Source: an uncultured Candidatus Saccharibacteria bacterium (GTDB lineage Bacteria > Patescibacteriota > Minisyncoccia > Phycocordibacterales > PALSA-1337). Taken from it: a DNA stretch of 64,000 bases. A program made the position numbers and the translations under genes. Positions 1 through 64,000 of the stretch are shown here, one piece after another. The notes below the pieces were generated by a model. The model did not search any database, had not been told where the DNA came from, and saw only the letters and a list, made by a program, of their open reading frames with translations. The stretch is from the NCBI GenBank assembly GCA_964412585.1, contig CAYPPJ010000002.1, positions 9,631-73,630 on the forward strand, in the 5' to 3' direction. Within the stretch, counting starts at the first letter, position 1, and each line of letters starts with the position of its first letter.

Positions 1-218
1 CGATGAACGATGCCAGGACGTGCGATTGGTGATCCATCAACACCTCGTGCTGGTTCCCCAACATTCTTTGTTTTTGGATAGTTTTCGAGGACCCAATCAC
101 TGAGAAAAGGGCCTTCGGTACGCCCATCAGAGTGCACCATAAGACCAGCGGGCTTGTTTACCACCAGAGAGTCCTTGTCCTCATAGAGGATCTCTATTTT
201 AGGTAACTTGTTGCTCAT
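1..218 (-). CDS. RluA-family pseudouridine synthase, N-terminal part (gene continues past window start)
   Basis: RC translation from ATG at 218: MSNKLPKIEILYEDKDSLVVNKPAGLMVHSDGRTEGPF...PGIVHR(LD) - classic RluA/RluD N-terminus with the HRLD catalytic motif region; runs off the window edge. Confidence 0.8.
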   Translation of the reverse strand, partial: MSNKLPKIEILYEDKDSLVVNKPAGLMVHSDGRTEGPFLSDWVLENYPKTKNVGEPARGVDGSPIARPGIVH

Positions 219-338
219 ACGATGAATATACGCTAATCTAGGAGAGTTCACAAGAAACGAGAAAATTTTGGTCTCGAATTTCCTTCAGCTTCGCTAAAGG
301 AAATCTCTCGATCCACATTTTCCTGGATAGGAAAATTT

Positions 339-411
339 GCGCCCTTAGCTCAGTTGGTAGAGCAGCGCTTTTACACAGCGAAGGTCGGGGGTTCGAATCC
401 CTCAGGGCGCA
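339..411 (+). tRNA. tRNA-Val (anticodon TAC)
   Basis: Cloverleaf read by eye: acceptor gcgccct/agggcgc, D-arm gctc..gagc, anticodon loop tttacac (U33, TAC, A37), T-arm ggggg ttcgaat ccctc; no encoded CCA. Confidence 0.85.
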
Positions 412-420
412 CAACATTAA

Positions 421-450
421 TCGCACACTTAGAGGAGTGTGCGATTTGCG
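421..450. terminator. Hairpin terminator after tRNA-Val (probably bidirectional)
   Basis: tcgcacac-ttagagga-gtgtgcga (8-bp stem) followed by ttt; sits between tRNA-Val (+) and the stop of the minus-strand ORF at 462. Confidence 0.55.
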
Positions 451-461
451 TTCCGCATGCG

Positions 462-722
462 CTATTTTCCAAGAGGATGGTGAATGTTCAACCTTTCTAA
501 CGTGTCATTACCAATTCTCATAAGAGCCTGACCCAATTGGTAAAAGCTGGTGTCTTGGTCTTCATCACAGTTAACATATCTCTTCGCAGCCTCAAGGATT
601 GAAATCTTGTGTTTGCGCGCAATTGGGAGCAGGTCATCTACAATCAATCTCAACGCCCCGCTGTATCCGTGTGATTCAAGTAACCGAGCAAATTCTTCAA
701 AATCTTTTTGCATAACACGCAT
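462..722 (-). CDS. hypothetical protein (86 aa)
   Basis: Clean ORF from the six-frame track; no recognisable motif. Confidence 0.45.
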   Translation of the reverse strand: MRVMQKDFEEFARLLESHGYSGALRLIVDDLLPIARKHKISILEAAKRYVNCDEDQDTSFYQLGQALMRIGNDTLERLNIHHPLGK

Positions 723-764
723 CTTTCTTTTGACATCATATGTTTAAATAAAACATTGTCAAAC

Positions 765-790
765 AAAAACCACCCTCTTGGGTGGTTTTT
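765..790. terminator. Rho-independent terminator hairpin
   Basis: aaaaaccaccc-tctt-gggtggttttt; perfect 11-bp stem with A/T tracts on both sides, downstream of minus-strand gene 811..1155. Confidence 0.7.
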
Positions 791-810
791 GCGAGCCAGA
801 GCTCTCGAGA

Positions 811-1155
811 TTACATCTGAGGAGCAACTGAACCAGACTTTGCTGAAAAACCGCAGATTGCAACGACGATACCTACGATGAGGTAGAAGACTGCTGTAGT
901 CGTATCATTGGCAATAAATGCCGCACCGATAAGACCAAGGATACCAAGGATAACGTAGATGATACCGATAGTCTTCAAAGCTGCTGCTGCTGAAGGCTTT
1001 GCGGCGACAACCAACAATACGAGACCGAGGACAATGTGAATAATGCTGCTTACATAATCAGCGGCGATAAAGCCAATTGCTGATTCTGAGAACAGACCCC
1101 AAATTCCGGCGACAACGAGAATAACGCCGAAGATGGCTGCTGATGTTTTTGCCAT
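811..1155 (-). CDS. small hydrophobic membrane protein (114 aa, internally duplicated 2x2 TM)
   Basis: Almost entirely hydrophobic; two similar halves (IGFIAADYVSSIIHIVLGLVLL / IGAAFIANDTTTAVFYLIVGIVVAI). Confidence 0.55.
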   Translation of the reverse strand: MAKTSAAIFGVILVVAGIWGLFSESAIGFIAADYVSSIIHIVLGLVLLVVAAKPSAAAALKTIGIIYVILGILGLIGAAFIANDTTTAVFYLIVGIVVAICGFSAKSGSVAPQM

Positions 1156-1292
1156 AAAAATTACGTATAATTAATGCTAATTTATAATGTCGATAACCAC
1201 TGCAATTATACCTCCAATCCTCCGTCTTGGAAAGACCCTAATCCACAGCTTGCCAACAAGATATCCCCCTATACTTATGAACCTATTTCTTG

Positions 1293-1364
1293 TCCCCTCG
1301 CGTGGAATCGAACCACGATCAACGGCTTAGAAGTCCGCTGTTCTATCCATTGAACTACAAGGGG
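1293..1364 (-). tRNA. tRNA-Arg (anticodon TCT)
   Basis: RC gives ccccttg ta gttc aatggat agaac a gcgga cttctaa gccgt tgat cgtgg ttcgatt ccacg cgagggg a. T-arm and acceptor are perfect; anticodon loop cttctaa gives UCU; one A-G mismatch in the anticodon stem. Confidence 0.75.
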
Positions 1365-1383
1365 GTATGGCCACAAAATACCA

Positions 1384-1713
1384 TTATAATGACGGGTCCG
1401 CCACCCCGCTATACCCTTTGATCAGAGTAGCCTGTTCATCGGCGCGTGCGCTAAAAGTCTTTAGAGTTCGATTCATGGCTTCAGTATCGAAAAGTGACTG
1501 ATGCACCCCTGTACCTCCAGTTGTTGGCGAACTCAATCGTATCTGGGTGTCATTGTATGAAATAAAACCAACACCAATAAGAACACCCGCTAGTATGACG
1601 GCGATAATCACTAGCATCATCCAGTCTAAATAAGGGTCATTGGCAATACGATGTCCAAATGAGTCCTGCTGGCGATTTCGTGATGAGTGTTCTTTTGAAT
1701 TGAATAATTTCAT
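1384..1713 (-). CDS. small single-TM protein, 4th gene of the pilM operon (PilP-like position)
   Basis: ORF 1384..1827 trimmed to ATG at 1713 (MKLFNSKEHSS...), 10 nt after the pilO-like stop; TM LDWMMLVIIAVILAGVLIGVGFI. Confidence 0.45.
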   Translation of the reverse strand: MKLFNSKEHSSRNRQQDSFGHRIANDPYLDWMMLVIIAVILAGVLIGVGFISYNDTQIRLSSPTTGGTGVHQSLFDTEAMNRTLKTFSARADEQATLIKGYSGVADPSL

Positions 1714-1723
1714 ACGAGTATTC

Positions 1724-2281
1724 TTAGAGTTGTCGACGAATAGAGATGCTGTCGAGTGCGAACGTGACTCGCCATTCCGTGTGTGCCGATTTTGAATCAC
1801 CAGCAACCACATCAACACGAACGGCACTCACTGTAGTCTTGTACGGAAGAGTCTCAACAAGCCGGAGCACACGCATCACGGATGACCAACTCCCCGATGC
1901 GTCAACTCTCAAACTCACTCGACCAAGTGTGCCTACAGGACTCGTCGCCAAATCATCGGCAACAATGTTTGAAAGAGTTATCTTTGCCCCAGTTGCCACA
2001 TCAAGTGATTCTATCTTTTCAATAAACGCGACCTTCTGGTCATCAGCGACAAAGAAGGAGCCGAGTTTTGCGCGGCTGGACGCGGTGTCGTTATAGAGAG
2101 TATTCAGATTTTGTTTCTGGCTCTTGTATACCTGCTCATTTTTTACCGCTTCACGCGCCGCAAGTGCTCGGTCAAGTGATGAGCCGATGGCAAACTGCAT
2201 GTACCCGTACAGAGCACAGACAAATATCGTTATGGAGAGCGCGATCATGAGGAGCGCAATGTGACTGTGATGATGCTTCAT
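1724..2281 (-). CDS. pilO: type IV pilus assembly protein PilO-like (bitopic)
   Basis: N-terminal TM (HIALLMIALSITIFVCALYGYMQF), coiled-coil region, position immediately after the PilN-like gene. Confidence 0.55.
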   Translation of the reverse strand: MKHHHSHIALLMIALSITIFVCALYGYMQFAIGSSLDRALAAREAVKNEQVYKSQKQNLNTLYNDTASSRAKLGSFFVADDQKVAFIEKIESLDVATGAKITLSNIVADDLATSPVGTLGRVSLRVDASGSWSSVMRVLRLVETLPYKTTVSAVRVDVVAGDSKSAHTEWRVTFALDSISIRRQL

Positions 2282-2847
2282 GGCAGTAGGTGAGTTACTC
2301 TGATCGAGAACGGCAAGTCCTTGCTCTTGGCAAATCCAGAAATCGGCAGTTCAACTTTATTGCCTGGACTTAGTCCCTCGAGTCGTGTTTTGAATGAAAC
2401 TAATGCTTCACGGGTCGGGGCAACTCCCTGCATAACAAGTACCGCAGTGGTTGTAGATAGTTCATTGATGGCGATAGATGATATACGAACCGGCCCGCGC
2501 ACTTCTACCACGCGAGCAATAACAGCTGATGGACGTACGACAGTTGCAACTTGTGCCAATGCAGTAATCTTTGCACTATCTGCCTGTAATTCTTTTTGAA
2601 TGCGAGTAGACTCGGTAGTATCTTTGTTCTCCTTCAGCGTTGCAACGGTATCAAGCTGAATGTGTTCCTCACTATATGCGGCTATAAACGATGGAAAAAG
2701 TGAACCAAGTCCTATGAGAACTGCAACGGATATGAGGAATAACGCCACAACCGCAACATGGACACGGTATGAACGCTTCAATTGTGTCTGCTCGGGAATT
2801 GGAAGAAAACTGTGTCTCATATTGTTATAAAGCAAGTCCGGCCGCAA
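2278..2847 (-). CDS. pilN: type IV pilus assembly protein PilN-like (bitopic)
   Basis: Single TM (VHVAVVALFLISVAVLIGLGSLF) after a short cytoplasmic N-terminus, directly downstream of pilM with ATGA overlap. Confidence 0.55.
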   Translation of the reverse strand: MRPDLLYNNMRHSFLPIPEQTQLKRSYRVHVAVVALFLISVAVLIGLGSLFPSFIAAYSEEHIQLDTVATLKENKDTTESTRIQKELQADSAKITALAQVATVVRPSAVIARVVEVRGPVRISSIAINELSTTTAVLVMQGVAPTREALVSFKTRLEGLSPGNKVELPISGFAKSKDLPFSIRVTHLLP

Positions 2848-3808
2848 TGGCGTATTCGAGCGATTCGGCTCGGGTTATTGGCGGCACGTACGAATTGACA
2901 TCAAATACGTTATGCCACACATCAGGTAACACACTACGGGAAACAGCCTCACCCCCATGGCCGCGAAGCATAAGCTCGCAGGCTTCGGCCCGAGACCCGA
3001 CAACGACCACTGAAGAAATTCCCGCGTGAATATCCGGACGAGTAAGCCAATATGAATAGACGCGATTGATCTCGGTAATGAGTGTATTCGGACCCTCAGT
3101 AGCTTCAGCAGCTGCAAGATCGTCACTTCCCCATCCAATAGTCGACGTAAAACAAACCACCCCTTCAGACACAATATAAAGGCCAGTTTTCTTTTTCATC
3201 ACGTGCACAATAAGACTGGTTCCCGGTTCATGCGTCGGTGTGCATGCGGCAACAATTGACTTTGGTGCCACTTCAAAAGCGACGGGTTCGAGATGCGCCT
3301 CGCGAAGCAACGAGATGTGGTGCTCGACATAGGTACGCGGAACAACCGACACACTCGCACGAAGAGTTTCACCAGCAACCGATTTTGGCATAAGATCAAA
3401 TTGGAATAGAGCATCCGCGGCCGAAAGAGGGACATTTTGATCCAGTTTAAATTCGATATTCTGCGCAATTGAACTAAAGTTTGCACTCGGAACCTCCGTC
3501 TGGAATAGATACGCTTTTTCTTCTGGCAAAGACACTTTCACATAACCAAGTGCGTTGGCTGTGGCAAATTCTTTGAGAAGAGCGACAAACTGTGGTTCGT
3601 CCTTGATGTCTCCCCCATCCACCAGACCCGGAGGCAGCTCTTTTGTGGCATATTTTGAAATAATCAGGCCACGAGATGTGCGATGGTACTCGATGCACTT
3701 GATGACATCATCAGAAATGTCGAGGCCCGCATGTGGCATAGCCAAAAAAGCCGGTGGAGGAAATAGTTTGAAGAATAACGAACTCGACATGCAGATATTA
3801 TACCGCAC
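2825..3808 (-). CDS. pilM: type IV pilus assembly ATPase-fold protein PilM
   Basis: Actin-like fold signature near N-terminus (AGLDISDDVIKCIEY...), ~320 aa, first gene of a pilMNO-like cluster. Confidence 0.7.
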   Translation of the reverse strand: MRYNICMSSSLFFKLFPPPAFLAMPHAGLDISDDVIKCIEYHRTSRGLIISKYATKELPPGLVDGGDIKDEPQFVALLKEFATANALGYVKVSLPEEKAYLFQTEVPSANFSSIAQNIEFKLDQNVPLSAADALFQFDLMPKSVAGETLRASVSVVPRTYVEHHISLLREAHLEPVAFEVAPKSIVAACTPTHEPGTSLIVHVMKKKTGLYIVSEGVVCFTSTIGWGSDDLAAAEATEGPNTLITEINRVYSYWLTRPDIHAGISSVVVVGSRAEACELMLRGHGGEAVSRSVLPDVWHNVFDVNSYVPPITRAESLEYAIAAGLAL

Positions 3809-3829
3809 TCTACGAGGCTAACGAAGCGC

Positions 3830-4441
3830 CTATGACTTCTTCAGGTACTGCTTACAAAGTTGGATAAATGTGGGGACTGCTGAAATAAGCACAATAACGA
3901 CGACGACGGGAATCACATAACGGTCTGGATTTGGTATAAGAGCGCCAAGTCCGTAACCAAGCCAGAGCATGCCCCAGGTCCATACGAAGCCTCCAATGAT
4001 ATTAAACAACACGAATGTACCGTATGGCATTGACCCTACTCCCGCAACAATAGGCGCGAAGGTTCGCACAATAGGGATAAATCGAGCCAAAATAATGGTT
4101 TTACGACCATGTTTTTCGTAAAAATGTTGTGCTTTGATTATATGTTTTTTGTTGAAAATAACAGAATCTTCGCGAGCAAAAAGGGCTGGGCCAACTTTTT
4201 TACCAAAAGCATATCCCACGCTATCGCCGATAATTGCCGCCAGAAAAGTACCGACCAGCAGCCACGAAAAAGATATATACCCCTGCGACGCCAGAAAACC
4301 CGCAGTAAACAAAAGTGAATCGCCCGGAAAAAAGAAACCAAAAAATAGACCCGTTTCAAGGAAAATAATACCTATCACGCCGAGAGTGCCCAACGTCATG
4401 ATGAGAATCTGTGGTTCGAGGAGTGAATGGATGAATTCCAT
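3830..4441 (-). CDS. DedA/SNARE-associated (VTT domain) membrane protein
   Basis: GDSLLFTAGFLA ... GRKTIILARFIPIVRTFAPIVAGVGSMPY - classic DedA family motifs. Confidence 0.85.
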   Translation of the reverse strand: MEFIHSLLEPQILIMTLGTLGVIGIIFLETGLFFGFFFPGDSLLFTAGFLASQGYISFSWLLVGTFLAAIIGDSVGYAFGKKVGPALFAREDSVIFNKKHIIKAQHFYEKHGRKTIILARFIPIVRTFAPIVAGVGSMPYGTFVLFNIIGGFVWTWGMLWLGYGLGALIPNPDRYVIPVVVVIVLISAVPTFIQLCKQYLKKS

Positions 4442-4464
4442 GAGTTATTTGATTGAACGCTGTG

Positions 4465-4890
4465 CTACTTCGCCTTGGTTCCTGGAGGAATTGATCCATT
4501 TGGCTCGAGAAGAGAAAATGATCCAGCATCAGTCGAAAGTGCAAAGATCATGCCGTTACTCTCATAACCTTTGATCGTGCGAGGCTCAAGATTGGTGACA
4601 AACATACAGGTTTTTCCTACCAATACAGACGGGTCTGGAAAATAAGCGGAGATGCCCGAGACAATTTGTCGAATATCCGCGACTTGTTCTATTACTGGTA
4701 CCGCCACAGGCGCCGTAACTATCTCATGTGAAACTGGTGCACCTGACACGACAGGAGTCTGCGCAGGCAGAGTTTTCATGCCAAAATCAACAGATAATTT
4801 GAGAAGTTTATCAGTATCTGGAATTTTCTCTGCTGACAGTATTTTTCCAGCTGAAATTTCTACTTTTTTGAAATCATCGTAGGTAATCAT
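4465..4890 (-). CDS. tRNA-binding domain protein (EMAP/Trbp111/CsaA-like)
   Basis: KVEISAGKILSAEKIPDTDKLLKLSVDFG ... IVSGISAYFPDPSVLVGKTCMFVTNLEPRTIKGYESNGMIFALS; start placed at MITYDDFKK (the longer ORF would overlap ruvX). Contains a 35-aa insert between the two conserved halves. Confidence 0.7.
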   Translation of the reverse strand: MITYDDFKKVEISAGKILSAEKIPDTDKLLKLSVDFGMKTLPAQTPVVSGAPVSHEIVTAPVAVPVIEQVADIRQIVSGISAYFPDPSVLVGKTCMFVTNLEPRTIKGYESNGMIFALSTDAGSFSLLEPNGSIPPGTKAK

Positions 4891-4930
4891 GGGGAGTAGT
4901 ATATAGCAAATAACCTTCAGTCTCCAGTCT

Positions 4931-5323
4931 CTAATCTCTCGTCTCTTTCTTTGTCCTATCAAGATAACTTTGCAAAATAAGCGCGGCAGCACTCGCGTCT
5001 GTCATGGCTGTTTTTCCCTGAAAACGCTCAGCATTAACACTGGTCATGAACTCGAGTTCCAAATGAACCGTGAATCCCTCCTGTTCCAATAATTTCTTGA
5101 ACGCATCCGCCTCTTCAAAAATAGCATTCGGTTGTTGCTTGTAGTTGCGCGACTCCCCTATCACCACTTCTCTAGCCTCATGTTGTCGTGCAATCTCAAC
5201 AATCTCTCGCAATGCAAGATTAGAGTTTTGAACTACCACCACCGGAACCGCTATCGTATGTGTTTCATCCGACACGGCGATACCGATACGCTTGGTTCCA
5301 TAATCTATACCGAGAATTCTCAT
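4931..5323 (-). CDS. ruvX: Holliday junction resolvase-like protein RuvX/YqgF
   Basis: MRILGIDYGTKRIGIAVSDE... canonical YqgF N-terminus, 130 aa. Confidence 0.9.
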   Translation of the reverse strand: MRILGIDYGTKRIGIAVSDETHTIAVPVVVVQNSNLALREIVEIARQHEAREVVIGESRNYKQQPNAIFEEADAFKKLLEQEGFTVHLELEFMTSVNAERFQGKTAMTDASAAALILQSYLDRTKKETRD

Positions 5324-5399
5324 AAACTAACAATATCACAAAATAAGTCCAAATGCGTTGCGAAACTGCGTATTTTCCTTTATGATGAGCGGACCATCT

Positions 5400-5486
5400 G
5401 GATGGGTGGCTGAGTGGTCTAAGGCAACGGTCTTGAAAACCGTCGCCCTCGCAAGGGGGCCGTGAGTTCGAATCTCACCCCATCCG
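5400..5486 (+). tRNA. tRNA-Ser (anticodon TGA), long variable arm
   Basis: ggatggg tg gctgagtggtctaaggc a acggt cttgaaa accgt cgccctcgcaagggggc cgtgag ttcgaat ctcac cccatcc g; class II tRNA, 87 nt. Confidence 0.9.
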
Positions 5487-5499
5487 CAGTGAACGTTCT

Positions 5500-6015
5500 T
5501 TGTATAACATAATTATGGAAATCCCAGAATTAAAACTAAATAGAGCAAAAGAATTAATTTATACAAGTAAGCATATTGCACTTGCTACCACAAATGCAGA
5601 TGGCTCTCCACACAATAGTCCTGTCAGATTTTTCTATGATGAAAAACTTGAAAATATATATTGGGGTTCGAATGCCGAAGCTTTACATTCTCAAAATATA
5701 TTTAGGACGGGTCAGTTATTTGGGGTTTTATTTGATAGGATAGAATTCGGTGGTGTTTATATAAAATGTGAAGGGGGCCATATACTTGACGGAAAAGAAT
5801 TGGAAGTTGGATTGGAGATTACCAACTCTTTTAGAGCAGCGGCAGGGGAACAAAAAATCACCCCAGATTATTATGCGGCAGGAAGTGTTCAAAAATTATG
5901 GTCAGCAAAAATTGCTAATATGTGGATAAATATGGCAGTCAGAGATGAAAATGGTCGCATATTAAAAGATGAGAGAGTAGAACTAGAAAGAAATATTTTG
6001 ACAAAGATGATTTAG
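5500..6015 (+). CDS. PNPOx-like FMN-binding / general-stress-protein-26-like protein
   Basis: HIALATTNADGSPHNSPVRFFYDE motif typical of the pyridoxamine-5'-phosphate-oxidase-like split-barrel family; markedly AT-rich compared with neighbours. Confidence 0.5.
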   Translation: MYNIIMEIPELKLNRAKELIYTSKHIALATTNADGSPHNSPVRFFYDEKLENIYWGSNAEALHSQNIFRTGQLFGVLFDRIEFGGVYIKCEGGHILDGKELEVGLEITNSFRAAAGEQKITPDYYAAGSVQKLWSAKIANMWINMAVRDENGRILKDERVELERNILTKMI

Positions 6016-6090
6016 GCCGTTCTGAACACTCTAAGTACCTCCACAGAAGTTATTAACATATCAAACTCCAAATAGTGTTATAATTTTGGC

Positions 6091-6555
6091 ATGGCCACTG
6101 AAGCTCTCATCACCTGGAACGCTCCCGAGCATCTCTATACTGAAAAAAAACCTGACTGGTATTGGTCCGTTGGCATTATTACACTCGCATTGGCTGCTGT
6201 TGCATTCATCTTTGGCAATGTCGTGACCGGTATTTTTGTCATTGTCGCTGCCGTAGCACTCGTATTGCACGCATCACGACCAGCACGAGTCGTCACCTAC
6301 CAGATCAACGACCGCGGTATTTTGGCAAACGACATCCTCTACCCCTTCCTCACGCTTGAGTCATTTTGTGTACCTCATGATGAATTTCCTGCAAAGCTGA
6401 TTATAAAATCACGAAAACTCTTTATGCCTTTCATCGTCATTTATATTGACGAGGTAGATCCTGAGCAAGTTCGCGAAGTTATGCTTACCTATATCGCCGA
6501 AACTATGCATCGTGAACCTATTCTCAAACACCTATTGGAACGTCTCGGCTTTTAG
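6091..6555 (+). CDS. hypothetical 2-TM membrane protein
   Basis: ORF with two adjacent hydrophobic helices (WSVGIITLALAAVAFIFGNVVTGIFVIVAAVALVL). Confidence 0.5.
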   Translation: MATEALITWNAPEHLYTEKKPDWYWSVGIITLALAAVAFIFGNVVTGIFVIVAAVALVLHASRPARVVTYQINDRGILANDILYPFLTLESFCVPHDEFPAKLIIKSRKLFMPFIVIYIDEVDPEQVREVMLTYIAETMHREPILKHLLERLGF

Positions 6556-6662
6556 TTGCTACCACGATACCCTATATTATTGCGACATAAAATATCCATT
6601 TGCGCATTTTTGCATGGAATAGCCACATGCTTATATAATACGTACCTCTTACTTATTATTAA

Positions 6663-7961
<1,299 letters not shown>

Positions 7962-8003
7962 GTATTGCACCGAGCAACGATTCATCACAACAATCTTCAA
8001 AAC

Positions 8004-8040
8004 AAAAAACCGCCCATCGATAAGCTCGGGGCGGTTTTTT
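8004..8040. terminator. bidirectional Rho-independent terminator between eno and the giant gene
   Basis: aaaaaaccgccc-atcgataagctcg-gggcggtttttt, flanked by A-tract and T-tract, between convergent genes. Confidence 0.8.
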
Positions 8041-8056
8041 GTTGCTGATAATCTAG

Positions 8057-11000
8057 CTAGTTCGAGAAGTATCCGTATACTGCTGCCGTATAGCCCATAT
8101 CGATGATAGTGAACTCTCCCATATCAACGATTGCACTACTATCTACATACCTACGCCATATTGGGAAGACGTCCCACTTGCTTACCAAACTTGGATACGT
8201 CAACTCATTCACCTTCCTATGAGGAGCACCGTCAGTCAGTTCACTTTGTATACCATATATTGGAATACCAGGAACTGGGTCATTCTTGCCATCTGTTGAT
8301 GAAATGGTATGAAGCGGTCTCATTGGAGGATTTGAACCGACTCCGGTGATAAAGGTTTTATTGAGTGGATTGCCTCCCAACTGGACATCGAGTGCGATCT
8401 TGGCGTTATCCAAATAAGTAGCAGCGAGGGTAGGATTGATACCCTTTACCAACTCACTTGCTTTGATAAGTGCCCACGCCCAACGAGTTGATTCGGAGAA
8501 TGCTCCCCACCCAGTACCTGGGGTATCTGTATACGAACCATTGTGATATGTGTTGTTTCGGATATTTGCCACTGTTTCATTGGCGAAAGCAAGCAATGTT
8601 GCAGGCCCAGGATTCGTAACTGTATACGCGGAGTTGTTACCGACGTAGAGGTATTTGTTCACAATGGTCTGATCGGCCCCCGCTGTACGGGCATACGTGA
8701 ATCCTGCACGACCTTCACTATCTGAACCATATGAGTTCCAAGTGGTCTGGAGAGCAACTCTGCCAGCCATATCTTTGAAATCAGTATGGAATGCTGACTC
8801 ACCTGTTGCGCGGAAGAGTTCCGCTGCAGCCCACAAGCGCTCGTCATCGGAATTACCTGAATCAGCATTCTCGCCACCACCGGTCGAAGTCTCTGGTACC
8901 GATGATCCATTGAATGTAACCATTGAACCGTTGCCCTTAATGAGACACGGGCGACCAGGATTAGGGTTTTTTGCTGCATCATAATCAACGCATCCAGAAG
9001 CGGGTCCATTGAATCCTGCACGTACAGAAGTGCCTATACCTGGATATCCTGCCGCATAGGCCATGCGTGCTCGAGCCAGATACGTAGCCGCAGCTGTTGG
9101 GAAATATGGCTTCATATCAACCGAAGCTTTGGCCATGATTGCCGCAAAACGCAGGGTTGCAGAAGTTGACTTCTCACTCAACCAGCGCGGGCTATTATCA
9201 TTCCATGGAACAAGATTGCCCCACTGTGAAGTAGCGACGCGGTGGTAGACAAAACCATCCGTCATATTTTGCATACTCAACATCCAATCGAGTTCCCACT
9301 TCGCTTCATCAAGAATATCGGGTGCGCCATTTCCACTTTCTGGAATGGTGAGCTGACTATCAACATACTTAGTCGGCTGTAATTCGTATGCAGTCAAAAG
9401 TTCATAAAGAGCCCCAGAACCACTCTCGACATATTTTCCATAATCCGCAGCGTCATACCAACCCTTTCGAGTATCGACAACCGCATGTACATCAGCTGCC
9501 TTGCCGAATGGATTCAACAAGACTGATGAGTGGACGAACGAGGTGGCATCGAGACCGCTTCCCGCAGCTCGAGCCCATGATTTGCCGAGACCCCACGCTA
9601 TGCCATCGGCGTACGGTGAGGTAAGTGCGATATCGTCACGCTGGAAATACAATCCTTTTGCCGCAATCTTGAAAACGTCATTATAGACTGACGAGCCGAT
9701 CGTAAACGGGTATGTTTTACCATAGCCAGGTGCATACACATAGTAATTTCCCGGAGTTTGGTAGCTCGCAAAGTCACAACTATATACACGTTCCCCGCTC
9801 ATACTGTATCTATGTGGCGCATAAATTGGATTGCTGTTGGTGTCGTACCCTATCACATGTTGTCCGATTCTGATGTCATTTCCCTCATCAGTTGCCGTAA
9901 CCGTTGCAAGTGGTGTCGCCGATTGCGGATTGGTAACGGACGCACTGAATAGCTTACATACAGGTGTTGCAGGTATCGGCATATTTCCGAATTCCTGATA
10001 ATCCCCGAGGTAATTTCCAATATACACATACTTGTGTGCTGATGGGACAAATCCAACCTGGTTTGCCTTTACTGAATTGGTTACCTTGTTGTCATCATAC
10101 GTGAATGTGATGACTTCAGGTCGTGGGTAATCTACGCCATCCGCGGTCTTTATGTTATTGATGGTAAGCGTGTACTGTTTGCCCGCAGCCATATCTGCAC
10201 CAAAGACAAGATACAAATTGTTGCTCGTGATAGGCGCATCCGCAGGAGGCAGGAGTAACGGGCCGATAAAACCAGTAAGCAATGATTCGCGTCCAACACC
10301 GACTATAGGAACAACAGTATTCGCCACTGTATCTTTGAGAATATAATTGCTAGTAGTAACTGCGCTTGCCCTGTCATATGCCTCACCCATACTAAGACGA
10401 ATCACCCTACTCGATATAGGTTCGTATGCTGGAGCATTGCCTTGTGTGTTCACGAGGTAAAATTCATCAACTGCAACAACTGTCTTGTCGTTGAATCTAA
10501 AGGTAAGATTCGTGGCACCTGGACGAACCAAATCACTTGTATTGATAACAACCTGATGCCAAGCGTTATTGACGGAACCTCCTTGAACATACGGTGTCGC
10601 TGTTGGGCCTGGAAGAGAGATGGTAGCGCTCTTTGTTGCAGGATCTGAACTACCAGCATTTGTTGACAAGAAGAATGTGACATCCGTTATACCTGTTGGG
10701 CTGTCGGACTTAATATAGAACACAAACTTGTCATATTGTGACGGGATGCTCAGAGAACTTATGGGAAGGTTCAGCCAATTGTCTGTTCCGTTACTCTGAG
10801 CAGCTTTACCTACAACACCTCCATTCACCAGACCACCACCACTAATAACCCCAGCGATTGTATCTCCATCCCAGATTTTAATACCGCCAGTAACATCAAT
10901 ATCCCCTGCAGGTGGGGGGTTTACCGGTGCACCTCCTCCAACAGCGAAGACACCTTGGCTTTGGTTAACATAGCTTCCACTCGGAGTGACTTCAAGCTTT

Positions 11001-14000
11001 ACTGCTCGTACCATATACGTATATTGTGCCCCACCGCTACTGTCTGTATACGTGGTTCCTGTTACTGGAGTTGCGGTGATCAATGTGAATGGTCCAGCCT
11101 TGCCATTCGTTGACTCGTACACATTGTATCCACGACCTGCATCAGGAGAAGCGTTCCAGGTGATTACCGTGCTTCCGGTACTGTCAGCTCTCGCAACGTT
11201 TGTCACTGGCGCAACCACCTGCATCCTGAGCGTTGGGTCACCCATGAGGTTCATGTGTACTCCTCTGTGTGATTCTGGCAACCCTGCATATCCAGGTAGG
11301 TTGTAGTAGGTGTTGTTGTTTTGACTCGTCTTTGCGCTAAATCCTATCTCTTTGCCAAGTCCCATGTGTGCGAATACCCATACTGGGTTATCAGACCACG
11401 CATTCGTGAGAGCATACCCCTTTGCTGCAAGTGGCGCGCGCAAGAAGTTGTTCTGCACATCCCATTCTTCAAAGTAGCTCGCGAACATTGAATTGAAGAC
11501 GACATTGTATCCGGCCGAAGAAGCAAAGTCGGACGTATAACCTATCCCTGTGGCGCCTGTTAACTGCCCGCCACCAGAACCGCGTGAGAACCAGAGATAG
11601 TTGTTATTACCTTCAACGTTGTTCCAGAATTCAGGTGAATAGAGTGCCTCAAACTGAATACTCTCAATATTCAAAGGCAAGGCTGATCCAAAGAACTGTC
11701 TCTGGAAACTCCTGTTTGTATCACTTGTCATCATTGCCGCTTTTGGATTGTTGTAAATTGCGGAATTGAATACCTTTGTCCTGAAGTCATGATCCTTATC
11801 GAGGTAACGTGACAACAAATCTGTCTCGGTAAGTGGAGTAAAGGCTGGCATATTGTACATATCTACCCTTCCAACCTCGAGTTCAATATCTGATGGAATA
11901 TATGTTGTTGATGTAGTCCATGTTCCATCCATATCTCCATAGAATCCATCAGCCGGCATTGATCTGCTTCCATGTCCATCCGGATTGAGATTGCCGCTCT
12001 TGAATACTGGTATGTGTCCGAGCAAGAATACAGCTTTAGTATTTGTCGGGTCCGCGGTGTAATCGGCCTTGATTGTGCTCTTTACTGAATCCGCCGTCGC
12101 CGTTGAAGGTACGCTATGGTCAAGTACAACCCAACCGTCACCAACCAAATCATCCTTGAGTCTATCTATTTTCGTGGCAAGACTAGTGGCGAATCTCGAG
12201 TCAACCATCAGTATTATTTTTCCTCGAGTTGTTACTTGAGGCAACTCAATACCAGTGTAGATATATGCATCAGCATTATGTTGAGTATTTGCCCTGTTGA
12301 CACGATACTCATATGCTGTGCCTGCCGTGACTGAGGTATCGGTATATGAAGTGATGCCTGTACCACTCCCTATCTGTGTCCATGTACCCGCACCACCTGC
12401 AGGTCCACCTATTACGGTTGAACGGTAGATCGTATAATTCGCACTTGCTTGAGCCCACGGATCTGGATACCAGCTCAGTGTTATTTGCGCTGGAGATTTT
12501 TGCACTACTGCACTCAGACCTAGGAAAGTAATATCCGTATTTGGATTTGCGTCCACGTGCCGTATGACAATAGTAGCTTTTGGCGATGTTCCCAGAGGTC
12601 CAGTACATGTCATTGAATAGCCTGTGCTAATGCTTGGTGAAACAGTCAATGTTCCTGAAGTTGTCGTAGCTCCACTCCAACCGTCTGAGTTATCGTCAAT
12701 ACCATCGGTTAATGTACACGAGGAAGCATTTGTCGAACTCCGAGTAATGAGAGCCTTCTCACCATACATGACCCCTGTCTTACTTGACGTAAGTGTTGCA
12801 GTCACCCCAGTCGATGTCGTCTGCGTTGTCGCCGATACTGCTGGACTCGATGAAGCAGAGACATTGTTTGCCGCATCAAAAGCCTTGATGACATACGAAT
12901 ATGTTGTCGCTGGCGTCAATCCTGAATCCGTAAATGCGAGCGCTGAGGTTGTTGATGCTACAACACCATCTCTGATGACACGATATCCTGCCACACCAAC
13001 ATCGTCGACCGCTGCTCCCCATGTCAGATTGATTGCGCTCGATGATACGGCTGTTGCGGTGACTGCATATGGAGCAAATGGTGGTTGACTATCGCCCCCA
13101 AGTGTCTTGGTTCTGAAAGTCATATCGGACGAGGTGGCAAGGTTGCCCGCAGCGTCTTTTGAATTGACTGAGAAGTGGTAAATCGCATTCGCGGTCAAAC
13201 CACTGATTGTTGCGGTATGACCTGTTACCTTGGTTGAATCAAGAGTAGTGTTGCTGCCATAGCCGTTGGTTGTACCGTAGAGCACTTGCGTGTCAGCAAG
13301 CTCATTGGTATTCCAGGTAATAGTCGCTGTAGTTGTAGTGGTCGTTGACGCAATCCCTGTGATGACTGGCTTGGTCGTATCCGTCTGATTGCCTGACTGA
13401 ATAGTGAATGTGTACTGCGTCGCATTTGGGTTGTCACCACTATATCCATAATCATCATTTTCAACATATACCTTGAGAGGCGTGCCTATGTAGGCAGTAT
13501 ATGTGGTAGAAGTTGGAATCGAGACAATCAAGTTTCCAGCCGCATTTGGGGATATGTTGTAGAAGGAAAATGGACCAATCTGAACTGTGTTATTTTGAGT
13601 AAAATGAGTACCAGAAATGGTCACCATCTGACCGAGCGGGCCTGTGCTTGGGGTCACTCCGGTTATTTTTGTGACATTATCAATCGATAAGATTTCAAAC
13701 GGAACAGCATTACTGATTTTCGTTACACCACCTACCGAGACAGTGTCGGTCAATAGGTACTTCCCTTCCACAATTGTCCCAGGAACATCAGCAACGAGCT
13801 GTGTTCCAGATGAATCAAGATTGCCAATATTTACACCATTGATACCTAGACTAGTGACCGCTCCTGTCGTCGTGCTCGTAAGTTTCAAGTTATTTCCCGT
13901 CAATGCAAAATTTATTCCCTGAATATCCTGTCGGCAGAAATATACGCCGCGAATACAATATGGAAGACTGATTGAATTGATCACGGGAGTCGGAACCTGT

Positions 14001-15307
14001 GCTGATCCTCCAATAGTAAACGTCCCTACTCTATACCTGTATGCGCCCGCATCAGTTGCACCAGCACTGGTATCAGCCTGTAACTCAAGCCTCTGCTCTC
14101 CAGAATACAATCCAACCATAACCGCATACGTACCTGATGGTGCATTCACAGGAACCTTGTACGAAACTGCAGTAGAGACAACGCCTGTACTTGGCCAATT
14201 GGTTGCTGATGGAGATGGATAGAAGTCCGCCCCTTTGAGATATGCCCCCGTGGTCATATTCTGGAAATGAACAAACGCCATCCATGTTGTCCCTTTGAGT
14301 GGCGCTGGAATAGGTGAGGTCGCGCTATAGTTTGCCCCTCCAACCCAATTCAGATCGAAACTAAGTGTGGATCCTGGGGACACATTGGTAACTGGCGCTG
14401 TCCAACCACGAACTTTAATCTTTTGATATGGCAACGGTGTGCCGGTGCCTGTAACTACAACAGCCGCTCCGACTGAAGCTGATATTCCGCTCGCGTTTGA
14501 ACACGCAAGTCCATACGTCGTATTTGTAGTCGGCGTAACTATTTGACTACCCGAAGCTGCTTTTGTCCCAGACCAGCCACCCGATGCTGTACATGAGGTG
14601 GGGCTATTGGTAGATGACCAGGTGAGAGTTACGTTTTGCCCTGCTGTAATGGAGGTTGGAGATGCTGAAAATGTGACCACAGGAACTGGAATTGGGTTAG
14701 GATTTGCTCCTGATGCCTTCAAAACAATGGAATCAATATAATATGTAGTACTGTTAGTGGTTTCTTTGAATCGAAGCTCTTGGGTACTTGAAAGATCCCA
14801 CGTGCCACTACCCTTGAGACTGGCCATCGAGATAGTAATCGTCGACCATGATCCCGTTGGGTTGGATGTGACTGGTTGACTATCAGCTGCCGCGGTATAG
14901 CTGTGCAGATATGTCACCAAAGGATCAGGGGTCGCGGTAGTTGCCTTTATGTGGATCTCAATACGATCATATCCACCAAAATTGATAGCTCCGCCACACG
15001 CATCAATGAACCTAAGGATTCCTCCGGTCCACTTTGTGGTCGCGATTGAGATAGAGTTACCTCCGTTTTCGGCAGTTCCGGAAGATATTGAGGCATTTGC
15101 ATCAAAACAGGTAAATGGAGTGGTTGGCCCGAAAAGTACCCTGTCTTGCGTCTCGGCCGTTACCTGTGCCAGATTTGAAACCCAGGCCGTCGGCACAGAT
15201 TTCTGATCAAACGCGTATATTAATGCCACTATGGCTACCAACAGAAGGATTGCTACAAGGACAAGGCTGGCAGCCCGTGAAAATGCACGCGTGAGTAATA
15301 TGCTCAT
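8057..15307 (-). CDS. giant (2416 aa) membrane-anchored surface protein with FN3/Ig-like repeats and C-terminal GH9-like glycoside hydrolase domain
   Basis: Uninterrupted 7.25-kb ORF; N-terminal TM/signal (LVLVAILLLVAIVALIYAF); Thr/Ser/Gly-rich beta-repeat modules (e.g. PPFAPYAVTATAVSSSAINLTWGAAVDDVGVAGYRV... FN3-like); C-terminal ~600 aa carry GH9 hallmarks KGWYDAADYGKY, DEAKWELDWMLSMQ, FITGVGSNPPMRPLHT and GEFTIIDMGYTAAV. Confidence 0.8.
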   Translation of the reverse strand: MSILLTRAFSRAASLVLVAILLLVAIVALIYAFDQKSVPTAWVSNLAQVTAETQDRVLFGPTTPFTCFDANASISSGTAENGGNSISIATTKWTGGILRFIDACGGAINFGGYDRIEIHIKATTATPDPLVTYLHSYTAAADSQPVTSNPTGSWSTITISMASLKGSGTWDLSSTQELRFKETTNSTTYYIDSIVLKASGANPNPIPVPVVTFSASPTSITAGQNVTLTWSSTNSPTSCTASGGWSGTKAASGSQIVTPTTNTTYGLACSNASGISASVGAAVVVTGTGTPLPYQKIKVRGWTAPVTNVSPGSTLSFDLNWVGGANYSATSPIPAPLKGTTWMAFVHFQNMTTGAYLKGADFYPSPSATNWPSTGVVSTAVSYKVPVNAPSGTYAVMVGLYSGEQRLELQADTSAGATDAGAYRYRVGTFTIGGSAQVPTPVINSISLPYCIRGVYFCRQDIQGINFALTGNNLKLTSTTTGAVTSLGINGVNIGNLDSSGTQLVADVPGTIVEGKYLLTDTVSVGGVTKISNAVPFEILSIDNVTKITGVTPSTGPLGQMVTISGTHFTQNNTVQIGPFSFYNISPNAAGNLIVSIPTSTTYTAYIGTPLKVYVENDDYGYSGDNPNATQYTFTIQSGNQTDTTKPVITGIASTTTTTTATITWNTNELADTQVLYGTTNGYGSNTTLDSTKVTGHTATISGLTANAIYHFSVNSKDAAGNLATSSDMTFRTKTLGGDSQPPFAPYAVTATAVSSSAINLTWGAAVDDVGVAGYRVIRDGVVASTTSALAFTDSGLTPATTYSYVIKAFDAANNVSASSSPAVSATTQTTSTGVTATLTSSKTGVMYGEKALITRSSTNASSCTLTDGIDDNSDGWSGATTTSGTLTVSPSISTGYSMTCTGPLGTSPKATIVIRHVDANPNTDITFLGLSAVVQKSPAQITLSWYPDPWAQASANYTIYRSTVIGGPAGGAGTWTQIGSGTGITSYTDTSVTAGTAYEYRVNRANTQHNADAYIYTGIELPQVTTRGKIILMVDSRFATSLATKIDRLKDDLVGDGWVVLDHSVPSTATADSVKSTIKADYTADPTNTKAVFLLGHIPVFKSGNLNPDGHGSRSMPADGFYGDMDGTWTTSTTYIPSDIELEVGRVDMYNMPAFTPLTETDLLSRYLDKDHDFRTKVFNSAIYNNPKAAMMTSDTNRSFQRQFFGSALPLNIESIQFEALYSPEFWNNVEGNNNYLWFSRGSGGGQLTGATGIGYTSDFASSAGYNVVFNSMFASYFEEWDVQNNFLRAPLAAKGYALTNAWSDNPVWVFAHMGLGKEIGFSAKTSQNNNTYYNLPGYAGLPESHRGVHMNLMGDPTLRMQVVAPVTNVARADSTGSTVITWNASPDAGRGYNVYESTNGKAGPFTLITATPVTGTTYTDSSGGAQYTYMVRAVKLEVTPSGSYVNQSQGVFAVGGGAPVNPPPAGDIDVTGGIKIWDGDTIAGVISGGGLVNGGVVGKAAQSNGTDNWLNLPISSLSIPSQYDKFVFYIKSDSPTGITDVTFFLSTNAGSSDPATKSATISLPGPTATPYVQGGSVNNAWHQVVINTSDLVRPGATNLTFRFNDKTVVAVDEFYLVNTQGNAPAYEPISSRVIRLSMGEAYDRASAVTTSNYILKDTVANTVVPIVGVGRESLLTGFIGPLLLPPADAPITSNNLYLVFGADMAAGKQYTLTINNIKTADGVDYPRPEVITFTYDDNKVTNSVKANQVGFVPSAHKYVYIGNYLGDYQEFGNMPIPATPVCKLFSASVTNPQSATPLATVTATDEGNDIRIGQHVIGYDTNSNPIYAPHRYSMSGERVYSCDFASYQTPGNYYVYAPGYGKTYPFTIGSSVYNDVFKIAAKGLYFQRDDIALTSPYADGIAWGLGKSWARAAGSGLDATSFVHSSVLLNPFGKAADVHAVVDTRKGWYDAADYGKYVESGSGALYELLTAYELQPTKYVDSQLTIPESGNGAPDILDEAKWELDWMLSMQNMTDGFVYHRVATSQWGNLVPWNDNSPRWLSEKSTSATLRFAAIMAKASVDMKPYFPTAAATYLARARMAYAAGYPGIGTSVRAGFNGPASGCVDYDAAKNPNPGRPCLIKGNGSMVTFNGSSVPETSTGGGENADSGNSDDERLWAAAELFRATGESAFHTDFKDMAGRVALQTTWNSYGSDSEGRAGFTYARTAGADQTIVNKYLYVGNNSAYTVTNPGPATLLAFANETVANIRNNTYHNGSYTDTPGTGWGAFSESTRWAWALIKASELVKGINPTLAATYLDNAKIALDVQLGGNPLNKTFITGVGSNPPMRPLHTISSTDGKNDPVPGIPIYGIQSELTDGAPHRKVNELTYPSLVSKWDVFPIWRRYVDSSAIVDMGEFTIIDMGYTAAVYGYFSN

Positions 15308-15396
15308 AAATAGATTGATTAACTGCTAAATGATAAAGTTTGCATTAATTGTAACATGGCAATAAACATGTCAAACCCCCCTTACTTATGGGTATA

Positions 15397-15427
15397 AGAA
15401 AAATCACCGAAAATCGGTGATTTTTCT
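15397..15427. terminator. hairpin terminator downstream of tRNA-Arg(GCG)
   Basis: gaaaaatcaccg-aaaa-tcggtgatttttc perfect stem followed by T-run. Confidence 0.6.
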
Positions 15428-15443
15428 CAAAAGTATCCGGCTG

Positions 15444-15515
15444 TGCCCTCAGTAGGAATCGAACCTACATTGCAAGATCCGCAATCTTGCGTCCTATCCA
15501 TTGAACGATGAGGGC
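15444..15515 (-). tRNA. tRNA-Arg (anticodon GCG as read)
   Basis: RC: gccctca tc gttc aatggata ggac g caaga ttgcgga tcttg caat gtagg ttcgatt cctac tgagggc a; perfect acceptor, anticodon and T stems; anticodon loop ttgcgga gives GCG. Confidence 0.75.
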
Positions 15516-15527
15516 GAGACCTCAATA

Positions 15528-15791
15528 TTACGCTATTTTTTTGAGCGCTGCCATCACGCGAGACTTGGTGCGTGATGAAGTGTTGGCCTTGATATAGCCG
15601 GTCTTTACGGCCTTATCGAGAGCCTGATAAATAGTTGGGACAAGCTTACCTGCCCCATTCTTATCTTTTGCAGCCACGAGTTTACGGAACTCTTTGATCT
15701 GCTTTTCTATAGTAGACTTGCGGCGGAGATTGAAAACACGCTTAGACTTTGAAGCGCGAAGTGCTTTGTGGGCTGATGAGGTAATAGGCAT
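15528..15791 (-). CDS. rpsT: 30S ribosomal protein S20
   Basis: MPITSSAHKALRASKSKRVFNLRRKST... canonical S20; start trimmed to the MPITSS methionine. Confidence 0.85.
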   Translation of the reverse strand: MPITSSAHKALRASKSKRVFNLRRKSTIEKQIKEFRKLVAAKDKNGAGKLVPTIYQALDKAVKTGYIKANTSSRTKSRVMAALKKIA

Positions 15792-15920
15792 ATAAGTTGT
15801 ATGTAGACGATAAGTTAACACGTCATGAGAGAAAAGTAAATAGTAACTAGTAAATAGAGGCTGAAACGTGTGATTTTCTCATTACTAGTTACTAATTACT
15901 ATATACTATATACTATTCTC

Positions 15921-16493
15921 ATGATCTCCCTCCTTCGTGGCCCCATCATAGAAACAGGCAATCGTTTTTGCGTCGTTGATATTGGCGGTATCGGCTACAA
16001 GGTCTTTGTGACCGAAGACACTCTTCACGGGCTTAAAATTGGGGCTGAAAAAACACTTTGGACATACCTCGCTGTGCGTGAAGATGCTCTCGACCTCTAT
16101 GGCTTCCCTTCCCCAAAGGAAAAAAGCTTCTTTGAATTGCTTATTAGCATTTCCGGTATTGGACCAAAGGGTGCACTCAACATTCTTTCACTTGTTTCTG
16201 TTGATACTCTCACCAGTTCAATCAGGAGTGGTTCAGTTGCACACCTGGTCAAAGTTTCTGGCATTGGAAAAAAGACGGCGGAAAAGATTGTACTCGAACT
16301 CAAAGACAAACTTGGTGGCATTGAAAGCGGTGGCGACATGTCTGCTGGCATGTCCAGTGACATGGATGCCATCGAAGCTCTGCGCGCACTCGGCTACGAT
16401 GCCGATGAAGCTCGAGAGGCCCTCAAAAAGATTGATCCTGAGATTGAAGACACGGGTAAGAAGGTAAAAGCGGCATTAAAGATGTTGGGATAA
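15921..16493 (+). CDS. ruvA: Holliday junction DNA helicase subunit RuvA
   Basis: MISLLRGPIIETGNRFCVVDIGGIGYKVFV... ELLISISGIGPKGALNILS (HhH) ... C-terminal RuvB-interacting domain; start trimmed from 15870. Confidence 0.9.
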   Translation: MISLLRGPIIETGNRFCVVDIGGIGYKVFVTEDTLHGLKIGAEKTLWTYLAVREDALDLYGFPSPKEKSFFELLISISGIGPKGALNILSLVSVDTLTSSIRSGSVAHLVKVSGIGKKTAEKIVLELKDKLGGIESGGDMSAGMSSDMDAIEALRALGYDADEAREALKKIDPEIEDTGKKVKAALKMLG

Positions 16494-16504
16494 ACACTAC
16501 AATC

Positions 16505-17785
16505 ATGATCGACCAAATACTTGGAGTCATACGCAGAGCCCTCCCGGAAAAAGTATTCGGGGTGATCCAGCCTCCCTATCACTGGACACTCGCCTTCCTT
16601 GCCGCACTCTGGTATCGATTTCCGTCACGAAAAATAAAAGTTATCGGGGTTACGGGAACAAAAGGAAAAAGTTCTACTGTAGAACTTATCAATGCCATGC
16701 TCATGGAGGCCGGGTACAAAACCGCTCTCTCCAATACCATCCGTTTTAAGGTTGGTGACCTATCTTCAGAAAATCTCTATAAAATGAGTATGCCGGGACG
16801 ATTTGCTGTGCAAAAACTTATTCGAAAGGCGGTAAACAATGGATGTTCACATATGGTTATAGAAATGACATCACAGGGCGCCCTCCTCTATCGACACCGC
16901 TTTATCGAGCTCGACGCTTTTGTATTCACCAATCTTTCGTATGAGCACGTTGAGGCACATGGTTCATACGAAAAATATGTACTCTCAAAACTTTCTATCT
17001 GTGAAAATATGAAGCGTTCGCATAAAAAAGATACGGTCATTATCACAAACGCGGACGACAAAGAGAGCTATCGATTTGCCGCATGTCCATCAGACCGCAA
17101 GATGAGTTTTGGTGTGCATGATGCTCAGCCATATGCACTCAAAAAAGAAGGGTCTCAATTCACTTATGAGGGAAAATTGGTGTCCACTCGCCTCTCAGGA
17201 TTATTTAATATCTATAATATTCTGGCGGCAGCAACAGCGGCCAAGAGCCAAGGTATTCAAAGTGCAGAAATTATTCGTGCAGTCGAACGATTTGATGGCA
17301 TCCCCGGTCGTGTCCAGAGGATTGATGTGGGTCAAGATTTTACGGTAATCGTCGATTACGCTCACACGCCAGATTCTCTTGAAAAGCTTTACCAAGTATT
17401 CCAATCATCAAAAAGTATTTGTGTTCTCGGTGGCACCGGTGGTGGCAGAGACAAATCAAAGCGCGCAATCATGGGAAAAATTGCAGATGAATATTGTGAC
17501 GAGATTATTTTGACCAACGAAGATCCGTACGATGAAGATCCAAAAGAAATAATCGACGAAGTAGCACGGGGTATCACCTCCCAAATACCATTAATCATTA
17601 TGGATCGTCATGCGGCAATCAAAGAAGCATTGAAGCGCGCACAGACTGGCGACACTGTCCTTATTACTGGCAAAGGTACTGATCCGTTTATTATGGGACC
17701 AAAAAATGAAAGAACTCCGTGGAGTGATGCGCGAGTCGTCCGTGAAGAGTTGGAGCTCATGAGACAGCGAGCCACTGTCGAATAG
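16505..17785 (+). CDS. murE: Mur ligase family protein (MurE-like UDP-MurNAc-tripeptide synthetase)
   Basis: VIGVTGTKGKSST P-loop, central Mur ligase domain, VIVDYAHTPDSL motif; 426 aa is short for MurE, so exact substrate uncertain. Confidence 0.65.
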   Translation: MIDQILGVIRRALPEKVFGVIQPPYHWTLAFLAALWYRFPSRKIKVIGVTGTKGKSSTVELINAMLMEAGYKTALSNTIRFKVGDLSSENLYKMSMPGRFAVQKLIRKAVNNGCSHMVIEMTSQGALLYRHRFIELDAFVFTNLSYEHVEAHGSYEKYVLSKLSICENMKRSHKKDTVIITNADDKESYRFAACPSDRKMSFGVHDAQPYALKKEGSQFTYEGKLVSTRLSGLFNIYNILAAATAAKSQGIQSAEIIRAVERFDGIPGRVQRIDVGQDFTVIVDYAHTPDSLEKLYQVFQSSKSICVLGGTGGGRDKSKRAIMGKIADEYCDEIILTNEDPYDEDPKEIIDEVARGITSQIPLIIMDRHAAIKEALKRAQTGDTVLITGKGTDPFIMGPKNERTPWSDARVVREELELMRQRATVE

Positions 17786-17812
17786 AAGCAAATAAAACCA
17801 GGCAGTTAGTTT

Positions 17813-19066
17813 CTACAAATTCCTCCCCGAAAATCTTCTATTCAACTCTTGGACAGTCTTTTCTCCCAAACCTTTTTCGTTAATATTGTATTTCTTTTGA
17901 AATGACTCGATTGCAGCTTGAGTGCATGGACCAATCTTGCCCGTGCGTGGACAATCATTTTTTGTTTTATCTTTTGGCGGGTAGAGTCCATCCACCAGAA
18001 GCGCGGTCTGTAGAGCAAAAACGTCGGGCGATTTATTATTCTTTTCAGAAAATGTTGGACTCCATGTATGAGGTAACGCCAGCGTGTCATAAACTGCAGC
18101 CAATGATGATGAGCCTTGCGGATGGAAAAAGTCTTCGAGACCAAGGTAGGTCTGAAATGCCAAGTCTTTGATAGCAGTTTTGTAAGCGGCCGAGTCGGTA
18201 AACTGCGTTTCGTAAATATACCCGTACTCGATGAGGAGACTTGCCGCGTCAGCTGTATCGTTGGCACCAATCGCGATGAGTTCTCTCTCATCAATAATAC
18301 CCTCAGATTCTCCTGGGAAATCACTGACTGGATTGTATCTGCTCAGACGATTGAAGATGGCCTGCGCGACTGCGCGGGTGGTCGTACTATTAGAGTATTG
18401 TTTTTCAGGACTGTAGATTGCAAAACCACTATACTTCCCTGGCGTAAGATACGGATGACCTGGATAATCATTGAAATGTATATGTATGGCAATATCAATA
18501 TTATTCTCATTTGACCATTTCGTCATGCCATAGAGACGATACGCCACATCGTTAGGAGCGCTGTTGTGGTAGACCTTTGGCGCAGGCAATGGTGCGGAGT
18601 TCGCGACCTTACGCAGCGATTCTTGGCGATGATCTTTTTGCCAAGAAATAATGTTGTTCCACTGTGTTTTGAAATAATCAGCAAACGTCGGGTTCCAATT
18701 TTTCTGGTCACGCGCAATGACAACGTCATACTTGGTATTTGCACTCAAAAAAGTCCCGAGTTCTTCCGCAAGATCAACGGTCATTTCACGCTCCTTGAGA
18801 GAACCGTACTCCGCACCTCCATATCCCGGTTCATGACCAGGAACAAGGAGGATGCGGATTCTGGCCTTACCTTTTTCAGCTTCAGTCGTATATTTTTGTT
18901 GTAGTCCAACAATAGTGCGCGGATTGTGTGTCACAACCGCCGCAACCTGATCACCAATACCATGCAGCCAGGCAACAATGCGATCAGCCTGTTCAGGATA
19001 TTGTGTCGCCAACCATGGCACCATGAAGATGGTGACCGCAAGAGAAAGTGCAACGTAGTAACGCAT
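17813..19066 (-). CDS. N-acetylmuramoyl-L-alanine amidase (Amidase_3) with C-terminal peptidoglycan-binding domain
   Basis: LLVPGHEPGYGGAEY ... EREMTVDLAEEL ... DIAIHIHFN (Amidase_3 zinc ligands) and C-terminal PG_binding_1-like LQTALLVDGLY... Confidence 0.8.
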   Translation of the reverse strand: MRYYVALSLAVTIFMVPWLATQYPEQADRIVAWLHGIGDQVAAVVTHNPRTIVGLQQKYTTEAEKGKARIRILLVPGHEPGYGGAEYGSLKEREMTVDLAEELGTFLSANTKYDVVIARDQKNWNPTFADYFKTQWNNIISWQKDHRQESLRKVANSAPLPAPKVYHNSAPNDVAYRLYGMTKWSNENNIDIAIHIHFNDYPGHPYLTPGKYSGFAIYSPEKQYSNSTTTRAVAQAIFNRLSRYNPVSDFPGESEGIIDERELIAIGANDTADAASLLIEYGYIYETQFTDSAAYKTAIKDLAFQTYLGLEDFFHPQGSSSLAAVYDTLALPHTWSPTFSEKNNKSPDVFALQTALLVDGLYPPKDKTKNDCPRTGKIGPCTQAAIESFQKKYNINEKGLGEKTVQELNRRFSGRNL

Positions 19067-19080
19067 GACACTAGTATAGC

Positions 19081-19203
19081 AGAGAGTCGGAGCCGAGGAG
19101 GGTGTGCACTGTTCCTGTTATTACAATAAACGATGAGGTATGCGGATAACGTGGTAGCTACTATTTCCATAACAGGAACAGTGCACACCCTCCTCGGCTC
19201 TCT
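19081..19203. repeat. Family-1 palindromic element, copy A: 47-nt conserved core in the loop of a 36-bp inverted repeat
   Basis: Arms agagag(tcgga)gccgaggagggtgtgcactgttcctgttat / ataacaggaacagtgcacaccctcctcggctctct (30 bp perfect plus 6 bp with a 5-nt bulge). Loop 19122..19168 tacaataaacgatgaggtatgcggataacgtggtagctactatttcc matches copies B and C. Confidence 0.85.
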
Positions 19204-19239
19204 CTTGCAAAAGAGTGAGATTTCGTCTCTACTTATGAC

Positions 19240-20178
19240 ATGCCTGAACTTCCTGAAGTACAAACAACCGTCAATGGTCTCAAAGAGCGCATAGTTGGAC
19301 TCTGCATCACTGATGTATGGTCTGACTATAACAGCCTTTATTTCAAGGGCTCTGAAACTATCAAAGATCCTGTGTATTTTAGTCGCATCAAAAAAGAAAT
19401 TATCGGTTCAACCATCGTTGACGTGACTCGACGAGCAAAAAATATTCTCATCCATTTACGATCATCAAAAAAAGGCGAGCGTATACTCCTCGTACACATG
19501 AAGATGACTGGCCATCTCCTCTACGGTCGATATACCTTCGACACGCAAGCTAAAAAGGATCCGTGGATTCCTCGTGAGCCAGAATCACTCAGGGACCCCT
19601 ACAATCGTCATGTTCATTTCCTTATTTCATTTTCAAATAAAAAACATCTGGCTCTTTCTGATGTGAGAAAGTTTGCAAAAGTAACAGTGATCGAGACCTC
19701 CTCCCTACATCATTCTGATCACATAAAAAATATTGGGCCTGAACCATTGGAACCTACATTTACGTTCGACATGTTCAAAGAACGCATCCTGCTCCGTCCT
19801 CAAGGAAAAATAAAGCAGGTCCTCATGGATCAATCGATCATTGCGGGTATTGGAAATATTTACGCTGACGAATCACTCTGGCGCGCGGGTATTCACCCTT
19901 TGGAACAAGTAAAAAATATTTCTCCACGGCACATGAAAGTATTGTATACCGCGATTCAAAAAACATTGTCACGTGGAATAGATTTTGGCGGTGACTCAAC
20001 GTCTGATTACCGTAACGTTGATGGAAACAAAGGTGAATTCCATGAGAAGCACTGCGCCTACCAGCGTACGGGGGAAAAATGTAGCAAAAGAGGTTGCACT
20101 GGGGTCATACAGCGTATCGTACTTGCTGGACGAGGCACTCATTTGTGCGATACTCATCAAGTGATTCGCGGTAAATAA
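19240..20178 (+). CDS. fpg: formamidopyrimidine-DNA glycosylase (Fpg/MutM family)
   Basis: MPELPEVQTTVNGL N-terminus (catalytic Pro2/Glu3), H2TH, C-terminal C4 zinc finger CAYQRTGEKCSKRGC...C. Confidence 0.9.
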   Translation: MPELPEVQTTVNGLKERIVGLCITDVWSDYNSLYFKGSETIKDPVYFSRIKKEIIGSTIVDVTRRAKNILIHLRSSKKGERILLVHMKMTGHLLYGRYTFDTQAKKDPWIPREPESLRDPYNRHVHFLISFSNKKHLALSDVRKFAKVTVIETSSLHHSDHIKNIGPEPLEPTFTFDMFKERILLRPQGKIKQVLMDQSIIAGIGNIYADESLWRAGIHPLEQVKNISPRHMKVLYTAIQKTLSRGIDFGGDSTSDYRNVDGNKGEFHEKHCAYQRTGEKCSKRGCTGVIQRIVLAGRGTHLCDTHQVIRGK

Positions 20179-20182
20179 AAAA

Positions 20183-20232
20183 GGTAGATCCATTTAGTCC
20201 ATGCGCTCACACGAGCGTAGGATGGATCCACC
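20183..20232. terminator. composite hairpin between convergent fpg and trmL-like genes
   Basis: ggtagatccat ... gcgctc-acac-gagcg ... atggatccacc nested inverted repeats. Confidence 0.5.
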
Positions 20233-20293
20233 GTGAGGTCTCAAGCAGAGACAGTGATTTGCAACAGGTGCCATCATATAGGGACTAACGAAA

Positions 20294-20758
20294 TTAATCA
20301 AGTAATCTAAACAATGCCACCCCGGCAGCCACCGAGACATTGAGTGACTCTTTTTTGCCCTGTAATGGAATCTCGGCAATAACGTCTGAAAGGTCAAGAA
20401 GTTCTTTTGAGACACCACCAACCTCATTCCCTACGATAATAAGTGCCGTATCTTTCACCTTCACTTTTTTGTAATCAACCGATTTTTCATCCTGCTCAAT
20501 TGAAATAATCTGAAACCCCTTGTTAGCAAGTTCCGCAACCAACCCCGCGGCATGATCAGTGTGTTCCCAAGGGATCATATCCTCCCCGCCAAGTGAAACT
20601 TTTGCAATATCAGCACGTTTCCTTCCAAATCGATCGATGGGTGTTGGTGTCGTACCGCCACAATATATCTTTGAAATACCGAGTGTTTCTGCTGTTCTAA
20701 AAATTGAACCGACATTGTGGGTACTACGGATATTGTCGAGGAGTAGTCGTATGTCCAT
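20294..20758 (-). CDS. trmL: SpoU-family tRNA 2'-O-methyltransferase (TrmL-like)
   Basis: NVGSIFRTAETLG ... GNEVGGVS ... SLNVSVAAGVALF SPOUT motifs; 154 aa matches TrmL size. Confidence 0.8.
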   Translation of the reverse strand: MDIRLLLDNIRSTHNVGSIFRTAETLGISKIYCGGTTPTPIDRFGRKRADIAKVSLGGEDMIPWEHTDHAAGLVAELANKGFQIISIEQDEKSVDYKKVKVKDTALIIVGNEVGGVSKELLDLSDVIAEIPLQGKKESLNVSVAAGVALFRLLD

Positions 20759-20799
20759 ATTTCCACTATAATACTCTTGTTACCCATTAATCAACTATC

Positions 20800-21168
20800 A
20801 TGCCCTCTTTATTTCCGTATCTATTTACCTTTGATCAAGCGGCGCCATTTATTTTGCGTCTTATTCTCGGCATAACTCTCGCCTATTTTGGATACAGAAA
20901 AATACAGAAAAAAGGCAAAAGTTCTGGCAGCAACTCGCTCATGTATGGTGCCGTAGAGATTATTATCGCCATTTTCCTGGTCATTGGACTGTTCACCCAA
21001 CTTGCCGCAATGCTCAACGCCGTTATTCTTATTATCAAGCTGGGCTACAAGATCCGCGACAGAGCATTTCTCACTGATGGTATCAACTACTACATTTTGT
21101 TGTTGGCGATTGCTATTGCAGTCATCTTCCTCGGACCAGGATGGTTCGCATTTGATCTACCACTCTAG
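20800..21168 (+). CDS. DoxX-family membrane protein
   Basis: 4 predicted TM, ~120 aa, LRLILGITLAYFG start typical of DoxX. Confidence 0.55.
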   Translation: MPSLFPYLFTFDQAAPFILRLILGITLAYFGYRKIQKKGKSSGSNSLMYGAVEIIIAIFLVIGLFTQLAAMLNAVILIIKLGYKIRDRAFLTDGINYYILLLAIAIAVIFLGPGWFAFDLPL

Positions 21169-21317
21169 ATTTGACGAGAGGGCCAAAATACTAGTATGCT
21201 GTGCAACACAGTAGCAAACCAGAGTGCGCTGTAAGTTTGTTTGCGCCCATATATACATATAGGCGCTTCGCTCGAACTTACTGCGAGTGCATGAACACTC
21301 GCGACAAGTTCTCACTC

Positions 21318-21390
21318 GCGCCCATAGCTCAGGTGGTAGAGCAACTCCCTTTTAAGGAGTGGGTCCTTGGTTCGAATCCAAGTGGGCGCA
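21318..21390 (+). tRNA. tRNA-Lys (anticodon TTT)
   Basis: gcgccca ta gctc aggtggtag agc a actcc cttttaa ggagt gggtc cttgg ttcgaat ccaag tgggcgc a. Confidence 0.9.
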
Positions 21391-21426
21391 CACCTATGCT
21401 CGTGATATACTAATACGCATACATTC

Positions 21427-22458
21427 ATGCGTATTTGGAAAATACCTCTTATTATTTGGGTTGTCGCGCTTATTCTCACAATTGCTTCCGGCTTTTTTCT
21501 CGACGTCCGATTTGATATCAATCCCATAATTCAATGGGCAATCGCCATTATTTTTGGCGGGACTCTTCTTGCAACTGCACACAAGGGATTACCGCAATTC
21601 TTTTTAACACTTCTCATTGGTCCAACAACATTCTCGGCCCTCACGTGCGGATTTGCTACCGCCCCCATCGCCACTTCACCACTTGGATTACCATTCATAC
21701 TTGGGCCCGAGATTATCTTCATTCTGACCGCCATCATCACCTTTGGTGCCCTCATCTGGTATCAGTATTCAACATCTTCGAATCGTTTTGCCCACATTCT
21801 TTTTTGGGTATTTGTCATCAATTGGGTAGTACTGGCATTCAATGTGAGCTATTTCGATGATTGGAAAATGGAAAACTACCTGACCATCCCTTTCATCATC
21901 ATTATCTATGTTACCCATCGCTGGTTCCGTCTTTCAAACTTGTCATACGGACTCATATTTTTGTATATGATGCTCCACATCTATGGCAGCCACTATACCT
22001 ATTCAGAGGTGCCTTTTGGCTATTGGCTTGACCATACGTTCGAGCTTGGCCGCAACCATTATGACCGAATAGTACATTTCTCCTTCGGTTTCTTGCTCGC
22101 GTACCCTATCCGAGAAATGATCATTCGCATCAGTAATGTCAAAGGTTTCTGGGGGCTCTATTCCCCTATCGAGTTCGTCCTAGCCTTTAGTGCCATTTAC
22201 GAGATCATTGAATGGGCGGTGGCGGTCATTTACGGTGGTGATCTCGGTATCGCCTATCTCGGTACTCAAGGTGACGTCTTCGATGCTATAAAAGACATGG
22301 CCCTTGCAGGACTCGGGTCAGTGATCACCATGGCCGTTGTTGCTATCATCCACTTCTGGTATAAACCAAAAGATTTTTGGCAGGAATGTTGGAACAGTCT
22401 CAAGGTCAAAAAACACACACCGCTCGGTGAGGAGATGTTGGATAAGATTATGAAATAG
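21427..22458 (+). CDS. polytopic membrane protein, C-terminal half DUF2238/YjdF-like
   Basis: ~8 TM; segment GSHYTYSEVPFGYWLDHTFELGRNHYDRIVHFSFGFLLAYPIRE resembles the YjdF/DUF2238 core. Confidence 0.5.
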   Translation: MRIWKIPLIIWVVALILTIASGFFLDVRFDINPIIQWAIAIIFGGTLLATAHKGLPQFFLTLLIGPTTFSALTCGFATAPIATSPLGLPFILGPEIIFILTAIITFGALIWYQYSTSSNRFAHILFWVFVINWVVLAFNVSYFDDWKMENYLTIPFIIIIYVTHRWFRLSNLSYGLIFLYMMLHIYGSHYTYSEVPFGYWLDHTFELGRNHYDRIVHFSFGFLLAYPIREMIIRISNVKGFWGLYSPIEFVLAFSAIYEIIEWAVAVIYGGDLGIAYLGTQGDVFDAIKDMALAGLGSVITMAVVAIIHFWYKPKDFWQECWNSLKVKKHTPLGEEMLDKIMK

Positions 22459-23173
22459 ACAGAAGTATTCTCTCTGCACCCAATTCCATATTTACCTTCC
22501 CTCGATGACCATCATGATAGAGTGTGATGAACTTTCGTGTAAGTTCCCGCAATTCATCCGTTGAATAATAACCGGCCGCTTTTTTTGCCTTTGAAAAAAC
22601 AAACGGACTCAACCCTGACTCGGATGCGCTAGAGGAATGAGCCGCCAACATCATCGACTTCAATTGCCAAAAGATCGTACCAATAATATTTTCCGGCTCT
22701 GTACCCCTGTCTATCGCTTGTCTATACATTGTCCATGCCTTGAATGAATCCCTCGAGCCGACAGCATCTGCAAGTGCGAAAATATTAAATTCTTCCTTTG
22801 GCGCACCAGTAGGCGCGCCCATGTCTGACACCACAATTTTTTCAGCATGCTTTTCGAATGCCTTCGTCAATTCTGCATTCACTTTCCCCTCAAGAACAAT
22901 GAAAATATTTGGCGACTCCTGCATGACAGAAACGCTCTCAACAAGGCCGTCTTTTGCCTCTGAGTTTTCGGTCACTCGATCAAGAAAAATAATATATTTA
23001 TTTGAAAAAAGTCCCTGCCCACCAAGATGTTCCTCAATGATAGATGGCGACCACTGCCCCGCTTCGATACGTACATATGACGCATCAGTTTTCTTGGTGC
23101 GCAATGAAGCAATCAGCGCTGAAGCCTTGTGTGAACTGAGTGGTGTATTGCTGCCGTGAAAAACGTATAACAT
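22448..23173 (-). CDS. holA: DNA polymerase III delta subunit (HolA-like)
   Basis: N-terminal MLYVFHGSN... clamp-loader delta fold start, size and position downstream of polA; weak sequence signal. Confidence 0.5.
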   Translation of the reverse strand: MLYVFHGSNTPLSSHKASALIASLRTKKTDASYVRIEAGQWSPSIIEEHLGGQGLFSNKYIIFLDRVTENSEAKDGLVESVSVMQESPNIFIVLEGKVNAELTKAFEKHAEKIVVSDMGAPTGAPKEEFNIFALADAVGSRDSFKAWTMYRQAIDRGTEPENIIGTIFWQLKSMMLAAHSSSASESGLSPFVFSKAKKAAGYYSTDELRELTRKFITLYHDGHRGKVNMELGAERILLSIS

Positions 23174-23207
23174 GTGGCCTTTCTAGTTACTAATTACTAA
23201 TTACTTT

Positions 23208-25826
23208 CTATTTAAGCTCCCCCCAATTGTCCCCGATCGCTGCCGATGCCCTGAGCACGACACCCTTGGTATCTTTCGGGTCCATAACTGACTCCATAAT
23301 CTTCTCGATCTCACGCGCAACTTTTTCCGCTTTATCTTCACGAATCTCGTACACCAATTCATCGTGAACTTGGAGCAATGCATGCACATCGTCATCAAGC
23401 TTGTTCTGTGTGATATATGCGTCTATCTCAATCATGGCCAGCTTGATAACATCAGCCTCCGTGCCCTGAATAGGAGCATTGATTGCCATGCGCTCCGCAG
23501 CCGCTTTGATGAAAGGAATTTTGGAATTGATACCTTCAAAATAGCGTCGTCGCCCATAAAATGTCTCAGTATAGCCACGCGCTGCCGTCTCTTGTTTGAC
23601 TGAATCTAGATATGAAGCAAGTGTTGAAAATGTTTTGAAGTAATCTTCATAGAATTTCTGAGCCTCTGCGCGGCTGGTACCAATACTTTTTTGAAGCGAT
23701 GTCACGCCCATGCCATAAATGATGCCGAAGTTAATTATTTTTGCTTGGCGACGCATTTCGGAAGTAACCTGATCTTGCGACACACCAAACACGAATGATG
23801 CAACAGATGAATGAACATCCTTCCCTTCTTTGAAAATCTGTATCATCTTTTCATCCCCCGACAAAAAGGCGGCGATGCGCAATTCCATTTGAGAATAATC
23901 AAAACTGCACATCTTGAATCCCTTCTCAGCTACAAATGCGTGACGAATGGCTTTGCCGAGATCAGTGCGCACCGGGATATTTTGCAGGTTTGGATTGATT
24001 GATGCCATGCGACCCGTGGTTGTCCCCGCAGATACAAGGTGTGAATGGAGTCGTTTGTCTGCCCCAAGAAGTGGTGGGATAGCGTCGATGTAAGTTGAGA
24101 GCAATTTGGTAAGCTCGCGATAGTCAAAAATCATCGGCACAATCGGGTGTAGGTCGCGAAGCTTCTCAAGCTCAGACTCCTTTGTAGAACGTGCCCCACC
24201 AGCCGTTTTCTTCATATTCTTGGCCGTCAAATTGAGTTTATCAAAAAGAACCTCTCCAAGCTGTTTTGGTGAGCTAATGTTGAATTCCATACCCGCATGC
24301 TTCCAAATTTCCTTCTGCAATCGATCTGCCTCAGTGTGATATTTTTTCGAAAGATCCAACAGAAACGCATCATCAATCTTGATACCGCGCTTTTCCATTT
24401 TTTCGGTAATAGCAATCAAAGGAAGCTCAATGGTGTCATATATCTCTCGCACATTTCTTTTTTCAAGTTCTGCAAAAATAACTTTTTTTGCTTCTTCATA
24501 GGAATCAGTATTCGCAAAATTGAGGATGTCTTCCATGGTTGGATTGGTGACATTGGAATTGACGAGCCACAGAGCGACGGCGGTTTGGTTGAAATCTGTT
24601 GGGATGGCTTCGGAAACGAAACCTTCTTCACCCACGATTGGTTTTGCTCGCACCACGGAATCGCTCGCAAAACCATCTTTTCTCGGCGTCGCCTCAAGGG
24701 ATAAACCTAGAGTCTGGTTCCGCGACGCCTGCGAAGAGGGTTCAGAAGGTTTGTTCCCTTCGCCATCTTTCGACAGACTTACACCTGTTCGCTCTTTAGT
24801 AGAAACGATAGTCTTGTTTCCGGCGTCGGCACCACCCACCGCTTTTTGTAATCGTTGTACTAGTCTTCTAAACTCCAACTGTTGCCAGAGTGCCGTTACT
24901 TTCTTTATATCTAGACTTTCTTTGAATGTTTTCTCAGGTAATGTAAAGGTAATCGGCGCATCTCGACGAATAGTCGCGAGCATTTTACTGAATTCTGCTT
25001 CTTCCTTGTTATCTTTGAGCAACTGAATAATGCGCGGGGTTATACCAGCCTTAATAAACTTGTCATCATGACCTTTTTCGAGTTCCTCATACATCTCTTC
25101 GATAGTGCCGAAAGCCTGCAACAAAATAGTCGCTGTCTTTTCCCCGATACCTTTAACGCCGATAATATTATCTGACGGATCTCCGCGCAAACCTTTGTAG
25201 TCAGCAACGAGCTCGGGACCAAATCCGTAGCGTTCATTGACCATCTTTTCGTCATACATGATGGTATCTTTTATCCCCTTCTTGAATGTGTAGACCTGCA
25301 CTTCTTCTCCTTTGACGAGTTGGAGTGTGTCCATATCACCTGAAGCAATGATTATTTGGAGATTGGAGACTTGAGACTTGAGACTTGAAGTTCCTTTTGT
25401 CTTTTTTTCTTTCCCATTTCTTCCTGCTTCCTTATTCTTACCTGTCAGTTGCTCGACAATGGTGCCGAGCATATCATCGGCTTCAAATCCTGCTTTGTCA
25501 TAAATAGGAATATCCAGTGCCGCAAAAATATCTCTCGAGCGACCCATCTGTGCGACTAGGGCTTCATCAGGAGTTTTTCGTTGTGCCTTGTATTCTTTGT
25601 ACGCCTCATGACGATAGGTTGGGCCTTTGACGTCATAACATGCCACAACATAGTCAGGCTTCAGACTCTCAATAATGCCGATAAGCATCGCAGAAAGGCC
25701 GTATAGGGCCCCCGTCGGCTCACCACGCGTCGTAGCAAAGTCAGGGAGCGCATGATAGGCACGATGCAAGATAGCGTGCGCATCGAGTAAAACGAGGCGT
25801 TTCTGTTCAGTTTTTTTCTTGGCAGC
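23208..25826 (-). CDS. polA: DNA polymerase I (5'-3' exonuclease + polymerase; 3'-5' exo motifs not evident)
   Basis: LVLLDAHAILHRAYHA (5' nuclease), ... RRQAKIINFGIIYGMG (motif B), LQVHDELVYE (motif C); start set to MAAKKK. Confidence 0.95.
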   Translation of the reverse strand, partial: AAKKKTEQKRLVLLDAHAILHRAYHALPDFATTRGEPTGALYGLSAMLIGIIESLKPDYVVACYDVKGPTYRHEAYKEYKAQRKTPDEALVAQMGRSRDIFAALDIPIYDKAGFEADDMLGTIVEQLTGKNKEAGRNGKEKKTKGTSSLKSQVSNLQIIIASGDMDTLQLVKGEEVQVYTFKKGIKDTIMYDEKMVNERYGFGPELVADYKGLRGDPSDNIIGVKGIGEKTATILLQAFGTIEEMYEELEKGHDDKFIKAGITPRIIQLLKDNKEEAEFSKMLATIRRDAPITFTLPEKTFKESLDIKKVTALWQQLEFRRLVQRLQKAVGGADAGNKTIVSTKERTGVSLSKDGEGNKPSEPSSQASRNQTLGLSLEATPRKDGFASDSVVRAKPIVGEEGFVSEAIPTDFNQTAVALWLVNSNVTNPTMEDILNFANTDSYEEAKKVIFAELEKRNVREIYDTIELPLIAITEKMEKRGIKIDDAFLLDLSKKYHTEADRLQKEIWKHAGMEFNISSPKQLGEVLFDKLNLTAKNMKKTAGGARSTKESELEKLRDLHPIVPMIFDYRELTKLLSTYIDAIPPLLGADKRLHSHLVSAGTTTGRMASINPNLQNIPVRTDLGKAIRHAFVAEKGFKMCSFDYSQMELRIAAFLSGDEKMIQIFKEGKDVHSSVASFVFGVSQDQVTSEMRRQAKIINFGIIYGMGVTSLQKSIGTSRAEAQKFYEDYFKTFSTLASYLDSVKQETAARGYTETFYGRRRYFEGINSKIPFIKAAAERMAINAPIQGTEADVIKLAMIEIDAYITQNKLDDDVHALLQVHDELVYEIREDKAEKVAREIEKIMESVMDPKDTKGVVLRASAAIGDNWGELK

Positions 25827-25847
25827 CATATGTGAATTGTACACTAT

Positions 25848-26324
25848 TTATACCGAGGTAATAGGGCCTTCGGTAAAGACGATGTTGCGCTCGTTTTCGT
25901 TTCTCGAAGGTATAGAAAATGAGATGGTTGAATATGATGGCCGTCCCGTTAATGCCTCCTTTACGTTCTCGGGCCATTCGATCAGAATCAAGTGCTTCGG
26001 ATCACTCGCAAGCTCTTCGAACTTTAGTGTGGCCAATTCTTTTCCTTGTTCCAAACGATATGCGTCAATATGAACAAGTGTATTCCAAATAGGATGAGTT
26101 ATCGGGTACATCTTCATTATCACGAATGTTGGACTGGTAATCTCTTCACTGATGCCAAGTACTTTTCCTGCGGCTTTTGTGAATGCTGTCTTACCCGCAC
26201 CCAGCTGGCCTGACAACCCAACAATAGTCGCCCCCGATGTAACCGCGTGTTTTGAAAGCTGGTCAAGAATGTGGCCGGCAATCTCTGAGGTCTCTTCTAT
26301 CGAATGAGAAACAAATGATTTCAT
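25848..26324 (-). CDS. tsaE: tRNA threonylcarbamoyladenosine biosynthesis protein TsaE (YjeE)
   Basis: LSGQLGAGKTAFTKAAGKVLGI ... SPTFVIMKMY ... HIDAYRL; start trimmed to MKSFVSHS. Confidence 0.85.
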   Translation of the reverse strand: MKSFVSHSIEETSEIAGHILDQLSKHAVTSGATIVGLSGQLGAGKTAFTKAAGKVLGISEEITSPTFVIMKMYPITHPIWNTLVHIDAYRLEQGKELATLKFEELASDPKHLILIEWPENVKEALTGRPSYSTISFSIPSRNENERNIVFTEGPITSV

Positions 26325-26444
26325 ATGAGTATAGTACGCAAGGTTGCCCTGCACAGCAAGTCTACATGCAAAAAGACCGCCCTCAACAAGTTGAGTGCGG
26401 TCTTCGCGAGTCGGCTGTGCCGACAAAGATCTGATTGGAACAAA

Positions 26445-27188
26445 TTACCGATGACCTCCACGTCCGCCACCCGAATGTCCTCCCCCATGTTGTGGAGGTG
26501 GGCTCGAGGGTGAGCTATGGTGCGATGGTGGTGATGGCGGTCGGGGGTTATTGGGAGGTCGGTACGAATGACCTCCCCCCTGATGCCCACTCCCGCTCGG
26601 CTGGGCATAATTTTGCCGTGGCAGCCGTGGAACTGGGTGACCAACGGGCGTGGTATAAACCTGCCGCGGTGGCCTATCACTTCCACCTCGATGCCGATAG
26701 GCACTCGAGGGGATAGAGAAATGTCGGTGGTCTCTGACCCCGTAGAACACCCGTTCGTAATACGGGTCATTCGCATACCACGTGACGCCGTTGTACCAGA
26801 CTGGTTGTCCCCACACAAAGTGGGACGACAACGATACTCCTACCCAACACCCACACAAGTGCAGATCATGGTTGTGGCCATAGCCAGAACACTTTTCGGC
26901 CCGATCCTCGACTTGAGGCGATTCCGACTGATTTGGCGTAGAAGTCGCCGGCCGCGAATCCGGCTCGGGAGCCGCGTAGATTGTGGTTGAGGTTCCTACA
27001 GGTGCAGGAACCTGAACTGGTGTCGGCGCAGTCGAGGGCACCGCCTCCGCATACACAGTATTGACCGTGATGCCTGCAGAACGTGTTCCACTGGCACCGT
27101 TGATTACGACTCGGGCTTCACCAGCCCAGGCCGTGACAAGTTGAGCGGCGATGCAAATCGCCATCCCAACTATGAGTTTGATGTTCAT
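26445..27188 (-). CDS. secreted Cys/His-containing protein with His/Pro/Gly/Ser-rich low-complexity C-terminus
   Basis: Signal peptide MNIKLIVGMAICIAAQLVTAWAG; CSGYGHNHDLHLCGCW cluster; tail ...PPSHHSSPSSPPPQHGGGHSGGGRGGHR; locally GC-rich. An alternative-frame ORF (26321..26818) overlaps it. Confidence 0.5.
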   Translation of the reverse strand: MNIKLIVGMAICIAAQLVTAWAGEARVVINGASGTRSAGITVNTVYAEAVPSTAPTPVQVPAPVGTSTTIYAAPEPDSRPATSTPNQSESPQVEDRAEKCSGYGHNHDLHLCGCWVGVSLSSHFVWGQPVWYNGVTWYANDPYYERVFYGVRDHRHFSIPSSAYRHRGGSDRPPRQVYTTPVGHPVPRLPRQNYAQPSGSGHQGGGHSYRPPNNPRPPSPPSHHSSPSSPPPQHGGGHSGGGRGGHR

Positions 27189-27306
27189 TGTAAAGCTTTC
27201 TTGAACACAGGGAACCCCCTGCATCCTTCGAGTTGGATTATATCATATATAGGTAAAAAGTCAATACATGGCTCAAATACGTCAAATATCGTGTATAATA
27301 TTCGCA

Positions 27307-28977
27307 ATGATTCAATTTGATGAAGATAAACAAAGAAGAAAGCTCGACGAGTTGCTTCATAAAGAAGAGGAAGACCTTGTGCAGATTCTTTCGGCAAAAT
27401 ATGGTGTCGAATATGTAAACCTTCTAGGCACACCAGTAAACACTGATGCTCTCCGCCTCATCCCAGAAGAAATTGCTCGACCATCCCAAGTTGCCGCTTA
27501 TGCTCTTATAGACAAAAAAGTTAAAATCGCCGCACGCAATCCTCAAGATGAAAAAGTCGTCGGAATCATGAAAGATATTGAGACAAAAGGCTATCAACCT
27601 GAGTTGTACATTACTTCGACACAGGGACTCGAGAAAGCATGGAAAGTATACAAAGATTTGTCATTTGCGTACGAGAGTAAAGCTGGCTCGCTCGAGATTT
27701 CCAGTGAAGAAATAGCGGCCATCATCGATCAAGCAAAAAGCCTGCCAACAATCATCTCCATTTTGAATAATACGATGGCAGCAAAAAAGAGCTACCGTAT
27801 TTCGAGAATACTCGAGACCGTCGTAGCTGGCGCCCTCGCTATTGATGCATCTGATATCCATCTCGAACCAGAAGAAGCCTATGTCCAACTGAGATACCGC
27901 CTCGATGGTGTCTTGCAGGAAGTGCTCCGTTTCGATAATGAAACATATGGTCTCATCCTTTCGCGCATCAAACTTATTTCTGGAATGAAATTGAATGTTA
28001 AAAAAGATTCGCAGGATGGCCGTTTTAGCATTCGCCTCCCTATTGGAGATGTAGAAGTTCGTGTTTCTATTCTTCCTGGCGCTTACAATGAGTCAATCGT
28101 GATGCGTCTTCTCAATCCAAAATCAATCGATGTGCCTTTGGAGTCTCTTGGTATCAACAAAAAGCTGCTTGATATACTGCTCAAGGAAATCGACCGTCCT
28201 GACGGCATGATTCTCACCACTGGACCAACGGGCTCTGGAAAGACCACGACTCTTTATTCATTTCTCAAGAAAATTCATGATCCGAAAGTAAAGATTATCA
28301 CCATTGAAGATCCTATCGAATATCACCTGCCAGGTATTGTTCAGACTCAAGTCAATGACAAGGGGTACAATTTTGCTGAAGGTCTTCGTGCCGCGGTTCG
28401 CCAAGATCCCGATATCATCATGATCGGTGAAATCCGTGACAACGAGACCGCAGAGATCGCTGTTAACTCTGCCCTGACTGGCCACCTTGTTTTTTCTACC
28501 CTCCACACCAATGACGCTGCAGGCACCTTCCCTCGCCTCATCGATTTGGGAGTAAACTCAAAAGTTCTTACATCCGCAATTCGTGTCGCTATGGCACAAC
28601 GTCTTGTGCGCAAATTGTGCACATTCTGTAAGAAAGAGGTTGTTGTTACCGGCGTAGACCAAAAAGAAATTGAGGACACTGTTGCTTTGATTGAAGACAA
28701 AACAGTAGTTCCAACTGAACGCAACAAGATGTATGTGGCTGTTGGGTGCGAGAAATGTAACAACACCGGCTACAAAGGTCGTGTTGGTATCTATGAGGCT
28801 ATTTTGAGTGATAAAAAGATTGAGGATGCCGTCGAGATGAATCCAAGCGAACGTGAGATATGGATTGCCGCACAAGGACAAGGAATTCTTACCTTGAAAC
28901 AAGATGGGGTGCTCAAGATTTTAGATGGCACCACATCGATCGATGAGCTTCGTCGTGTTATTTCACTTACTGATTAA
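27307..28977 (+). CDS. pilB: type IV pilus / type II secretion assembly ATPase (PilB/GspE family)
   Basis: N-terminal T2SSE_N-like domain, Walker A LTTGPTGSGKTTTLY, ITIEDPIEY, Walker B/His box, C-terminal CxxC...CxxC zinc motif; start trimmed to MIQFDEDKQ with TATAAT 8 nt upstream. Confidence 0.9.
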   Translation: MIQFDEDKQRRKLDELLHKEEEDLVQILSAKYGVEYVNLLGTPVNTDALRLIPEEIARPSQVAAYALIDKKVKIAARNPQDEKVVGIMKDIETKGYQPELYITSTQGLEKAWKVYKDLSFAYESKAGSLEISSEEIAAIIDQAKSLPTIISILNNTMAAKKSYRISRILETVVAGALAIDASDIHLEPEEAYVQLRYRLDGVLQEVLRFDNETYGLILSRIKLISGMKLNVKKDSQDGRFSIRLPIGDVEVRVSILPGAYNESIVMRLLNPKSIDVPLESLGINKKLLDILLKEIDRPDGMILTTGPTGSGKTTTLYSFLKKIHDPKVKIITIEDPIEYHLPGIVQTQVNDKGYNFAEGLRAAVRQDPDIIMIGEIRDNETAEIAVNSALTGHLVFSTLHTNDAAGTFPRLIDLGVNSKVLTSAIRVAMAQRLVRKLCTFCKKEVVVTGVDQKEIEDTVALIEDKTVVPTERNKMYVAVGCEKCNNTGYKGRVGIYEAILSDKKIEDAVEMNPSEREIWIAAQGQGILTLKQDGVLKILDGTTSIDELRRVISLTD

Positions 28978-28995
28978 TATAATCAATCTACTACC

Positions 28996-29331
28996 ATGAT
29001 TATGATCAATGGAAAATTTAATGAGGATCTCGGTAATGTTGGAAAAGAAGTTTCTGAGATATCACACAAAGTTCAACTAGAACAAGCTGAGTTGCAGAAA
29101 AAAAAGCTTGAAGTTCCTGTGCTGCACAAAGAGGCAGAAGAATTTCGTAAAAAAGCTACTGAGTCTGAGCGTAAGGCGAGACTCGATGAAATGGAAATCC
29201 CAAAAATCACCATGGAAATTCATCGTGACCAAGCTGAGCTCCAAAAAAGACACGCTGCTTTTGAGCAAGCACAACGAAAAGCTGCCCAGGATGCAAACAA
29301 GGCCGGGCTCAAGAACGTCAAACTACGTTAA
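28996..29331 (+). CDS. coiled-coil hypothetical protein (111 aa)
   Basis: K/E/Q-rich heptad-like sequence immediately after pilB. Confidence 0.4.
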   Translation: MIMINGKFNEDLGNVGKEVSEISHKVQLEQAELQKKKLEVPVLHKEAEEFRKKATESERKARLDEMEIPKITMEIHRDQAELQKRHAAFEQAQRKAAQDANKAGLKNVKLR

Positions 29332-29745
29332 AACAGAAAATAACAGCCAGTGTCAATTGCTTTTTGGCTGTGGATAGCGCTAGGCTACAAATTAGAGAAC
29401 GTTCGAACTATTCGAACATTCAAGCTAGAGAATCTCTAAGCAATATCTCGATGCATGATGCATCAAGCGAGGTAGAGTCCCGAGGATAATGCCAGTACGC
29501 ATGACCGAAGTTATGCAACCAATATGTCCTTAGCACTATACCCAAACCTGGGAAGGCCATTGCTTAGAGGTTCACGAGCTCGAATAAGGAAAATCACCTG
29601 GTGGTGACTATAATTTCGTCGAGTAAACAACTAAAAAAGCGACTCTCGCGAGTTCGCATTATGATTGTTGTGTTGGTACACTGTACCTATAGGAATCCCC
29701 GAGGGATCTATAGGTTCCCCAATACACTATCACAATCGTATTAAA

Positions 29746-30756
29746 ATGTCAATACCCCCTCAAAACTCCCCTACGGAAGACAAAGATGTCGGTTTTCTTG
29801 ACCAGACACTCCGCCCTGCACGCTGGGACGAATATATTGGCCAGAAAAACATCAAAGACAACCTCCACATTCTCCTTACTGCCGCCAAGGAGCGTGAACA
29901 TCCTCCAGAACACGTCCTTTTTTACGGACCACCAGGCCTTGGAAAGACCACATTGGCGCATCTCATTGCAAAAGAAACGGGAGCTCAAATGAAGGTTACT
30001 TCTGGCCCAGCTATACTCAAGGTCGGCGATTTGGCCTCGATCGTCACCAACCTTTCGGCTGGAGACATTCTATTCATCGATGAGATCCACCGTCTGAATA
30101 AGGCTATTGAAGAAGTGCTCTATCCTGCCATGGAGTCAGGAACGCTCGATATTATCATAGGAAAAGGACCATCTGCAAGGACCATCCAGCTCGATCTTCC
30201 CCCATTTACTCTCATCGCTGCGACGACTCGTATTGCCATGATTTCTTCCCCTCTGAGGTCACGCTTCTCGGGAGGAGTATTCAAATTGGAGTTTTATTCT
30301 GACAAAGAGATCGCCGAGATCATCAAACGTTCTGCAAAGATTCTTGGTATAGGGATTCACCCAGATGCAGTCCATGAGATCGCCATTCGCTCACGATTTA
30401 CTCCACGCACTGCCAATTACCATTTGAAGCGTTGTCGTGATTACGCCCAAATCAACAAAACAACACTCACAAAAGAGGTTGTTGAGAAGGCGTTGGCGAT
30501 GCTCGGTGTTGATATTCTCGGCCTCACCTCTGCCGACCGTGAGATTCTGAAAGTTATTATTGGAAAATTTGGCGGCGGACCAGTAGGTTTGAATACGATT
30601 GCCGCTGCCCTATCTGAAGAACAGGCTACTATTGAGGAAGTGTACGAGCCGTACCTGATTCAGCTAGGGCTTCTTGAGCGAACACCACGAGGAAGAGTGG
30701 TGACCGATAAAGCGTATGCGCATATGGGCGAGAAAGGTGCGGCGAAGTTGATGTAA
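29746..30756 (+). CDS. ruvB: Holliday junction DNA helicase RuvB
   Basis: RPARWDEYIGQ ... LFYGPPGLGKTTLAHLIAKE (Walker A) ... LFIDEIHRL (Walker B); start trimmed to MSIPPQ. Confidence 0.95.
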   Translation: MSIPPQNSPTEDKDVGFLDQTLRPARWDEYIGQKNIKDNLHILLTAAKEREHPPEHVLFYGPPGLGKTTLAHLIAKETGAQMKVTSGPAILKVGDLASIVTNLSAGDILFIDEIHRLNKAIEEVLYPAMESGTLDIIIGKGPSARTIQLDLPPFTLIAATTRIAMISSPLRSRFSGGVFKLEFYSDKEIAEIIKRSAKILGIGIHPDAVHEIAIRSRFTPRTANYHLKRCRDYAQINKTTLTKEVVEKALAMLGVDILGLTSADREILKVIIGKFGGGPVGLNTIAAALSEEQATIEEVYEPYLIQLGLLERTPRGRVVTDKAYAHMGEKGAAKLM

Positions 30757-30757
30757 T

Positions 30758-31342
30758 ATGCTTAAAATTATTTTTGGTATTTTATCGTTTCTAATCGTTG
30801 CGGTTTCTTTTATTCCTTATATAAAAGATGTCCTGAAGAGAAATACCACTCCTCACATTTATTCTTGGTTAGTTTGGACAATTCTACAAACGACCGCTGC
30901 AGTTGCCATTTTGCAGGAGAATCAAGTGTGGAGCGCGCTTGGAACTGCAGCACTAGGACTAGAGTCGATACTCGTTTTTCTGCTCTGTTTTAAATACGGC
31001 ACAAAAAATATTGCCCTGTTCGATGTTATATGTTTGATTGGCGCACTTCTGGCAATAGGTATCTGGGTATTTGTACACAATGCCATGCTTTCAATCATAC
31101 TAGTAACAATAATTGATTTTGTTGGTTTTTTGCCAACATACCGAAAAGCATACCGGGAACCTCAGAGTGAGACTCTGTTTCTGTACATATGCAGCGCACT
31201 TTCAAATATATTTTCGTTACTATCGATAACTCACCATTCTGTAACATCTTCTTTGTATGTATTAAGCCTTATTTTCACTAACACCCTCTTCGTTAGCTTA
31301 GTGTTCATAAGAAGAAGGTCTCAAGTAAAAAATGTGATTTAA
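30758..31342 (+). CDS. hypothetical 6-TM membrane protein (AT-rich gene)
   Basis: ORF abuts ruvB stop; six hydrophobic helices; codon usage strongly AT-biased. Confidence 0.5.
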   Translation: MLKIIFGILSFLIVAVSFIPYIKDVLKRNTTPHIYSWLVWTILQTTAAVAILQENQVWSALGTAALGLESILVFLLCFKYGTKNIALFDVICLIGALLAIGIWVFVHNAMLSIILVTIIDFVGFLPTYRKAYREPQSETLFLYICSALSNIFSLLSITHHSVTSSLYVLSLIFTNTLFVSLVFIRRRSQVKNVI

Positions 31343-31382
31343 ACTTTGCATTTTCCATTATTAATTGTAAACTTCACTTACT

Positions 31383-31913
31383 ATGTCCGGCCACAATAAA
31401 TACTCAAAAATAAAGCATATCAAGGCAAAGAATGACGCTCAGAAGAGTAAGAACTTCGGCAAGCTTGTTCGACTTATCACTGTAGAAGCAAAAAAAGCCA
31501 ATGGGCTCCTCACTTCCCCAGGATTGGCGGCTGCCATTGAAAAGGCTCGTGGAGAGAACATGCCAAATGACACTATTGATCGTGCGATCAAGAAAGCAAC
31601 GACCGACAACTCGGCCGCAATGGAATCTATTATCTATGAGTCCTATGGTCCAGGTGGTGTAGCCATCCTTGTTGAAGCACTCACCGATAATCGCAACAAG
31701 GCGGCACAGGAAATAAAACATATCCTTTCAAAAAACGGTTTTGAGCTTGCCTCCCCCGGCAGCGCCTCATGGGCATTCAAAAAAGATCACGCGACATGGA
31801 CTGCAACCACAACTATGCCCCTTGAAGATGCTGACATCGAACTTCTCACTAAGCTCGTTGAAGAACTTGAAGAAAACGACGAGGTCCAGTCCGTCTATAC
31901 GAATGCTGAATAG
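31383..31913 (+). CDS. yebC: YebC/PmpR-family DNA-binding regulator (compact 176-aa form)
   Basis: MSGHNKYSKIKHIKAKNDAQKSKNFGKL ... NMPNDTIDRAIKKA ... EVQSVYTNAE; conserved N- and C-termini but ~60 aa shorter than typical. Confidence 0.8.
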   Translation: MSGHNKYSKIKHIKAKNDAQKSKNFGKLVRLITVEAKKANGLLTSPGLAAAIEKARGENMPNDTIDRAIKKATTDNSAAMESIIYESYGPGGVAILVEALTDNRNKAAQEIKHILSKNGFELASPGSASWAFKKDHATWTATTTMPLEDADIELLTKLVEELEENDEVQSVYTNAE

Positions 31914-31929
31914 GTCTGTGTTGTTAGGA

Positions 31930-32045
31930 GAGTAAAATACGGCACACATGTTTTTGTACATTGCACAGGCCGCTCTCGGCCGAGCATAGGAACTTTTCAG
32001 CAGAAAAGTATCCGCGTACAAAAACATGTGTGCCGTATTTTACTC
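31930..32045. repeat. Family-2 palindromic element, copy 1: 56-nt structured core inside a perfect 30-bp inverted repeat
   Basis: Arms gagtaaaatacggcacacatgtttttgtac / gtacaaaaacatgtgtgccgtattttactc. Loop attgc-[ggccg ctct cggcc]-gagcataggaa-[cttttc agca gaaaag]-tatccgc; core matches 54090..54143. Confidence 0.85.
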
Positions 32046-32048
32046 AAC

Positions 32049-32327
32049 CTACTCCTCCCACCTATCCCCAAAAGGATTTATCTCCTCACCATCAAGACTG
32101 ATTTCTTCTGCTGTATCATCCTCTTCTACAGCACCTACCAATGGATCATCTTCAACTTTTTCATCAATAGCAACAGCCACTTCTGGCTCATCAATCTCTA
32201 TCGGCTTCTTTGCTTTTCCTGGTTTAACATCAAGATCAGTCTCGGGGTGGCCCGATTCTTCAGCGTGTTCTTCAACGACCGGATCTGGTTTTTTTGTTTT
32301 GACTCGCGATTTGGTTGCCGTTGCCAT
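32049..32327 (-). CDS. small acidic protein (92 aa), hypothetical
   Basis: D/E-rich ORF (MATATKSRVKTKKPDP...EEINPFGDRWEE); two overlapping plus-strand Ser-rich ORFs are less plausible. Confidence 0.35.
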   Translation of the reverse strand: MATATKSRVKTKKPDPVVEEHAEESGHPETDLDVKPGKAKKPIEIDEPEVAVAIDEKVEDDPLVGAVEEDDTAEEISLDGEEINPFGDRWEE

Positions 32328-32421
32328 ATACGTTATTGGTTAAACTAATTTCTATGCAGACAGTTGTAACAAAGATAGGCTTTTTGTGCAAGAAATAAGA
32401 GTTGTGGATAACCCTAGCCCA

Positions 32422-32901
32422 TCATCTCAAGCACGCACTATGTGTGAGCGCGACGGCGATTGCGTCATATTCATCGTCAATCACCTTTTTTGCAGGAAGG
32501 GACACAAGTAAATGAACCATTTTAATAACCCGCTCTTTGTCACTCCTCCCGTCACTCGTAACTGCCATCTTTATTTGCATAGGGGTGTACTCATGTATAG
32601 ATATGGCGCGCTTTATTGCTTCAACCAAGATAATACCGCGAACTTCAGCAACTCTCATGGCCGTCTTTTGATTTTTGGTAATAAACAAGGTTTCGATCGC
32701 AAGTGCACTCGGCTTGTATGTTTCAAGAATATTTCCAACTCGCACAGCAACTTGACCAAAACGTGTGTAAATATCGTCCCGCGCTGATGTCTGAAAACAT
32801 TCTGAATGAAGGACTATTTCCCTACCCTTTTTCGCTTTTTCGATGATGGCAATACCAAGGCGGTCATATCCAGGGTCTATACCAATGATTCGTGTGGTCA
32901 T
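32422..32901 (-). CDS. ruvC: crossover junction endodeoxyribonuclease RuvC
   Basis: MTTRIIGIDPGYDRLGIAIIE ... catalytic D/E/D/D pattern, 159 aa. Confidence 0.9.
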   Translation of the reverse strand: MTTRIIGIDPGYDRLGIAIIEKAKKGREIVLHSECFQTSARDDIYTRFGQVAVRVGNILETYKPSALAIETLFITKNQKTAMRVAEVRGIILVEAIKRAISIHEYTPMQIKMAVTSDGRSDKERVIKMVHLLVSLPAKKVIDDEYDAIAVALTHSACLR

Positions 32902-32974
32902 GGGTCAATTATACCTTTATGGATAGTAGTAGTGTACTCATATATAGATGGTAGAATAGGCTATAATAATACCT

Positions 32975-35512
32975 ATGTCATCACACCGACGTAAGAAAGC
33001 ACGACATGTTGTAAAAAGAATCTTGGTACTCGTTGTATCTGTAGGCCTCATTGTAGTAGGTTTGGTTGCTCTCTGGGTCGCCACATTGAAAATGCCGGAC
33101 CTTACTTCGTTCCAAAACCGAAAAGTTACTGAGTCAACAAAAATTTATGACCGTACGGGGACAATTCTGCTATTTGATACAGGAAAGGATGCAAAACGTA
33201 CTGCCGTCGCGTTGGAGCAAATTTCTCCATTCATTCAAGACGCCACGATCGCTATCGAGGATTCTGATTTTTATACCAATATAGGTGTTGAGCCTACCTC
33301 CATTATCCGAGCCGTCTTGGCGAACATCGCAACGGGCGGGTACGGTCAGGGCGCATCGACGATAACACAACAAGTCGTCAAAAATTCCCTGCTTACCAAG
33401 GATAAAACTATCACCAGGAAAATAAAGGAGTGGGTTATAGCGGTCAAACTGACTCGTGTAATGTCGAAGCCTCAAATCTTGGAAACATACCTCAATGACA
33501 CCTCTTACGGGGGGACTATTTTTGGGGTTGAGGAAGCCAGCCGTGCGTTCTTTGGTAAGCCTGCGAAAGATGTAAGTCTCGCTCAAGCTGCCTATCTAGC
33601 CGCTATTCCTCAGGCTCCCACGTACTATTCCCCATACGGCACACATCGTGATGATTTGGATGCTCGAAAAAAACTGGTATTACAACGCATGAAAAGTTTG
33701 GGGAAAATTTCATCTACTGATTATGATGCTGCCCTTGCGGAAAAAGTTCAGTTTCTTTCAAGAAACGATGCGTCGATTCGCGCTCCGCATTTTGTGATGT
33801 ACGTAAAAGATTTGGTCACGCAAAAATATGGTGAGGATATGGTTACCAATGGTGGATTACGAGTGATCACAACTCTCGATTTTAACTTGCAAGAGACCGC
33901 GGAGGATGTGATTACCAAATTCTCTCCATCACTTGAATCGAATTTCAATGCAAGCAATACCGCGATGGTCGCTATTGATCCGAAAACGGGTGATATTTTA
34001 ACGATGGTTGGATCGCGCGATTATTTTAGTTCAAAAATAGAAGGAAATTTTAATATTGCGCTTGCAAAACGACAGCCCGGGTCGACATTCAAACCATTTG
34101 TGTACGCAACAGCATTTAAAAAAGGATTTACCCCAGAAACTGTTTTGTTTGATTCAAAAACAGAATTCTCACTTCGTTGCACCGTCGAAGGAAAACCAAA
34201 AGATCCAGCTGAAGATCCTGAGAAAGTCTGTTATTCTCCTGATGAATTTGATTTCAATTATACCGGTCCTATGACAATTCGAGAGGCTCTTGCCCATTCC
34301 CGCAACATTCCTGCGGTAAAAACCCTTTACATGACCGGCCTCAGGGACTCAATGGAAACCGCTGCTGATATGGGTATTACTGGTCTCAATGATCCAAACC
34401 GTTACGGACTAACATTGGTGCTGGGCGGTGGTGAAGTATCTCTACTTGATTTGACGAGTGCGTATGGAGTATTCGCAAACGACGGTTTAAGAAACCCGTA
34501 CCGATCCATCCTCCGTGTTGAAGATAGTAAGGGAACAATTCTTGAAAGTGTTCCCGCAACAGTCTCCCCTGTTCAAGCACTTGAGCCAGAAATTGCCAGA
34601 CAGATTTCAAGTATTCTTTCTGACCCAAAAGTTCGCATGGAAAGTTTGAAAGCTATTGGTGAAAGTGTTGGTCGCCCTGTTGCCATGAAAACAGGTACTA
34701 CAAATGATTATCGTGATGTGTGGGCAGTAGGCTATACTCCGAATCTTGTTGTTGGAGCCTGGGCAGGTAAAAACGATAACTCTCCAATGCGCCAAAACGT
34801 TGCTGGTTTGATTATTTCCCCAGTATGGGGCGCCTTTATGTCCCAAGCTGTTAAAAGTCTTCCTGTTGAAAACTTCCAATCTCCCCCACCACCATTAACT
34901 GATAATAAGCCAGTACTTCGTGGTATCTGGGAAGGAGGTCAATCATACTGGAAAGACACGATTTCTGGAAAATTGGCAACTGAAAACACTCCACCTGAAA
35001 CTAAGAGTGAAGTTATTGCCCGAAACGTACATTCAATATTGTATTGGCTAGACAAAAATGACCCCCGCGGCCCGGCCCCACAAGATCCAAAACAAGATCC
35101 TCAGTTTGAATATTGGGAATATGGTGTCCGTAAATGGTTTGAAGGGTATCAAAAAACTCATCCGGACTTCAAAGAAGCAACTTCTATCGTCATGCCAAAC
35201 CAGGTTGATGATGCTCATACCCCAGAAAAAGCTCCTCATGTAAGTTTCGTGTCTCCTGTAGCCGGATCATCGATCACCTCTCACGATGCCCTAACTATTC
35301 GCCTCCAATCAACCGGTTTCTATCCCGCAAAAAAGACTGAAGTGTACCTCAATGGTAAATATGTACTCACCTCAGAAAATGACCCCCTTAATATCTCCTT
35401 CTTCCCTTCTGATGTTGGTGGCCTTGGTGAAAGTAATACTCTTTCAGTCACACTGTATGACAGTGTCTTCAATAAAGGAACAGCGACTACCACCTTCTCC
35501 TCTACTCCTTAA
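32975..35512 (+). CDS. mrcA: class A penicillin-binding protein (glycosyltransferase GT51 + transpeptidase)
   Basis: N-terminal TM; GT51 motifs (EDSDFYTNIGVEP, GASTITQQVVKN); transpeptidase SGSTFKPF (SxxK), KTGTTND; ~150-aa C-terminal extension. Confidence 0.93.
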   Translation: MSSHRRKKARHVVKRILVLVVSVGLIVVGLVALWVATLKMPDLTSFQNRKVTESTKIYDRTGTILLFDTGKDAKRTAVALEQISPFIQDATIAIEDSDFYTNIGVEPTSIIRAVLANIATGGYGQGASTITQQVVKNSLLTKDKTITRKIKEWVIAVKLTRVMSKPQILETYLNDTSYGGTIFGVEEASRAFFGKPAKDVSLAQAAYLAAIPQAPTYYSPYGTHRDDLDARKKLVLQRMKSLGKISSTDYDAALAEKVQFLSRNDASIRAPHFVMYVKDLVTQKYGEDMVTNGGLRVITTLDFNLQETAEDVITKFSPSLESNFNASNTAMVAIDPKTGDILTMVGSRDYFSSKIEGNFNIALAKRQPGSTFKPFVYATAFKKGFTPETVLFDSKTEFSLRCTVEGKPKDPAEDPEKVCYSPDEFDFNYTGPMTIREALAHSRNIPAVKTLYMTGLRDSMETAADMGITGLNDPNRYGLTLVLGGGEVSLLDLTSAYGVFANDGLRNPYRSILRVEDSKGTILESVPATVSPVQALEPEIARQISSILSDPKVRMESLKAIGESVGRPVAMKTGTTNDYRDVWAVGYTPNLVVGAWAGKNDNSPMRQNVAGLIISPVWGAFMSQAVKSLPVENFQSPPPPLTDNKPVLRGIWEGGQSYWKDTISGKLATENTPPETKSEVIARNVHSILYWLDKNDPRGPAPQDPKQDPQFEYWEYGVRKWFEGYQKTHPDFKEATSIVMPNQVDDAHTPEKAPHVSFVSPVAGSSITSHDALTIRLQSTGFYPAKKTEVYLNGKYVLTSENDPLNISFFPSDVGGLGESNTLSVTLYDSVFNKGTATTTFSSTP

Positions 35513-35534
35513 TAATATAGGTAAAACACGCTAC

Positions 35535-35795
35535 TTATCTTATTTCAGTAAGTATTTTAATGGCTTGTTGATCTGTTATATCCTTTAGGATTGATTGTTT
35601 TTTTATAAAAATACATGAGCGAGCAGTTGAGGATATGTTTTTCAAGACAATAGTGTCGGAGGAAAAAGATATGTCCTCTGGTTTAATGCTGATAGATGTG
35701 TGTTTTTGTATCACATCAACAACAACAGTTCTCACAAACATCTCCTTGGTATGTTTGTTTTGTATTTTTTTAAAAAATTGTCCGATTGATAACAT
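35535..35795 (-). CDS. DUF721-family small protein (DciA-like), downstream of dnaN
   Basis: 86 aa; pattern DTIVLKNISSTARSCIFIKKQSILKDI fits the DUF721 core; genomic context dnaA-dnaN-X. Confidence 0.45.
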   Translation of the reverse strand: MLSIGQFFKKIQNKHTKEMFVRTVVVDVIQKHTSISIKPEDISFSSDTIVLKNISSTARSCIFIKKQSILKDITDQQAIKILTEIR

Positions 35796-35798
35796 ATA

Positions 35799-36905
35799 CT
35801 AACGATTCATTGGCATGACCAGGTACAAAAAGCTTTGATCACCAGAGATTGGCTTTATAACAACAGGTTTATTGAGGCCATTGAGTAATAACGTCACACT
35901 ATCAGCATGTATTGATTGGAAACCGTCAATAAGATACTTGTAATTGAAGTTAATCTCCATCCTATCTCCTTTGAGAGCCGCGTCTACTTGTGTCTGATTC
36001 TCACCCACATCGCTATTTTTGGTTTGAATTTCAAACATTTTTCCTTTTGGATCGATAGTAAGATGGACTTGATTGAATTTGTCAGAAAAAATATTAGAGA
36101 TTTTAAGAGCATTCATAATGTCTTGTTTCAGCGCAACAATCTCTGTCGTAGATGTTTTTGGGATAATTTGTCGGTAATCAGGAAACGTTCCATCAATAAT
36201 ACGAGAAACTATATATACACCTTCATTTTCAAAAGATATGAGGTTTTTGGTCGCCTTGACCGTAGCTGTTGAATTGAAACTCTCTAGTACCCTAATAATG
36301 TCGGGTATGTTCTTGAAAGGGATCAATATATCATTGAGTTTGTTGGTAATAGGGGTTTGGATTTTCTTTTCAGCAAGACGAAATGAGTCTGTAGCAACAA
36401 AAACAAGGTTATCTGCGTCTTTGTATATATACACACTGGAAAGTTCTGGTTTTACACTGGAAATGGAGGCACTATATGAAACTGAGGTTAGGCCGTTAAT
36501 AAAATCTGCTGTGGGAATTTGATATTCTTGCCCATCTTGGATCTTTGGAATACTAGGGAAATCCTCAGGAGGAACTGTTTTGATAACTCCTTTAGATTTT
36601 GCAGTCTTTATGTGTACATTTCCAGAGACCAATTCAAGGGTAACAACTTGGCTCTGTTCTTGGATTTGAGCAAGAAAAGAAGAGAGGGTTTGAGCTGGAA
36701 CAGCTATTACCCCAGAGGTATCTGATTTTATTGGTATAGACACTTCAACCCCCACATCAAGGTTGGTTGCTTTGAATATGGCTGAATTTTTTGAAAATTC
36801 AATCAGAATACAAGAAAGGACTGGGAGGGTCTGGTGTTTGTGGGCTACTTTATCTACCAAACTAACTGCTTCTTTGAATTTTTTAAATCCCAACTCTAAT
36901 TTCAT
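35799..36905 (-). CDS. dnaN: DNA polymerase III beta sliding clamp
   Basis: MKLELGFKKFKEAVSLVDKV... three-domain clamp, 368 aa, directly downstream of dnaA. Confidence 0.93.
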   Translation of the reverse strand: MKLELGFKKFKEAVSLVDKVAHKHQTLPVLSCILIEFSKNSAIFKATNLDVGVEVSIPIKSDTSGVIAVPAQTLSSFLAQIQEQSQVVTLELVSGNVHIKTAKSKGVIKTVPPEDFPSIPKIQDGQEYQIPTADFINGLTSVSYSASISSVKPELSSVYIYKDADNLVFVATDSFRLAEKKIQTPITNKLNDILIPFKNIPDIIRVLESFNSTATVKATKNLISFENEGVYIVSRIIDGTFPDYRQIIPKTSTTEIVALKQDIMNALKISNIFSDKFNQVHLTIDPKGKMFEIQTKNSDVGENQTQVDAALKGDRMEINFNYKYLIDGFQSIHADSVTLLLNGLNKPVVIKPISGDQSFLYLVMPMNR

Positions 36906-37129
36906 TGTATTTTTTTATTTTTATAAACCCAATCTACTATTAGGACTGTGAATATGTTGATATCTTCTAACCACCTATATTTCTCAACATATTTTGGAAG
37001 TAGTAATCTATTCTCAAACTGTTATCAATAATACCCAATTAAACTTACGTATCATCTGTGTATTACCTCCCTACTTACTCACATACTAACCATCCTCTAC
37101 ACACAAACTATTCACAGGTTTGTCCCCAC
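36906..37129. promoter_or_regulatory. AT-rich dnaA-dnaN intergenic region with degenerate DnaA-box-like 9-mers (candidate oriC segment)
   Basis: ~30% GC, 224 nt; motifs tgtgaatat, gttatcaata, ctattcacag resemble TTATCCACA with 1-2 mismatches. Confidence 0.4.
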
Positions 37130-38476
37130 TTATAACATAGTACGAACCTGGGTTATTTCCTGCGACAGGAGCTGATCGGTTTTTATCTCCTCTCGCATCT
37201 TTTCATACGAATGGATAACCGTGGTGTGGTCTCTACCACCCAATTTTTCTCCAATCGAAGGAAAAGATATCCCAAAATCCTCACGGAGGATATACATGAC
37301 TACCTGACGAGGGCGGACCACCTCTTTTCGGCGTGTTTTATTGTAGATACTGTCCTCATCTATGTTATAAAATTCAGAAACAATCTTAACCACATCCTTC
37401 ACAGACATCATTTTCTTTGGTTTTAGGTTGTTTTTGAGGATATTTCTAATCTCATTAAGATTCAATTCCCTATTTTTTAGCTGCGTCTGACAAGCAATCA
37501 CATTGATAATACCCTCTATCTCACGGATATTATCTTCAATTGACGTGGCAATATAATCAATAATTTCATCAGACAAAGTAATGTTGTGTGTGCCACACTT
37601 GGTGCGCACGATCATCATACGTGATTCTTGGTCAGGTTCAGGGATGTCGACAATCATTCCCATCGAGAAACGGCCTTTTAGACGATCTTCAAGCCCAGGT
37701 ATAACATTTGGGTGTTTATCTCCTGAAAAGACAAGCTGGCGTGCTGTATCGTAGAAAGTGTTGAAGAAATGGAACAATTCTTCCTGAAACTTCTCCTTAC
37801 TTGCGAAGAACTGGATATCATCCATGATAATAACGTCATATTTCCTATACTTATCCTTGAAAGCCTGCACTTTACCCTCTTGGATGGCTGTAAAAAGTTC
37901 AGAACCAAAGCGTTCAGAGGTCAAATAAAACACTTTCTTATCCGGATGTAACTTTTTTATCTGATTTCCAACCGCCTGGATGATGTGGGTCTTTCCTCTT
38001 CCGGTTTGTCCATAAATAAAGAGCGGGTTATATGAGTGCCCGGGGTTTTTTACAACCATTTGTGAGGCGGCATGGGCAAGTTCGTTGAAAGGACCAACAA
38101 CAAGGCTTTCAAAGGTATAGCGTGGATTGAGGTTATCTTCCTTGTTAATGTAGAAGTCCTGCAATGGCATAGCAATAGTGGGTGTAGGAGAAGACTCTTT
38201 GCGAGAATGCTGCCCGCCCTTGCCATCCTCTCGGACAATAACGTACTCCAGCGCTCGCACACGCTCATTCATCTGCCTTAGAATGCGTAAAATTGAGTTA
38301 TGGAACTTTTTTTGGAGCCACTCGTGGGTAAATGAGTTTGGAACGCCGAGGTAGATGGTGCCCTCGTCTTCACGAAGGATACGAATATCTTTGAACCACG
38401 TGGAAAAGTTTGCCTGAGATACAGCGCTTTCAATTTCTATGAGGGCAGTTTGCCACATTTTGCTGTGATCATTCAT
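37130..38476 (-). CDS. dnaA: chromosomal replication initiator protein DnaA
   Basis: AAA+ Walker A GQTGRGKTHIIQAVGNQ, Walker B IIMDDIQF, sensor motifs, C-terminal DNA-binding domain (RRKEVVRPRQVVMYIL). Confidence 0.97.
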   Translation of the reverse strand: MNDHSKMWQTALIEIESAVSQANFSTWFKDIRILREDEGTIYLGVPNSFTHEWLQKKFHNSILRILRQMNERVRALEYVIVREDGKGGQHSRKESSPTPTIAMPLQDFYINKEDNLNPRYTFESLVVGPFNELAHAASQMVVKNPGHSYNPLFIYGQTGRGKTHIIQAVGNQIKKLHPDKKVFYLTSERFGSELFTAIQEGKVQAFKDKYRKYDVIIMDDIQFFASKEKFQEELFHFFNTFYDTARQLVFSGDKHPNVIPGLEDRLKGRFSMGMIVDIPEPDQESRMMIVRTKCGTHNITLSDEIIDYIATSIEDNIREIEGIINVIACQTQLKNRELNLNEIRNILKNNLKPKKMMSVKDVVKIVSEFYNIDEDSIYNKTRRKEVVRPRQVVMYILREDFGISFPSIGEKLGGRDHTTVIHSYEKMREEIKTDQLLSQEITQVRTML

Positions 38477-38571
38477 GATAGGTGTAAATAGGTAGAGTAA
38501 GTATATACCTGTTTATAAATTTGCAAACTTGTGGAGAGTAAAAAAATATGTTGATAAGGTGGGGATAGGGA

Positions 38572-38680
38572 GAACAAGGGGCGGAACAGGTACTTTTTCA
38601 GCTACAATAAAAGATGCGGTATGCGAATTGAGTGGTAGCTACTATTTCCGCTTCAAAAGTACCTGTTCCGCCCCTTGTTC
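38572..38680. repeat. Family-1 palindromic element, copy B (in the dnaA-rpmH divergent region)
   Basis: Arms gaacaaggggcggaacaggtactttttcagc / gcttcaaaagtacctgttccgccccttgttc (26 bp perfect plus imperfect tip). Loop 38603..38649 tacaataaaagatgcggtatgcgaattgagtggtagctactatttcc. Confidence 0.85.
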
Positions 38681-38735
38681 GTGCAAAGCACTATTACTTG
38701 ATAAGAACACACAAATATGTAATAGTGTGTGAACT

Positions 38736-38870
38736 ATGTCATTCACATACAAACCAAAAAAGCGTAAGCGAGCAAAGTCCCACGGATTTCGTGTGCGCAT
38801 GAAGACGACAGGAGGACGCAATGTTCTTGCGCGTCGTCGAGCAAAAGGTCGTAAACGAGTCGCGGTGTAG
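38736..38870 (+). CDS. rpmH: 50S ribosomal protein L34
   Basis: [44 protein letters not shown], 44 aa; below the ORF-track length cutoff but unmistakable; followed by rnpA. Confidence 0.93.
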
Positions 38871-38882
38871 TCGTTTTCTCGT

Positions 38883-39218
38883 ATGCTTCCACGTTCGCTG
38901 CGGATTTCCGCCGAACAACTTGATCAGATTATGGACAAAGGGAGAGTTTTTCACTCTTCCCTTTTTGTCTTGAGGGTGTTGTCGCACCAAAAAGACACAC
39001 GAATTTCGGCAGTTTCCCCGAAGAAAATAACAAAGACAGCTACCTCAAGGAATGCACTTCGTAGAAAAATCTACTCGGCGGTTAGGAAAGTGGGGACATT
39101 GTTTATTGTTCCTGCGCACCTAGCATTATTTTCGAAGCAAGGAGCAGAAAGGGTAAGTCAGGCAGAAATGGTGGCAGACATACGCGCACTCTTTGTGAAA
39201 GCCGGCCTTTTGCGCTAG
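38883..39218 (+). CDS. rnpA: ribonuclease P protein component
   Basis: 111 aa basic protein, FVLRVL...SAVSPKK...RNALRRKIY pattern, rpmH-rnpA-yidC synteny. Confidence 0.85.
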   Translation: MLPRSLRISAEQLDQIMDKGRVFHSSLFVLRVLSHQKDTRISAVSPKKITKTATSRNALRRKIYSAVRKVGTLFIVPAHLALFSKQGAERVSQAEMVADIRALFVKAGLLR

Positions 39219-39255
39219 TATTACGTAGTTATCTTTTCGTCCTACATCTACCATC

Positions 39256-40008
39256 ATGTATCACACAATTATCTTCCTCCCTCTCTATAACGGGCTTGTC
39301 GCTATTATGAATATTCTGCCGTGGGCTGATATTGGTGTGGCCGTGATCATATTTACAGCCATTGTAAAGCTTGTGCTGTTTCCTCTTTCAAAATCTTCAC
39401 TTTTGACTCAGGTCAAAATGAAGGAGATTGAACCTGAGGCAAACAAGATTCGTGCCCAGTATGCAAGCGACAAGCAAGCCCAGACACTCAAAGTCATGGA
39501 GCTCTACAAGACAAGAGGGGTAAAACCATTTTCAGGTGTCCTACTCCTCCTCATTCAGCTACCCATACTCCTTGCGCTTATCTCAGTTTTTTACAAAATT
39601 ATTCCCTCGATTCACCCAGAGTTCCTCTATAGTTTCATATCAATGCCAGATATAAGCACTAAGATACATTTTCTAGGCATCATTGACCTTGCACAGAAGA
39701 GTTTTATTTTGTCACTTATTACAGCGATTGTTCAATATTTCCAGCTCCACTACTCGATTGCGACTCGCGCCCCAGCAACTGACGCAGTAGTAGATACTTC
39801 GGCGGCTGGTTCAATGGCTATGACAGCCAACTCAATGACAAAGAATATGAAGTTTTTCCTCCCTATTCTTGCGTTTGCATCAACATACTGGCTTATCCCA
39901 GCACAATTTCCTCAAGCCGCCTCGATTATCGCCATCTATTGGACGATCAGTACCCTCTTTACCTTAGGTCAGGAGCTTTATATTAGGAAGAAGTACGTAA
40001 GTAAATAG
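39256..40008 (+). CDS. yidC: membrane protein insertase YidC (short Gram-positive/CPR type)
   Basis: KMKEIEPEANKIRAQYASDKQAQTLKVMELYKTRGVKPFSG...LLIQLPILLAL - YidC/Oxa1 core. Confidence 0.9.
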   Translation: MYHTIIFLPLYNGLVAIMNILPWADIGVAVIIFTAIVKLVLFPLSKSSLLTQVKMKEIEPEANKIRAQYASDKQAQTLKVMELYKTRGVKPFSGVLLLLIQLPILLALISVFYKIIPSIHPEFLYSFISMPDISTKIHFLGIIDLAQKSFILSLITAIVQYFQLHYSIATRAPATDAVVDTSAAGSMAMTANSMTKNMKFFLPILAFASTYWLIPAQFPQAASIIAIYWTISTLFTLGQELYIRKKYVSK

Positions 40009-40114
40009 CACCGCAGGGGAGCACACATCCTCGCTGCTCCAATAAACGATGCGGTATGCAAATTATGTGGTAGCTACTATTTACGCAGCGAGGATGTGTG
40101 CTCCCCTGCGGTGC
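40008..40114. repeat. Family-1 palindromic element, copy C (between yidC stop and end of the T4SS-like operon)
   Basis: Perfect 30-bp arms gcaccgcaggggagcacacatcctcgctgc / gcagcgaggatgtgtgctcccctgcggtgc. Loop 40038..40084 tccaataaacgatgcggtatgcaaattatgtggtagctactatttac. Confidence 0.85.
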
Positions 40115-40122
40115 GGACTCTA

Positions 40123-41442
40123 TTACTTTGCAGTGAGATCAAGAGACCAAAGAGAGAGGTCGTTCTTGTTCATGAATATTAGAAAACGATCCTTTTCATC
40201 AAGGCCAAGATTGAATGCGTCGATGATTCGGTCAGACGTGTCAACAATTGAGGATATTAGATGAACTTCCCCTGTCGTTGCACTAACCTGCCATATTTTA
40301 TCGACGAACGAAACGGTGCCTTTGTACCAATCATCTGGATAGGTCGCCGCGACTGGTTGGGCGGGAACGGCACAATAGATCATGTCTTTATAGAAGTTAC
40401 CCCAGACGCATTTGTCGGCAAGTGTGCGAATGACCGCGTCAGTTCCTTTCTTTTTATCAACATCAAATATACTTGAAACGATATTGTCCGCGCTTCCCGC
40501 CGCAGAAAGGAAGACCTTTTTCGCATCAACACTTACTTTTGTGCTCAAGCCAGGCAATGGACCAAGAATTTTCTTCCATACGCCTGTTTTTGCATTGACG
40601 AAGTAGAGAAAACCACGTTCGTCTGCCGCGCCCTTTGTTGTGAGAGCGATAGTGTTTTCTTCAGGCCACTCAGCATTTACTTGGGTCACTGGGGTGCTAA
40701 AGAGTGGTAGTGGGGCTGAACCGTCAAATTTGAGTATGTATCCCGCGCCAGCACCCTTTTCATTGATTAACACAAATACACGATCTTTTTTAGGGGATAC
40801 CGCAAAAGTCAGAATATTTTCTGGTAGGTTTTTTCCTTTGAGCTCATAAGGGGTCAGTGCAGAATCGGTTACTGATGTAGTTGTTGATACTTTTGGCATA
40901 ACTCGAGCCCGGAGCTCTGCCCAGATTCCTCCAACATTATTTTTTTCGGTTATACCAAAGGCCAAGAAAGACGAGAGGTTTTTGTTCCACACACTTTCAT
41001 ACATTTTAGGAACAACCGTATTCGAAATAGTTTTGATATCAAGAGTATTTCCGCGTGCCTCATAGACATTACCACGTCCCCTATCGATCCAACGGATAGC
41101 TGTTGTGGTGCTCGCAGCTTTTGCATTGACTGGACCTGTCGTACTTGCCCCATATCCCGCTACTGGCGTATTACTCAAAAGACGAAGGGTTGGAATTTTG
41201 AGCTGTGTACCAGAAGCTGTTGAACCGGTGCCATTTGTGCCTACACGAGGAGTACTTGTGCTCGTGCCTGACGATTGTGTTGGTGTACGACCAAATGGGG
41301 TGAAGCCATTTTGTTGTGTGTTTGATGGTTCGCCAAAGTCTGTTGTACCGATTCCCCGCACAAAGAAGTACCAGTATGCGCCACCAGCGATGATGAGTAG
41401 AATAATGAGGCCTATGATGTATTTTAGGGATTTTGAGGTCAT
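40123..41442 (-). CDS. membrane-anchored protein with S/T-rich linker and beta-propeller-like domain (last gene of T4SS-like operon)
   Basis: N-terminal TM IIGLIILLIIAGGAYWYFFV, then TPTQSSGTSTSTP... low complexity, then ~330-aa globular domain. Confidence 0.55.
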   Translation of the reverse strand: MTSKSLKYIIGLIILLIIAGGAYWYFFVRGIGTTDFGEPSNTQQNGFTPFGRTPTQSSGTSTSTPRVGTNGTGSTASGTQLKIPTLRLLSNTPVAGYGASTTGPVNAKAASTTTAIRWIDRGRGNVYEARGNTLDIKTISNTVVPKMYESVWNKNLSSFLAFGITEKNNVGGIWAELRARVMPKVSTTTSVTDSALTPYELKGKNLPENILTFAVSPKKDRVFVLINEKGAGAGYILKFDGSAPLPLFSTPVTQVNAEWPEENTIALTTKGAADERGFLYFVNAKTGVWKKILGPLPGLSTKVSVDAKKVFLSAAGSADNIVSSIFDVDKKKGTDAVIRTLADKCVWGNFYKDMIYCAVPAQPVAATYPDDWYKGTVSFVDKIWQVSATTGEVHLISSIVDTSDRIIDAFNLGLDEKDRFLIFMNKNDLSLWSLDLTAK

Positions 41443-42902
41443 GGTGTTCCGCCGAGGCCCGTTATAAGAGCACTGGTTTGTTTATCAAATAATTGCCTGA
41501 CTGAAGGGTCACTTATTGTTGGCAAAGCTGCAGTTCTCATTCTCTTTACATCAGCAATTGTTGTCTGGGCAGCCTCCTTGTAAAGTGTTAGTTCGCCCGC
41601 TTTCACGCCCGCATTTACAAATTGTGCTGCAGTGAAGCCGGCCGCACCGCCGAGTACACCCCCTGCCGATGTTCCTGCGATGGTGAAAAGGGTTGTGACA
41701 CTTGATTGGAAGGTATCCACCATAGCTTTTACCGATGGACTCTTTGACATACCGTACAGTATAGTGGAGTTTATCTTGGTTATAGCCTCCGCATATTTTT
41801 GATAATCAAGGACTTGTCCCGAAGCGACATCATTTCCAGATTTCTTCAACATTTCACTGTATTTTGTGCTCTCGTCAGCTATTTCTTTAAGGCACGTTGC
41901 TTGATCGTAATTATTTCCATAGTTCCACCACAAAAAACTACTTGATTCAGTGGTTATACCATAGCATTTTTGGATTATTGCGTTCATTATACCAACTCCC
42001 TGTTTAGTGGTGATTGATGCAGTCAGATCTTTTTGCTGGTTATTAATATCGGCAATACGTGCTGCAAGTGCCCGAGAAGCTGGGTCAAGTATAGATGACT
42101 GATCTATAAGTGATTGACATACGTTGGTTGTTCCCGCGGGGACAATTCGATCGTCGATACTATCCATACCGTTTGGATCCGGAACGAATGAATTGACTGA
42201 ATCAATCAATTGTTTACATAAGTCAGCTTTTTGTTGGTCGAGTTCGTCGGATTTTTTCTTTGCCTCAGCAACGGATTTTATAAGATCCATATTATCGCTT
42301 CGGAACTTGCTTGCATCGCGGTTTAGTTGGTCAAATATACCGCTCAATGCCTGAGGTTCATATTTTATATCAAGTGGTTTTACCAACGTCGTTGGTATAT
42401 CAACGAGCCTCGGGTCAACTGTTTTCAGAATAAGATATGAACACAGCACAAGTAATAGGCCGAGCAACGCATTTTGTATTTTTTTAATACCATCAGTTTT
42501 TTGATTATACGCATCGGAGCTCATATACTCGAAACCGCCCCAGACAATCATAAATACCGCCGCAACAGCGCAGAGTGCAATAAGAAGGTTGAATGCATAC
42601 TGTACATAATCTTTAAATTTGACTGAAGTGATTTGTGTCCCTGTTTGGCAATCTACGGCCGGTGTGGTGATTTTTCCGGTAGCATCCTTGACGGCCGGGC
42701 TTGGAACGCATGGCAATGGTTCTAGAAGCGTATAACTAGATTCAGTGTTACAGACGGGGTTGTTTTTTGCATTTGCCGCACTACAATCTGGCCCCGTGGT
42801 TTGTGCCGAAGTGATTGATGTTGAACCAAGTAAAATAACTGCCATTAAGGCTATAAGAGGGATGTTGCAAACTATTTTTCTAAGTATGGAGTATGTATTC
42901 AT
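41439..42902 (-). CDS. secreted/membrane protein with Cys-rich N-terminal region, two central TM helices and C-terminal coiled-coil (T4SS-like operon)
   Basis: Signal peptide, PDCSAANAKNNPVCNTE..., TM pair VQYAFNLLIALCAVAAVFMIVWGGF / IQNALLGLLLVLCSYLIL; 4-nt overlap with downstream gene. Confidence 0.55.
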   Translation of the reverse strand: MNTYSILRKIVCNIPLIALMAVILLGSTSITSAQTTGPDCSAANAKNNPVCNTESSYTLLEPLPCVPSPAVKDATGKITTPAVDCQTGTQITSVKFKDYVQYAFNLLIALCAVAAVFMIVWGGFEYMSSDAYNQKTDGIKKIQNALLGLLLVLCSYLILKTVDPRLVDIPTTLVKPLDIKYEPQALSGIFDQLNRDASKFRSDNMDLIKSVAEAKKKSDELDQQKADLCKQLIDSVNSFVPDPNGMDSIDDRIVPAGTTNVCQSLIDQSSILDPASRALAARIADINNQQKDLTASITTKQGVGIMNAIIQKCYGITTESSSFLWWNYGNNYDQATCLKEIADESTKYSEMLKKSGNDVASGQVLDYQKYAEAITKINSTILYGMSKSPSVKAMVDTFQSSVTTLFTIAGTSAGGVLGGAAGFTAAQFVNAGVKAGELTLYKEAAQTTIADVKRMRTAALPTISDPSVRQLFDKQTSALITGLGGTP

Positions 42903-42908
42903 AGGTAA

Positions 42909-43931
42909 TTAAAAATTCAACCCCTCCCCTTGTGTTGGTGTTCTATTAAATTGCACCGAAAAAGTGGCGTCTGTACCTTGAAGTATTTTCTCAATATTAC
43001 GAATACTCACTTGGACATTTGATGATCCTGTAGAGTCGTCTGGTGCACGTAACACAACTGACTCTTTGTTCGTCAAGCTTGACCTTCCTGAATTGTTAAG
43101 ACCCCACGACCAATCAAGATCACCAGTTCCCACGCGAGGCTTATTGAACCCAAAAGGAACGGCGAGGACACTCGTCTCTTTGTTTGAACCAATGCGCAAA
43201 GTTGAACCTATCGATCTGTTAAAGAGGGTTCCATATAAAGGATCCTCTATATAAAATTGTATCTCAGGACCTCGGGTTATTACTTGAGTATAGGCGCTTG
43301 CGGATGAATCATTATCTTTTGGCCACACAGTTACTGAAATATCATATGGTCGAGGCACTACATCACCCACAAGCACAATAGATTGTTTATTATATCCAGA
43401 CTGGTCTTCAAGGGCTCTCCCGTTCTTTTTCCATTGGTACACTAGTGCAGAAGGACTGTATTCGATACCAGCTGAATTGGCAATGTGAGGTACCGCAATG
43501 ATGGTTACTGAATTTTGATATACAGCTGGAATCTTCCCTTTAAAAAATGGAGGAGTATAGCCATCAGTTTCTAATAGCAGATCGACTGACCCAGAACCAA
43601 TAATGATTGAAGATTTAACAATTACCCCATCAACATTGGTGGCCGTTACTTCAATTGATATTTTCTTTCCTAAAGCAGGAGCCACAACGTCAAACGATGT
43701 CATTCCCGCACCTGACTTCGAAAGCTTTCCATCGACATACCAGGATACTTTGGAAGAATTAATATCTATTGTATAGCTCCGAGCGGTGACGGTGATAGTT
43801 TGTCCCGGAGAAGGGTTGTTACTGGATGGTGATAATTCTAGTCCACCAATGGAAGTTGGCACTTGAGCATGTGCAACAGCCGAAAACATAAAAGCGCACA
43901 GTAGAATTACCCCAAAGAAACGAGATTTCAT
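42909..43931 (-). CDS. secreted Ig-like/beta-repeat protein (T4SS-like operon)
   Basis: Start placed at MKSRFFGVILLCAFMFSAVAHAQ (signal peptide); the longer ORF to 44024 would overlap the upstream gene. Confidence 0.5.
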   Translation of the reverse strand: MKSRFFGVILLCAFMFSAVAHAQVPTSIGGLELSPSSNNPSPGQTITVTARSYTIDINSSKVSWYVDGKLSKSGAGMTSFDVVAPALGKKISIEVTATNVDGVIVKSSIIIGSGSVDLLLETDGYTPPFFKGKIPAVYQNSVTIIAVPHIANSAGIEYSPSALVYQWKKNGRALEDQSGYNKQSIVLVGDVVPRPYDISVTVWPKDNDSSASAYTQVITRGPEIQFYIEDPLYGTLFNRSIGSTLRIGSNKETSVLAVPFGFNKPRVGTGDLDWSWGLNNSGRSSLTNKESVVLRAPDDSTGSSNVQVSIRNIEKILQGTDATFSVQFNRTPTQGEGLNF

Positions 43932-43986
43932 TAGCTTTATTTTACCACGCCCTTTCAATACAGTCTGCAGTAATTTCGGGGATAAT

Positions 43987-44421
43987 TTATTTCGGTAACG
44001 AGCCGTTTGGTGGTCTGAAATCACCCTGGTGAATAGGGTTTTTCGGTGGAGCGTGTCTCATCCCCTCAACGTTCATTTTTGGGCCCATTTTTCCTTTAGT
44101 TAGTACATTGGCTGAAATCCCCGTTTTATCCTCAAGTCGCGTTGTGCCTACTATGATGAGCATTGCGACAAAAATGGTAGGCAATTCCTGCACACCTGGA
44201 ATAAGCTCCGCTATTGTGGAGATAATTTTTGTAACTCCCTGTTTTCCGCTGACAATTCCCATACCCTGTCTCCAAAAGTACACACTCGCAAGGACCCAAA
44301 ATATAGGACCGACAAAGTCGCCGACAAGAGGGATTAAGGTGAATAGGTCAGCAACAAGGGCCGCAACAACCAAAATGGCCCCTGCGGCGTTAGTAATTCG
44401 GTTCTTTTTGGATGTATCCAC
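43987..44421 (-). CDS. small polytopic membrane protein (T4SS-like operon)
   Basis: 3-4 TM helices (ILVVAALVADLFTLIPLVGDFVGPIFWVLASVYFW...). Confidence 0.5.
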   Translation of the reverse strand: MDTSKKNRITNAAGAILVVAALVADLFTLIPLVGDFVGPIFWVLASVYFWRQGMGIVSGKQGVTKIISTIAELIPGVQELPTIFVAMLIIVGTTRLEDKTGISANVLTKGKMGPKMNVEGMRHAPPKNPIHQGDFRPPNGSLPK

Positions 44422-44458
44422 GGTTCAATTATAACAAACTAACCTTTGGATTGTGACA

Positions 44459-46273
44459 CTACCCGGCCTGCTCCAGTTGCCTCTTTGCATCCTTGATAGC
44501 CAACACCTGAGCTGGATTTGTAGTAATAATCTGATCTTCTGTATATGATCCAACCACTTTAATAGCGACGTGTTTGAGCCCTACGAAGAAAATGCCCTCC
44601 CCCACATCAGACTCGAGGAGTAGGTATTTTTCCTCATCCGTGAGGTTGAATGTTTTTTGGATATGATCTATGACTGTTGGCGATTGTTTCAAAAGGATCT
44701 GGATGGATGAGTTTGTCACAATAGGCAATCCATACGGTGAATTCAAGAAGTCATCCACGTCTTGGGTGATGGTAGCAAGACCAAGGAAATATTTACGTCC
44801 GCGCTTTGCCAAACCAAAGAGGAAGGATGCGGTATCTTCGGATTTCATCATCCACCACGCCTCATCAATGACAAGGAGACGGCGCTTGAGATTTTTACGA
44901 ATAGCATTCCATATATAGTGTGTGACGATATACATTGCAACCGGCTTGAGCTCATCTTCCATGTCGCGGAGCGAAAATACCACGAACTTCTTGTTAATAT
45001 CGACATTCGAAGGTCTATTTATGAAGCCGGCCCACGTACCTTTTGTATACTTACTGAGGCGCTGTACGAGTGAGTCACCACCCTCCATGCCTGCGAGGAC
45101 GAGCTCAAAGTCTGAGAGTAATGGCGGTTCTACAGTACGAAAATCTGCCTCAGGCGTGATATCTTTGAGGGCATAGGTCTCACTGATCGCTCGGTCGATG
45201 ATCGCGTCCTCTTCTTGGGTGAGTCCGCCTAACATGATACGGAAGAGGCCGACCAGGTTGATGATGTTTGAACGCAACACATCGGCTGCAGATTCATCTT
45301 CACGAGGTATTGGTAGGTCAAATGGGTTGATATGATGTTCTGAGTTCAAGGAAATATTAAAGTACTTCCCTCCAGTTGCTTCGGCCATATACTCGTATTC
45401 TTTTTCTGGGTCGATAACTATGACATCTGTATCGAACATCAGGGTACGGAGAATTTCGAGCTTGGTTGCGTATGATTTACCAGCGCCGGCCGTTGCGAAG
45501 GTGACAGAGTTGTAATTTTCTAGGGAAAATCGATCAAAGAGCACCAATGAAGAGTTGTGGCGGTTGATACCGTATAGAATGCCTTTGTCTGAGGTGAGGT
45601 CAAATGAGACAAATGGAAAGAGTGACGATAGTGGCGATGAATTGAGCTTCGAGTGTACTGTCAATTGGTCATCTGCAATCGGAATAACTGATTTGAAGCC
45701 TTGTTCTTGCTGGAATAGGGCAGGTTTGACATACACTAGCTTTGATTCGAGGATAGATTTGATCTCGGACTCAAGCTTGTCGAGCTCACCTTCAGAGTCG
45801 GCGAAAAGTGTAATGTAGACACCCACATCAAATAGGTGTTCCTGTGCCTGCATGAGCTGATCACGGAGCTGCTCGAGATCTTGGTATGCAGTATCCAATG
45901 CCGGATCACGCACCAATCCCTTCTCTTCCCTACGCAAAATCTGGCTCTGAACTTCAGCAACCTTCTTTTGGAAATGGCGGAGAATCTTTGCCGTATCAAC
46001 CGGATGGATGAATATTGAGATATTAAAAATCTTATCGAGGTTAATGATCGGTGCAAACCAGCTTTCGTCCAAGAAACGTGGATATGAAATGACAAAAAGC
46101 GTACGGCCTACCTTTTCACCAAGATTGAGGTCTTTTGGGCTTATTTTGAGTGCGGATGGAGAAATGACATCTTTGAGCTCCAACACCCCAGCCTGATAGA
46201 TTTCCTCGGGCAGGATGGAGACGATAGGTGATGAGTCGTCTTTCTTTCCAAATAAATTACCAAAAAATGACAT
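44459..46273 (-). CDS. VirB4/TrbE/CagE-family T4SS ATPase, main (ATPase) part
   Basis: Walker A TFATAGAGKSYATK, Walker B LLVIDEAWWMM, AAA_10/CagE_TrbE_VirB architecture; 604 aa. Confidence 0.85.
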   Translation of the reverse strand: MSFFGNLFGKKDDSSPIVSILPEEIYQAGVLELKDVISPSALKISPKDLNLGEKVGRTLFVISYPRFLDESWFAPIINLDKIFNISIFIHPVDTAKILRHFQKKVAEVQSQILRREEKGLVRDPALDTAYQDLEQLRDQLMQAQEHLFDVGVYITLFADSEGELDKLESEIKSILESKLVYVKPALFQQEQGFKSVIPIADDQLTVHSKLNSSPLSSLFPFVSFDLTSDKGILYGINRHNSSLVLFDRFSLENYNSVTFATAGAGKSYATKLEILRTLMFDTDVIVIDPEKEYEYMAEATGGKYFNISLNSEHHINPFDLPIPREDESAADVLRSNIINLVGLFRIMLGGLTQEEDAIIDRAISETYALKDITPEADFRTVEPPLLSDFELVLAGMEGGDSLVQRLSKYTKGTWAGFINRPSNVDINKKFVVFSLRDMEDELKPVAMYIVTHYIWNAIRKNLKRRLLVIDEAWWMMKSEDTASFLFGLAKRGRKYFLGLATITQDVDDFLNSPYGLPIVTNSSIQILLKQSPTVIDHIQKTFNLTDEEKYLLLESDVGEGIFFVGLKHVAIKVVGSYTEDQIITTNPAQVLAIKDAKRQLEQAG

Positions 46274-46277
46274 ACGT

Positions 46278-46922
46278 TTAGGTTATCTGTATAGGCTTCT
46301 CTGTTTCTCCTGGGTTGAAGAGTTTGTAGAACAATTCTACCACCTCTTCTGTCCCAAGTTCTGCGGCTCGAATACCACAGCGTACCAGCCCCTGTTCGAC
46401 CACAGCGACACGTTGTTCAAGTTGGCTGCGGTATTCCTGAAATTTTGCATCAGCACTTGCCGTCTGTTCTTTTGCCGTGCCCTTGCTGGGAAATATATTC
46501 GAAATCGGATTTTTGCTTGCGGTCATGAGTGGTGGGTCATAGGGTATGACGACAAAGAAGCTCTTTGACATGATGTTGGTGTTTTCAACAAAGGTTTTGA
46601 TGAACTCTATATATTCACGTACCTGGATTTTCATGAGTTCCGTAGCCTGTTCTTTGTAGCGGTCTTCGAGGAGAGCGATGTAGGGTCTAATATCCAGCTT
46701 TTTTGATTGAACGAATATCTGGATAGAAAAATCGAGCGAATTAACGAAGTTCTGGAACTGCATCAGAATAGAACTTTGCTCATCTTGGGATTTCAAGGCA
46801 AAGTTGAGAGATGATACCAAGACGATTGCGCGCATACCGCCATTCTTGAGGATAATGACACCGTCGCGTATCTCCTGTATCGGAATAAAATCTTGGGTTG
46901 TTTTTGATGATACGGCAGCCAT
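46278..46922 (-). CDS. VirB4-family N-terminal domain encoded as a separate ORF
   Basis: IPIQEIRDGVIILKNGGMRAIVLVSSLNFALKSQDEQSSI... matches the first ~200 aa of VirB4/TrbE proteins; stops 4 nt before the ATG of the 604-aa ORF (taa-acgt-atg). Confidence 0.6.
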   Translation of the reverse strand: MAAVSSKTTQDFIPIQEIRDGVIILKNGGMRAIVLVSSLNFALKSQDEQSSILMQFQNFVNSLDFSIQIFVQSKKLDIRPYIALLEDRYKEQATELMKIQVREYIEFIKTFVENTNIMSKSFFVVIPYDPPLMTASKNPISNIFPSKGTAKEQTASADAKFQEYRSQLEQRVAVVEQGLVRCGIRAAELGTEEVVELFYKLFNPGETEKPIQIT

Positions 46923-47356
46923 TATCGTTGATTTTTATTTGAATACATACTTTCTTTGATATCCAGGCTCCAGCTTAGGTCTTTCAATTTGCTGTCAGAA
47001 ATTTTCGGAACCATGATAGAGGCATAGTTTTTAACATCTGTAGCCTCCGCCTCGGTCGTTTGAGGCGTTGTTCTATCCGCCTTTCTCCATATATAGAGCT
47101 TACTGCCGAGATAGTATTTAAATGCAGCTTCGACAACAGTTATAAAAGGTTTGTTATTTATCTTATAGAAAGCGAGTGCGCCTGATATGGCCATAATCAA
47201 GATGATCGGTACAATGGCCAGGGTTACGTTTCCAAGAAATACATAGACTACGAAAGACAGTCCTCCCCCACCAGCCAAGTAGATAAACTGCTTGAGCGTG
47301 AGTGGCCCGAAGATCTTATCCTCGACTTCTATAAATTGGGGAACTTGAAATCGCAT
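46922..47356 (-). CDS. PrgI/VirB3-like small 2-TM T4SS protein
   Basis: MRFQVPQFIEVEDKIFGPLTLKQFIYL + two TM helices; sits directly upstream of VirB4 as in Gram-positive T4SS loci. Confidence 0.55.
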   Translation of the reverse strand: MRFQVPQFIEVEDKIFGPLTLKQFIYLAGGGGLSFVVYVFLGNVTLAIVPIILIMAISGALAFYKINNKPFITVVEAAFKYYLGSKLYIWRKADRTTPQTTEAEATDVKNYASIMVPKISDSKLKDLSWSLDIKESMYSNKNQR

Positions 47357-47395
47357 TGCTCATATTATAGCGTCAAGCGAGGATATGGGAAAGCG

Positions 47396-48088
47396 TTATT
47401 TAATAGGCTCTCGGTATGGATCAGGTCCTCCAGATGATTTTGGTGTAGGAACCGTGATTTTTGGCTTTTGAACCGCAGTCGGCGTTGCCACTACATTTTG
47501 CATAGACTGCCCTGCGGGTTTACTGAGTAGGAGGTCTACAAGTGGCTCTGTATGGCTTTCCTCCTTTTTGGTAGATTTGGCCGCACTAGTCTCACTAAAT
47601 GGACCCGCTTCCTCCTCTCCTACAGGTAAGTTTTGTGGTGGTTGACTGGTGTGAGCTGTGCTTGAGGGTGGATTTTCAAGTCCGGCAAGGATGTTTCCCC
47701 TGTCAGCAGGAGTGACCATCTTGTTTTCTGATTCTGGTTCAGGTTTTTCAATGGTGATGCCACCCATACGCTCTAGATTTTCGCTTGTCTCTGGAGCCGG
47801 GCTGGTTTGTTTTTGCAAATTTGTTTTTAGTACACTAAATACATTTGAGTTAATTTCCACCACAACTTTATCCGCGAGTTCCTGGTCGATAGAGAGTCGG
47901 GTCATTATGTGTCTAGTAAAGTCTGCAGAGGTACTGACACCTTTCAACACATCGCATACTTCAGCATACAGTTCTCCCATTTGGTCGATATTCAACCCTA
48001 ACTTTTTTGAGGTAATTTCCAGGGTATCATAAAACTGCGGTGATGATATGTAGCTTTTTATTTGTTCCAATTGGTTATTTTTGTCCAT
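47396..48088 (-). CDS. hypothetical cytoplasmic protein with P/S/E-rich C-terminus (T4SS-like operon)
   Basis: No TM; ORF in operon context only. Confidence 0.45.
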   Translation of the reverse strand: MDKNNQLEQIKSYISSPQFYDTLEITSKKLGLNIDQMGELYAEVCDVLKGVSTSADFTRHIMTRLSIDQELADKVVVEINSNVFSVLKTNLQKQTSPAPETSENLERMGGITIEKPEPESENKMVTPADRGNILAGLENPPSSTAHTSQPPQNLPVGEEEAGPFSETSAAKSTKKEESHTEPLVDLLLSKPAGQSMQNVVATPTAVQKPKITVPTPKSSGGPDPYREPIK

Positions 48089-48099
48089 AATTGTTCATG

Positions 48100-50139
48100 C
48101 TAATTCCACCAGTGGTGATTTTCAGGCTTATTCATAAATGACAATGCCTTATGAGTTGAACCTCCGCTATGTCTTGTATGGTTTGTGTCCCAAAAGGCAA
48201 TCGCCTCGCCTATCGCTTTCTTTTTAGTATTATCAATACCCTCGTCGTTCATTTCTTTGAGTTGTGAAGGCTTCAAGAAGGCAATAACTGCTGGGCGTAC
48301 CACATCATCAAGACCCATCAGTTCTTTACCACTCATACCGTTTACGATTGCCTCGACAGTTTTCGAGCCACCAACACCTACCGGGTTCTTCTCCACCGCT
48401 TCGTGCAAGGCCTCCTCTCTCGTCTTGGAGAGTGTGCGTTTGTCGTCATCACTCATGTTACCCATCATAAACTTAAGCGTCTCGACATCGTCATTTTTTG
48501 CAGCGGTGACCAGTGCCGCCTTACGTGCGTCAACAATCTCTGCCTGATCATCGGCTGAAATATCATCAGATTTCGCAATCGCCTCAAAGTCTGATTTTTT
48601 GAGATGTTTAACAATATTTGGATCTTTCAAAACTTTTGAACCTAGTGCAAGACGTTCCTTCTCGTTCATCTTACTCATAGCATCTTTGTATTCTTGTGAT
48701 GTAGTACTCTTGGACGACATCAGGCTCTGTAAATGAGAGCCACGGTCAAGTTCGCGTTGCTTCTTTGTTACTTCTTTTTGAGTCTTTGCTATATCTTCGT
48801 ATGACCTGTCACTACCAAATTTAGCTTTCGCAGCTGCTCCTGTTGTTACTGCCCTCAAGTCACGACCAAACAGGCTGTTGCCAAATCGACTTTTGTCCAG
48901 TTTTTTATCCAAATAATTACCCGCATACCCAATCGTTCCTCTACCCGCTATACCCCCCGTCCACCCACCAACTTTTTTCCAAATGGCATCTGCTCCGACC
49001 TTATCTGCCCACTTTGGCATCATTGCCCCCATACTCATTGCACCTAATAGAGGTAGATTGAGCATAACGATCACGAGGACTGCGTTCACGGCAAGAATCA
49101 TGAGATCACTCAAGAAATTCCCACTTGGGCTGAGTGATCCAACGTATCCATCTTTGAATATTGATGTAGAGGTGAGTACTGAGAGCGCAAAATACATCAA
49201 GAGCAAATACACTGGCATGAATATGAGCTGTTCTTTGAGGTATTTTCTCCACAAACCTGCATATTGATCAATTTCTGGCACAACATAGGACGCAAAGAAA
49301 ATAGGTGAAAACGCCAGCAAGAATATCAAAATAACAAAACGAACAATAAAGGCCAGTGACGCCAAGAATAAGCTCAGTGCCGTAGTGACCATGATAATAA
49401 TAGAGGTGATGCCAGTGAGGATAATCTTGAGTGAGGTGCTCACAAAGCCATTTCCAGACTGTATTACTTTCTGGCCATTTGCACTCAAAGTGCCATCAGG
49501 GTTGTATAAACGGGTCACACCAAGAGATTGCATGAATATGGTCGAAATGCCCCCGTCGGCATTGCTTGTGTTTATAAATTTCTTCATATCCAACGATCCG
49601 TCCAGTGTTTGTTGAGGTGCGATTGCGCTATACAATTGCAAGGAGACGATATTGGACACATCGATTGCCAATCCAGTCAGGAAAAAACTGAAGTTGATGA
49701 GAATGCCTGCAACGACAATATTCTTGATGCGATCGCCAAACTTTGGGCTCTCAAATCCGGTGATGAGCTGTATCGCAGAGTATAAGAGTCCGAAAATAAT
49801 GAACATACCTGAGATATCTCTGATCGCCTTCCATACGGTATAAATAGCATCAGTTGATGCTACGAACTCCTTGATATGCATTGTCAGATTGATCGAGAAG
49901 TTCATGAGCGAACCAGCCAGATAGACGAGCCAGCTTGCCATGGTCTGGAAAGAGTAGAAGAGGTTAGCCAAACTATCGGCAATAAGTGTTGTCAGATTGA
50001 AACTGAACATATTTCCCTCTGCATGGGCGATCGGAGTCAGTGCGATTGTTACGGCCAACACACATACAACGACAAACCCAGCACGTGTGAAGTGTCGAGA
50101 GGTTAAAATATGTATTGATCTAATAATGCGTGACAACAT
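48100..50139 (-). CDS. VirB6/TrbL-like polytopic membrane protein with C-terminal coiled-coil/hydrophilic domain
   Basis: Signal/TM at N-terminus, ~7 further TM helices over the first 400 aa, then 280-aa charged domain; size and topology match VirB6/TrbL/PrgH-type channel proteins. Confidence 0.6.
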   Translation of the reverse strand: MLSRIIRSIHILTSRHFTRAGFVVVCVLAVTIALTPIAHAEGNMFSFNLTTLIADSLANLFYSFQTMASWLVYLAGSLMNFSINLTMHIKEFVASTDAIYTVWKAIRDISGMFIIFGLLYSAIQLITGFESPKFGDRIKNIVVAGILINFSFFLTGLAIDVSNIVSLQLYSAIAPQQTLDGSLDMKKFINTSNADGGISTIFMQSLGVTRLYNPDGTLSANGQKVIQSGNGFVSTSLKIILTGITSIIIMVTTALSLFLASLAFIVRFVILIFLLAFSPIFFASYVVPEIDQYAGLWRKYLKEQLIFMPVYLLLMYFALSVLTSTSIFKDGYVGSLSPSGNFLSDLMILAVNAVLVIVMLNLPLLGAMSMGAMMPKWADKVGADAIWKKVGGWTGGIAGRGTIGYAGNYLDKKLDKSRFGNSLFGRDLRAVTTGAAAKAKFGSDRSYEDIAKTQKEVTKKQRELDRGSHLQSLMSSKSTTSQEYKDAMSKMNEKERLALGSKVLKDPNIVKHLKKSDFEAIAKSDDISADDQAEIVDARKAALVTAAKNDDVETLKFMMGNMSDDDKRTLSKTREEALHEAVEKNPVGVGGSKTVEAIVNGMSGKELMGLDDVVRPAVIAFLKPSQLKEMNDEGIDNTKKKAIGEAIAFWDTNHTRHSGGSTHKALSFMNKPENHHWWN

Positions 50140-50145
50140 GTGTTT

Positions 50146-51951
50146 TTAGTGGAAACCAACAAGTAGTGGATTGACAAATGTGTGGTATGGGAAACCGCCG
50201 AATGTCAGATTATATGGCAACTCGTTACAAATCCTTTGGAATGTTCCAGCGTCCTTGTCGAGAATGGTCATAAGTGAATCGACACTCTTTTTGCTCTGCG
50301 TTGCATCTTCTGAGCCGTCGACACCTGCCTGTGCACCCTGGAGGGTTGAACTAATTGAAGCATCAACACGATTGAAACCAGCGCTTATATCATTGTCAGT
50401 TACACCTCGAATCTGAGCATTGGTTGATGAGTTGGTTGTGTTTTTGTAACTATCAATTTTATTTTGTAGCACCATCTTCTTTTCAGTGGTGGAGGATATC
50501 ATCAAGTCAATGCTTTGTGCCAAAACCAAGTCGACACCGCCAATCATCCTCTGTCCGTATTCACGTTGTGATGTGGGGAAATTTGCTGTTGAAATTTTTG
50601 TACTAAAGCATGCTCGGATAGAGACGTATTTTGTTCTTTCGGTACTGAGCAAGCTCAACGTTTGGTCATATTGGTTTATAGTATCTTGACCAAGATTAAT
50701 CACTGAATTTGAGCCACTGAGGGATCTGTTTTTGGTCGATTGAATATCGAAACTGTTTTGGTTGTACGATTCATCACTAAGCTGAGTGAGATAGGCCTTG
50801 GAGTTTCCACCAAGTCCTGATCCGTGACCACTGAGTGCCGCCAGTCCTTGAGTAAACATTTGATTGACGAGCGCGCCGGTAATAGCGTCGATGCTATCGC
50901 TTATTGTTTTAACAAGGACAAGCTTGTCAGATGGAATGTTGAGTTGTTTTTGGAGCGATCCAGCAATCATTGATCCTGGGGTTTGAACAGAACAATCCTG
51001 ATAAGTGGTCTTACCATTTTTTGTTGTTTTCTTGATGCCCGTTGCCTTGCCAAAGTCATCAAACCCAGATGAACCAAATCCATTTTTCTCAAGATCTCTG
51101 ATATCAGATGCATTTAGACCATACTGTGAACCTGCTATCTCGACAGTGCTACGTCCATCGGCGGGTACATCATATCCCCCACCCGAAGGATCAATAGTAA
51201 ATTGATTGGTGACATCTGTACATTTATTCCATGACAAGAAGCCGGCACCACGATTCAAATCATTGTTAACGGACGCTTTTCTCTCGGCTATCTTTTGTTT
51301 CAAATCTGAATCAGCAAGAAGATATGCTCCGACTGGATTGTTTTGGGCTTGCGTAGTGTATGCAAGAAATCCTCCCCAGCCTCCCTGCGAAAAGTCGCCA
51401 TTCATGAAATTTCCCAGCGTTGCTCCGTCGGCCGAGCCTGTCAATGTAATCCCGCTATTACGCCCAATATTCTGCACTGAGTTTCGTGTATTATTTATGA
51501 CGGTACTCAACGTACACGAGTACCGTTTGTTCATTGATGAAGCTTGGTTGAGCGCTATGTTTAGACGCAAATCAAAACTAAATGGCGAACATAACTGTGA
51601 CAGTGCACCAGTTTTCTCGAGGAGCTCCCCGGTAATTTGATCACCAACATCCATGAAAAAGCCCTCTGGGTTTGTGATAAATGCCGGACTCCCTTCAAAC
51701 CCCGTATTAATCCAATTGACCACGCTTGCGGTCATGCGCTGGATAAGCTGGTTGGCGATCATCACGGCGAGCTTGTTTCCAACGAACTCTTTCCAGTTAT
51801 CCATGATGCAGTACACGTCGAATAGTCCGCAGGCGGTCGGTACCGGTAGTGCTTGCGCTTTCTTTGCTGGAATTGCAGCAAATGGCGAGGCGATAACACA
51901 GAGCATGAGTATTCCGATCAACAATTTTTTTATGTACGAATTCGTTTTCAT
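50146..51951 (-). CDS. secreted 601-aa G/S/N/T-rich protein (T4SS-like operon)
   Basis: Signal peptide LLIGILMLCVIASPFAAIPA; no recognisable catalytic motif. Confidence 0.5.
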   Translation of the reverse strand: MKTNSYIKKLLIGILMLCVIASPFAAIPAKKAQALPVPTACGLFDVYCIMDNWKEFVGNKLAVMIANQLIQRMTASVVNWINTGFEGSPAFITNPEGFFMDVGDQITGELLEKTGALSQLCSPFSFDLRLNIALNQASSMNKRYSCTLSTVINNTRNSVQNIGRNSGITLTGSADGATLGNFMNGDFSQGGWGGFLAYTTQAQNNPVGAYLLADSDLKQKIAERKASVNNDLNRGAGFLSWNKCTDVTNQFTIDPSGGGYDVPADGRSTVEIAGSQYGLNASDIRDLEKNGFGSSGFDDFGKATGIKKTTKNGKTTYQDCSVQTPGSMIAGSLQKQLNIPSDKLVLVKTISDSIDAITGALVNQMFTQGLAALSGHGSGLGGNSKAYLTQLSDESYNQNSFDIQSTKNRSLSGSNSVINLGQDTINQYDQTLSLLSTERTKYVSIRACFSTKISTANFPTSQREYGQRMIGGVDLVLAQSIDLMISSTTEKKMVLQNKIDSYKNTTNSSTNAQIRGVTDNDISAGFNRVDASISSTLQGAQAGVDGSEDATQSKKSVDSLMTILDKDAGTFQRICNELPYNLTFGGFPYHTFVNPLLVGFH

Positions 51952-51952
51952 A

Positions 51953-52831
51953 TTATTTAATCATGCTAAAAATAATTGCGGGCTCGGCACTGGAAAATTG
52001 TAGGTTATGCTGGGCAAAAACAAACTTGAGATCCAAAAGCCCATCACGAAGCTGGCCTAAAGATTTTTCATAGGTTGCGAGAGCGGCGATGCTCTGGATC
52101 GGGTCCGTGAAAACTTTTGTCATACCGTGTGAACCAAAAGCAATCGCACTTACACCGTTGACCAAATTTACATGGAACGTCGCAAGGGACTGCGGAGCGG
52201 GCACACTGAGGATACCGGTCAAAATGGCATCATACGAACTAGCAATTGATTCTACTGTTTTGATTTGAGATGGATCTTCATCTTCCAGTGCCTGTAGTGC
52301 AACGGTGGCAGCATCTGATGTTGGCATGTGAGCAGAAAAGATGGTACCGATTGCATTTGCGTACACTCGTTCTAAGCCACTGTCTTGCGATGTTGATATA
52401 TTTATTTCACGAATGTCATACACGCGCGCTTGTGGCGCAGCGTCGACGAGGTTGTTTGTCGTCTGATCAACAAGCGCCTTGATCGCTTGTGGGTCCTCGC
52501 TCAAATTATTTTGTTTGAGATACATATATTGCTCAAAAAACTTTTTGCCGAATTGGCCTGTGAGAGTATCTGGTTCCGATGGCACGGTTTTTTCGGCTGT
52601 ACCGGATGTTTTGATCGTAGTACTTCCTGTTAAAAATTGTTTTTTCCAATCCACAGACGAAGAAATGGTCCCCTGTTCAGTGGATGAAGAAACAACTGCA
52701 TCAACTTGTTTTATTTGATCAGTTTTTTCGCTCACTGATGTGCCGAATGCTGCATATCCGGCGGCTGCGACTGCCAGGATGCACACAACCAGTATCACCA
52801 ACGTCTGAACATGCTGTCGGGGTAGGGACAT
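51953..52831 (-). CDS. bitopic membrane protein, first gene of T4SS-like operon (VirB8-like topology)
   Basis: N-terminal TM VQTLVILVVCILAVAAAGYAAF then ~260-aa extracytoplasmic domain; assignment by topology/position only. Confidence 0.4.
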   Translation of the reverse strand: MSLPRQHVQTLVILVVCILAVAAAGYAAFGTSVSEKTDQIKQVDAVVSSSTEQGTISSSVDWKKQFLTGSTTIKTSGTAEKTVPSEPDTLTGQFGKKFFEQYMYLKQNNLSEDPQAIKALVDQTTNNLVDAAPQARVYDIREINISTSQDSGLERVYANAIGTIFSAHMPTSDAATVALQALEDEDPSQIKTVESIASSYDAILTGILSVPAPQSLATFHVNLVNGVSAIAFGSHGMTKVFTDPIQSIAALATYEKSLGQLRDGLLDLKFVFAQHNLQFSSAEPAIIFSMIK

Positions 52832-52917
52832 ACGACATAATTATATAGTAATACGGCCTTATTTGCTGGATTTTCTGTGGACAATAGATCACGATAGATT
52901 CGTGGTACAATTGTTAT

Positions 52918-53250
52918 ATGAAAAAACACGTTATCGTTCTGGCTTTAGCCGTAATTTTATTGCTTGTTCCGGCACTAATGACGCGCGCCGCAGTCCCACT
53001 TCCTTTCGGGGGATTGGTGACGGCAGTTACCCCGTGCGATGAGGGTCTTCTAACTTATGTGCTTACACCGCTTACTGGGGTGATTCCGTTAATGTGGCTT
53101 TGGGGTGAATTGCCATTTCTCATGTATATTCCTCCTCATCCGGGGCAAGAGTTGCTCGGTTGGACCGCCACTGTTCCGATTCCATGTACCATATCAGGCA
53201 TTCCATACAATGGTGGTCTCCCTATCCTCATGCACGGATCTAGTATTTAG
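52918..53250 (+). CDS. small secreted protein with two hydrophobic segments (candidate VirB2-like pilin), divergent from T4SS-like operon
   Basis: 110 aa; signal peptide MKKHVIVLALAVILLLVPALMTRAAVP, then GLLTYVLTPLTGVIPLMWLWGELPFLMYIPP. Confidence 0.4.
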   Translation: MKKHVIVLALAVILLLVPALMTRAAVPLPFGGLVTAVTPCDEGLLTYVLTPLTGVIPLMWLWGELPFLMYIPPHPGQELLGWTATVPIPCTISGIPYNGGLPILMHGSSI

Positions 53251-54036
53251 CTATATTTTGAGCCATTCTTCGACTTTTAGGTCCTCAGCACGGACGTTTT
53301 TGTCGAATCCTGCCTTTTCCCAAATAGCCCCAATTTCTTCCTTTGAGAGGACATCTTCTAAATTTCTGGCCAAAAGTTTCCTTTTGTGAGCAAACCCCGC
53401 TTTAACAATGCTGAAAAAGCGCTTAACATCAAGGTTTTTTGAGGTAAATGCGATATTTGATATATGTTCAATCGATAAAATTGCTGAATCTACCGTCGGT
53501 GGAGGTGTAAACGCTCCCGGAGGAACTTTGGCTATAATATGAGGCGTGCCAAAGGCTTTTACCGAAATTGAAAGAATACTTTCCTTGCCATCTCGTGCAC
53601 AGATTCGCTCAGCAACCTCTTTTTGCACCAGTAATACCATACGAGTCGGCCGTGGCCCGTGTTCAAGAAATTTTTCCAATATGGCACCGGTGATGTAGTA
53701 CGGAATGTTGGCGACGAGTGCGAATGATCCATCCAAAATAGATTCCGTTGATAAGGTGTGTTCGTACAATACATCCCCAGAAATAATTTTTAATGCACCA
53801 TTTTTGATTTCAATGAAAAAATCCTGCTCGAGCATAGCAATGGCGCGTTGATCTTTTTCAACAGCGATGACATGTGCACCCGCGCTCAATAATGCGCGAG
53901 TTAATACTCCAGTACCGGGTCCAATCTCAAGTACTGTCTCCCCTTTTTGTATGTGTGACGCAGAAATAATCTGCTCAAGCACATGTGTTGAGTTCAAGAA
54001 ATGTTGCCCCAGTGATTTTTTCGCAGTTAATTTCAT
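53251..54036 (-). CDS. rsmA: 16S rRNA (adenine1518/1519-N6)-dimethyltransferase RsmA/KsgA
   Basis: KKSLGQHFLNSTHVLEQII ... VLEIGPGTGVLTRALL ... NIPYYIT motifs. Confidence 0.93.
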   Translation of the reverse strand: MKLTAKKSLGQHFLNSTHVLEQIISASHIQKGETVLEIGPGTGVLTRALLSAGAHVIAVEKDQRAIAMLEQDFFIEIKNGALKIISGDVLYEHTLSTESILDGSFALVANIPYYITGAILEKFLEHGPRPTRMVLLVQKEVAERICARDGKESILSISVKAFGTPHIIAKVPPGAFTPPPTVDSAILSIEHISNIAFTSKNLDVKRFFSIVKAGFAHKRKLLARNLEDVLSKEEIGAIWEKAGFDKNVRAEDLKVEEWLKI

Positions 54037-54065
54037 CGTGGTGTGTGATTCCTAGCTTAGCACAA

Positions 54066-54167
54066 GTGAGTTGAGTATGGGTGAAGATACATTGCGGAGC
54101 GCGACGGCGCGAGCATAGCAATTTTTCAGCAGAAAAATATGCGCGTATCTGAACCCATGCTCGACGA
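54066..54167. repeat. Family-2 palindromic element, copy 2 (between pcrA end and rsmA start)
   Basis: Imperfect 18-24-bp arms gagtatgggtgaagatac / gtatctgaacccatgctc around core attgcggagcgcgacggcgcgagcatagcaatttttcagcagaaaaatatgcgc. Confidence 0.8.
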
Positions 54168-54180
54168 ACGATGTGCGTCC

Positions 54181-56178
54181 CTAGAAATCAATAAACAGCG
54201 CTTTTGCCCCCGTTGGTTTTTCCGGAGGCGCTTGATTTTCAATCAATTCTTTTTCAATATCATCAATAAATTCTGATGAAGTGTTTACACGTTGAGCGCC
54301 ATACACGGTTCGTATAAGTGTGTGGCTCAAATGTACCTTGTTTCGTGCGCGCGTCAATGCGACATAGAATAGTCGTCGTTCTTCTTCTGCTTCTGCAGGA
54401 CTTATACCCGCGTCATCCATGTGTTTAAATGGGAATAAATCTTGTTCGAGTCCCGCAATAAACACATGATCGAACTCCAATCCTTTTGAGGCGTGAACAG
54501 TCATCAGTTTTACAGCGTCCTGATCCTTTTGGAGGTCATCTTGATCGCTTGCCAGTGCAGCATTCTCGAGAAACTTTTCGATGCCCGCACTCTGACTCGT
54601 TGGCTCATCAGTCGTGGTCTCTTTGTATTCGTCGTACTGCGCAGCCACGGTGACCAATTCTCTAATGTTGAGCAGGCGCTCCTCATCTTCCGCATCTCCA
54701 CTGAGCAACACTCGCTCCATACCGCTCTCTTGAATAACGAATTTTACGGCCTCAGATGGGCGTTTTGACATTATTTCAGCACGTATATCCTCAAGTAGTT
54801 TCCAAAAGTTTTCAATCTTGGCTTTCATTGCTGGTGGCAATAGGTCAGGTCGCCCAGACATGATTTTTGCCACTGTCGCTTTACCGATACCACGAGTAGG
54901 TACGTTTATAATTCGCCCAATATCACCCCACGATTCCCTATTCAATGATGCGCGAATATATGAGAGCACGTCTTTGACTTCTTTTCGTTCAAAAAAGCGA
55001 ACACCTACGAGTTGGTACGGAATATTTTTCTTGATGAAAGCCTCTTCGATCGCGCGAGACTGGAAATTGGCACGATACAAGACTGCAATATTTCGTGCAG
55101 GTGTTCCCTTTTCGATCAAATCACGCGCAGTGTCAGCAATATTTCGGGCCTCGTCTACTTCTGTATATGACGCATTGAGTGCAATCTTTTCACCATCGGC
55201 ATTATCGGTGTATAACGTCTTCTTTTTTCTGAGTGTATTCTTTTCGATGACACTGTTTGCTGCTGCGAGAATAGTTTTTGTTGAGCGATAATTTTTTTCA
55301 AGTGCAATCACCGTTGTGTTCGGATAATCTTTTTCAAAATTGAGAATATTTTCTATGGTCGCACCACGCCAGCTGTAAATATTTTGGTCAGCATCTCCTA
55401 CTACACAGATGTTTCGGTGCGCTTGTGCCAAAAGCTCGGTCATTTTGTATTGAACTTTGTTTGTATCCTGATATTCATCAACATGGATATATTTCCAGAT
55501 CCCCTGGTATCTTTTCCTCACTAGTTCATTGGTCGCGAGAAGTCGCGTGGCCTTCCATAATAGATCATCAAAGTCGAGAGCCTTCTCTTTCGCGACGATT
55601 GCGTCGTATTTTTCCCACACTTGGGCCGCCAGTTCTTCCATGTACGACTTTGCGGTATCTGCGTACTCAATCCTACCTACGTTGTCCCCTTTGGCGCGTG
55701 AAATCATGTTCAATAGTGTGCCGGGGTCAAACTGTTTTGGGTCGACGGAGCACTCTTCCATGGCCTGTTTTATGGCTCGACGTGAATCGGCACGGTCAAA
55801 AATGGTGAAATGTCGGGTAAGCCCAAGTAAAGCCGCATTTTCTCGAATAATATGAACTCCGAGGGCATGAAATGTGCTCACGAAGGGTCGTTCAAATGTA
55901 GAAATAGGACGATTTATACCCGCATTGTTCGCAATCAGCGCCTCGACGCGCTCTCGCATCTCCTTTGCGGCCTTGTTGGTGAAGGTAATTGCAAGAATGT
56001 TATGTGGAGCGATGCCCTTTTGGATCAAATTGAGAATGCGATGTGTGATAACCTTTGTTTTTCCAGATCCTGCGCCGGCAATAATAAGAACAGGTCCTTC
56101 CAAGGTGTTGACTGCGCGTTGTTGTGCATCATTGAGACTATTCATGGACGGTAGTGTATCAGAAGAATCGATATTCAC
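54181..56178 (-). CDS. pcrA: UvrD/PcrA-family ATP-dependent DNA helicase
   Basis: LIIAGAGSGKTKVITHRI (motif I), ILAITFTNKAAKEM, VDEYQDTN, ... TVHASKGLEFDHVFI (motif VI). Confidence 0.93.
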   Translation of the reverse strand: MNIDSSDTLPSMNSLNDAQQRAVNTLEGPVLIIAGAGSGKTKVITHRILNLIQKGIAPHNILAITFTNKAAKEMRERVEALIANNAGINRPISTFERPFVSTFHALGVHIIRENAALLGLTRHFTIFDRADSRRAIKQAMEECSVDPKQFDPGTLLNMISRAKGDNVGRIEYADTAKSYMEELAAQVWEKYDAIVAKEKALDFDDLLWKATRLLATNELVRKRYQGIWKYIHVDEYQDTNKVQYKMTELLAQAHRNICVVGDADQNIYSWRGATIENILNFEKDYPNTTVIALEKNYRSTKTILAAANSVIEKNTLRKKKTLYTDNADGEKIALNASYTEVDEARNIADTARDLIEKGTPARNIAVLYRANFQSRAIEEAFIKKNIPYQLVGVRFFERKEVKDVLSYIRASLNRESWGDIGRIINVPTRGIGKATVAKIMSGRPDLLPPAMKAKIENFWKLLEDIRAEIMSKRPSEAVKFVIQESGMERVLLSGDAEDEERLLNIRELVTVAAQYDEYKETTTDEPTSQSAGIEKFLENAALASDQDDLQKDQDAVKLMTVHASKGLEFDHVFIAGLEQDLFPFKHMDDAGISPAEAEEERRLFYVALTRARNKVHLSHTLIRTVYGAQRVNTSSEFIDDIEKELIENQAPPEKPTGAKALFIDF

Positions 56179-56431
56179 GAATTTTTTTGAATGCGTCCGC
56201 TTTTTCTACAGATTTTAGGTCAGTATTTCACACTATTAATTGACATAACTGCAATATTTGTGACTGTGTACAGTGTTCATTGACAATAGTTTGGCACCTG
56301 ATACCCTGAATAGGTACCCGCAATGGTATGCGTTTAAATATGGCTTAGCAGAGCCATTTATGCTTTATACCATCGGGCACCGATTATCTGCAAAACCATC
56401 GCGAAAGACTTGCCAGAAAACGAAAAATAGT

Positions 56432-57526
56432 ATGCAATTAGATACCTCACCGATACGTACATACTCGCGCATTTCCACACGAACCTTGGTTAGGCTCGTG
56501 GTCCTTGTTTTAGTCCTTATAGGTCTCGCCTTTTATACCAAGACCGCTCGTGCTGGTCTTATTTCATATATGCAAACCGTCATTGGGGGAAACAAGGTCT
56601 CCGCAAAAGTTACCCAGTCCAAGACACCCCTCGCTTCTCAAACTCTTGCATTACTTCAGGCTGCCACCAATCTTGATCCAAACCCTGAAAAATACTCTGA
56701 AGTGGCCCCAGTTGTTGGTAATGCTTTGTCAGCCGATGTTGTTCTATCCGAGGGTGCACAAGCAGAGACGAGCACGACTATTAGTTCATATGTGGTGCGT
56801 GAAGGTGATACAGTCTCAAGTATTGCCCAGATGTTTGGCGTTTCAGCAAACACAGTGATGTGGGCAAATGGTATTAGCCGTGCCACCGCGCTCCCTGTTG
56901 GCCAACACCTCATCATTCTCCCTGTAACTGGCATCAGTTATACTGTCAAAAAAGGAGATACTATCAAAGGTATCGCCACAAAATATGGTGCAGATATTAC
57001 GGAAATACTTCATTTTAACGACATTTCACTTGGTTCAACGCTGGTTGTTGGTCAAAAAATCATTATTCCAGATGCGGAACAAGCAACACCAATCAAGGCT
57101 AATACAACTCTCGTTAAGGGGTATGTCAGAGACAATCGTGCCCACGACACAAACGGTCCTGATTACGGATCTTACTATATGCGCCCTTGTGACATAAGCG
57201 AGTGTGTTAAATCACAAGGACTTCATGGTCACAATGCGGTAGACCTGGCTTCTTCTTATCACAAGATTGGTGCTCCTATTTATGCTTCAGCACCGGGCAC
57301 AGTCATTCTAAGTAAAATGGGTGGATGGAATGGTGGATATGGTAATTACATCATTATTTCGCATGACAATGGCACGCAAACTGTGTATGGGCACCTTTCA
57401 CAAACACTTGCCGTCGCAGGTCAGCGTGTTGAAAAGGGTCAGGTCATCGGATATATGGGCAATTCAGGAAATTCGACGGGCCCACATCTTCATTTTGAGA
57501 TTCGTGGCGCAAAAAATCCCTTTTAA
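56432..57526 (+). CDS. LysM-domain M23-family peptidoglycan endopeptidase
   Basis: TM anchor, two LysM repeats (YVVREGDTVSSIAQMFGV..., YTVKKGDTIKGIATKYGA...), M23 motifs HNAVDLA...GNSGNSTGPHLHFEI; start set to MQLDTS. Confidence 0.85.
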   Translation: MQLDTSPIRTYSRISTRTLVRLVVLVLVLIGLAFYTKTARAGLISYMQTVIGGNKVSAKVTQSKTPLASQTLALLQAATNLDPNPEKYSEVAPVVGNALSADVVLSEGAQAETSTTISSYVVREGDTVSSIAQMFGVSANTVMWANGISRATALPVGQHLIILPVTGISYTVKKGDTIKGIATKYGADITEILHFNDISLGSTLVVGQKIIIPDAEQATPIKANTTLVKGYVRDNRAHDTNGPDYGSYYMRPCDISECVKSQGLHGHNAVDLASSYHKIGAPIYASAPGTVILSKMGGWNGGYGNYIIISHDNGTQTVYGHLSQTLAVAGQRVEKGQVIGYMGNSGNSTGPHLHFEIRGAKNPF

Positions 57527-57534
57527 TCGTCGCA

Positions 57535-59055
57535 TCACCCAAGTTGTGGTCGGTATTGGAGCGCCTCGAGGAGGTGCTCTTTTTGTATATGACTGTCCCC
57601 TGCTAGATCAGCAATAGTTTGGGCAACTTTGATGACGCGATGAAATGAACGACCCGAAAGCCCGAGCCTTTCAGCAGAAGTCTTGAGGGTTTGACGGACA
57701 TCGTCACTCATTGATACCAATACATCGAGGTGTTCTGCCCCCATTTCACTATTGAACACGAGATGACTCGCGTGCGCTTCAAAACGTTGTCGCTGTCTGT
57801 CACGCGCGCGCTCGATACGTCGACGGATTGTTGAGGAACGTTCCGATACTGATGTTTTTGAGGCAAGTTGTTCATAATCAATCTTTGAAACAGGAATCCA
57901 GATATCTATACGATCTACAATAGGACCGGACAGCTTTTGCCAATATGCACGAACGATACGTTCGGCACAGGTGCACCCGGCATGTTTACCTCGTCCACAG
58001 GGGCATGGGTTCATAGAAGCAATAAGTATGCATTGCGCGGGAAATGTAAGAGATCCTTGAGATCTGGATACAGTGATCTTCCTGTCTTCAAGAGGCTGGC
58101 GGAGCGATTCGATGACGTCTCTACTAAACTCTGGTAACTCATCCAAAAATAGTACACCACGATGTGCCAGTGTTACTTCTCCCGGCTTTGGGAAGCTTCC
58201 TCCTCCGACAATAGATGGATATGACGCTGTATGGTGGGGCGCCCTGAACGGTGGGGTTGCTATAAGTCCAGTCGAAAGCAAGTGCGCTGCGGAATATATA
58301 CTCGTCACCTCGATGGAGTGCTCATATGAAAGCGGTGGTAACAAGGAATGAAAACTTCGTGCCAGCATGCTCTTTCCCGTGCCGGGCGGTCCAAGTAATA
58401 CTACGTTGTGTGCACCAGCTGCCGCTATTTCGAGACCACGTTTGGCAGCCTCATTGCCCCGAATATGCACCATGTCATCAGTATATGATGGTGGATCCTG
58501 CAGGACGATGACTGGCGGTAGAGGCGTGATGCGTACTGATCCATCCATATGGTTCAGGATTTCTTTTAGTGAGTGTACTGGATACATAGTAATCCCTCGC
58601 GCCAAAGACGCTTCCTCAGCATTTTCCGCAGGAATAAAAACAGAAGTGAATCCCTGCTCAACTGCTTGGTGAACTATTGGTAGAACTCCGGCAATTCTAC
58701 GAATCTTGCCATCAAGTGATAATTCTCCAAGAAATAGTTTATTGTCCGCATCCAATTCTATATCACTGCATGCTGCCAGATATGCCAGTGCCATCGCCAC
58801 GTCAAATGACGGTCCAACCTTACGAAGGTCTGCGGGCGCGAGGGAAATGATAACCTTTTGATTTTTTTGTTTTGGAGATATGTACCCACTGTTCTTTATA
58901 GCAGCGGAGATCCTATCTCGAGCCTCATCGACAGCACGATCGCCAAGTCCAACAATGGAAAATGAGTGTAGACCATTTGAAATGTCTACTTCTATGGTAA
59001 CTATGTGCGAACGAAGACCAATAAGCTGTGCGCTGTATACTCTGATAAGTGGCAT
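57535..59055 (-). CDS. comM: Mg-chelatase-like AAA+ ATPase YifB/ComM
   Basis: N-terminal Lon-protease-like domain, Walker A LLGPPGTGKSMLA, Walker B VLFLDELPEF, C-terminal Mg_chelatase_C. Confidence 0.9.
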   Translation of the reverse strand: MPLIRVYSAQLIGLRSHIVTIEVDISNGLHSFSIVGLGDRAVDEARDRISAAIKNSGYISPKQKNQKVIISLAPADLRKVGPSFDVAMALAYLAACSDIELDADNKLFLGELSLDGKIRRIAGVLPIVHQAVEQGFTSVFIPAENAEEASLARGITMYPVHSLKEILNHMDGSVRITPLPPVIVLQDPPSYTDDMVHIRGNEAAKRGLEIAAAGAHNVVLLGPPGTGKSMLARSFHSLLPPLSYEHSIEVTSIYSAAHLLSTGLIATPPFRAPHHTASYPSIVGGGSFPKPGEVTLAHRGVLFLDELPEFSRDVIESLRQPLEDRKITVSRSQGSLTFPAQCILIASMNPCPCGRGKHAGCTCAERIVRAYWQKLSGPIVDRIDIWIPVSKIDYEQLASKTSVSERSSTIRRRIERARDRQRQRFEAHASHLVFNSEMGAEHLDVLVSMSDDVRQTLKTSAERLGLSGRSFHRVIKVAQTIADLAGDSHIQKEHLLEALQYRPQLG

Positions 59056-59150
59056 GTTTTCAGCCTATCAAATCAGTATGAAGAAACGCTGAAGAATCGA
59101 TAAAGATTCGCTGGAGATTGATTTGTGTGTCCGAATTGCTCCAGCTACTA

Positions 59151-59519
59151 CTAAGCAGTGTGAGCGTGCTTTATAGAGATGCGTGCTGAAGGATTTGCGA
59201 GAAGCCGCTCTTCCTCAATAGGTTTGCCACAGGTTTCGCAATTGCCATAAGTACCGTTATCGATCCGTTCAAGGGCTGCCGATACATCCATGAGCTGTTT
59301 ATCGAGTTGACTTACGATACTTGTGTTTTCCTCGAGCTCTTCGAGTTTGTCAGCGACCTCATTTTCATCTGCTGAGTCTACTTGCATATCAGCTGTTGTG
59401 GCTTCCCAGTTACCTGCTACCCCGGGATTGCGGCGCCCGATACCACCGAGCTGACTCTCCAAGTCGGCTTTTTCTGCGAGCAGTTTCTTTTTGAATTGTT
59501 CGAGCGACTTTTTATTCAT
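59151..59519 (-). CDS. dksA: DksA/TraR-family C4 zinc-finger protein
   Basis: Coiled-coil N-terminus and C-terminal CETCGKPIEEERLLANPSARIC... motif. Confidence 0.8.
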   Translation of the reverse strand: MNKKSLEQFKKKLLAEKADLESQLGGIGRRNPGVAGNWEATTADMQVDSADENEVADKLEELEENTSIVSQLDKQLMDVSAALERIDNGTYGNCETCGKPIEEERLLANPSARISIKHAHTA

Positions 59520-59528
59520 ACCAACATC

Positions 59529-61352
59529 CTATCGTATAAAAGACTGTTTTTCAAGTCGGCTCAGGATTTCTGCGAGGGTCGATTCTGTGTCTGAAATCAC
59601 TAACTTTGTATTGTCGATAAATGAATACAGGAAGAGTATCTGTCCACTATCGGTGCGAAATGCTCGCACGTCCTTGTTTTTGACAATACGATCTTCAAAT
59701 TTGCCACGGATGGTGAGATATTGTCGAAGGGGGGCAACGGTCTCCACCGTCGTTGAAGCTGTCCCTGATCGGGTAGAAGAGGCTGTGGCATTTCTTGTCG
59801 TTGCGGTGCTTGTTGCTTGTGCCATGGAACTGGTGGCAGCCGTTGTACTTCCAGCAAAAGGCAAAATTGAGTCTATTCCACTGAGTGGGTTTACCGGAAC
59901 GACGGCACGTGATGTTCCATTGGCGTTCAGAATACCCTCAACGTTGTCTGGGTATAGGAATTGTCGGAGATCGTCAGCCATGACTCGTTCCCACTGGAGC
60001 ATGCCCGCAAAAGTATTTTGGAAGAAGTTTGTTGTTCCTACGATGAAAACACTTTTTACATTGTCAGGACTATTGTATACACCAAGCATCCAGTTTGGTG
60101 TGAGTGACCTGGTCAGTATATCGGGCGCGTTGATATCCAACCGTTTGATCATGTCTGTCGCAGAGACACGTACAAGCTGGCCAGAAGTATCTTTGGTTGC
60201 CATGATAATTTCTCTTATGGAGTTAGGTTCTTGTGGCTTGTTTATTTCTTGTGCGATGGTCGCTCTCATAAGATTGGGACTCTGTGAAGCTATAGTTAGC
60301 ACAGCTTGAGTATCAGCCGGTATGATACTTGGAGAGGCCTTCTGCTGCGGGATTATTGGAGTGACCGGTGCCAGAGCGCTTTTACTGTAGAGGTAGTATG
60401 CTCCGTACGCCCCTCCCCCCAGTAATAATATGCTAATGACCAACATGGTAATCTTGCGTCCTGCATGACTCGGCGTCTCGTCCCCAACTCGCTCAGCCCC
60501 CTGTTGTTTCTTGCTTTCCGCAATAGCGATTGAAGCCGTCGATGTTCTTTTGTGCGACATTGCTTCCGCGACATCTCCTTCATACGTGCGTACAGGCTTT
60601 ATTGTCTCACGCTGAAATCCCTGCTGTTCTTGCGGAGCAGTTGAAACAGGTGTCTGCGGTGCTTGCGGGGCCAGACTTTGTTGTGGAACGTTTTGGGAGG
60701 GGACTTGAGGACTTCCTGGTCGTGCTGCGACAGGCGCTGTATTTGCTCGGGCTGTGTCAGGACGAACATTTGTATGCAACGCAGCTGCAATTTCGTCTTG
60801 CAATAAACGAGCACGTTGCTGATCAGGAACTAACGGGGCTACAGGTTTTTGTATAGGTGTCTGAGGCTGGCTTTTTACTAGTATTGGTCCAGATTGATAC
60901 GTAGGCTGAGGACGTTTCTGAATAACTGGACTTGATGAGGTGGCCGGCCTTGGAGCAGAGGGAGCAATAGGTTTTGCTTGGGATGCCACCACTGGCTTGA
61001 AAACAGGCTGTGGGGCTGGTGCGGTCCGAGGCGCAGTCGGTGCGCCTGGCATAACTGCTGCTACTGAAGGGGCAAATGGGGTAGCATCAAAGCTCCCAAT
61101 CTTCTGGTCGAGCAGTTCCTCTTCAGGTGGTGGCGTCGAACGCTTTTCGGTCTCAATAGTTTGCGAGACGGGAGCCTGAGACGGAGAAACTACTTCAGAA
61201 TCACCGGCGAATGCGTCGCTCGATATAGGGGATATGTTGTCCTCTGATATATCGAAAATTTGATTCGATAAATTAGCCGGCGGCGTTTCCGAGGCTGGTG
61301 CTGGCGCACTTAGGTTGTCTGATGAGAACTCCTCTTGTTGATCCATTACCAT
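59529..61352 (-). CDS. Pro/Ala/Gln-rich bitopic membrane protein with C-terminal extracytoplasmic domain
   Basis: ~300-aa proline-rich cytoplasmic region, single TM ITMLVISILLLGGGAYGAYYLY, then 270-aa globular domain; plus-strand ORF 59491..60309 inside it judged spurious. Confidence 0.55.
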   Translation of the reverse strand: MVMDQQEEFSSDNLSAPAPASETPPANLSNQIFDISEDNISPISSDAFAGDSEVVSPSQAPVSQTIETEKRSTPPPEEELLDQKIGSFDATPFAPSVAAVMPGAPTAPRTAPAPQPVFKPVVASQAKPIAPSAPRPATSSSPVIQKRPQPTYQSGPILVKSQPQTPIQKPVAPLVPDQQRARLLQDEIAAALHTNVRPDTARANTAPVAARPGSPQVPSQNVPQQSLAPQAPQTPVSTAPQEQQGFQRETIKPVRTYEGDVAEAMSHKRTSTASIAIAESKKQQGAERVGDETPSHAGRKITMLVISILLLGGGAYGAYYLYSKSALAPVTPIIPQQKASPSIIPADTQAVLTIASQSPNLMRATIAQEINKPQEPNSIREIIMATKDTSGQLVRVSATDMIKRLDINAPDILTRSLTPNWMLGVYNSPDNVKSVFIVGTTNFFQNTFAGMLQWERVMADDLRQFLYPDNVEGILNANGTSRAVVPVNPLSGIDSILPFAGSTTAATSSMAQATSTATTRNATASSTRSGTASTTVETVAPLRQYLTIRGKFEDRIVKNKDVRAFRTDSGQILFLYSFIDNTKLVISDTESTLAEILSRLEKQSFIR

Positions 61353-61399
61353 TCATTATAGCCTACTCGTTACAATTTCTACAAAATCTCTTCCCCATC

Positions 61400-61430
61400 A
61401 AAAACGCCCCTGTCCGGGGCGTTTTCTTTT
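61400..61430. terminator. Rho-independent terminator downstream of pnp
   Basis: aaaacgcccc-tgtcc-ggggcgtttt followed by cttttg. Confidence 0.8.
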
Positions 61431-61442
61431 GCGGTGTAGTTT

Positions 61443-63599
61443 TTAGTATCTTTTCTTGAAATCTTTTCGCGGTCCTCTGTCTCCCATTGGTTTTGGTGTT
61501 TCTTCCCTCTTGGTGAAGAAGTCTGGGTTAGCTCCCTTGATTGAGAGATTGAGTCTACCCTTTTCATCTACTTCCTTCACAACAACTGGAACCTTGTCAC
61601 CTTCTTTGATATAGGTTTCAACACGCTCGACACGGAACGGTGCGATTTCTGAGACGTGTACAAGACCTTCTGCATTCGGACCGATCTTCACAAAGGCACC
61701 AAAGTCCATCATGCGTACGACTTCCCCTTCAAACTTTTCTCCCGGCATATATTCACGAGTCATGTTGAAGATGATTTCCTTTGCCTTGAGTGCAGTCTCA
61801 TTTTTTCCAGTGATGAATATTGATCCATCATCTTCGATAGTAATATCATCGACGTGCGTTACGTCGCGGATTTCATTGATTGTTTTGCCACCAGTACCGA
61901 TGACGAGACCAATCTGATCAGGTTTGATCTTCATGACAATAATCTCTGGAGCATTTGGTGAAATCTTTGGTCGAGGTGCGGCGATCTCTTTTTGGATGAC
62001 GTCGAGTATCTTGAAGCGTGCTGCCTTTGCCTTTTCAAATGCTTCAGCAAGGATCTTGAGCGGAATACCGCCGACTTTCACATCCATTTGGACGGCTGTG
62101 ATACCCTCTCGAGTGCCTGCGACTTTGAAGTCCATATCACCGTGGTGATCTTCTGGTCCCTGGATATCAGTGAGAACTTTATATTCCTTTTCATTTTTCA
62201 TCATCAACCCACTGGCGATGCCGGCGACTGGTGCCTTTATTGGAACACCGCCGTCCATGAGTGCGAGTGTTGATCCGCAGACCGATCCCATCGAAGTAGA
62301 ACCGTTGGAGGCCATAGCCTCTGAGACGAGACGGATCGTATAAGGAAATGCGTCCTTTGCTGGGATTACGGGAAGCAGTGCTTTTTCTGCGAGTGCACCG
62401 TGACCGATCATGCGGCGATTTGTATTGCCGACACGACCTGTCTCACCTGTTGAGAATGGGGGGAAATTGTAATGGTGCATGAAGCGCTTGTTTTCTTGGA
62501 CAATCAAACCGTCTATAACTTGTGCATCACCAGGGCTTCCTAGCGTAAGGGCTGAAAGAATATGGGTTCCTCCGCGGAAGAATATGCCAGATCCATGGAG
62601 AATTGGTGAAACGCCTCCAGCCTGTGCGAAAAGTGGACGGACTTCATCCATGCCACGGCCATCTGCGCGCTTGCCATTTTGTATAGCTTCTTCATGAAGA
62701 AGATCATTTGTTGCTTCTTCAAAAACTTCTTGTGCCATTGCAGCATTTCCCTCGGGGAATTTTTCAGTGAACAACGTCGTCCACATGCCATTGATTTCAC
62801 TGATGCCTTCGTGTCCAGGCTTGCCGCTCATAACATATGTAGCGAGCTTTGGTGCAATTTCTGCTGCAAATAATTCCTTCGTGCCAGGAGTTGCTTCAGG
62901 CAAAACAACCTCGGCTTTCTTTTTGCCAATTTCTTTGATAATTTTTTGCTGCCATGCCTGAACTTTTTCTATTTCCGCAGAAGCACGAGTGAGGGCCTCG
63001 TTGACAATATCTTCCCCAACTTCTTTACTTCCCACTTCGATCATATTGATCATGCCATCTTTTCCACAGGCGACCATTTCGAGGACGATACCTGCTTCTT
63101 CGCGCGCCTTGAAGTCTGGGTTGATGAGCCAGTTGCCATCTTTGCCGATACGTACGGCTGAAACAGGTCCATTCCATGGGATATCAGAAATGCCAAGCGC
63201 CAGAGACGCAGCTATAACTGATACTACATCTGGATCATCTTGATCAATAGAGAGAGTGGTGATGATGACCTGTACTTCATTGCGAATCTTTTGGTTAAAA
63301 AGAGGGCGAATGGTGCGGTCGACGATACGTCCAGCGAGGATTGCTTCTGTCGAAGGTCTTCCCTCGCGGCGGACAAATCGTGAGCCAAGAATTTTTCCGG
63401 TTGCATAAAAGCGCTCCTCGTAATCAACGGTGAGTGGGAAGAAATCGCCATCCTTGAGTCCACCCATGACGGCGGTAGCCAGGACGGTTGTGTTTCCGTA
63501 ACGCAACATGACGGAGCCATTTGCGTTCTCTGCGAGATCGTTAAATTCAGCAGTCATTGTCTTGCCGCCAAGTTCGATCGAATATTCTTTTTTGTTCAT
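61443..63599 (-). CDS. pnp: polynucleotide phosphorylase (polyribonucleotide nucleotidyltransferase)
   Basis: Two RNase PH domains, KH and S1 domains (EGEVVRMMDFGAFVKIGP...), start set to MNKKEYSIELGG. Confidence 0.95.
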   Translation of the reverse strand: MNKKEYSIELGGKTMTAEFNDLAENANGSVMLRYGNTTVLATAVMGGLKDGDFFPLTVDYEERFYATGKILGSRFVRREGRPSTEAILAGRIVDRTIRPLFNQKIRNEVQVIITTLSIDQDDPDVVSVIAASLALGISDIPWNGPVSAVRIGKDGNWLINPDFKAREEAGIVLEMVACGKDGMINMIEVGSKEVGEDIVNEALTRASAEIEKVQAWQQKIIKEIGKKKAEVVLPEATPGTKELFAAEIAPKLATYVMSGKPGHEGISEINGMWTTLFTEKFPEGNAAMAQEVFEEATNDLLHEEAIQNGKRADGRGMDEVRPLFAQAGGVSPILHGSGIFFRGGTHILSALTLGSPGDAQVIDGLIVQENKRFMHHYNFPPFSTGETGRVGNTNRRMIGHGALAEKALLPVIPAKDAFPYTIRLVSEAMASNGSTSMGSVCGSTLALMDGGVPIKAPVAGIASGLMMKNEKEYKVLTDIQGPEDHHGDMDFKVAGTREGITAVQMDVKVGGIPLKILAEAFEKAKAARFKILDVIQKEIAAPRPKISPNAPEIIVMKIKPDQIGLVIGTGGKTINEIRDVTHVDDITIEDDGSIFITGKNETALKAKEIIFNMTREYMPGEKFEGEVVRMMDFGAFVKIGPNAEGLVHVSEIAPFRVERVETYIKEGDKVPVVVKEVDEKGRLNLSIKGANPDFFTKREETPKPMGDRGPRKDFKKRY

Positions 63600-63772
63600 A
63601 GTTCGTGTTCGCCCCAAGATTTCAGCTTTGAATGAATCGCGCACTGGCGCATGCCTTGCGGCGCTTCAAATCTGCCTATCCGGGGGCGAGTTAGTTAATA
63701 AGGTGCTTCGAGCACACGTAATGTAGCACATCGTCAAATGCTTTGACAATTGGCGTGTTTGTTCTTGTCTCG

Positions 63773-64000
63773 CTATTTCTTCCCACCCGATCTCAAGAGA
63801 TACTTGCTCGAATTTTCATCGAGGTCCATAAAGTGGTCAACAGCATCAATAAGTTTAGCTGATGTTGATTTTCCAAATGAGGCAACCTCAACCTGGCATC
63901 CTTCTTTTCGTTTGAGGTATTCAACGAGAGGCACAAAGTCACCGTCACCGGTAACAAGGATAACCGCGTCAATTTTTGGAGCCATACTGACCGCGTCAAT
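63773..64000 (-). CDS. NYN/LabA-like (PIN-fold) domain protein, C-terminal part (gene continues past window end)
   Basis: DAVILVTGDGDFVPLVEYLKRKEGCQVEVASFGKSTS...LIDAVDHFMDL; reading frame remains open upstream to position 64000. Confidence 0.6.
   Translation of the reverse strand: MDAVSMAPKIDAVILVTGDGDFVPLVEYLKRKEGCQVEVASFGKSTSAKLIDAVDHFMDLDENSSKYLLRSGGKK

Follow-up and report, generated by a model that had tools for sequence, protein, structure and literature searches.

A 2416-residue, probably membrane-anchored GH9 protein with an embedded gingipain-fold cassette in a CPR bacterium

The gene, its host and the N terminus

The window, that is, the whole 64-kb stretch of chromosomal DNA analyzed here, devotes 11% of its length to a single protein. 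The gene and the start of its product are located as follows.

8057..15307, minus strand: complete gene with an ATG start and 2416 codons plus stop; the same product is found on 11 metagenome contigs
15209..15274, minus strand: N-terminal hydrophobic segment, aa 12-33, read from the sequence

The single large open reading frame (ORF) reported in an earlier note is confirmed, and all the motifs quoted there are located in its translation by reading positions from the sequence: KGWYDAADYGKY at aa 1948-1959, GVGSNPPMRPLH at aa 2322-2333, GEFTIIDMGYTAA at aa 2397-2409, the stretch starting with KAVFLLGH at aa 1091, and GDPTLRMQVVAP at aa 1356-1367. The probability that 2416 codons would lack a stop by chance is ~1e-50. 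The exact 2416-aa protein is encoded on 11 contigs (JGI 3300045392/45394/45332 and Logan SRR23702481/2) that represent at least five independent metagenomes; therefore, the ORF is not an assembly artefact. A chimeric assembly and a pseudogene are rejected: the identical ORF is present in several independent assemblies, and the 72%-identical contig L006 (aa 862-2168) runs across the junctions of the embedded FN3/gingipain-fold cassette described below. Thr, Ala, Gly, and Ser together account for 40.6% of the residues. Searches of the gene's surroundings for promoters and terminators score no higher than searches of shuffled sequences, and literature searches find no description of this protein, its GH9 subclade, or Cys-less gingipain homologs.

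The nearest named relatives of the DnaA protein come from Patescibacteria, Paceibacterota, and Taylorbacteria, with Parcubacteria and Minisyncoccia among the other labels, and a homolog of the 2416-aa protein with 72% identity is encoded on a contig labelled Ca. Saccharibacteria. Judging by these relatives, the organism is a member of CPR/Patescibacteria, in line with the earlier guess of a reduced genome. Because the labels of the DnaA relatives are Paceibacterota, Taylorbacteria, Parcubacteria, or Minisyncoccia, the class label “Saccharibacteria” is not adopted. The gene neighborhood in the window consists of housekeeping, type IV pilus, and T4SS genes and includes genes for an amidase_3 and a LysM-M23 peptidase; no sugar transporter or further CAZyme is encoded within the 64 kb.

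The segment from A12 to F33 contains 22 consecutive uncharged hydrophobic residues, preceded by R7 and R11 and followed by D34 and K36. This arrangement agrees with the previously suggested N-terminal anchor and probably represents an uncleaved signal-anchor that forms a transmembrane helix; cleavage of this segment would make the protein a secreted one instead of a tethered one. The 12 Cys residues of the protein form six pairs, each within one domain, which is consistent with an extracellular location. As for the sortase or S-layer-type anchoring raised earlier, a pattern search finds no sortase LPxTG signal (LP.T[GAS]) in the protein, and neither SLH nor the T9SS Por_Secre_tail is among its Pfam matches; its C-terminal end is the GH9 domain.

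The GH9 domain and its accessory modules

The C-terminal part of the protein contains the following features.

10442..10900, minus strand: copy 2 of the CBM-like beta-sandwich, aa ~1470-1622, a distant relative of CBM11/CBM30/CBM8
10088..10432, minus strand: SbsC/Sap-type (S-layer) Ig-like domain, aa ~1626-1740
9719..10081, minus strand: probable CelD_N Ig-like domain, aa 1743-1863 (Pfam, below the cut-off)
8060..9685, minus strand: GH9 catalytic domain, aa 1875-2416 (Pfam, PDB matches, alignments)
nt 9443-9454, minus strand: Asp pair D1952/D1955
within the GH9 domain, minus strand: extra loop that contains the Cys pair 2106/2121, aa ~2085-2150
nt 8309-8314, minus strand: Leu2332-His2333, in place of the His-His or His-Asp of canonical GH9s
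nt 8114-8116, minus strand: Glu E2398

By its sequence, the C terminus is a true but divergent GH9 domain, as was originally proposed. The Pfam model Glyco_hydro_9 (PF00759) matches aa 1875-2347 with an E value of 1.9e-43 and a score of 149.9 bits, far above the cut-off of 27.7, and the solved GH9 enzymes 3X17, BoGH9A (6DHT), and CelD (1CLC) match at E values of 1e-39 to 5e-44. Ten solved GH9 sequences match the query with E values of 4.5e-24 or lower, and the profile alignment to these enzymes, which begins within their Ig domain, covers the full Ig+GH9 length. The NCBIfam equivalogs CelK and CbhB, when applied to the whole protein, score far below their cut-offs.

Residues D1952, D1955, Y1959, and E2398 are invariant in 19 GH9 sequences. 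The first two, located within the GWYDAADYGKY motif, form the DAxD pair (D198/D201 in CelD), and E2398 shares a column with CelD E555 (chain index 531), the Glu of the NEIAINWNA motif, so that the Asp pair and the C-terminal Glu pointed out in the earlier note are indeed the GH9 ones. The His hallmark is offset by one residue: the MRPLH motif is present, but the column of the canonical active-site His (H516 in CelD) is occupied by Leu2332, with H2333 located one residue downstream. Canonical GH9s conserve this His, although the family is not defined by it; it is absent across the entire subclade P0121-P0130.

That subclade comprises the query and about a dozen relatives from CPR bacteria, one archaeon, and Bacteroidota; the nearest GH9 relative outside CPR is encoded on an archaeal contig. 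Its motifs are altered, with MxEFTI replacing NE(V/I)AINWNA around the catalytic Glu, and also DPLx. Given Leu2332 and MxEFTI, the activity or specificity of the subclade may therefore depart from that of the known GH9 cellulases. Its members are uncharacterised, and the subclade is marked by remodelled surroundings of the active site and by a CBM-Ig block of its own. The query shares with CelD, 3X17, and BoGH9A, its nearest solved structures at only ~30% identity, the GH9 domain and, probably, the CelD_N Ig domain ahead of it, as well as the DAxD pair and the catalytic Glu. It differs from them by having Leu for the canonical His and MGEFTII for NE(V/I)AINWNA, by two additions, a disulfide-containing loop (aa ~2085-2150) and a PS..YPxxRRY segment ahead of the Glu, by its size (2416 aa versus ~560-640 aa), and by the predicted membrane anchor, whereas these enzymes are free or cellulosomal.

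The loss of the canonical His and the changed surroundings of the Glu throughout the subclade might suggest that the GH9 domain is catalytically dead and serves as a lectin-like binding head. However, D1952, D1955, and E2398 are strictly conserved both in the subclade and in canonical GH9s, and selection that maintains three carboxylates argues for catalysis, which leaves a dead binding head very improbable. With the Asp pair and the Glu in place, this domain most likely functions as an inverting beta-1,4-glycanase. The enzyme class is thus ordinary and the findings do not overturn current views; it is the architecture that is unusual.

In the query, CelD_N matches with an E value of 3.1e-4 and 21.9 bits against a cut-off of 24.6; in the subclade homologs, it scores over the cut-off. 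A structural model of aa 1460-1745 (pLDDT 82) resembles CBM8/11/30 and SbsC Ig domains. The CBM-like modules have no NCBIfam model, and the query's own C-terminal copy reaches no Pfam CBM model, whereas the corresponding region of its homolog P0270 scores above the cut-off of Pfam CBM_11. The accessory modules, as judged by these similarities, point to beta-glucan binding. A CBM30/Ig/GH9 arrangement is found in C. thermocellum CelJ (Cel9D-Cel44A); unlike CelJ, the query has an extra SbsC-like Ig domain interposed, no dockerin, and a CBM-like module without a Pfam match. The CBM-Ig-Ig-GH9 block recurs in proteins of ~750-1700 aa, several of them with N-terminal hydrophobic anchors. One of these, P0273, is T9SS-tailed, and a Por_Secre_tail match is precomputed also for P0123 and P0125; a Dyadobacter protein with this block adjoins two SusC/SusD pairs.

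The stalk and the embedded cassette

Between the anchor and the C-terminal block, the protein consists of the following modules.

14714..15163, minus strand: CBM-like beta-sandwich copy 1, aa ~49-198 (hhalign, BLAST)
14432..14680, minus strand: Ig-like domain with the Cys pair C239/C269, aa ~210-292, duplicated at aa 832-918
14003..14425, minus strand: presumed beta-sandwich domain, aa ~295-435, kept in the ortholog P0266
13388..13990, minus strand: two IPT/TIG-type domains, aa ~440-545 and 548-640
12851..13354, minus strand: two FN3 domains, aa 652-733 and 745-819 (Pfam)
12554..12814, minus strand: second Cys-pair Ig-like domain, aa 832-918, C864/C901
10940..12529, minus strand: FN3/gingipain-fold/FN3-like cassette, aa 927-1456
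11207..12241, minus strand: domain of the gingipain (peptidase C25, clan CD) fold, aa 1023-1367
nt 11576-11578, minus strand: Ser1244 at the inferred catalytic His position
nt 11477-11479, minus strand: Ser1277 at the inferred nucleophile position

Self-BLAST of the protein detects no internal repeats; the duplication of the Cys-pair Ig domain and the two CBM-like copies become visible only through homologs and hhalign. Copy 1 of the CBM-like module is matched by BLAST to the N-terminal domains of P0127 and P0128, and its comparison with the profile of the domain at aa 1470-1622 gives an hhalign probability of 95.9% (E value, 5.7e-9). The two Cys-pair Ig domains share 36% identity (aa 212-276 versus aa 838-908), as detected via the fragment P0252. 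The presumed beta-sandwich at aa ~295-435 has no significant match in a Pfam search. The second IPT/TIG domain matches Pfam TIG with an E value of 6.9e-7 (about aa 548-632), and the first, with a Cys pair 451/458, is putative and assigned by position only. The FN3-type repeats noticed at the outset are borne out by two stretches that match Pfam fn3 (the best one at aa 745-819; E value, 1.2e-11) and by a match of aa 652-733 to the fn3-like Pur_ac_phosph_N (E value, 3.2e-6).

The cassette is colinear with the entire mature form of free-standing secreted proteins of ~550 aa: aa 25-544 (of 548) of P0009 align with aa 931-1454 of the query, and P0042, P0008, P0020, and P0083 align in the same way. 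These proteins, found in Bacteroidota, Planctomycetota, Verrucomicrobiota, and Betaproteobacteria, have their own signal peptides, are 38-46% identical to aa 927-1456 from end to end, and share (e.g., P0009, P0042, and P0008) the same invariant residues; in the query, their counterpart is an internal module. The flanks of the cassette match FN3 structures in a PDB profile search. Both the cassette and the second Cys-pair Ig domain are absent from P0266, the syntenic, positional ortholog. The stalk holds an apparently inserted block that consists of a duplicated Cys-pair Ig domain and a complete FN3/gingipain-fold/FN3 protein, a clean example of blockwise insertion of a whole secreted protein.

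The central domain, described at first as belonging to no recognised family, is present as quoted, but its fold can be identified: aa 1023-1367 have the caspase-hemoglobinase-type fold with both gingipain subdomains, without the catalytic Cys. The Pfam model PF01364 scores 17.5 bits on the query domain, under the gathering score of 23; the free-standing relative P0012 passes it with 27.6 bits, as do some others. A PDB profile search with the full family alignment A1 is dominated by the FN3 flanks and does not reach gingipains. The domain is 13-15% identical to the gingipains RgpB and Kgp (C25, clan CD), from which it differs in its FN3 flanks, in its location inside a glycosidase, and in its putative active site. 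The equivalent of the catalytic RgpB C244 appears to be Ser1277, invariant in 55 of the 55 family members, and that of H211 to be Ser1244, a position occupied in the family by Cys (32/55), Ser (16/55), or Asn (5/55). These assignments come from strand ends, an identical 33-residue spacing, and secondary structure; with hmmsearch, the trimmed family profile aligns to RgpB 207-351 only at the GDP motif, so the mapping depends on spacing and secondary structure. Since there is not a single Cys within aa 1020-1375, the domain cannot be a cysteine peptidase.

This family is unnamed; its full-length members, like the cassette, have no NCBIfam model, and their matches to Pfam C25 are weak. An alignment of 55 diverse members contains 30 invariant and ~45 nearly invariant columns, including the GSYFGDWD motif and the Ser at the nucleophile position; about 30 invariant residues would be unusual for a mere spacer. 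The family is widespread in the form of free-standing secreted proteins, among them the dockerin-bearing P0041 and members with a precomputed T9SS Por_Secre_tail match. Its conservation and distribution might indicate a bifunctional surface hydrolase, in which the gingipain-fold domain acts alongside GH9, either as a clan-CD-fold hydrolase with Ser1277 as the nucleophile or through another activity of the conserved D1110/H1112/D1120 cluster. However, with Ser, Cys, or Asn at the His position, as mapped by spacing and secondary structure, the domain has no classical dyad, and we know of no serine hydrolase of the clan CD fold. In addition, the query replaces seven residues with a conservation of 85-96% across the family (H1115R, W1117M, G1276A, G1280E, G1306D, R1307N, and H1313A), which suggests a relaxed or lost function following fusion; P0001 has likewise replaced several near-invariant residues. 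A second enzyme in this protein is accordingly improbable, and the gingipain-fold domain is most likely a non-catalytic binding or spacer module.

The more ambitious suggestion, a long shot, is that the entire invariant-Ser family represents a new type of secreted hydrolase. Its members might be serine-type clan-CD enzymes or might use the D/H/D cluster to act on glycans or walls, and a CPR lineage would have captured one such protein whole and inserted it in-frame into an anchored GH9 protein. If so, the cell would possess a two-enzyme tool to breach its partner's envelope. The query in any case points to a gingipain-fold family that is widespread but uncharacterised and has Ser replacing the catalytic Cys. 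The genomic neighborhoods of two free-standing homologs are unrelated to each other and offer no functional clue.

Proposed function at the cell surface

The probable overall picture, in our view, is that of a cell-tethered extracellular GH9 beta-1,4-glycanase on a long stalk, with the gingipain-fold domain being non-catalytic. The uncleaved signal-anchor would fix the protein in the cytoplasmic membrane, and about a dozen beta-sandwich modules of the Ig/FN3/TIG type would form the stalk. The predicted working end at the C terminus would combine the CBM11/30-like glycan-binding module, the SbsC-like and CelD_N Ig domains, and GH9, with the second CBM-like copy toward the membrane-proximal end. 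At the cell surface or beyond it, GH9 would hydrolyze a beta-1,4-linked polymer of the glucan type, such as cellulose, a mixed-linkage glucan or xyloglucan-like polymer, or a microbial exopolysaccharide, and the oligosaccharides set free might feed a fermentative, biosynthetically poor cell. According to a review, Patescibacteria are thought to ferment what their numerous glycoside hydrolases release (PMC11665869). The genomes of these bacteria are tiny, and very few of these enzymes have been examined; knowing the substrate of this subclade would reveal the food of such cells or the material to which they attach.

The host interaction factor suggested in the earlier note is speculative. Rather unlikely, in our estimate, is a role primarily in episymbiosis, whereby the protein would chiefly recognize, hold, and locally digest polysaccharides of a host envelope or capsule, not environmental plant or biofilm glucan, so that the CPR cell could attach to its host and reach the host's material. 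Cultivated members of the CPR group are described as obligate epibionts in published abstracts and in PMC11665869. The great length of the protein, its anchor, and its two CBM-like modules would fit such a role, as would the type IV pilus, T4SS-like, amidase_3, and LysM-M23 peptidase genes in the window and the archaeal contig that carries the closest GH9 relative outside CPR. However, the substrates of the GH9 activities known from CAZy are beta-1,4-glucans, xyloglucan, or glucosaminides and do not include peptidoglycan, and the CBM-like module is related to the beta-glucan-binding CBM11/30. The tethered glycanase acting on glucan-type polymers also agrees better with the presence of the same CBM-Ig-Ig-GH9 block in free-living Bacteroidota, next to SusC/SusD.

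A probable GH9 enzyme on a long stalk

The open reading frame (ORF) at 8057..15307 on the minus strand of the window starts with ATG and encodes 2416 amino acids (aa). A stop-free run this long would arise by chance with a probability of about 1e-50, and an identical protein has been predicted from 11 contigs, which represent at least 5 samples (JGI 3300045392, 3300045394, and 3300045332 and Logan SRR23702481/2). Thus, the ORF described in the earlier note is real, and all the motifs cited there are found in the positions assigned to them. The protein is also present in NCBI; sources that name it mostly use "hypothetical protein." It is rich in Thr, Ala, Gly, and Ser and contains 12 Cys residues in six intradomain pairs, as would be expected for an extracellular protein.

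Pfam assigns aa 1875-2347 to Glyco_hydro_9 (149.9 bits, against a cutoff of 27.7), with a sub-threshold match to CelD_N at aa 1743-1863. Solved GH9 enzymes, namely, 3X17, BoGH9A (6DHT), and CelD (1CLC/4CJ0), are matched with E values of 1e-39 to 5e-44, in agreement with the family originally proposed. D1952, D1955, Y1959, and E2398 are invariant in a 19-sequence alignment; counted along the CelD alignment, D1952/D1955 correspond to D198/D201 and E2398 to E555. As the Asp pair and the Glu occupy the CelD catalytic columns, as had been claimed, the catalytic machinery is intact. The "His region" of the earlier note does contain a His (H2333), but the canonical His column (CelD H516, in the NPH motif) holds Leu2332, with H2333 one position later. 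Even with this shift, a catalytically dead GH9 domain is highly improbable, given the alignment of the acidic residues.

The protein belongs to a distinct, uncharacterized GH9 subclade (homologs P0121 to P0130 and P0266 to P0276), in which DPLx replaces NPHH, M(S/G)EFTI replaces xNE(V/I)AINWNA, and a YPxLRRY segment is added. Beyond its own lineage, identity does not exceed 37%. This value is reached by P0122 (1098 aa), encoded at 10001-13297 of an archaeal contig (GCA_053534295.1, JAIYLI010000005.1) alongside ribosomal L15e, TFIIS/RPB9 zinc ribbon, SBDS, CDC48, and TrmB genes. Therefore, this divergent subclade is common to CPR bacteria, an archaeon, and Bacteroidota.

In the anchor and stalk, a hydrophobic segment (aa 12-33) is followed by the first CBM-like copy, a Cys-pair Ig domain, an unassigned, presumed β-sandwich domain, two TIG-type domains (Pfam TIG E value of 6.9e-7 for the second), two FN3 domains, a duplicate Cys-pair Ig domain, and a central cassette. 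For a cleavable signal peptide, the N-terminal hydrophobic segment is long, and it shows no obvious AxA site; it is read as a putative signal-anchor. The sortase or S-layer-type anchoring considered earlier found no counterpart: a pattern search detected no LPxTG motif, and Pfam detected neither an SLH nor a T9SS signal.

The predicted working end consists of CBM11/30-like, Ig, CelD_N Ig, and GH9 domains, in that order. Its first part (aa 1460-1745) has matches in only 12 cluster representatives in a library of 1.84 billion proteins, and every match examined (P0121 and P0266 to P0273) contains a GH9 domain. The homologous stretch passes Pfam CBM_11 in P0270 and nearly passes CBM30 in P0271; this CBM-like module occurs a second time, as the N-terminal domain (aa ~49-198; hhalign probability of 95.9%; also found by BLAST). 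The CBM-Ig-Ig-GH9 cassette is also found in T9SS-tailed Bacteroidota proteins, one of which, from Dyadobacter, is encoded beside two SusC/SusD pairs, and in proteins with N-terminal hydrophobic anchors. P0270 (1380 aa) has such an anchor, two CBM-like copies, and, C-terminal to GH9, a CHB_HEX_C_1 domain plus a tail weakly resembling PG_binding_1 (sub-threshold at 21.2 bits; cutoff, 23), which hints at an alternative means of attaching the cassette to the cell wall.

The best-supported reading is that of a cell-tethered, stalked putative β-1,4-glycanase, whose CBM-like modules would direct it to a β-glucan-type polymer; the observation in the earlier note holds, and its interpretation is supported. 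As a family, GH9 is well known. The unusual features are that the subclade is divergent, that a very large anchored architecture occurs in a CPR genome, and that a gingipain-fold protein lacking Cys is embedded in it.

The embedded gingipain-fold domain

The central domain (aa 1023-1367, ~350 aa), previously left without a family, indeed has only a sub-threshold Pfam match, to Peptidase_C25, but it is a structural homolog of the C25 peptidases. Among scored candidates, 373 homologs are found at E ≤ 1e-3, mostly proteins of ~550 aa from Bacteroidota, Planctomycetota, Verrucomicrobiota, and Betaproteobacteria that carry the label "hypothetical" or "fibronectin type III." With gingipain RgpB, sequence methods align nothing beyond the GDP motif, so positions were mapped on RgpB residues 207-351, whose sequence was confirmed. 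The strands ending at RgpB H211 and C244 correspond to model strands ending at Ser1244 and just before Ser1277; the 33-residue spacing is the same, and the next helix and strand agree too. This would equate Ser1277 with C244 and Ser1244 with H211. On this spacing-based mapping, Ser occupies the nucleophile position in 55/55 family members, and Cys, Ser, or Asn stands in place of the His. With Ser at the nucleophile position and no Cys in the domain, it is not a cysteine peptidase.

The region at aa 927-1456 aligns end to end with free-standing family members (residues 25-544 of 548 in P0009 with aa 931-1454), and the profile of the family matches FN3 structures at its flanks; thus, a whole mature FN3/gingipain-fold/FN3 protein sits within the stalk. 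P0266 shares the window's gene order (giant GH9 gene, convergent enolase, 154-aa ORF, RuvX, tRNA-binding protein, VTT, and PilM), and its frame runs upstream to the contig end, with the upstream part matching aa 113-413. It is 54% identical to aa 295-815 and 36% identical to aa 1366-2415 and has no counterpart of aa ~816-1365. Thus, the block of duplicated Ig domain and cassette was either acquired by the lineage of the window or lost from that of P0266.

Both the query and P0001, its nearest relative, have replaced several family residues that are conserved at 85-96% (H1115R, W1117M, G1276A, G1280E, G1306D, R1307N, and H1313A), which fits an altered or relaxed function after the fusion. With these residues replaced, a second enzymatic activity of the domain seems quite unlikely. 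One free-standing member, P0041 (622 aa), has a type I dockerin at its C terminus (Pfam E value of 2.8e-6), which puts one or more family members in a cellulosome-like, polysaccharide-degrading setting.

Source organism and gene neighborhood

The DnaA encoded in the window is 77-92% identical to proteins labeled Patescibacteria group, Paceibacterota, Taylorbacteria, Parcubacteria, or Minisyncoccia, and a close homolog of the giant protein (72% identity over aa 862-2168) lies on just one named genome contig, which bears the label Candidatus Saccharibacteria. Together, these labels identify the organism as a CPR/Patescibacteria bacterium, in line with the reduced-genome organism guessed at previously. 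That contig (CAYZZN010000061.1, 4434 bp) lies wholly within the gene, and its frame is interrupted, giving several ORFs, probably because of frameshifts in the assembly; its label disagrees with those of the DnaA relatives, which are of the Paceibacteria type.

A review describes Patescibacteria as presumed fermenters of the products that their many glycoside hydrolases release (PMC11665869). For context, Saccharibacteria-type organisms have been observed to become enriched in cellulose-fed cultures (PMC5874631) and to persist in cellulose-fed compost communities (PMC10462680). A role in episymbiosis, with the enzyme acting on a host envelope polysaccharide, is rather unlikely.

The giant gene has housekeeping neighbors (enolase, RuvA, ribosomal protein S20, Mur ligase, amidase_3, Fpg, and PolA). 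The rest of the window encodes dnaA/dnaN, PilB/PilM, PBP1, a LysM-M23 peptidase, a T4SS-like cluster, and five tRNAs.

Selected features of the window
15443-15515, minus: tRNA-Arg(GCG), immediately upstream of the giant gene, same strand
15528-15821, minus: ribosomal protein S20 gene, immediately upstream of the giant gene, same strand
17813-19066, minus: amidase_3 with PG_binding_1 domain, predicted peptidoglycan hydrolase
40123-51951, minus: T4SS-like cluster
41439-42902, minus: protein with T4SS pilin-like segment, T4SS-like cluster
44459-46273, minus: TraG/VirB4-type P-loop ATPase, T4SS-like cluster
56273-57526, plus: LysM-LysM-M23 peptidase, predicted peptidoglycan hydrolase
59491-60309, strand opposite to the 607-aa ORF: 272-aa ORF overlapping it
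59529-61352, minus: 607-aa ORF, no Pfam match

The 53 nt preceding the giant-gene ATG contain no convincing promoter or Shine-Dalgarno sequence. Pfam gives no match for the large T4SS-cluster ORFs at 40123-41442, 42909-44024, 48100-50139, and 50146-51951. Both predicted peptidoglycan hydrolases could have a part in wall remodeling or might act on the wall of a host. As dnaN adjoins dnaA (35799-38476) and GC content is the lowest in the window (0.375) at about 36000-38000, this region is probably the chromosomal origin.

Follow-up and report, generated by a model that had tools for sequence, protein, structure and literature searches.

Several classes of small palindromic elements are known, and REP, BIME, REPIN and MITE elements are all defined by conserved arms. 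In BIME-1/RIP, which is of the IHF-binding type, a conserved protein-binding linker lies between inverted REPs. The nick-site stem-loops of rolling-circle (HUH Rep) replication, e.g. the nonanucleotide loop of CRESS-DNA viruses, pT181 IR-II, and ssoA CS-6, form another group; these origin hairpins have stems of about 9-15 bp and loops of 6-13 nt, lie beside the rep gene, and occur once per replicon. REPIN hairpins consist of two inverted arms and a spacer that fold in single-stranded DNA or RNA, show compensatory changes, and are vertically inherited and long-lived (PMC3116915). The REPIN spacer is less conserved than the arms (PMC3116915). A conserved GTAG lies directly 5' of each palindromic REP (PMC8266576), and RAYT proteins read the hairpin together with the GTAG on single-stranded DNA (PMC8266576; PMC3116915).

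In the 64-kb window, i.e. the whole stretch of DNA that was analysed, the preliminary description had noted three near-identical 47-nt cores on the same strand, at 19122-19168, 38603-38649, and 40038-40084, and their pattern matches exactly three times. As a 43-nt IUPAC pattern it is found at 19124-19166, 38605-38647, and 40040-40082, all on the + strand, with 0 matches in 100 dinucleotide-preserving shuffles. The three copies (A, B, and C, here family 1) and their parts are as follows.

19081 to 19209, + strand: copy A, whole element; outer imperfect palindrome, perfect 32-bp stem, and 47-nt core, between the divergent amidase and fpg genes
19090 to 19121, no strand assigned: copy A, left arm, which pairs perfectly with 19169-19200
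19169 to 19200, no strand assigned: copy A, right arm of the 32-bp perfect inverted repeat
19122 to 19168, + strand: copy A, core, TACAATAAACGATGAGGTATGCGGATAACGTGGTAGCTACTATTTCC
38572 to 38680, + strand: copy B, whole element; arms 38572-38597 and 38655-38680, 26 bp, perfect, between dnaA and rpmH
38603 to 38649, + strand: copy B, core, a match to the core pattern
40008 to 40114, + strand: copy C, whole element; arms 40008-40037 and 40085-40114, 30 bp, perfect, between the convergent yidC and 439-aa genes
40038 to 40084, + strand: copy C, core, a match to the core pattern

Inverted repeats flank each core, as had been stated, and they are perfect over 32 bp in A, 26 bp in B, and 30 bp in C. 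The covariance model matches copy A at 19086-19204 with 120.6 bits, and pairing in this copy extends outward to about 19081-19209 with one bulge; in copy B, a 2-nt mismatch and three more pairs lie between the 26-bp arms and the core. In the fold of the copy A core, a 3x3 internal loop comes first and then a helix of 4 bp (19125-19128 with 19162-19165), which leaves a terminal loop of 33 nt; the variable 7-mer is at 19144-19150, and the 14-nt dyad GTGGTAGCTACTAT is at 19151-19164. Apart from the 4-bp AAUA/UAUU helix, no internal fold of the core is common to the copies. The 16-mer GTGGTAGCTACTATTT is the same in all three cores, and GTAGCTAC is restricted in the 64 kb to the three core sites. 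Folding had been proposed as a check, and all three copies are far more stable than shuffled sequences on either strand (z = -7.5 to -12). The organism behind the window, an uncultured member of the Patescibacteria (CPR), has been recovered repeatedly from JGI metagenomes (33000453xx). Identical copies of the elements recur in at least seven independent JGI and Logan assemblies, which shows that they are no artefacts of assembly.

The arms of A, B, and C have no significant similarity to each other in either orientation (best p = 0.02, uncorrected, 12 tests). The statement that the arms are unrelated is thus correct for these three copies, but it does not extend to one metagenome contig (L007), which has an A-like left arm with a different left flank. 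When 7 distinct sequences from 4 loci are aligned, 27 columns are invariant in the core and 0 in the arms. A MITE would have conserved terminal inverted repeats (TIRs) and a variable interior, and the contrast previously drawn with that pattern was well founded, as the arms of family 1 are unlike and the core is conserved. The element is a predicted hairpin of about 110-125 bp, in which the loop sequence and the pairing of the stem are kept and the stem sequence is free. Being opposite to that of REP, BIME, REPIN, and MITE elements, this pattern of conservation implies a different recognition logic, with sequence read in the loop and shape alone in the stem.

Family 1 is like REP, REPIN, and BIME elements in that it is small, intergenic, multi-copy, and vertically inherited, with a long hairpin and compensated changes. 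In REPINs, however, the arms are conserved and recognised, whereas in family 1 the arms differ and the core is conserved. In addition, the GTAG of family 1 is not 5' of the arms; it is absent from the arm feet and present solely inside the loop as the head-to-head GTAG/CTAC dyad GTAGCTAC. No gene for a RAYT (Y1 HUH transposase), which REPIN genomes have in single copy, was found in the 64 kb and its flanks. The best analogy is the reading of REP/REPIN by RAYT, and in family 1 the sequence-specific part would be moved from the arms to the loop. With HUH Rep origins, family 1 shares a conserved loop sequence and a stem that varies, between replicons in the case of the origins, as well as a form that would be read when extruded or single-stranded; TACTATTTC, however, matches the nonanucleotide TAGTATTAC at only 7 of 9 positions. 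Family 1 also departs from these origins in its stems of 26-37 bp, its loop of 47 nt, and its copy number, three on 64 kb of chromosome, and it has no rep gene. The attC sites are also imperfect palindromes with low stem sequence conservation, recognised as folded single strands largely by structure, but their conserved boxes (R''/L''-L'/R') are at the base of the stem, their terminal loop varies, and they stand in a cassette array by intI. In family 1, by contrast, the stem bases are unconserved, the loop is conserved, and the neighbours are housekeeping genes.

The closest named relative in the data is the Ca. Taylorbacteria MAG nzgw447 (GCA_023269245.1), the YidC and Fpg of which are 88% and 77% identical to those of the window, respectively. 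A fourth locus (L001) is found in nzgw447, with a near-canonical core and a different perfect 30-bp stem; it lies between 365-aa and 215-aa ORFs on the same strand, just past a stop codon and ahead of the next promoter. It had been suggested that arms should be compared for whether they differ yet stay paired, and this is the case for A, B, C, and L001. In the alignment, 98.1% of the stem cells are paired and all 26 of the 26 long-stem pairs are changed on both sides, which 0/500 shuffles reached; no slid register of the alignment comes near the observed pairing. Of the two readings offered earlier, the one in which covariation or conversion maintains the pairing in the stem of a structured element is therefore strongly supported, and comparison of orthologues agrees with it. 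At site C, the stems of the window and of nzgw447 (L010) are identical at 22/30 positions, the 8 differences are all compensated, and neither stem has a mismatch. In nzgw447, the site-A stem is perfect over 37 bp, its inner 22 nt are kept, and its outer part is altered and compensated. The 4-bp helix in the core has one compensated change, from A-T to G-C, in the nzgw447 copy (L024).

Between the window and nzgw447, 4-fold codon sites are only 32-41% identical, i.e. saturated, whereas stems are 73-86% and cores 81-85% identical (site-A core 40/47). The conserved loop blocks are T(A/C)CAATAAACG, GGTATGC, and GTGGTAGCTACTATTT. Between GGTATGC and GTGGTAGCTACTATTT, a 7-nt spacer drifts freely, with only 5/14 positions identical between the same two genomes. 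The two nzgw447 copies L010 and L024 have changes within these 'conserved' blocks, and the constraint is not absolute. In a close relative from Logan (L022), 26% of the 4-fold sites differ from those of the window, the element differs at 3/111 positions, and the core is 47/47 identical. The three differences are single and uncompensated, and none is in the core.

Overall, stems evolve several-fold slower than neutral sites. If conversion between arms were the only force, the stems would diverge as fast as neutral sites; the sequences therefore argue for selection on pairing and, separately, on the loop blocks, and both the pairing of the 26-37 bp stem and the loop blocks are to be regarded as under purifying selection. 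Family 1 is a clean natural test of whether long perfect palindromes are kept by selection on pairing or by arm-to-arm conversion, and selection is favoured over conversion because of the slow stems. With changes in the stem fixed as compensated pairs, every locus has come by drift to a stem sequence of its own.

Site A is filled in the window, in the close Logan relative (L022/L023), and in nzgw447 (L024/L025); in L026 it is empty, and the spacer between the amidase gene and fpg there is short and not a palindrome. The window and nzgw447 (L010) have site C filled; it is empty, with no hairpin, in seven relatives (L011, L012, L015, L017, L019, L020, and L021), in which the two genes overlap or are 2-33 nt apart. 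In a neighbour-joining tree of YidC, the window pairs with nzgw447, and at least two empty lineages fall outside this pair. Because the empty orthologous sites A and C are without any hairpin, stem and loop arrived together. The most economical scheme is one whole-unit insertion at each of the two sites in the common ancestor of the window organism and nzgw447, followed by vertical inheritance. When filled and empty sites A and C were compared, no direct repeat was found at the boundaries, i.e. no target-site duplication. The idea that the stems derive from flanking target DNA was also rejected, as neither the gene ends nor the spacers of the empty sites (0-33 nt) contain anything that corresponds to the site-C stems. 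Family 1 is like the MITEs (Correia/NEMIS, RPE) in being a short non-coding intergenic insertion that is present or absent among related genomes, but MITEs have common TIRs and target-site duplications and family 1 has neither.

At site A of nzgw447 the core is the reverse complement of that in the window, and the arms and flanks keep their orientation. Such an inversion would be the outcome expected of arm-to-arm recombination. The presence of a short segment in both orientations between inverted repeats (window versus nzgw447, site A) is reminiscent of invertons; however, the orientation of family 1 is fixed per population, there is no common recombinase site in the arms, and the core contains no promoter. 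Loop orientation was uniform inside each population (7-8 contigs each), and inversion was seen between species only. Among the copies, loop orientation is inconsistent with respect to the replication direction deduced from GC skew.

Family 1 was found in the window organism, L022, and nzgw447 only. A strict pattern scan of 185,579 species genomes gave nzgw447 as the sole match, although this pattern misses diverged cores such as L010 and L024. Two metagenome scans for the core gave 0 matches, in a collection evidently without the JGI samples that hold the genome, and the covariance model R1 found no further copies and no near-identical paralogues over 213 kb of related loci. Neither the 64-kb window nor the syntenic loci contain a transposase or HUH gene, and the genes in both are housekeeping genes only.

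Other identities were examined for the element or its parts. In Rfam, only tRNAs were found at the gathering threshold, and the sub-threshold microRNA-precursor matches at permissive E-values are noise of the kind given by generic long hairpins; the element, for which identity with a known ncRNA had been raised as a point to check, stays unassigned to any known RNA. ARAGORN gave no match at the element sites. A phage or plasmid piece was rejected since none of 50,697 phage and 72,556 plasmid records matched the core in a blastn search, and two core patterns had 0 matches in viral contigs. The stems do not seem to be guides or spacers, as 20-mers of the three stems had 0 matches in viral contigs; elsewhere in the window, the longest exact match to a stem is 10 nt, which is the expectation from shuffled sequence. 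The core is not coding in copy B, where the frame of the core ATG stops after 5 codons. It was also rejected as a promoter module, as copy A has no sigma-70-like site and the -10-like TACAAT is unconserved (TCCAAT in C, L001, and L010), and as a DnaA box, as TTATCCGCA is confined to the variable 7-mer of copy A. Inspection by eye found no IHF, dif, or parS consensus sequences in the element. Family 1 does not show the features that define REP/REPIN, MITE, attC, intrinsic terminators, Rfam families, or invertons.

Copy A is in the divergent spacer between the amidase gene (start 19066, - strand) and fpg (start 19240, + strand), and the 173 nt between the two starts are as previously given. Two candidate promoters were read from the sequence of this spacer.

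19073 to 19081, - strand: candidate extended -10 of the amidase gene, TGCTATACT
19205 to 19233, + strand: candidate fpg promoter, TTGCAA-N17-TCTACT, 6 nt before the ATG and just outside the right arm

The candidate -10 of the amidase gene is also outside the perfect arm, and its core TGCTATA (TATAGCA on the + strand) is present at the empty site of L026 as well. The assertion that both promoters must overlap copy A is therefore not required by the sequence, since the candidates are read outside the perfect arms. A consensus promoter scan of the copy A region found nothing, these two candidates included; consensus promoter and terminator scans of 40 kb gave counts near those of shuffles and were uninformative. 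Copy B is in the spacer between dnaA (37130-38476, - strand) and rpmH (start 38736, + strand), immediately upstream of the rpmH -35, with the predicted rpmH promoter site at 38698-38726. It is at the cumulative GC-skew minimum and adjoins DnaA-box-like sequences. Copies A and B thus appear to lie upstream of the flanking promoters and outside the transcription units, although for A this depends on the candidate sites above. Copy C fills the stop-to-stop gap between the convergent genes yidC (39256-40008, + strand) and the 439-aa gene (40123-41442, - strand).

A DNA hairpin that shows a conserved loop to a trans-acting factor is the explanation we prefer, tentatively, with a likelihood a little short of even. 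According to this scheme, the unit, which was inserted whole into a gene-free junction (a stop/stop or divergent-promoter gap), would act as a folded single strand. The role of the stem, whatever its sequence, would be to present the conserved 33-nt loop and its 14-nt dyad GTGGTAGCTACTAT to a sequence-specific factor acting in trans, and DNA, as a hairpin on single-stranded DNA or as a cruciform, would be a likelier active form than RNA. New copies would arise as whole-unit copies, and paralogues with unrelated stems may be old or may come from different source copies. The preference for DNA over RNA is due to the near-absence of G.T, the persistence of the core in either orientation, and the position of A and B outside the putative transcription units. 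The inverted site-A core of nzgw447, which is still 40/47 identical and keeps the 4-bp helix, favours DNA, or a structure obliged to fold on both strands, and so does the finding that about half of the compensated changes are transversions and that the loops have no internal fold in common.

Several observations count against the DNA hairpin. No trans-acting protein was found among the genes of the window and the syntenic loci. The inconsistent loop orientation relative to replication and the changes within the conserved blocks of L010 and L024 also count against it, and the comparison covers only 4 loci with 7 distinct sequences. A 47-nt spacer disfavours cruciform extrusion from duplex DNA; therefore, the mechanism would need single-stranded phases. 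The stems of A, B, C, and L001 are unrelated though A and C were gained fairly recently, and whole-unit copying can explain this only if diverse source copies exist elsewhere in the genome. Moreover, hairpins folding in transcripts of both strands would also avoid G.U, and pervasive or bidirectional transcription could leave the same signature.

In the foremost rival explanation, which we consider unlikely but not negligible, the element is transcribed, with its long stem as a signal for processing or stability, e.g. an RNase III substrate like the stems that flank rRNA. The product would be a conserved small RNA of about 47 nt, in which the GUAGCUAC palindrome could serve loop-loop dimerisation or protein binding. 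The very stable RNA hairpins are consistent with this, and functional RNAs are classically recognised by a conserved loop that is carried on a stem with covariation. Of the three single changes in L022, two produce G.T on the + strand, and copies C and L001 are at 3'-UTR positions. A sister element in the same window has a loop with two covarying hairpins and conserved joining segments, which also speaks for RNA. On the other hand, no promoter-like site was found in or before copy A by the consensus scan, copy B precedes the rpmH -35, no Rfam family matches, the loop lacks a consistent internal fold, and the inverted core of nzgw447 is conserved together with its helix. G.U accounts for only 3/206 cells (1.5%); in a neighbouring ultra-conserved non-coding region of the same genome, there are 5 G.U among 54 predicted pairs.

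A purely selfish, non-autonomous DNA of REPIN-like or MITE-like kind, with its transposase elsewhere and no host function, is improbable; here the conservation would reflect the needs of the enzyme. Lineage-specific gains at 'safe' intergenic spots would be expected of such DNA, as would multiple hairpin-forming copies, and the GTAG/CTAC of the loop dyad contains the tetranucleotide that RAYT requires (PMC8266576). REPINs likewise show compensatory changes and long vertical persistence (PMC3116915). The contig with the A-like left arm (L007) also suggests that copies with related arms exist. From 19120 onward it matches the window at 99.97% identity; on the left, beyond the element boundary at 19084, it has an unrelated open reading frame, and its left arm is about 5 positions off that of copy A, with pairing to the right arm lost. 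Either as a real recombinant or as an assembly chimera, L007 would imply that an A-like arm, together with the same core, also exists at a second locus, and such a locus fits whole-unit copying. However, fixed copies at the same locus conserve stem and loop while neutral sites saturate, which is not predicted for individual old copies of a selfish element; loci A, B, C, and L001 share no arms, the covariance model revealed no near-identical paralogues in 213 kb, and the window is without a transposase.

The second reading offered earlier, in which a small module enters hairpin tips, becomes in its explicit form a mobile 47-nt core that enters the loops of long hairpins already in place, or substitutes for these loops, and this is considered decidedly improbable. 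The evidence for it comes from the sister palindromes, of which the one in the window is listed here.

31930 to 32045, no strand assigned: sister element 'family 2'; perfect 30-bp arms and an unlike 56-nt loop with two small hairpins; outside family 1 but identical to it in architecture, and of relevance to the evolution of these elements

This is the sole other long perfect palindrome in the 64 kb. Its arms (CGGCACA..TTTTTG) occur with three different loops, and another core, core 2, is found in both orientations and with two arm sets. A long palindrome also occupies the position of site B in L012, L015, and L017/L018, where its arms have an AAGC...TTTTTG frame in common. The site-B loops are unrelated: the window has core 1, L012 has core 2 as its reverse complement, and L017/L018 have a loop of 95 nt, within which a hairpin is nested in L017. 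The neighbouring palindrome families are thus mosaic, as the general form of the second reading would have it. At sites A and C, however, that reading fails, as the empty sites have no hairpin, and no 'unoccupied' long hairpin with a small loop was found at any examined site. The site-B arms of the window are not significantly similar to those of L012/L017 (p = 0.04-0.08, uncorrected), and site B lacks a palindrome in the nearest outgroup, L011; therefore, independent insertions at a hotspot are equally possible there. Bidirectional terminators or protectors of mRNA 3' ends with an incidental loop, although copy C is between convergent genes, L001 is right after a stop codon and before the next promoter, and purely Watson-Crick stems suit folding of both strands, are very improbable, because the 47-nt loop, the lack of a T-tract after the stems, and terminator scans that report none at the three elements do not fit an intrinsic terminator, A and B are between divergent promoters with nothing to terminate, the conservation of the loop sequence is left unexplained, and the relative has a canonical terminator with a 17-bp stem and a 3-nt loop (L001 7875-7911).

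In the tiny, streamlined genomes of these CPR bacteria, family 1 is retained at fixed loci by purifying selection, with one copy beside the replication origin, and this suggests that it has a function. A wider proposal, which is speculative and rather doubtful, is that CPR hosts maintain by host-level selection a class of hairpins in which an arbitrary stem displays a loop 'address' to a dedicated reader protein or, as RNA, a family of long-hairpin small-RNA genes, with cores 1, 2, and 3 exchangeable between stems. If such a host-maintained class is real, it would be a modular system and not decaying mobile DNA.

There is also a practical side, since palindromes of this kind break metagenome assemblies. 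Several metagenome contigs end inside these palindromes, and one looks hybrid, joined at the element.

Palindromes of a second family (family 2) have an architecture like that of family 1, whose members in the window are copies A, B and C, three hairpin elements with a common 47-nt core. They are located as follows.

Window 31930-32045: family 2 palindrome
L012, a contig of a relative, 2598-2766 and 9340-9457: family 2 palindromes
L017, a contig of another relative, 40-196: family 2 palindrome

The inner arm ends, CGGCACA..TTTTTG, are common to family 2 palindromes at separate loci, while the loops are unlike. One loop type is 56 nt long and contains two hairpins. In a version of 107 nt the hairpins are longer and the segments that join them are conserved, and a third loop type, of 95 nt, encloses a nested hairpin. 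Upstream of rpmH in L012, the 56-nt loop is present in reverse complement, inside a palindrome with other arms. Since arm ends are shared by differing loops, and since the 56-nt loop also lies under other arms, the arms and loops of family 2 look reassorted.

A hexamer, GTGTGC/GCACAC, is observed in mid-arm in palindromes whose arms are otherwise unrelated, at the following positions.

Window 19102-19107: hexamer in copy A
Window 40021-40026: hexamer in copy C
Window 31942-31947: hexamer in the family 2 palindrome

Of eight independent loci, three have it exactly, and sequences close to it are present in L024 and L001 (both from Ca. Taylorbacteria MAG nzgw447). The recurring hexamer could mean that the palindromes all descend from one distant ancestor, or it could be a functional motif.

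A separate palindrome was found in L001.

L001 4680-4816: palindrome with arms of 16-25 bp, about 90-105 nt apart

It lies within a 265-aa ORF, which keeps its reading frame and gains a low-complexity Ala/Pro/Ser-rich segment from it; we tentatively read this ORF as ComF/phosphoribosyltransferase-like. The in-frame palindrome is reminiscent of the Rickettsia palindromic elements, which are inserted into genes.

The palindromes appear to be assembly breakpoints in metagenomes. Seven contigs (L006, L008, L009, L015, L017, L031, and L033) have an end no more than about 220 nt away from one of them; two of these contigs, L009 and L015, begin within a palindrome. A hybrid contig was also seen (L007, JGI 3300045377, positions 1-385), in which an unrelated ORF and an A-like, non-complementary left arm are followed by the core and right arm of copy A and then by 7.7 kb with 99.97% identity to the window. 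Either two elements have recombined to give L007, or the contig is a chimera that assembly produced across the core they share.

Several neighbouring features were also recorded.

Window 38480-38735: dnaA-rpmH spacer, at the cumulative GC-skew minimum
Window 19067-19081 and 19228-19239: putative extended -10 promoters, TGnTATAAT-like
L001 ~2965-2990, minus strand: putative extended -10 promoter, TGnTATAAT-like
Window 29427-29596: ~170-nt non-coding stretch between a 111-aa gene and ruvB
L012 ~430-600 and L024 ~11290-11460: the same stretch

The dnaA-rpmH spacer is probably oriC, because the skew minimum coincides with DnaA-box-like sequences on the reverse strand (TTATCAACA and CTATCCCCA) and an AT-rich stretch. 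Copy B is inserted with the DnaA-box-like sequences on one side and the rpmH -35 on the other. Copy C is at the boundary of a conserved type IV secretion/pilus-like gene cluster (window 40123-~52000; T4SS_pilin, TraG-like P-loop, TraC-like, and PrgI), which directly follows yidC in all relatives. Genes at the promoter sites seem to use extended -10 promoters just 6-10 nt upstream of ATG; therefore, leaderless or near-leaderless mRNAs are implied. For the stretch beside ruvB, the Rfam search gave nothing at E<=1. This stretch probably represents a structured RNA gene that lacks annotation; its predicted multi-hairpin fold includes G.U pairs, and its identity is about 99% across three genomes in which 4-fold codon sites have reached saturation.

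Follow-up and report, generated by a model that had tools for sequence, protein, structure and literature searches.

A low-copy intergenic hairpin element of Patescibacteria with a conserved, covarying three-way-junction core, tentatively read as a structured RNA

Introduction

Few noncoding RNAs or repeat elements have, to our knowledge and in the literature searched, been described in Patescibacteria, whose tiny genomes make it likely that retained noncoding DNA matters. In the 64,000-nucleotide stretch of DNA analyzed here (the window), which belongs to a candidate-phyla-radiation (CPR) genome, two intergenic palindromes, together called Family 2, carry similar cores between long arms. An earlier note on this DNA regarded them as a functional RNA structure. 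The locus raises the question of what kind of element this is, how it came to lie where it does, and whether it acts as RNA or as DNA.

Results

Two hairpins with a common core and unrelated arms

The 34-nt Family 2 core pattern, GAGCATAGNAANTTTTCAGCAGAAAANTATNCGC, matches the window exactly twice, at 31982-32015 and 54111-54144, both on the + strand, with 0 matches expected in the shuffled window. The core of both copies (54 to 56 nt) is laid out as ATTGC, a GC hairpin, GAGCATAG, a 10-bp hairpin with a bulged A, and TATNCGC (Table 1). Neither copy has arms that resemble those of the other or any sequence elsewhere in the window or in the related loci. The earlier note had described just this combination of a conserved, internally paired core and mutually unrelated, copy-specific arms, and it was also right about the perfect 30-bp inverted repeat that encloses the core of copy 1. 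The arms of copy 2 are imperfect, as it had said, with pairing in the order 6 bp, a tandem G.A/A.G mismatch, 13 bp including two U.G pairs, an internal loop, and GCACA/TGTGC. The core of copy 2 is present, one base away from where it had been placed.

Within the core, the inner GC hairpin does covary between the copies (GGCCG-CTCT-CGGCC versus GCGC-GACG-GCGC), two of the four shared pairs differing on both sides. The second hairpin is found in both copies and is longer than first described, with 10 bp and the bulged A; it adds two more compensatory differences, G-C/C-G and C-G/U-A.

The gene contexts given in the earlier note, after yebC for copy 1 and between pcrA and rsmA for copy 2, are correct. 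Copy 1 fills the gap at which yebC (+) and, on the opposite strand, a 92-aa ORF (orf92, −) converge 3' end to 3' end. Copy 2 lies between the pcrA stop codon and the rsmA start codon, both on the − strand, so that the strand reading ATTGC is antisense there. The two copies are not a recent segmental duplication with identical flanks, a possibility that the note had already doubted. Identical element sequences recur in 9 and 10 independent metagenome assemblies, and this unchanged recurrence shows that they are not an assembly artifact.

Table 1. Positions of the parts of the two Family 2 copies in the window
Feature	Position	Strand	Remarks
Copy 1, whole element	31930-32045		Core on + strand
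Copy 1, 5' arm of P1	31930..31959	+	30 nt, copy-specific; fully complementary to 32016-32045
Copy 1, core (three-way junction)	31960..32015	+	56 nt; MFE and centroid folds concur, z = −14
Copy 1, inner parts of core	31962-64 / 31984-86; 31968-81		J = AT; P2 = TGC (31962-64) / GCA (31984-86) around GGCCG-CTCT-CGGCC (31968-81); then TA
Copy 1, P3	31989-32013	+	10 bp; loop AGCA 31999-32002; bulged A 32010; then GC
Copy 1, 3' arm of P1	32016..32045	+	Ends 3 nt before stop codon of convergent 92-aa ORF
Copy 2, whole element	54060-54176		Core on + strand
Copy 2, tail	54037..54059	+	23 nt between rsmA start codon and hairpin; belongs to inserted block
Copy 2, 5' arm of P1	54060..54090	+	Imperfect; tandem G.A 54083-84; two U.G pairs
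Copy 2, core	54091..54144	+	54 nt; AT; P2 = TGC (54093-95) / GCA (54113-15) around GCGC-GACG-GCGC (54099-110); TA
Copy 2, P3	54118-54142	+	Loop AGCA 54128-31; bulged A 54139; then GC
Copy 2, 3' arm of P1	54145..54176	+	Tandem G.A 54151-52; ends 4 nt before opposite-strand pcrA stop codon

Predicted fold, homologs, and covariation

Copies outside the window, for which the earlier note had proposed a search, do exist. Three more sequences, at loci L043, L031, and L022, bring the homolog set to five distinct sequences with copies 1 and 2. MFE and centroid folding alike predict one and the same three-way junction for the five, with z scores against shuffles of −6.8 to −14. From the outside in, it consists of helix P1 formed by the arms, two unpaired nucleotides, helix P2, UA, helix P3, GC, and the return strand of P1. 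P2 is made of UGC/GCA, a 3x2 internal loop, and a 4- to 5-bp GC hairpin with a tetraloop, and P3 of 10 bp with the bulged A and a 4-nt loop. The nucleotides at the junction, AC-AUUGC, GA-GCAUAG, and UAUNCGC-GU, are almost invariant. P1 is of similar length in all independent copies (27 to 33 nt per arm), each hairpin begins with G and ends with C, and a single element amounts to a hairpin of about 115 to 125 nt.

The homolog in a different gene context, L022, was found by a scan of genome and metagenome contigs with a pattern that had 7 N after AGCA, one more than the window copies have. It is a true homolog in which P3 is one nucleotide longer. In its genome, that of a different Candidatus Paceibacterota, it follows rpsF-ssb-rpsR and a 95-aa gene and faces efp in convergent orientation. 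Over the first 32 nucleotides from the 5' end, its core is identical to that of copy 2. P3 is wholly different yet paired, with TTTTTC/GAAAAA replaced by TCCGCC-AGCA-GG(C)CGGA, and the arms are new, with 23 bp including one U.G pair, then a tandem G.A, and then 2 bp. The proteins encoded beside the window copies assign this DNA to Patescibacteria, their close homologs carrying the names Candidatus Taylorbacteria, Paceibacterota, and Parcubacteria. Two other matches were discarded as due to chance: L021, from the scan of genome and metagenome contigs, lies in a coding region, and the single viral-contig match to the core pattern with 6 N lies within an ORF. A covariance model (R1) retrieved no further or more divergent copies from 237 kb of fetched loci at E ≤ 10, and a BLAST search of plasmids and phages with copy 2 gave no match.

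The covariation anticipated by the earlier note is strongly supported by the homolog alignment. In the five-sequence alignment (A4, 25 pairs, tested against 500 shuffles), 96.8% of the cells form standard pairs, and 12 of the 25 pairs have changes on both sides, as for example in P3 of L022. The covariation score was matched by 0 of the 500 shuffles, and in control structures with partners slid by 1 to 3 columns merely 23 to 56% of the cells pair. The three pairs at the base of P2 (UGC/GCA) are invariant across the five sequences and, because they never vary, are a prediction only.

A frozen core between drifting arms

Two of the homologs occupy the same sites as the window copies. L043 is the ortholog of copy 1 (YebC 94% identical), and L031 (GCA_023269245.1) is the ortholog of copy 2 at the same site (RsmA 83% identical). 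The core of copy 1 differs from that of L043 in the two hairpin loops only, CTCTC being CTGA in P2 and AGCA being ACCA in P3, while 57% of the 4-fold sites of yebC, which serve as neutral yardstick, differ. The AGCA loop that the earlier note called conserved is thus common to both window copies and is not retained in L043. Similarly, the cores of copy 2 and L031 are identical at 51 of 54 positions, with 58% and 66% of the 4-fold sites differing in rsmA and pcrA, respectively. On the evidence of these alignments, the core is under strong purifying selection at fixed orthologous sites, and its near constancy there is unlike that of a decaying selfish insertion. The cores of copies 1 and 2 differ at about one-quarter of their positions, although each has an almost exact counterpart in its own ortholog, and therefore represent old subfamilies that have not homogenized each other.

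The arms follow a different course. Between copy 1 and L043, 11 of the 30 arm positions have changed (7 transitions and 4 transversions), and every change is exactly mirrored in the opposite arm, so that in both genomes all 30 pairs are Watson-Crick, with zero G.U. With Jukes-Cantor correction, this divergence amounts to roughly one-half of the neutral rate. Copy 2 and L031 agree at 24 of 31 (5') and 24 of 33 (3') arm positions; at least three A-U pairs have become G-C by double change, several differences are one-sided and give G.U, and the G.A/A.G mismatch is kept. The 23-nt tail of copy 2 is identical to that of L031 at 19 of 23 positions. The arms thus evolve nearly neutrally but in mirrored fashion. 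Since they drift fast while the core is frozen, the unrelated arms of different copies need only age as explanation.

Such arm change is fast for compensatory evolution by selection alone, which suggests that mismatches are resolved quickly by templated arm-to-arm correction. Template switching at quasi-palindromes during replication is an established mutational mechanism. Mirrored changes without G.U also fit the templated correction of a DNA palindrome, and the covariation of the arms is therefore weak evidence for RNA.

Insertion at filled and empty sites

The pcrA-rsmA site is empty in L033, L035, L036, and L037 (RsmA 73 to 81% identical), where the two genes abut or overlap. The empty junctions read TAATG, TGAttATG, or TAAttcacaaATG; they contain nothing arm-like and lack the 23-nt tail. 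Comparison with these relatives therefore identifies the element, arms included, as an insertion. About 140 nt, comprising hairpin, core, and tail, were inserted exactly between the stop codon of pcrA and the start codon of rsmA, and comparison of the filled sites (window and L031) with the four empty ones shows no target-site duplication. Where relatives have the overlapping TAATG, the insertion has split pcrA from rsmA and given rsmA a new upstream region, the 23-nt tail that is largely kept in L031.

Copy 1 is likewise missing from the yebC loci of L024, L027, and L030 (YebC 86 to 90% identical), in which the order is yebC-ruvC-orf89-PBP, all on one strand. Relative to these three loci, the ruvC-orf92 segment of the window (32049-32901) is inverted, an inversion also present in L043. 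Copy 1 lies at one junction of the inverted segment, and the other junction (32902-32974) is without an element. In L024, the yebC-ruvC spacer (10540-10630) contains tandem copies of a short tttactgattac-like unit that is absent from the window.

Three other accounts of the arrangement were rejected. An invertible segment is contradicted by the orientation of the core, which is constant in 19 strain-level assemblies and in the orthologs. The arms are neither an inverted duplication of the local flank nor a prior palindrome, as the empty sites contain neither arm. Nor do they appear to be captured foreign spacers: an arm of copy 1 and an arm of Family 1 (described below) had no exact match in viral contigs and no second match in the window or its relatives.

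Other features of the window and its relatives

Three further hairpins of the window, designated Family 1, are located at 19090-19200, 38572-38680, and 40008-40114, all on the + strand, and have perfect, copy-specific arms of 26 to 32 bp. Their loop of about 45 nt is conserved (…CAATAAACGATG.GGTATGC..AT...GTGGTAGCTACTATTT…), with no stable predicted fold and no Rfam match. The copy at 40008 begins within the yidC stop codon and another lies in the dnaA-rpmH spacer; in L024 and L027, Family 1 is missing from both orthologous sites, dnaA-rpmH and yidC-3'. A long hairpin of another kind is found in L033 (12517-12631), directly after a TraG-like gene and followed by a TATAAT-like motif, with arms of 48 nt that are 92% complementary and an unrelated loop. 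L033 carries this hairpin yet lacks Family 2 at pcrA-rsmA. Long, nearly perfect intergenic hairpins may be general in these genomes.

Upstream of ruvB, a 414-nt noncoding gap holds a block of about 140 nt (window 29421-29581, +) that is nearly invariant in four genomes (the window, L024:5688-5848, L027:8711-8870, and L030:7241-7401). The block is closed by a stem, TCTCTAAGCAA/TTGCTTAGAG, and contains two covarying inner hairpins, with changes on both sides in 10 of 53 predicted pairs, and no Rfam match at E ≤ 1. Its appearance is that of a structured RNA that is not annotated.

The gene order dnaN-dnaA / rpmH-rnpA-yidC at about 35.8 to 40.0 kb and the minimum of the cumulative GC skew at 36 to 40 kb suggest that the replication origin lies inside the window, in which DnaA boxes are not enriched. 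The region 40123-52831 (−) contains mostly unannotated genes with two Pfam matches, a T4SS-pilin-like protein and a TraG P-loop; further matches, to PrgI and TraC-like proteins, come from the syntenic blocks in L033 and L037, and a weak one to TrbL from L033 alone. This region is probably a type IV secretion-like cluster adjoining the origin region. At 8057-15307 (−), the window encodes a 2,416-aa ORF with GH9 cellulase, fibronectin III, and CelD_N domains, very large for a secreted-type protein in a small genome.

The folding strand and the choice between RNA and single-stranded DNA

Several features of the fold distinguish the two strands. Five G.U pairs form when the strand reading ATTGC is folded, whereas its complement has one or two. 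Moreover, 5'-GA/5'-GA tandem mismatches have arisen twice independently, in the copy 2 lineage and in L022, and would be U.C/C.U on the other strand. The ATTGC strand also folds better in three of four comparisons, with −50.2 versus −34.5 kcal/mol for copy 2, −62.3 versus −53.4 for L022, and −63.8 versus −59.0 for L031. From these features we infer that the ATTGC strand is the one that folds.

At all three loci, the strand that is sure to be transcribed is the opposite one, as part of the 3' UTRs of orf92 (copy 1) and efp (L022) and of the pcrA-rsmA spacer (copy 2). The pcrA-rsmA transcript runs opposite to the ATTGC strand at copy 2, so that RNA from that strand needs an unseen promoter there, and neither a sigma-70-like promoter consensus nor an intrinsic terminator consensus is present beside copy 1 or copy 2. 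The structure is equally stable with DNA parameters. The functional-RNA reading of the earlier note is supported as far as a folded, covarying core under selection is concerned and does not establish RNA as the folded molecule; the same pairs fold as single-stranded DNA.

All five copies of Families 1 and 2 are on the + strand, on either side of dnaN-dnaA / rpmH-rnpA-yidC, and hence follow no obvious replication-strand rule. A Pfam scan of most window ORFs of at least 150 aa and two shorter ones gave no match among these ORFs to transposase, integrase, HUH, reverse transcriptase, RNase III, or Nop-domain proteins. As for a trans-acting seed, the junction complement CTATGCTC is not enriched (2 non-self matches versus 1.5 expected).

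Comparison with known families and mobile elements

No known RNA family matches Family 2, which the earlier note had proposed to compare with Rfam. At the gathering threshold, Rfam 15, which includes hammerhead, twister, twister-sister, pistol, hatchet, 6S, Y RNA, and riboswitches, finds 5 tRNAs only in the whole window. In local scans at E ≤ 10, copy 1 has generic long-hairpin matches (miRNA precursor and RNA-OUT) far below threshold, and copy 2 has nothing meaningful. Nothing matching Family 2 was found in the literature searched on hairpin repeats and motifs of CPR bacteria. The best reading is that Family 2 is a new structured element outside the known RNA families.

REP/BIME sequences are intergenic, often just past stop codons, dispersed, and variable among lineages, and they form hairpins in transcripts and in single-stranded DNA; BIME-1 ("RIP") of enterobacteria carries an IHF site and has inverted arms around a central conserved motif. 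Family 2 is also intergenic, dispersed, and hairpin forming, with arms around a conserved center. However, the arms are the conserved part of REP sequences, common to hundreds of copies, whereas those of Family 2 are unique to each copy, its conserved part is a folded three-way junction, and it has only 2 copies in 64 kb. Y1_Tnp, the mark of a RAYT, has no match among the Pfam-scanned window ORFs. Correia (NEMIS) and ERIC-type elements are small noncoding insertions that are cotranscribed and form long hairpins in mRNAs cut by RNases. The likeness lies in long inverted-repeat stems that would be plausible RNase III substrates and in filled and empty sites among relatives; the difference is that Correia and ERIC-type elements carry target-site duplications and terminal inverted repeats that are conserved, and Family 2 has neither. 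For the same reasons, namely no terminal inverted repeats common to the copies and no target-site duplication at pcrA-rsmA, Family 2 does not qualify as a MITE.

Viewed as an RNA, Family 2 has helices backed by compensatory changes, as structured RNAs do, and the same general architecture as hammerhead and twister ribozymes. Its junction sequences differ from every ribozyme core known to us, and its closing helix, some 30 bp long and often perfect, is not usual among orphan motifs and ribozymes. With orphan structured RNA motifs and small self-cleaving ribozymes (e.g., PMC5737381) it has in common a small multihelix junction with invariant junction nucleotides and freely covarying helices, as well as few, scattered copies tied to no gene.

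The hairpin elements of sponge and fungal mitochondria are noncoding and invade short intergenic regions of compact genomes (PMC2800124). Like Family 2, they have no recognizable transposase and are patchy among close relatives; unlike it, they are organellar and fall into families whose members are alike over the entire hairpin, and a conserved multihelix core with copy-specific stems has not been reported for them (PMC2800124). TIGR arrays, from CPR bacteria and phages, consist of tandem units beside a Nop-domain Tas gene, with loops that contain box C/D motifs and variable spacers (PMC12045711). They share with Family 2 the host group and palindromic arms that flank a loop (PMC12045711), but Family 2 is solitary, its loop is conserved, and its core has no RUGAUGA/CUGA pair; the Pfam-scanned window ORFs include no Nop-domain match that would indicate TIGR-Tas.

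Integron attC sites have RYYYAAC ... GTTRRRY boxes, as against arm ends of GAGTAAA..., GCACAAG..., and GCGAGGG... in Family 2. The center of an attC site is variable whereas that of Family 2 is conserved, and Family 2 copies are solitary between housekeeping genes, without cassette arrays. Finally, the hairpins do not have the makings of an intrinsic terminator, as none was called for the whole hairpin and neither 3' arm is followed by a T-run.

Discussion

These observations are best explained if Family 2 is a structured element, present in few copies in Paceibacterota-type Patescibacteria, that arrives by insertion and is then kept by selection. As to how it acts, we lean, at somewhat less than even confidence, toward an RNA read from the ATTGC strand that combines a sequence-free protective or processing stem with a specific junction core. 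On the RNA reading, ATTGC-strand RNA would be made within, or antisense to, neighboring transcripts. P1 would need only to be double-stranded, as a nuclease-resistant or RNase III-type processing stem of free sequence, and the junction core would serve as a sequence-specific platform for a conserved partner, be it a protein, a ligand, or a tertiary fold. The perfect arms could be maintained at the DNA level through templated quasi-palindrome correction. Several points count against an RNA, besides the transcription of the opposite strand: the Watson-Crick pairing of all 30 arm positions in copy 1 and L043, without G.U despite 11 changes (4 of them transversions), better fits a constraint on DNA or on both strands; the strand evidence consists of few events in five distinct sequences; and promoter and terminator signals are absent beside both copies.

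That absence, together with a structure that folds as DNA, would suit an element working as single-stranded DNA, namely, a mobile or recombination hairpin in which the folded core would be the target of a trans-acting recombinase or HUH nuclease whose gene lies elsewhere and the arms would be a DNA-level property. Such an element might be likened to REP/RAYT, IS200/IS605 ends, attC sites, or the mitochondrial hairpin elements. We consider it unlikely, though a serious contender. Repeated lineage-specific insertions into tight intergenic spaces, including one between genes that overlap in relatives, speak for it, as does the presence in one genome of two unrelated core families with the same layout, arms of about 30 bp, and a 5'-G...C-3' outer pair. 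Arms that stay perfect palindromes while diverging at roughly half the neutral rate, and the location of copy 1 at a junction of the ruvC-orf92 inversion, also agree with it. However, none of the Pfam-scanned window ORFs has a transposase, integrase, HUH, or reverse transcriptase domain, the filled and empty pcrA-rsmA sites reveal no target-site duplication, and the five + strand copies on both sides of dnaA/rpmH obey no replication-strand rule. Arms that differ between copies are unexpected if hairpin and core transpose as a unit, just as a core kept at orthologous sites over saturating divergence is unexpected for a nonautonomous selfish element. The G.U pairs, tandem G.A mismatches, and bulged A are typical of RNA, and we infer RNA in preference to single-stranded DNA.

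Selfish DNA, a generic terminator-like hairpin, and a small ORF are all much less likely than either RNA or single-stranded DNA. Dispersed copies and insertion polymorphism could mean a selfish hairpin repeat without host function, conserved by gene conversion among its copies, and palindromes are prone to templated correction. The chance of this is slim, given that the window cores differ at about one-quarter of their positions with each close to its own ortholog, that 54 to 56 nt is short for recombination between loci, that copy 2 shows conservation clearly beyond the neutral level in its tail and arms as well, and that small patescibacterial genomes would be expected to shed useless DNA. 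Slightly less probable again is a generic intergenic hairpin (a terminator without U tract, an insulator, or a block to 3' exonucleases) with loops alike by descent only and no specific role. The positions 3 to 5 nt from the stop codons of orf92, pcrA, and efp, the PNPase encoded in the window, and other long hairpins with unrelated loops after genes in relatives, such as that of L033, are as it would predict. Against it, the loop and not the stem is the most conserved part, the internal helices covary, junction nucleotides are identical in distantly related genomes, and these genomes do have canonical T-tract terminators, including one immediately upstream of the element in L022. A small peptide from the opposite strand has next to no likelihood: CTATGCTC supplies the ATG of 18- to 19-codon ORFs (MLAPSRSAM...) in copy 2, L031, and L022, all three ending in TAA at the outer end of the arm, but copy 1 and L043 differ by a 1-nt indel in the P2 loop that shifts the frame and yields unrelated peptides, and the reading was rejected on that ground. 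Furthermore, the substitutions track base pairing and not codon position, no Shine-Dalgarno-like sequence is present, and the ATG lies inside the junction.

Returning to the RNA reading, a more far-reaching form of it, speculative and rather improbable, would see a self-contained and hitherto unrecognized kind of "hairpin cassette" of CPR bacteria, represented by Family 2 and in parallel by Family 1. Its core would be a catalytic or ligand- or protein-binding RNA, a new ribozyme or RNP class restricted to Patescibacteria, spreading among intergenic sites as core plus stem, with a sequence-free stem of about 30 bp kept a perfect palindrome by templated correction.

A covarying fold with a nearly frozen core, across lineages whose neutral sites are saturated, is the mark of real function. 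The arms constitute a natural experiment, in which long inverted repeats stay complementary while drifting at about half the neutral rate. Should the element be merely a stabilizing hairpin, it would be a modest addition to bacterial intergenic repeats. If the core is instead a new ribozyme, aptamer, protein-binding RNA, or site for a single-stranded-DNA recombinase, Family 2 would be a new component of the biology of CPR bacteria.

Follow-up and report, generated by a model that had tools for sequence, protein, structure and literature searches.

The hairpin in the dnaA-rpmH spacer (38572-38680; positions are those of the window, the whole 64,000-nucleotide stretch of DNA analysed here, unless a relative is named) contains a conserved core of 47 nucleotides (nt). 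This core is a discrete unit: it occurs at four unrelated intergenic sites in two Taylorbacteria genomes that are only distantly related, each time between long complementary arms of different sequence. Comparison of orthologous sites in relatives shows that elements of this kind are gained and lost rapidly at a small number of intergenic hot spots. Based on these observations we propose, with moderate confidence, that the 47-nt core is a small selfish DNA module and that the hairpin beside dnaA is one of its insertions, in which it caps a perfect palindrome of about 30 bp whose arms are maintained by template switching. Its proximity to the replication origin appears to be that of a tenant occupying an unconstrained gap in the locus, and a role as a component of the origin is not supported.

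The element, termed copy B of family 1 (F1), is 109 nt long and comprises a 31-nt left arm (38572-38602, GAACAAGGGGCGGAACAGGTACTTTTTCAGC), the 47-nt F1 core on the plus strand (38603-38649, TACAATAAAAGATGCGGTATGCGAATTGAGTGGTAGCTACTATTTCC) and a right arm, again of 31 nt, at 38650-38680. Perfect complementarity extends over the outer 26 bp of the two arms; a 2x2 mismatch and then three more pairs follow beside the core. Folded as single-stranded DNA the element reaches -34.8 kcal/mol (z = -8.2 against shuffled sequences), and a 22-nt stretch of its arm occurs twice in the window, namely in the two arms, against an expectation of zero. The earlier sequence description of this region, made in a first-pass annotation, reads correctly apart from one-base offsets: the element was rightly located between dnaA (37130-38476, minus strand, with the start codon ending at 38476) and rpmH (38736-38870, plus strand, ATG at 38736), but the gaps on the two sides are 95 and 55 nt rather than 96 and 56 nt, and the DnaA-box-like site TGTTGATAA, which is indeed present with one mismatch to the DnaA box, lies at 38549-38557 and not at 38548-38556. 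The short palindrome reported on the rpmH side (cactattac at 38689-38697 and gtaatagtg at 38719-38727) overlaps with its second half the -10 hexamer of rpmH. Promoters for both genes were placed by a consensus scan, and both fall in conserved sequence: that of rpmH is predicted at 38698-38726 on the plus strand (TTGATA-17-AATAGT, with a TG upstream of the -10) and begins 18 nt past the end of copy B, and that of dnaA is predicted at 38527-38500 on the minus strand (TTTGCA-16-TATACT), inside a conserved dnaA-proximal block. Copy B is located between these predicted promoters, upstream of both, and is probably outside both neighbouring transcripts. It occupies the sole unconstrained stretch of the spacer, between the block containing the dnaA promoter and DnaA boxes on one side and the rpmH promoter on the other.

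We collected four copies of the F1 core, three from the window (A, B and C) and one (D) from the Candidatus Taylorbacteria metagenome-assembled genome (MAG) JAHFMB010000008 (L001, 3058-3174). Copy A (19090-19200, plus strand) has perfect 32-bp arms and is flanked by an amidase gene on the minus strand (17813-19066) and, divergent from it, fpg on the plus strand (19240-20178), and copy C (40008-40114, plus strand) has perfect 30-bp arms and is situated between the stop codon of yidC and that of a convergent gene. The arms of copies A to D pair over 32, 26+3, 30 and 30+3 bp respectively, and those of A and C are unrelated in sequence to those of the other copies; among all four copies no significant mutual similarity of arms was detected, the best pair being B-D with p of about 0.01-0.03. 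The cores, on the other hand, are 87-93% identical and follow the pattern T(A/C)CAATAAAnGATGnGGTATGC-n7-GTGGTAGCTACTATTT(C/A)C, in which CAATAAAnGATGnGGTATGC-n7-GTGGTAGCTACTATTT is invariant, and they include an 8-bp palindrome, GTAGCTAC. Taken alone, the core folds worse than its shuffled versions (z from +0.65 to +1.4) and differently in each copy; what is conserved in it is primary sequence and not structure. The genomes that share it are only distantly related, with PilB fragments showing 40-75% protein identity between L001 and the window, and the DnaA of the window, which stems from a Taylorbacteria population sampled in several JGI metagenomes, clusters with proteins named Candidatus Taylorbacteria. 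All four copies are neighboured by housekeeping genes, which include dnaA, rpmH, yidC, the amidase gene, fpg and pilM, and in this small sample the orientation of the cores obeys no consistent rule relative to flanking genes or to the inferred direction of replication. A scan of genome contigs for further copies gave one match; scans of metagenome contigs and of viral, plasmid and phage collections gave none, and about 6 kb of new sequence past the window ends contained no further element. Two other readings of the core were considered and rejected. Three copies can be read as a coding start, MRYAxxVVATI, with AGG/CGG and GCG/GCA differences that look synonymous, and we dismiss this as coincidence because in copy B a stop follows the fifth codon, and farther downstream the frames continue into arms of unrelated sequence. 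Likewise, the core contains no sigma-70-like site that would make it a promoter.

A second family (F2) has the same layout of unique long arms around a conserved core. Its first copy in the window (31930-32045, plus strand), downstream of yebC, has 30-bp perfect arms and a 56-nt core, which is built as a three-way junction composed of ATTGCACAG, a P2 hairpin, GAGCATAG, a P3 mini-hairpin (ACTTTTCAGCAGAAAAGT) and CGC. The second (54073-54162, plus strand), with weaker 18-nt arms, lies between uvrD and ksgA, both on the minus strand. Further copies were found in relatives (L014, 8360-8489; L026, 9784-9907 and 16478-16646; L023, 7867-8035), and together these yield the core consensus ATTKCACAG, P2, CGAGmATAr, P3, yGC, in which the inner hairpins P2 and P3 covary. 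In the orthologues from L023 and L026 the tips of P2 and P3 are expanded, giving a core of 107 nt against 56 nt in the window copy. F2 cores occur in both orientations relative to neighbouring genes. A 13-mer of the second window copy (CGAGCATAGCAAT) recurs about 260 nt away within the ksgA coding region (53824-53864; nhmmer E 0.11), which may be due to chance or to partial duplication.

The dynamics of these elements became apparent from the dnaA regions of relatives whose DnaA proteins are 84-95.5% identical to that of the window. The dnaA-rpmH site holds a long hairpin in six of the ten lineages, and all six hairpins are different and have different cores: the F1 core in the window, 33-nt arms with a 95-nt core in L023 (DnaA 95.5% identical), 35-nt arms with an F2-type core in L026 (94.9%), 38-nt arms with a 40-nt core in L010 (92%), another hairpin with another core in L014 (87%), and a further arm sequence, at a contig end, in L030 (93%). 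The site is empty in the remaining four, with no hairpin in L012, L016 and L028/L029 (Rifle genome GCA_001821055.1). The F1 element of copy B is accordingly absent or replaced at the orthologous site in every relative examined. Its surroundings behave quite differently: the flanks are conserved right up to both element boundaries, the dnaA-proximal block (38498-38567, minus strand) is nearly invariant and the element begins where this conservation ends, and on the other side the window, L010, L016, L023, L026 and L029 all retain a conserved rpmH promoter region. At the yidC site the window has F1 and L014 has F2, while L012 contains another element, L010 a classical short terminator and L026 a spacer of just 2 bp, relative to which the arms and core of copy C amount to a net insertion of about 110 nt. 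The same pattern of turnover was observed downstream of yebC, and it is from these differing contents at the orthologous dnaA-rpmH, yidC and yebC sites that we deduce the fast gain and loss of elements. In L023, alone among the relatives, a gene encoding a Bro-N domain (8669-9529) is inserted between yebC and ruvB. Many short-read contigs end at or inside the dnaA-rpmH hairpin, with ends 60-130 nt upstream of dnaA (L007, L011, L015, L025 and L030), and palindromes evidently break short-read assemblies at this locus.

The arms themselves are distinctive in their pairing. In 15 elements taken together there are 14 mismatches among 519 pairs, nearly all of them close to the arm ends (within a few pairs), and the roughly 450 mid-arm pairs include no G·T. 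When the orthologous arms at the yebC site are compared between the window and L023/L026, four inner differences are seen, each of which is mirrored on the opposite arm. A highly conserved structured RNA predicted elsewhere in the window (29418-29585) provides a contrast, with about 10 G·U among its 65 pairs and ordinary compensatory changes. The near-perfect, wobble-free arms, the mirrored changes and the unstructured core favour a DNA palindrome over an RNA under selection. Within the population, L008 and L009 show an A to G SNP in arm B that has no matching change on the other arm; on the plus strand, the strand of the core, it would create a G·U, which speaks weakly against the DNA-palindrome reading. 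Arm lengths range from 26 to 45 bp. Alternating purine/pyrimidine runs of at least 8 nt (e.g. GTGTGCAC and GCACACATG) were counted in the arms of 15 long hairpins from the window, L001, L010, L012, L014, L023 and L026, and are present in 9 of the 15 as compared to 9.7% of random window 34-mers, an enrichment that is partly due to a shared inner-arm motif, CGGCACAyATGTTTTTGTAC, seen with different cores. Searches for a source of the arm sequences were negative throughout: exact 20-22-mers of arms A, B and C and of the F2 arm, sought as captured spacer-like DNA, had no match in IMG/VR, blastn-short of the arms against the collected DNA gave nothing beyond chance, and inverted or direct copies of an element's own flanks gave no signal within +-150 nt of 14 elements.

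The position of copy B invites a reading in which it contributes functionally to oriC or to dnaA/rpmH control, for instance as a cruciform or DnaA-binding module. The locus is indeed origin-proximal, as the first-pass annotation had suggested: cumulative GC skew (G-C), which it had named as a check, has its minimum at about 37-38 kb, a property of the locus that is not specific to the element, four DnaA-box-like 9-mers (starting at 38510, 38530, 38549 and 38560, all in the same orientation) are found within 65 nt of copy B, and some long hairpin is present in this spacer in most lineages. However, all four boxes fall within the conserved dnaA-proximal block (38498-38567), which is not part of the element, and no 9-mer with up to two mismatches to TTATCCACA occurs within 38572-38680. 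Box-like 9-mers are also not enriched across the window, with 19 found against 17 expected at up to one mismatch. The main conserved cluster is instead in the dnaA-dnaN spacer (36906-37129), which in its 224 bp contains eight DnaA-box-like sites and combines the densest box cluster (at up to two mismatches) with the lowest GC (0.317) of the window; boxes in it are conserved in five relatives, its A-rich end next to dnaN is conserved in relatives too, and we consider it the probable oriC. Other F1 copies lie 1.4 and 19 kb away in unrelated contexts. The near-box TTATCCGCA that had been pointed out in the core of copy A does exist (19141-19149), but it is incidental: its position is within the variable patch of 7 nt in the core, and none of the other three copies has it. 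Comparison of the dnaA-rpmH spacers of relatives, also proposed earlier, went in part against an origin function, as they have unrelated sequence in the same spacer: the sequence of the element is not conserved at the site, and four lineages have no hairpin there at all. The comparisons largely refute the origin reading, and we regard it as very improbable.

Two further alternatives concern what the hairpins might do for their hosts. One is that they are genes for, or parts of, structured or antisense RNAs, in which the long stem, possibly an RNase III substrate, presents the 47-nt loop, with the conserved single-stranded loop pairing with a target or binding a protein. The strong conservation of the F1 core between distant genomes and its unstructured state, like that of an exposed recognition loop, would suit such a role, as would the complete covariation of the stems, the G·U that the arm-B SNP creates on the strand of the core, and the F2 core, whose covarying inner hairpins resemble a three-way-junction RNA. 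Yet G·U pairs are lacking in the middle of the arms and are numerous in the conserved structured RNA of the same genome, copies A and B each lie on the upstream side of the two promoters predicted next to them, the core has no promoter-like site, F2 cores occur in both orientations relative to flanking genes, and the element is dispensable in close relatives. There is also no Rfam family for it: in searches with Rfam 15 only tRNAs reach the gathering score in the window, F1 and F2 match no family, and even at permissive E-values copy B matches generic microRNA hairpin models only, far below threshold. We therefore view an RNA role as unlikely. About as doubtful, to us, is the idea that the long hairpins are host-selected punctuation with the cores as passengers, that is, bidirectional terminators or mRNA-end stabilisers at the 3' ends of genes, and barriers or supercoil sinks between divergent promoters. 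It can draw on the yidC site, where a classical bidirectional terminator in L010 takes exactly the position that long hairpins occupy in the window, L012 and L014, on several elements that abut stop codons, and on the repeated filling of the same three intergenic sites in different lineages. However, the short GC-rich stem with a T-tract that characterises an intrinsic terminator is not seen in these elements: there is no T-run after any arm, and no terminator-like site was found in 38400-38800 or 19000-19300. Copies A and B, being upstream of promoters, have nothing to terminate, relatives do without a hairpin at dnaA-rpmH (four of them) or make do with the 2-bp yidC spacer (L026), and the conservation of the 47-nt core across genomes would be left unexplained.

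We return to the insertion of the F1 module into a hairpin tip, for which copy B offers a possible glimpse of the target. The first-pass annotation had noted that the inner arms beside the core, tactttttcagc and gcttcaaaagta, resemble the family-2 hairpin, which we confirm, and had tentatively suggested that the 47-nt module may have been inserted in the tip of such a hairpin. Of the 31 nt in the left arm of copy B, 25 can be aligned with the F2 core, through the 3' strand of P2, the junction, the 5' strand of P3 and the loop CAGC, and the alignment ends exactly at the boundary between arm and core. Its best match is the F2 element of L026, the occupant of the very same dnaA-rpmH site. The similarity has p = 0.002 by shuffles, 0.004 against random 31-mers of the window and 0.0095 against 31-mers containing a T5 or A5 run, and becomes borderline, about 0.05-0.1, when corrected for the ten or so arms tested; in 196 comparisons of arms with cores, the top four are all arm B against the four F2 cores. 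A whole-window search with an nhmmer F2 profile did not detect arm B, so it is the per-arm tests that carry this claim. In addition, copy B lacks the remaining parts of the F2 core, and each of its sides falls short of the length seen in L026; an insertion in place would require later palindromisation of one side plus deletions. Independent support for the addition of sequence at tips comes from the expanded P2 and P3 tips of the F2 orthologues in L023 and L026. Judged by these alignments, a nested insertion of the F1 core into the tip of an F2-type hairpin is moderately supported.

We envisage that the F1 module lands in the single-stranded tips of existing hairpins, and that the target for copy B would have been the P3 mini-hairpin of an F2 element that formerly occupied this site, as one still does in L026. 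Intrastrand template switching during replication, a process that perfects and extends quasi-palindromes and can invert their spacer, would then generate the arms and preserve their perfect complementarity at the DNA level, and copy B would have no role in replication initiation. Template switching has been found to create, perfect and maintain stems in single steps (PMC8794818), and it is reported in PMC8604942 to homogenise arms and invert spacers as well. It fits the present elements because of their near-perfect arms free of mid-arm G·T, their mirrored changes and the occurrence of cores in both orientations. Certain observations sit less comfortably with this scheme. It does not account for the arms of copies A, C and D, as these are not copies of their present flanks, arm lengths keep to a narrow range (26-45 bp), which suggests a ruler and is not what gradual template switching would predict, arm B resembles F2 to a modest degree, and the F1 sample consists of four copies. 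A different possibility, which we rate as rather improbable, is that F1 and its sister cores are the cargo of an undescribed integration mechanism of CPR bacteria, which would target hairpin tips or exposed single-stranded DNA and build a new perfect palindrome of about 30-40 bp at each event, a kind of inverted flank synthesis in place of direct target-site duplication. Such palindrome-building integration would give different perfect arms of similar length in every copy of one family, and would have the same sites refilled by different hairpins in lineages whose DnaA proteins differ by only about 5%. Neither the 64 kb nor the flanks of the elements in relatives revealed a partner enzyme such as a transposase, reverse transcriptase or nuclease, and direct reading of the flanks revealed no direct repeat, and so no target-site duplication, adjoining any of the four F1 copies.

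Among known systems, the REP/REPIN sequences mobilised by RAYT transposases (IS200-like Y1; PMC3116915, PMC3733652) come close to F1 in being short, non-coding, intergenic hairpin repeats with many copies, which insert into or next to one another as F1-type elements probably do. In REPINs, however, it is the paired arms (the REPs) that are conserved, whereas F1 has unique, perfect arms of 26-45 bp and a conserved central loop. Within the unpaired F1 core, CTAC directly follows a GTAG, which is also the tag of one REP superfamily (PMC3733652), and this resemblance serves as a lead only; F1 has no conserved palindromic paired unit of 20-40 bp with a GTAG or CGTC tag, and there is no RAYT gene in the window. 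MITEs such as Correia/NEMIS, ERIC and RPE (PMC3184786, PMC2229807) are comparable in size (about 100-150 bp), in their non-coding and intergenic nature, long hairpins and presence/absence polymorphism, but possess family-specific terminal inverted repeats and direct target-site duplications, and our tests found neither in F1. A precedent for landing inside hairpins is provided by insertion sequences that target palindromes, namely IS1397, ISKpn1 and IS621, which enter REPs (PMC1525189); these are full elements with their own transposase, unlike F1, which is a 47-nt module without coding capacity. Template-switch (quasi-palindrome) mutagenesis (PMC8794818, PMC7202029) accounts for perfect arms, for mirrored changes without G·T intermediates and for either orientation of the core, but it is a mutational process and not an element, and it leaves the spread of the core and the uniform arm length unexplained. 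Integron attC sites share with F1 imperfect-to-perfect inverted repeats, a folded single strand as the functional form and variation of sequence among copies, but conserve the base of the stem (the R''/R' boxes) and vary the centre, which is the reverse of F1, where the base of the stem varies from copy to copy and there is neither an integrase nor a cassette context. The palindromes of Nematomorpha mitochondria (PMC6649704) are, like the arms described here, long perfect inverted repeats that differ between lineages; that both stay perfect while diverging implies concerted evolution of the arms. They differ from F1 in being inside organelle coding genes and in lacking a conserved central module. 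Retrons are distinguished by an adjacent reverse-transcriptase gene, which was found at none of the four F1 copies. A literature search returned no description of such elements in Patescibacteria. We would classify F1 as a variant among bacterial palindromic repeats; its unusual design, with unique perfect arms around a conserved loop, reverses the usual logic of such repeats.

These results imply that a conspicuous hairpin beside dnaA should not be annotated as oriC, the origin signal in this lineage being the conserved box block together with the dnaA-dnaN spacer, and that palindrome-caused assembly breaks matter when MAGs are closed and origins are called. They also reveal that in these reduced CPR genomes elements turn over very rapidly at a small number of intergenic hot spots. 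Construction of the arms during insertion would amount to a new transposition chemistry; if they were shaped by template switching, these genomes would constitute a natural laboratory for that process.

Several other features of the window merit mention. The structured element referred to above, about 165 nt long (29418-29585, with the RNA sense on the minus strand), is located between the pilB/109-aa genes and ruvB and is highly conserved in all relatives (L010, 18382-18551; L012, 19046-19209; L014, 18226-18375; L016, 18442-18607; L026, about 18650-18820). Its RNAalifold model has compensatory changes at six of the pairs and includes a UUCG-type loop. Even with the cutoff relaxed to E <= 1 no Rfam family matches it, and it looks like an unnamed non-coding RNA. 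An AT-rich repeat, TTACTAGTTACTAATTACTA, which is unrelated to F1 and F2, occurs at two intergenic positions (15833-15902 and 23180-23210), once as an imperfect inverted pair. A single open reading frame of 2416 amino acids (8057-15307), for which precomputed annotation records fibronectin-III and glycoside hydrolase family 9 matches, is very large for a reduced CPR genome. Finally, a type IV secretion-like cluster (41439-50139), coding for PrgI, a TraC-like protein, a VirB4/TraG P-loop ATPase and a T4SS pilin, directly adjoins yidC-rnpA-rpmH-dnaA in every relative.
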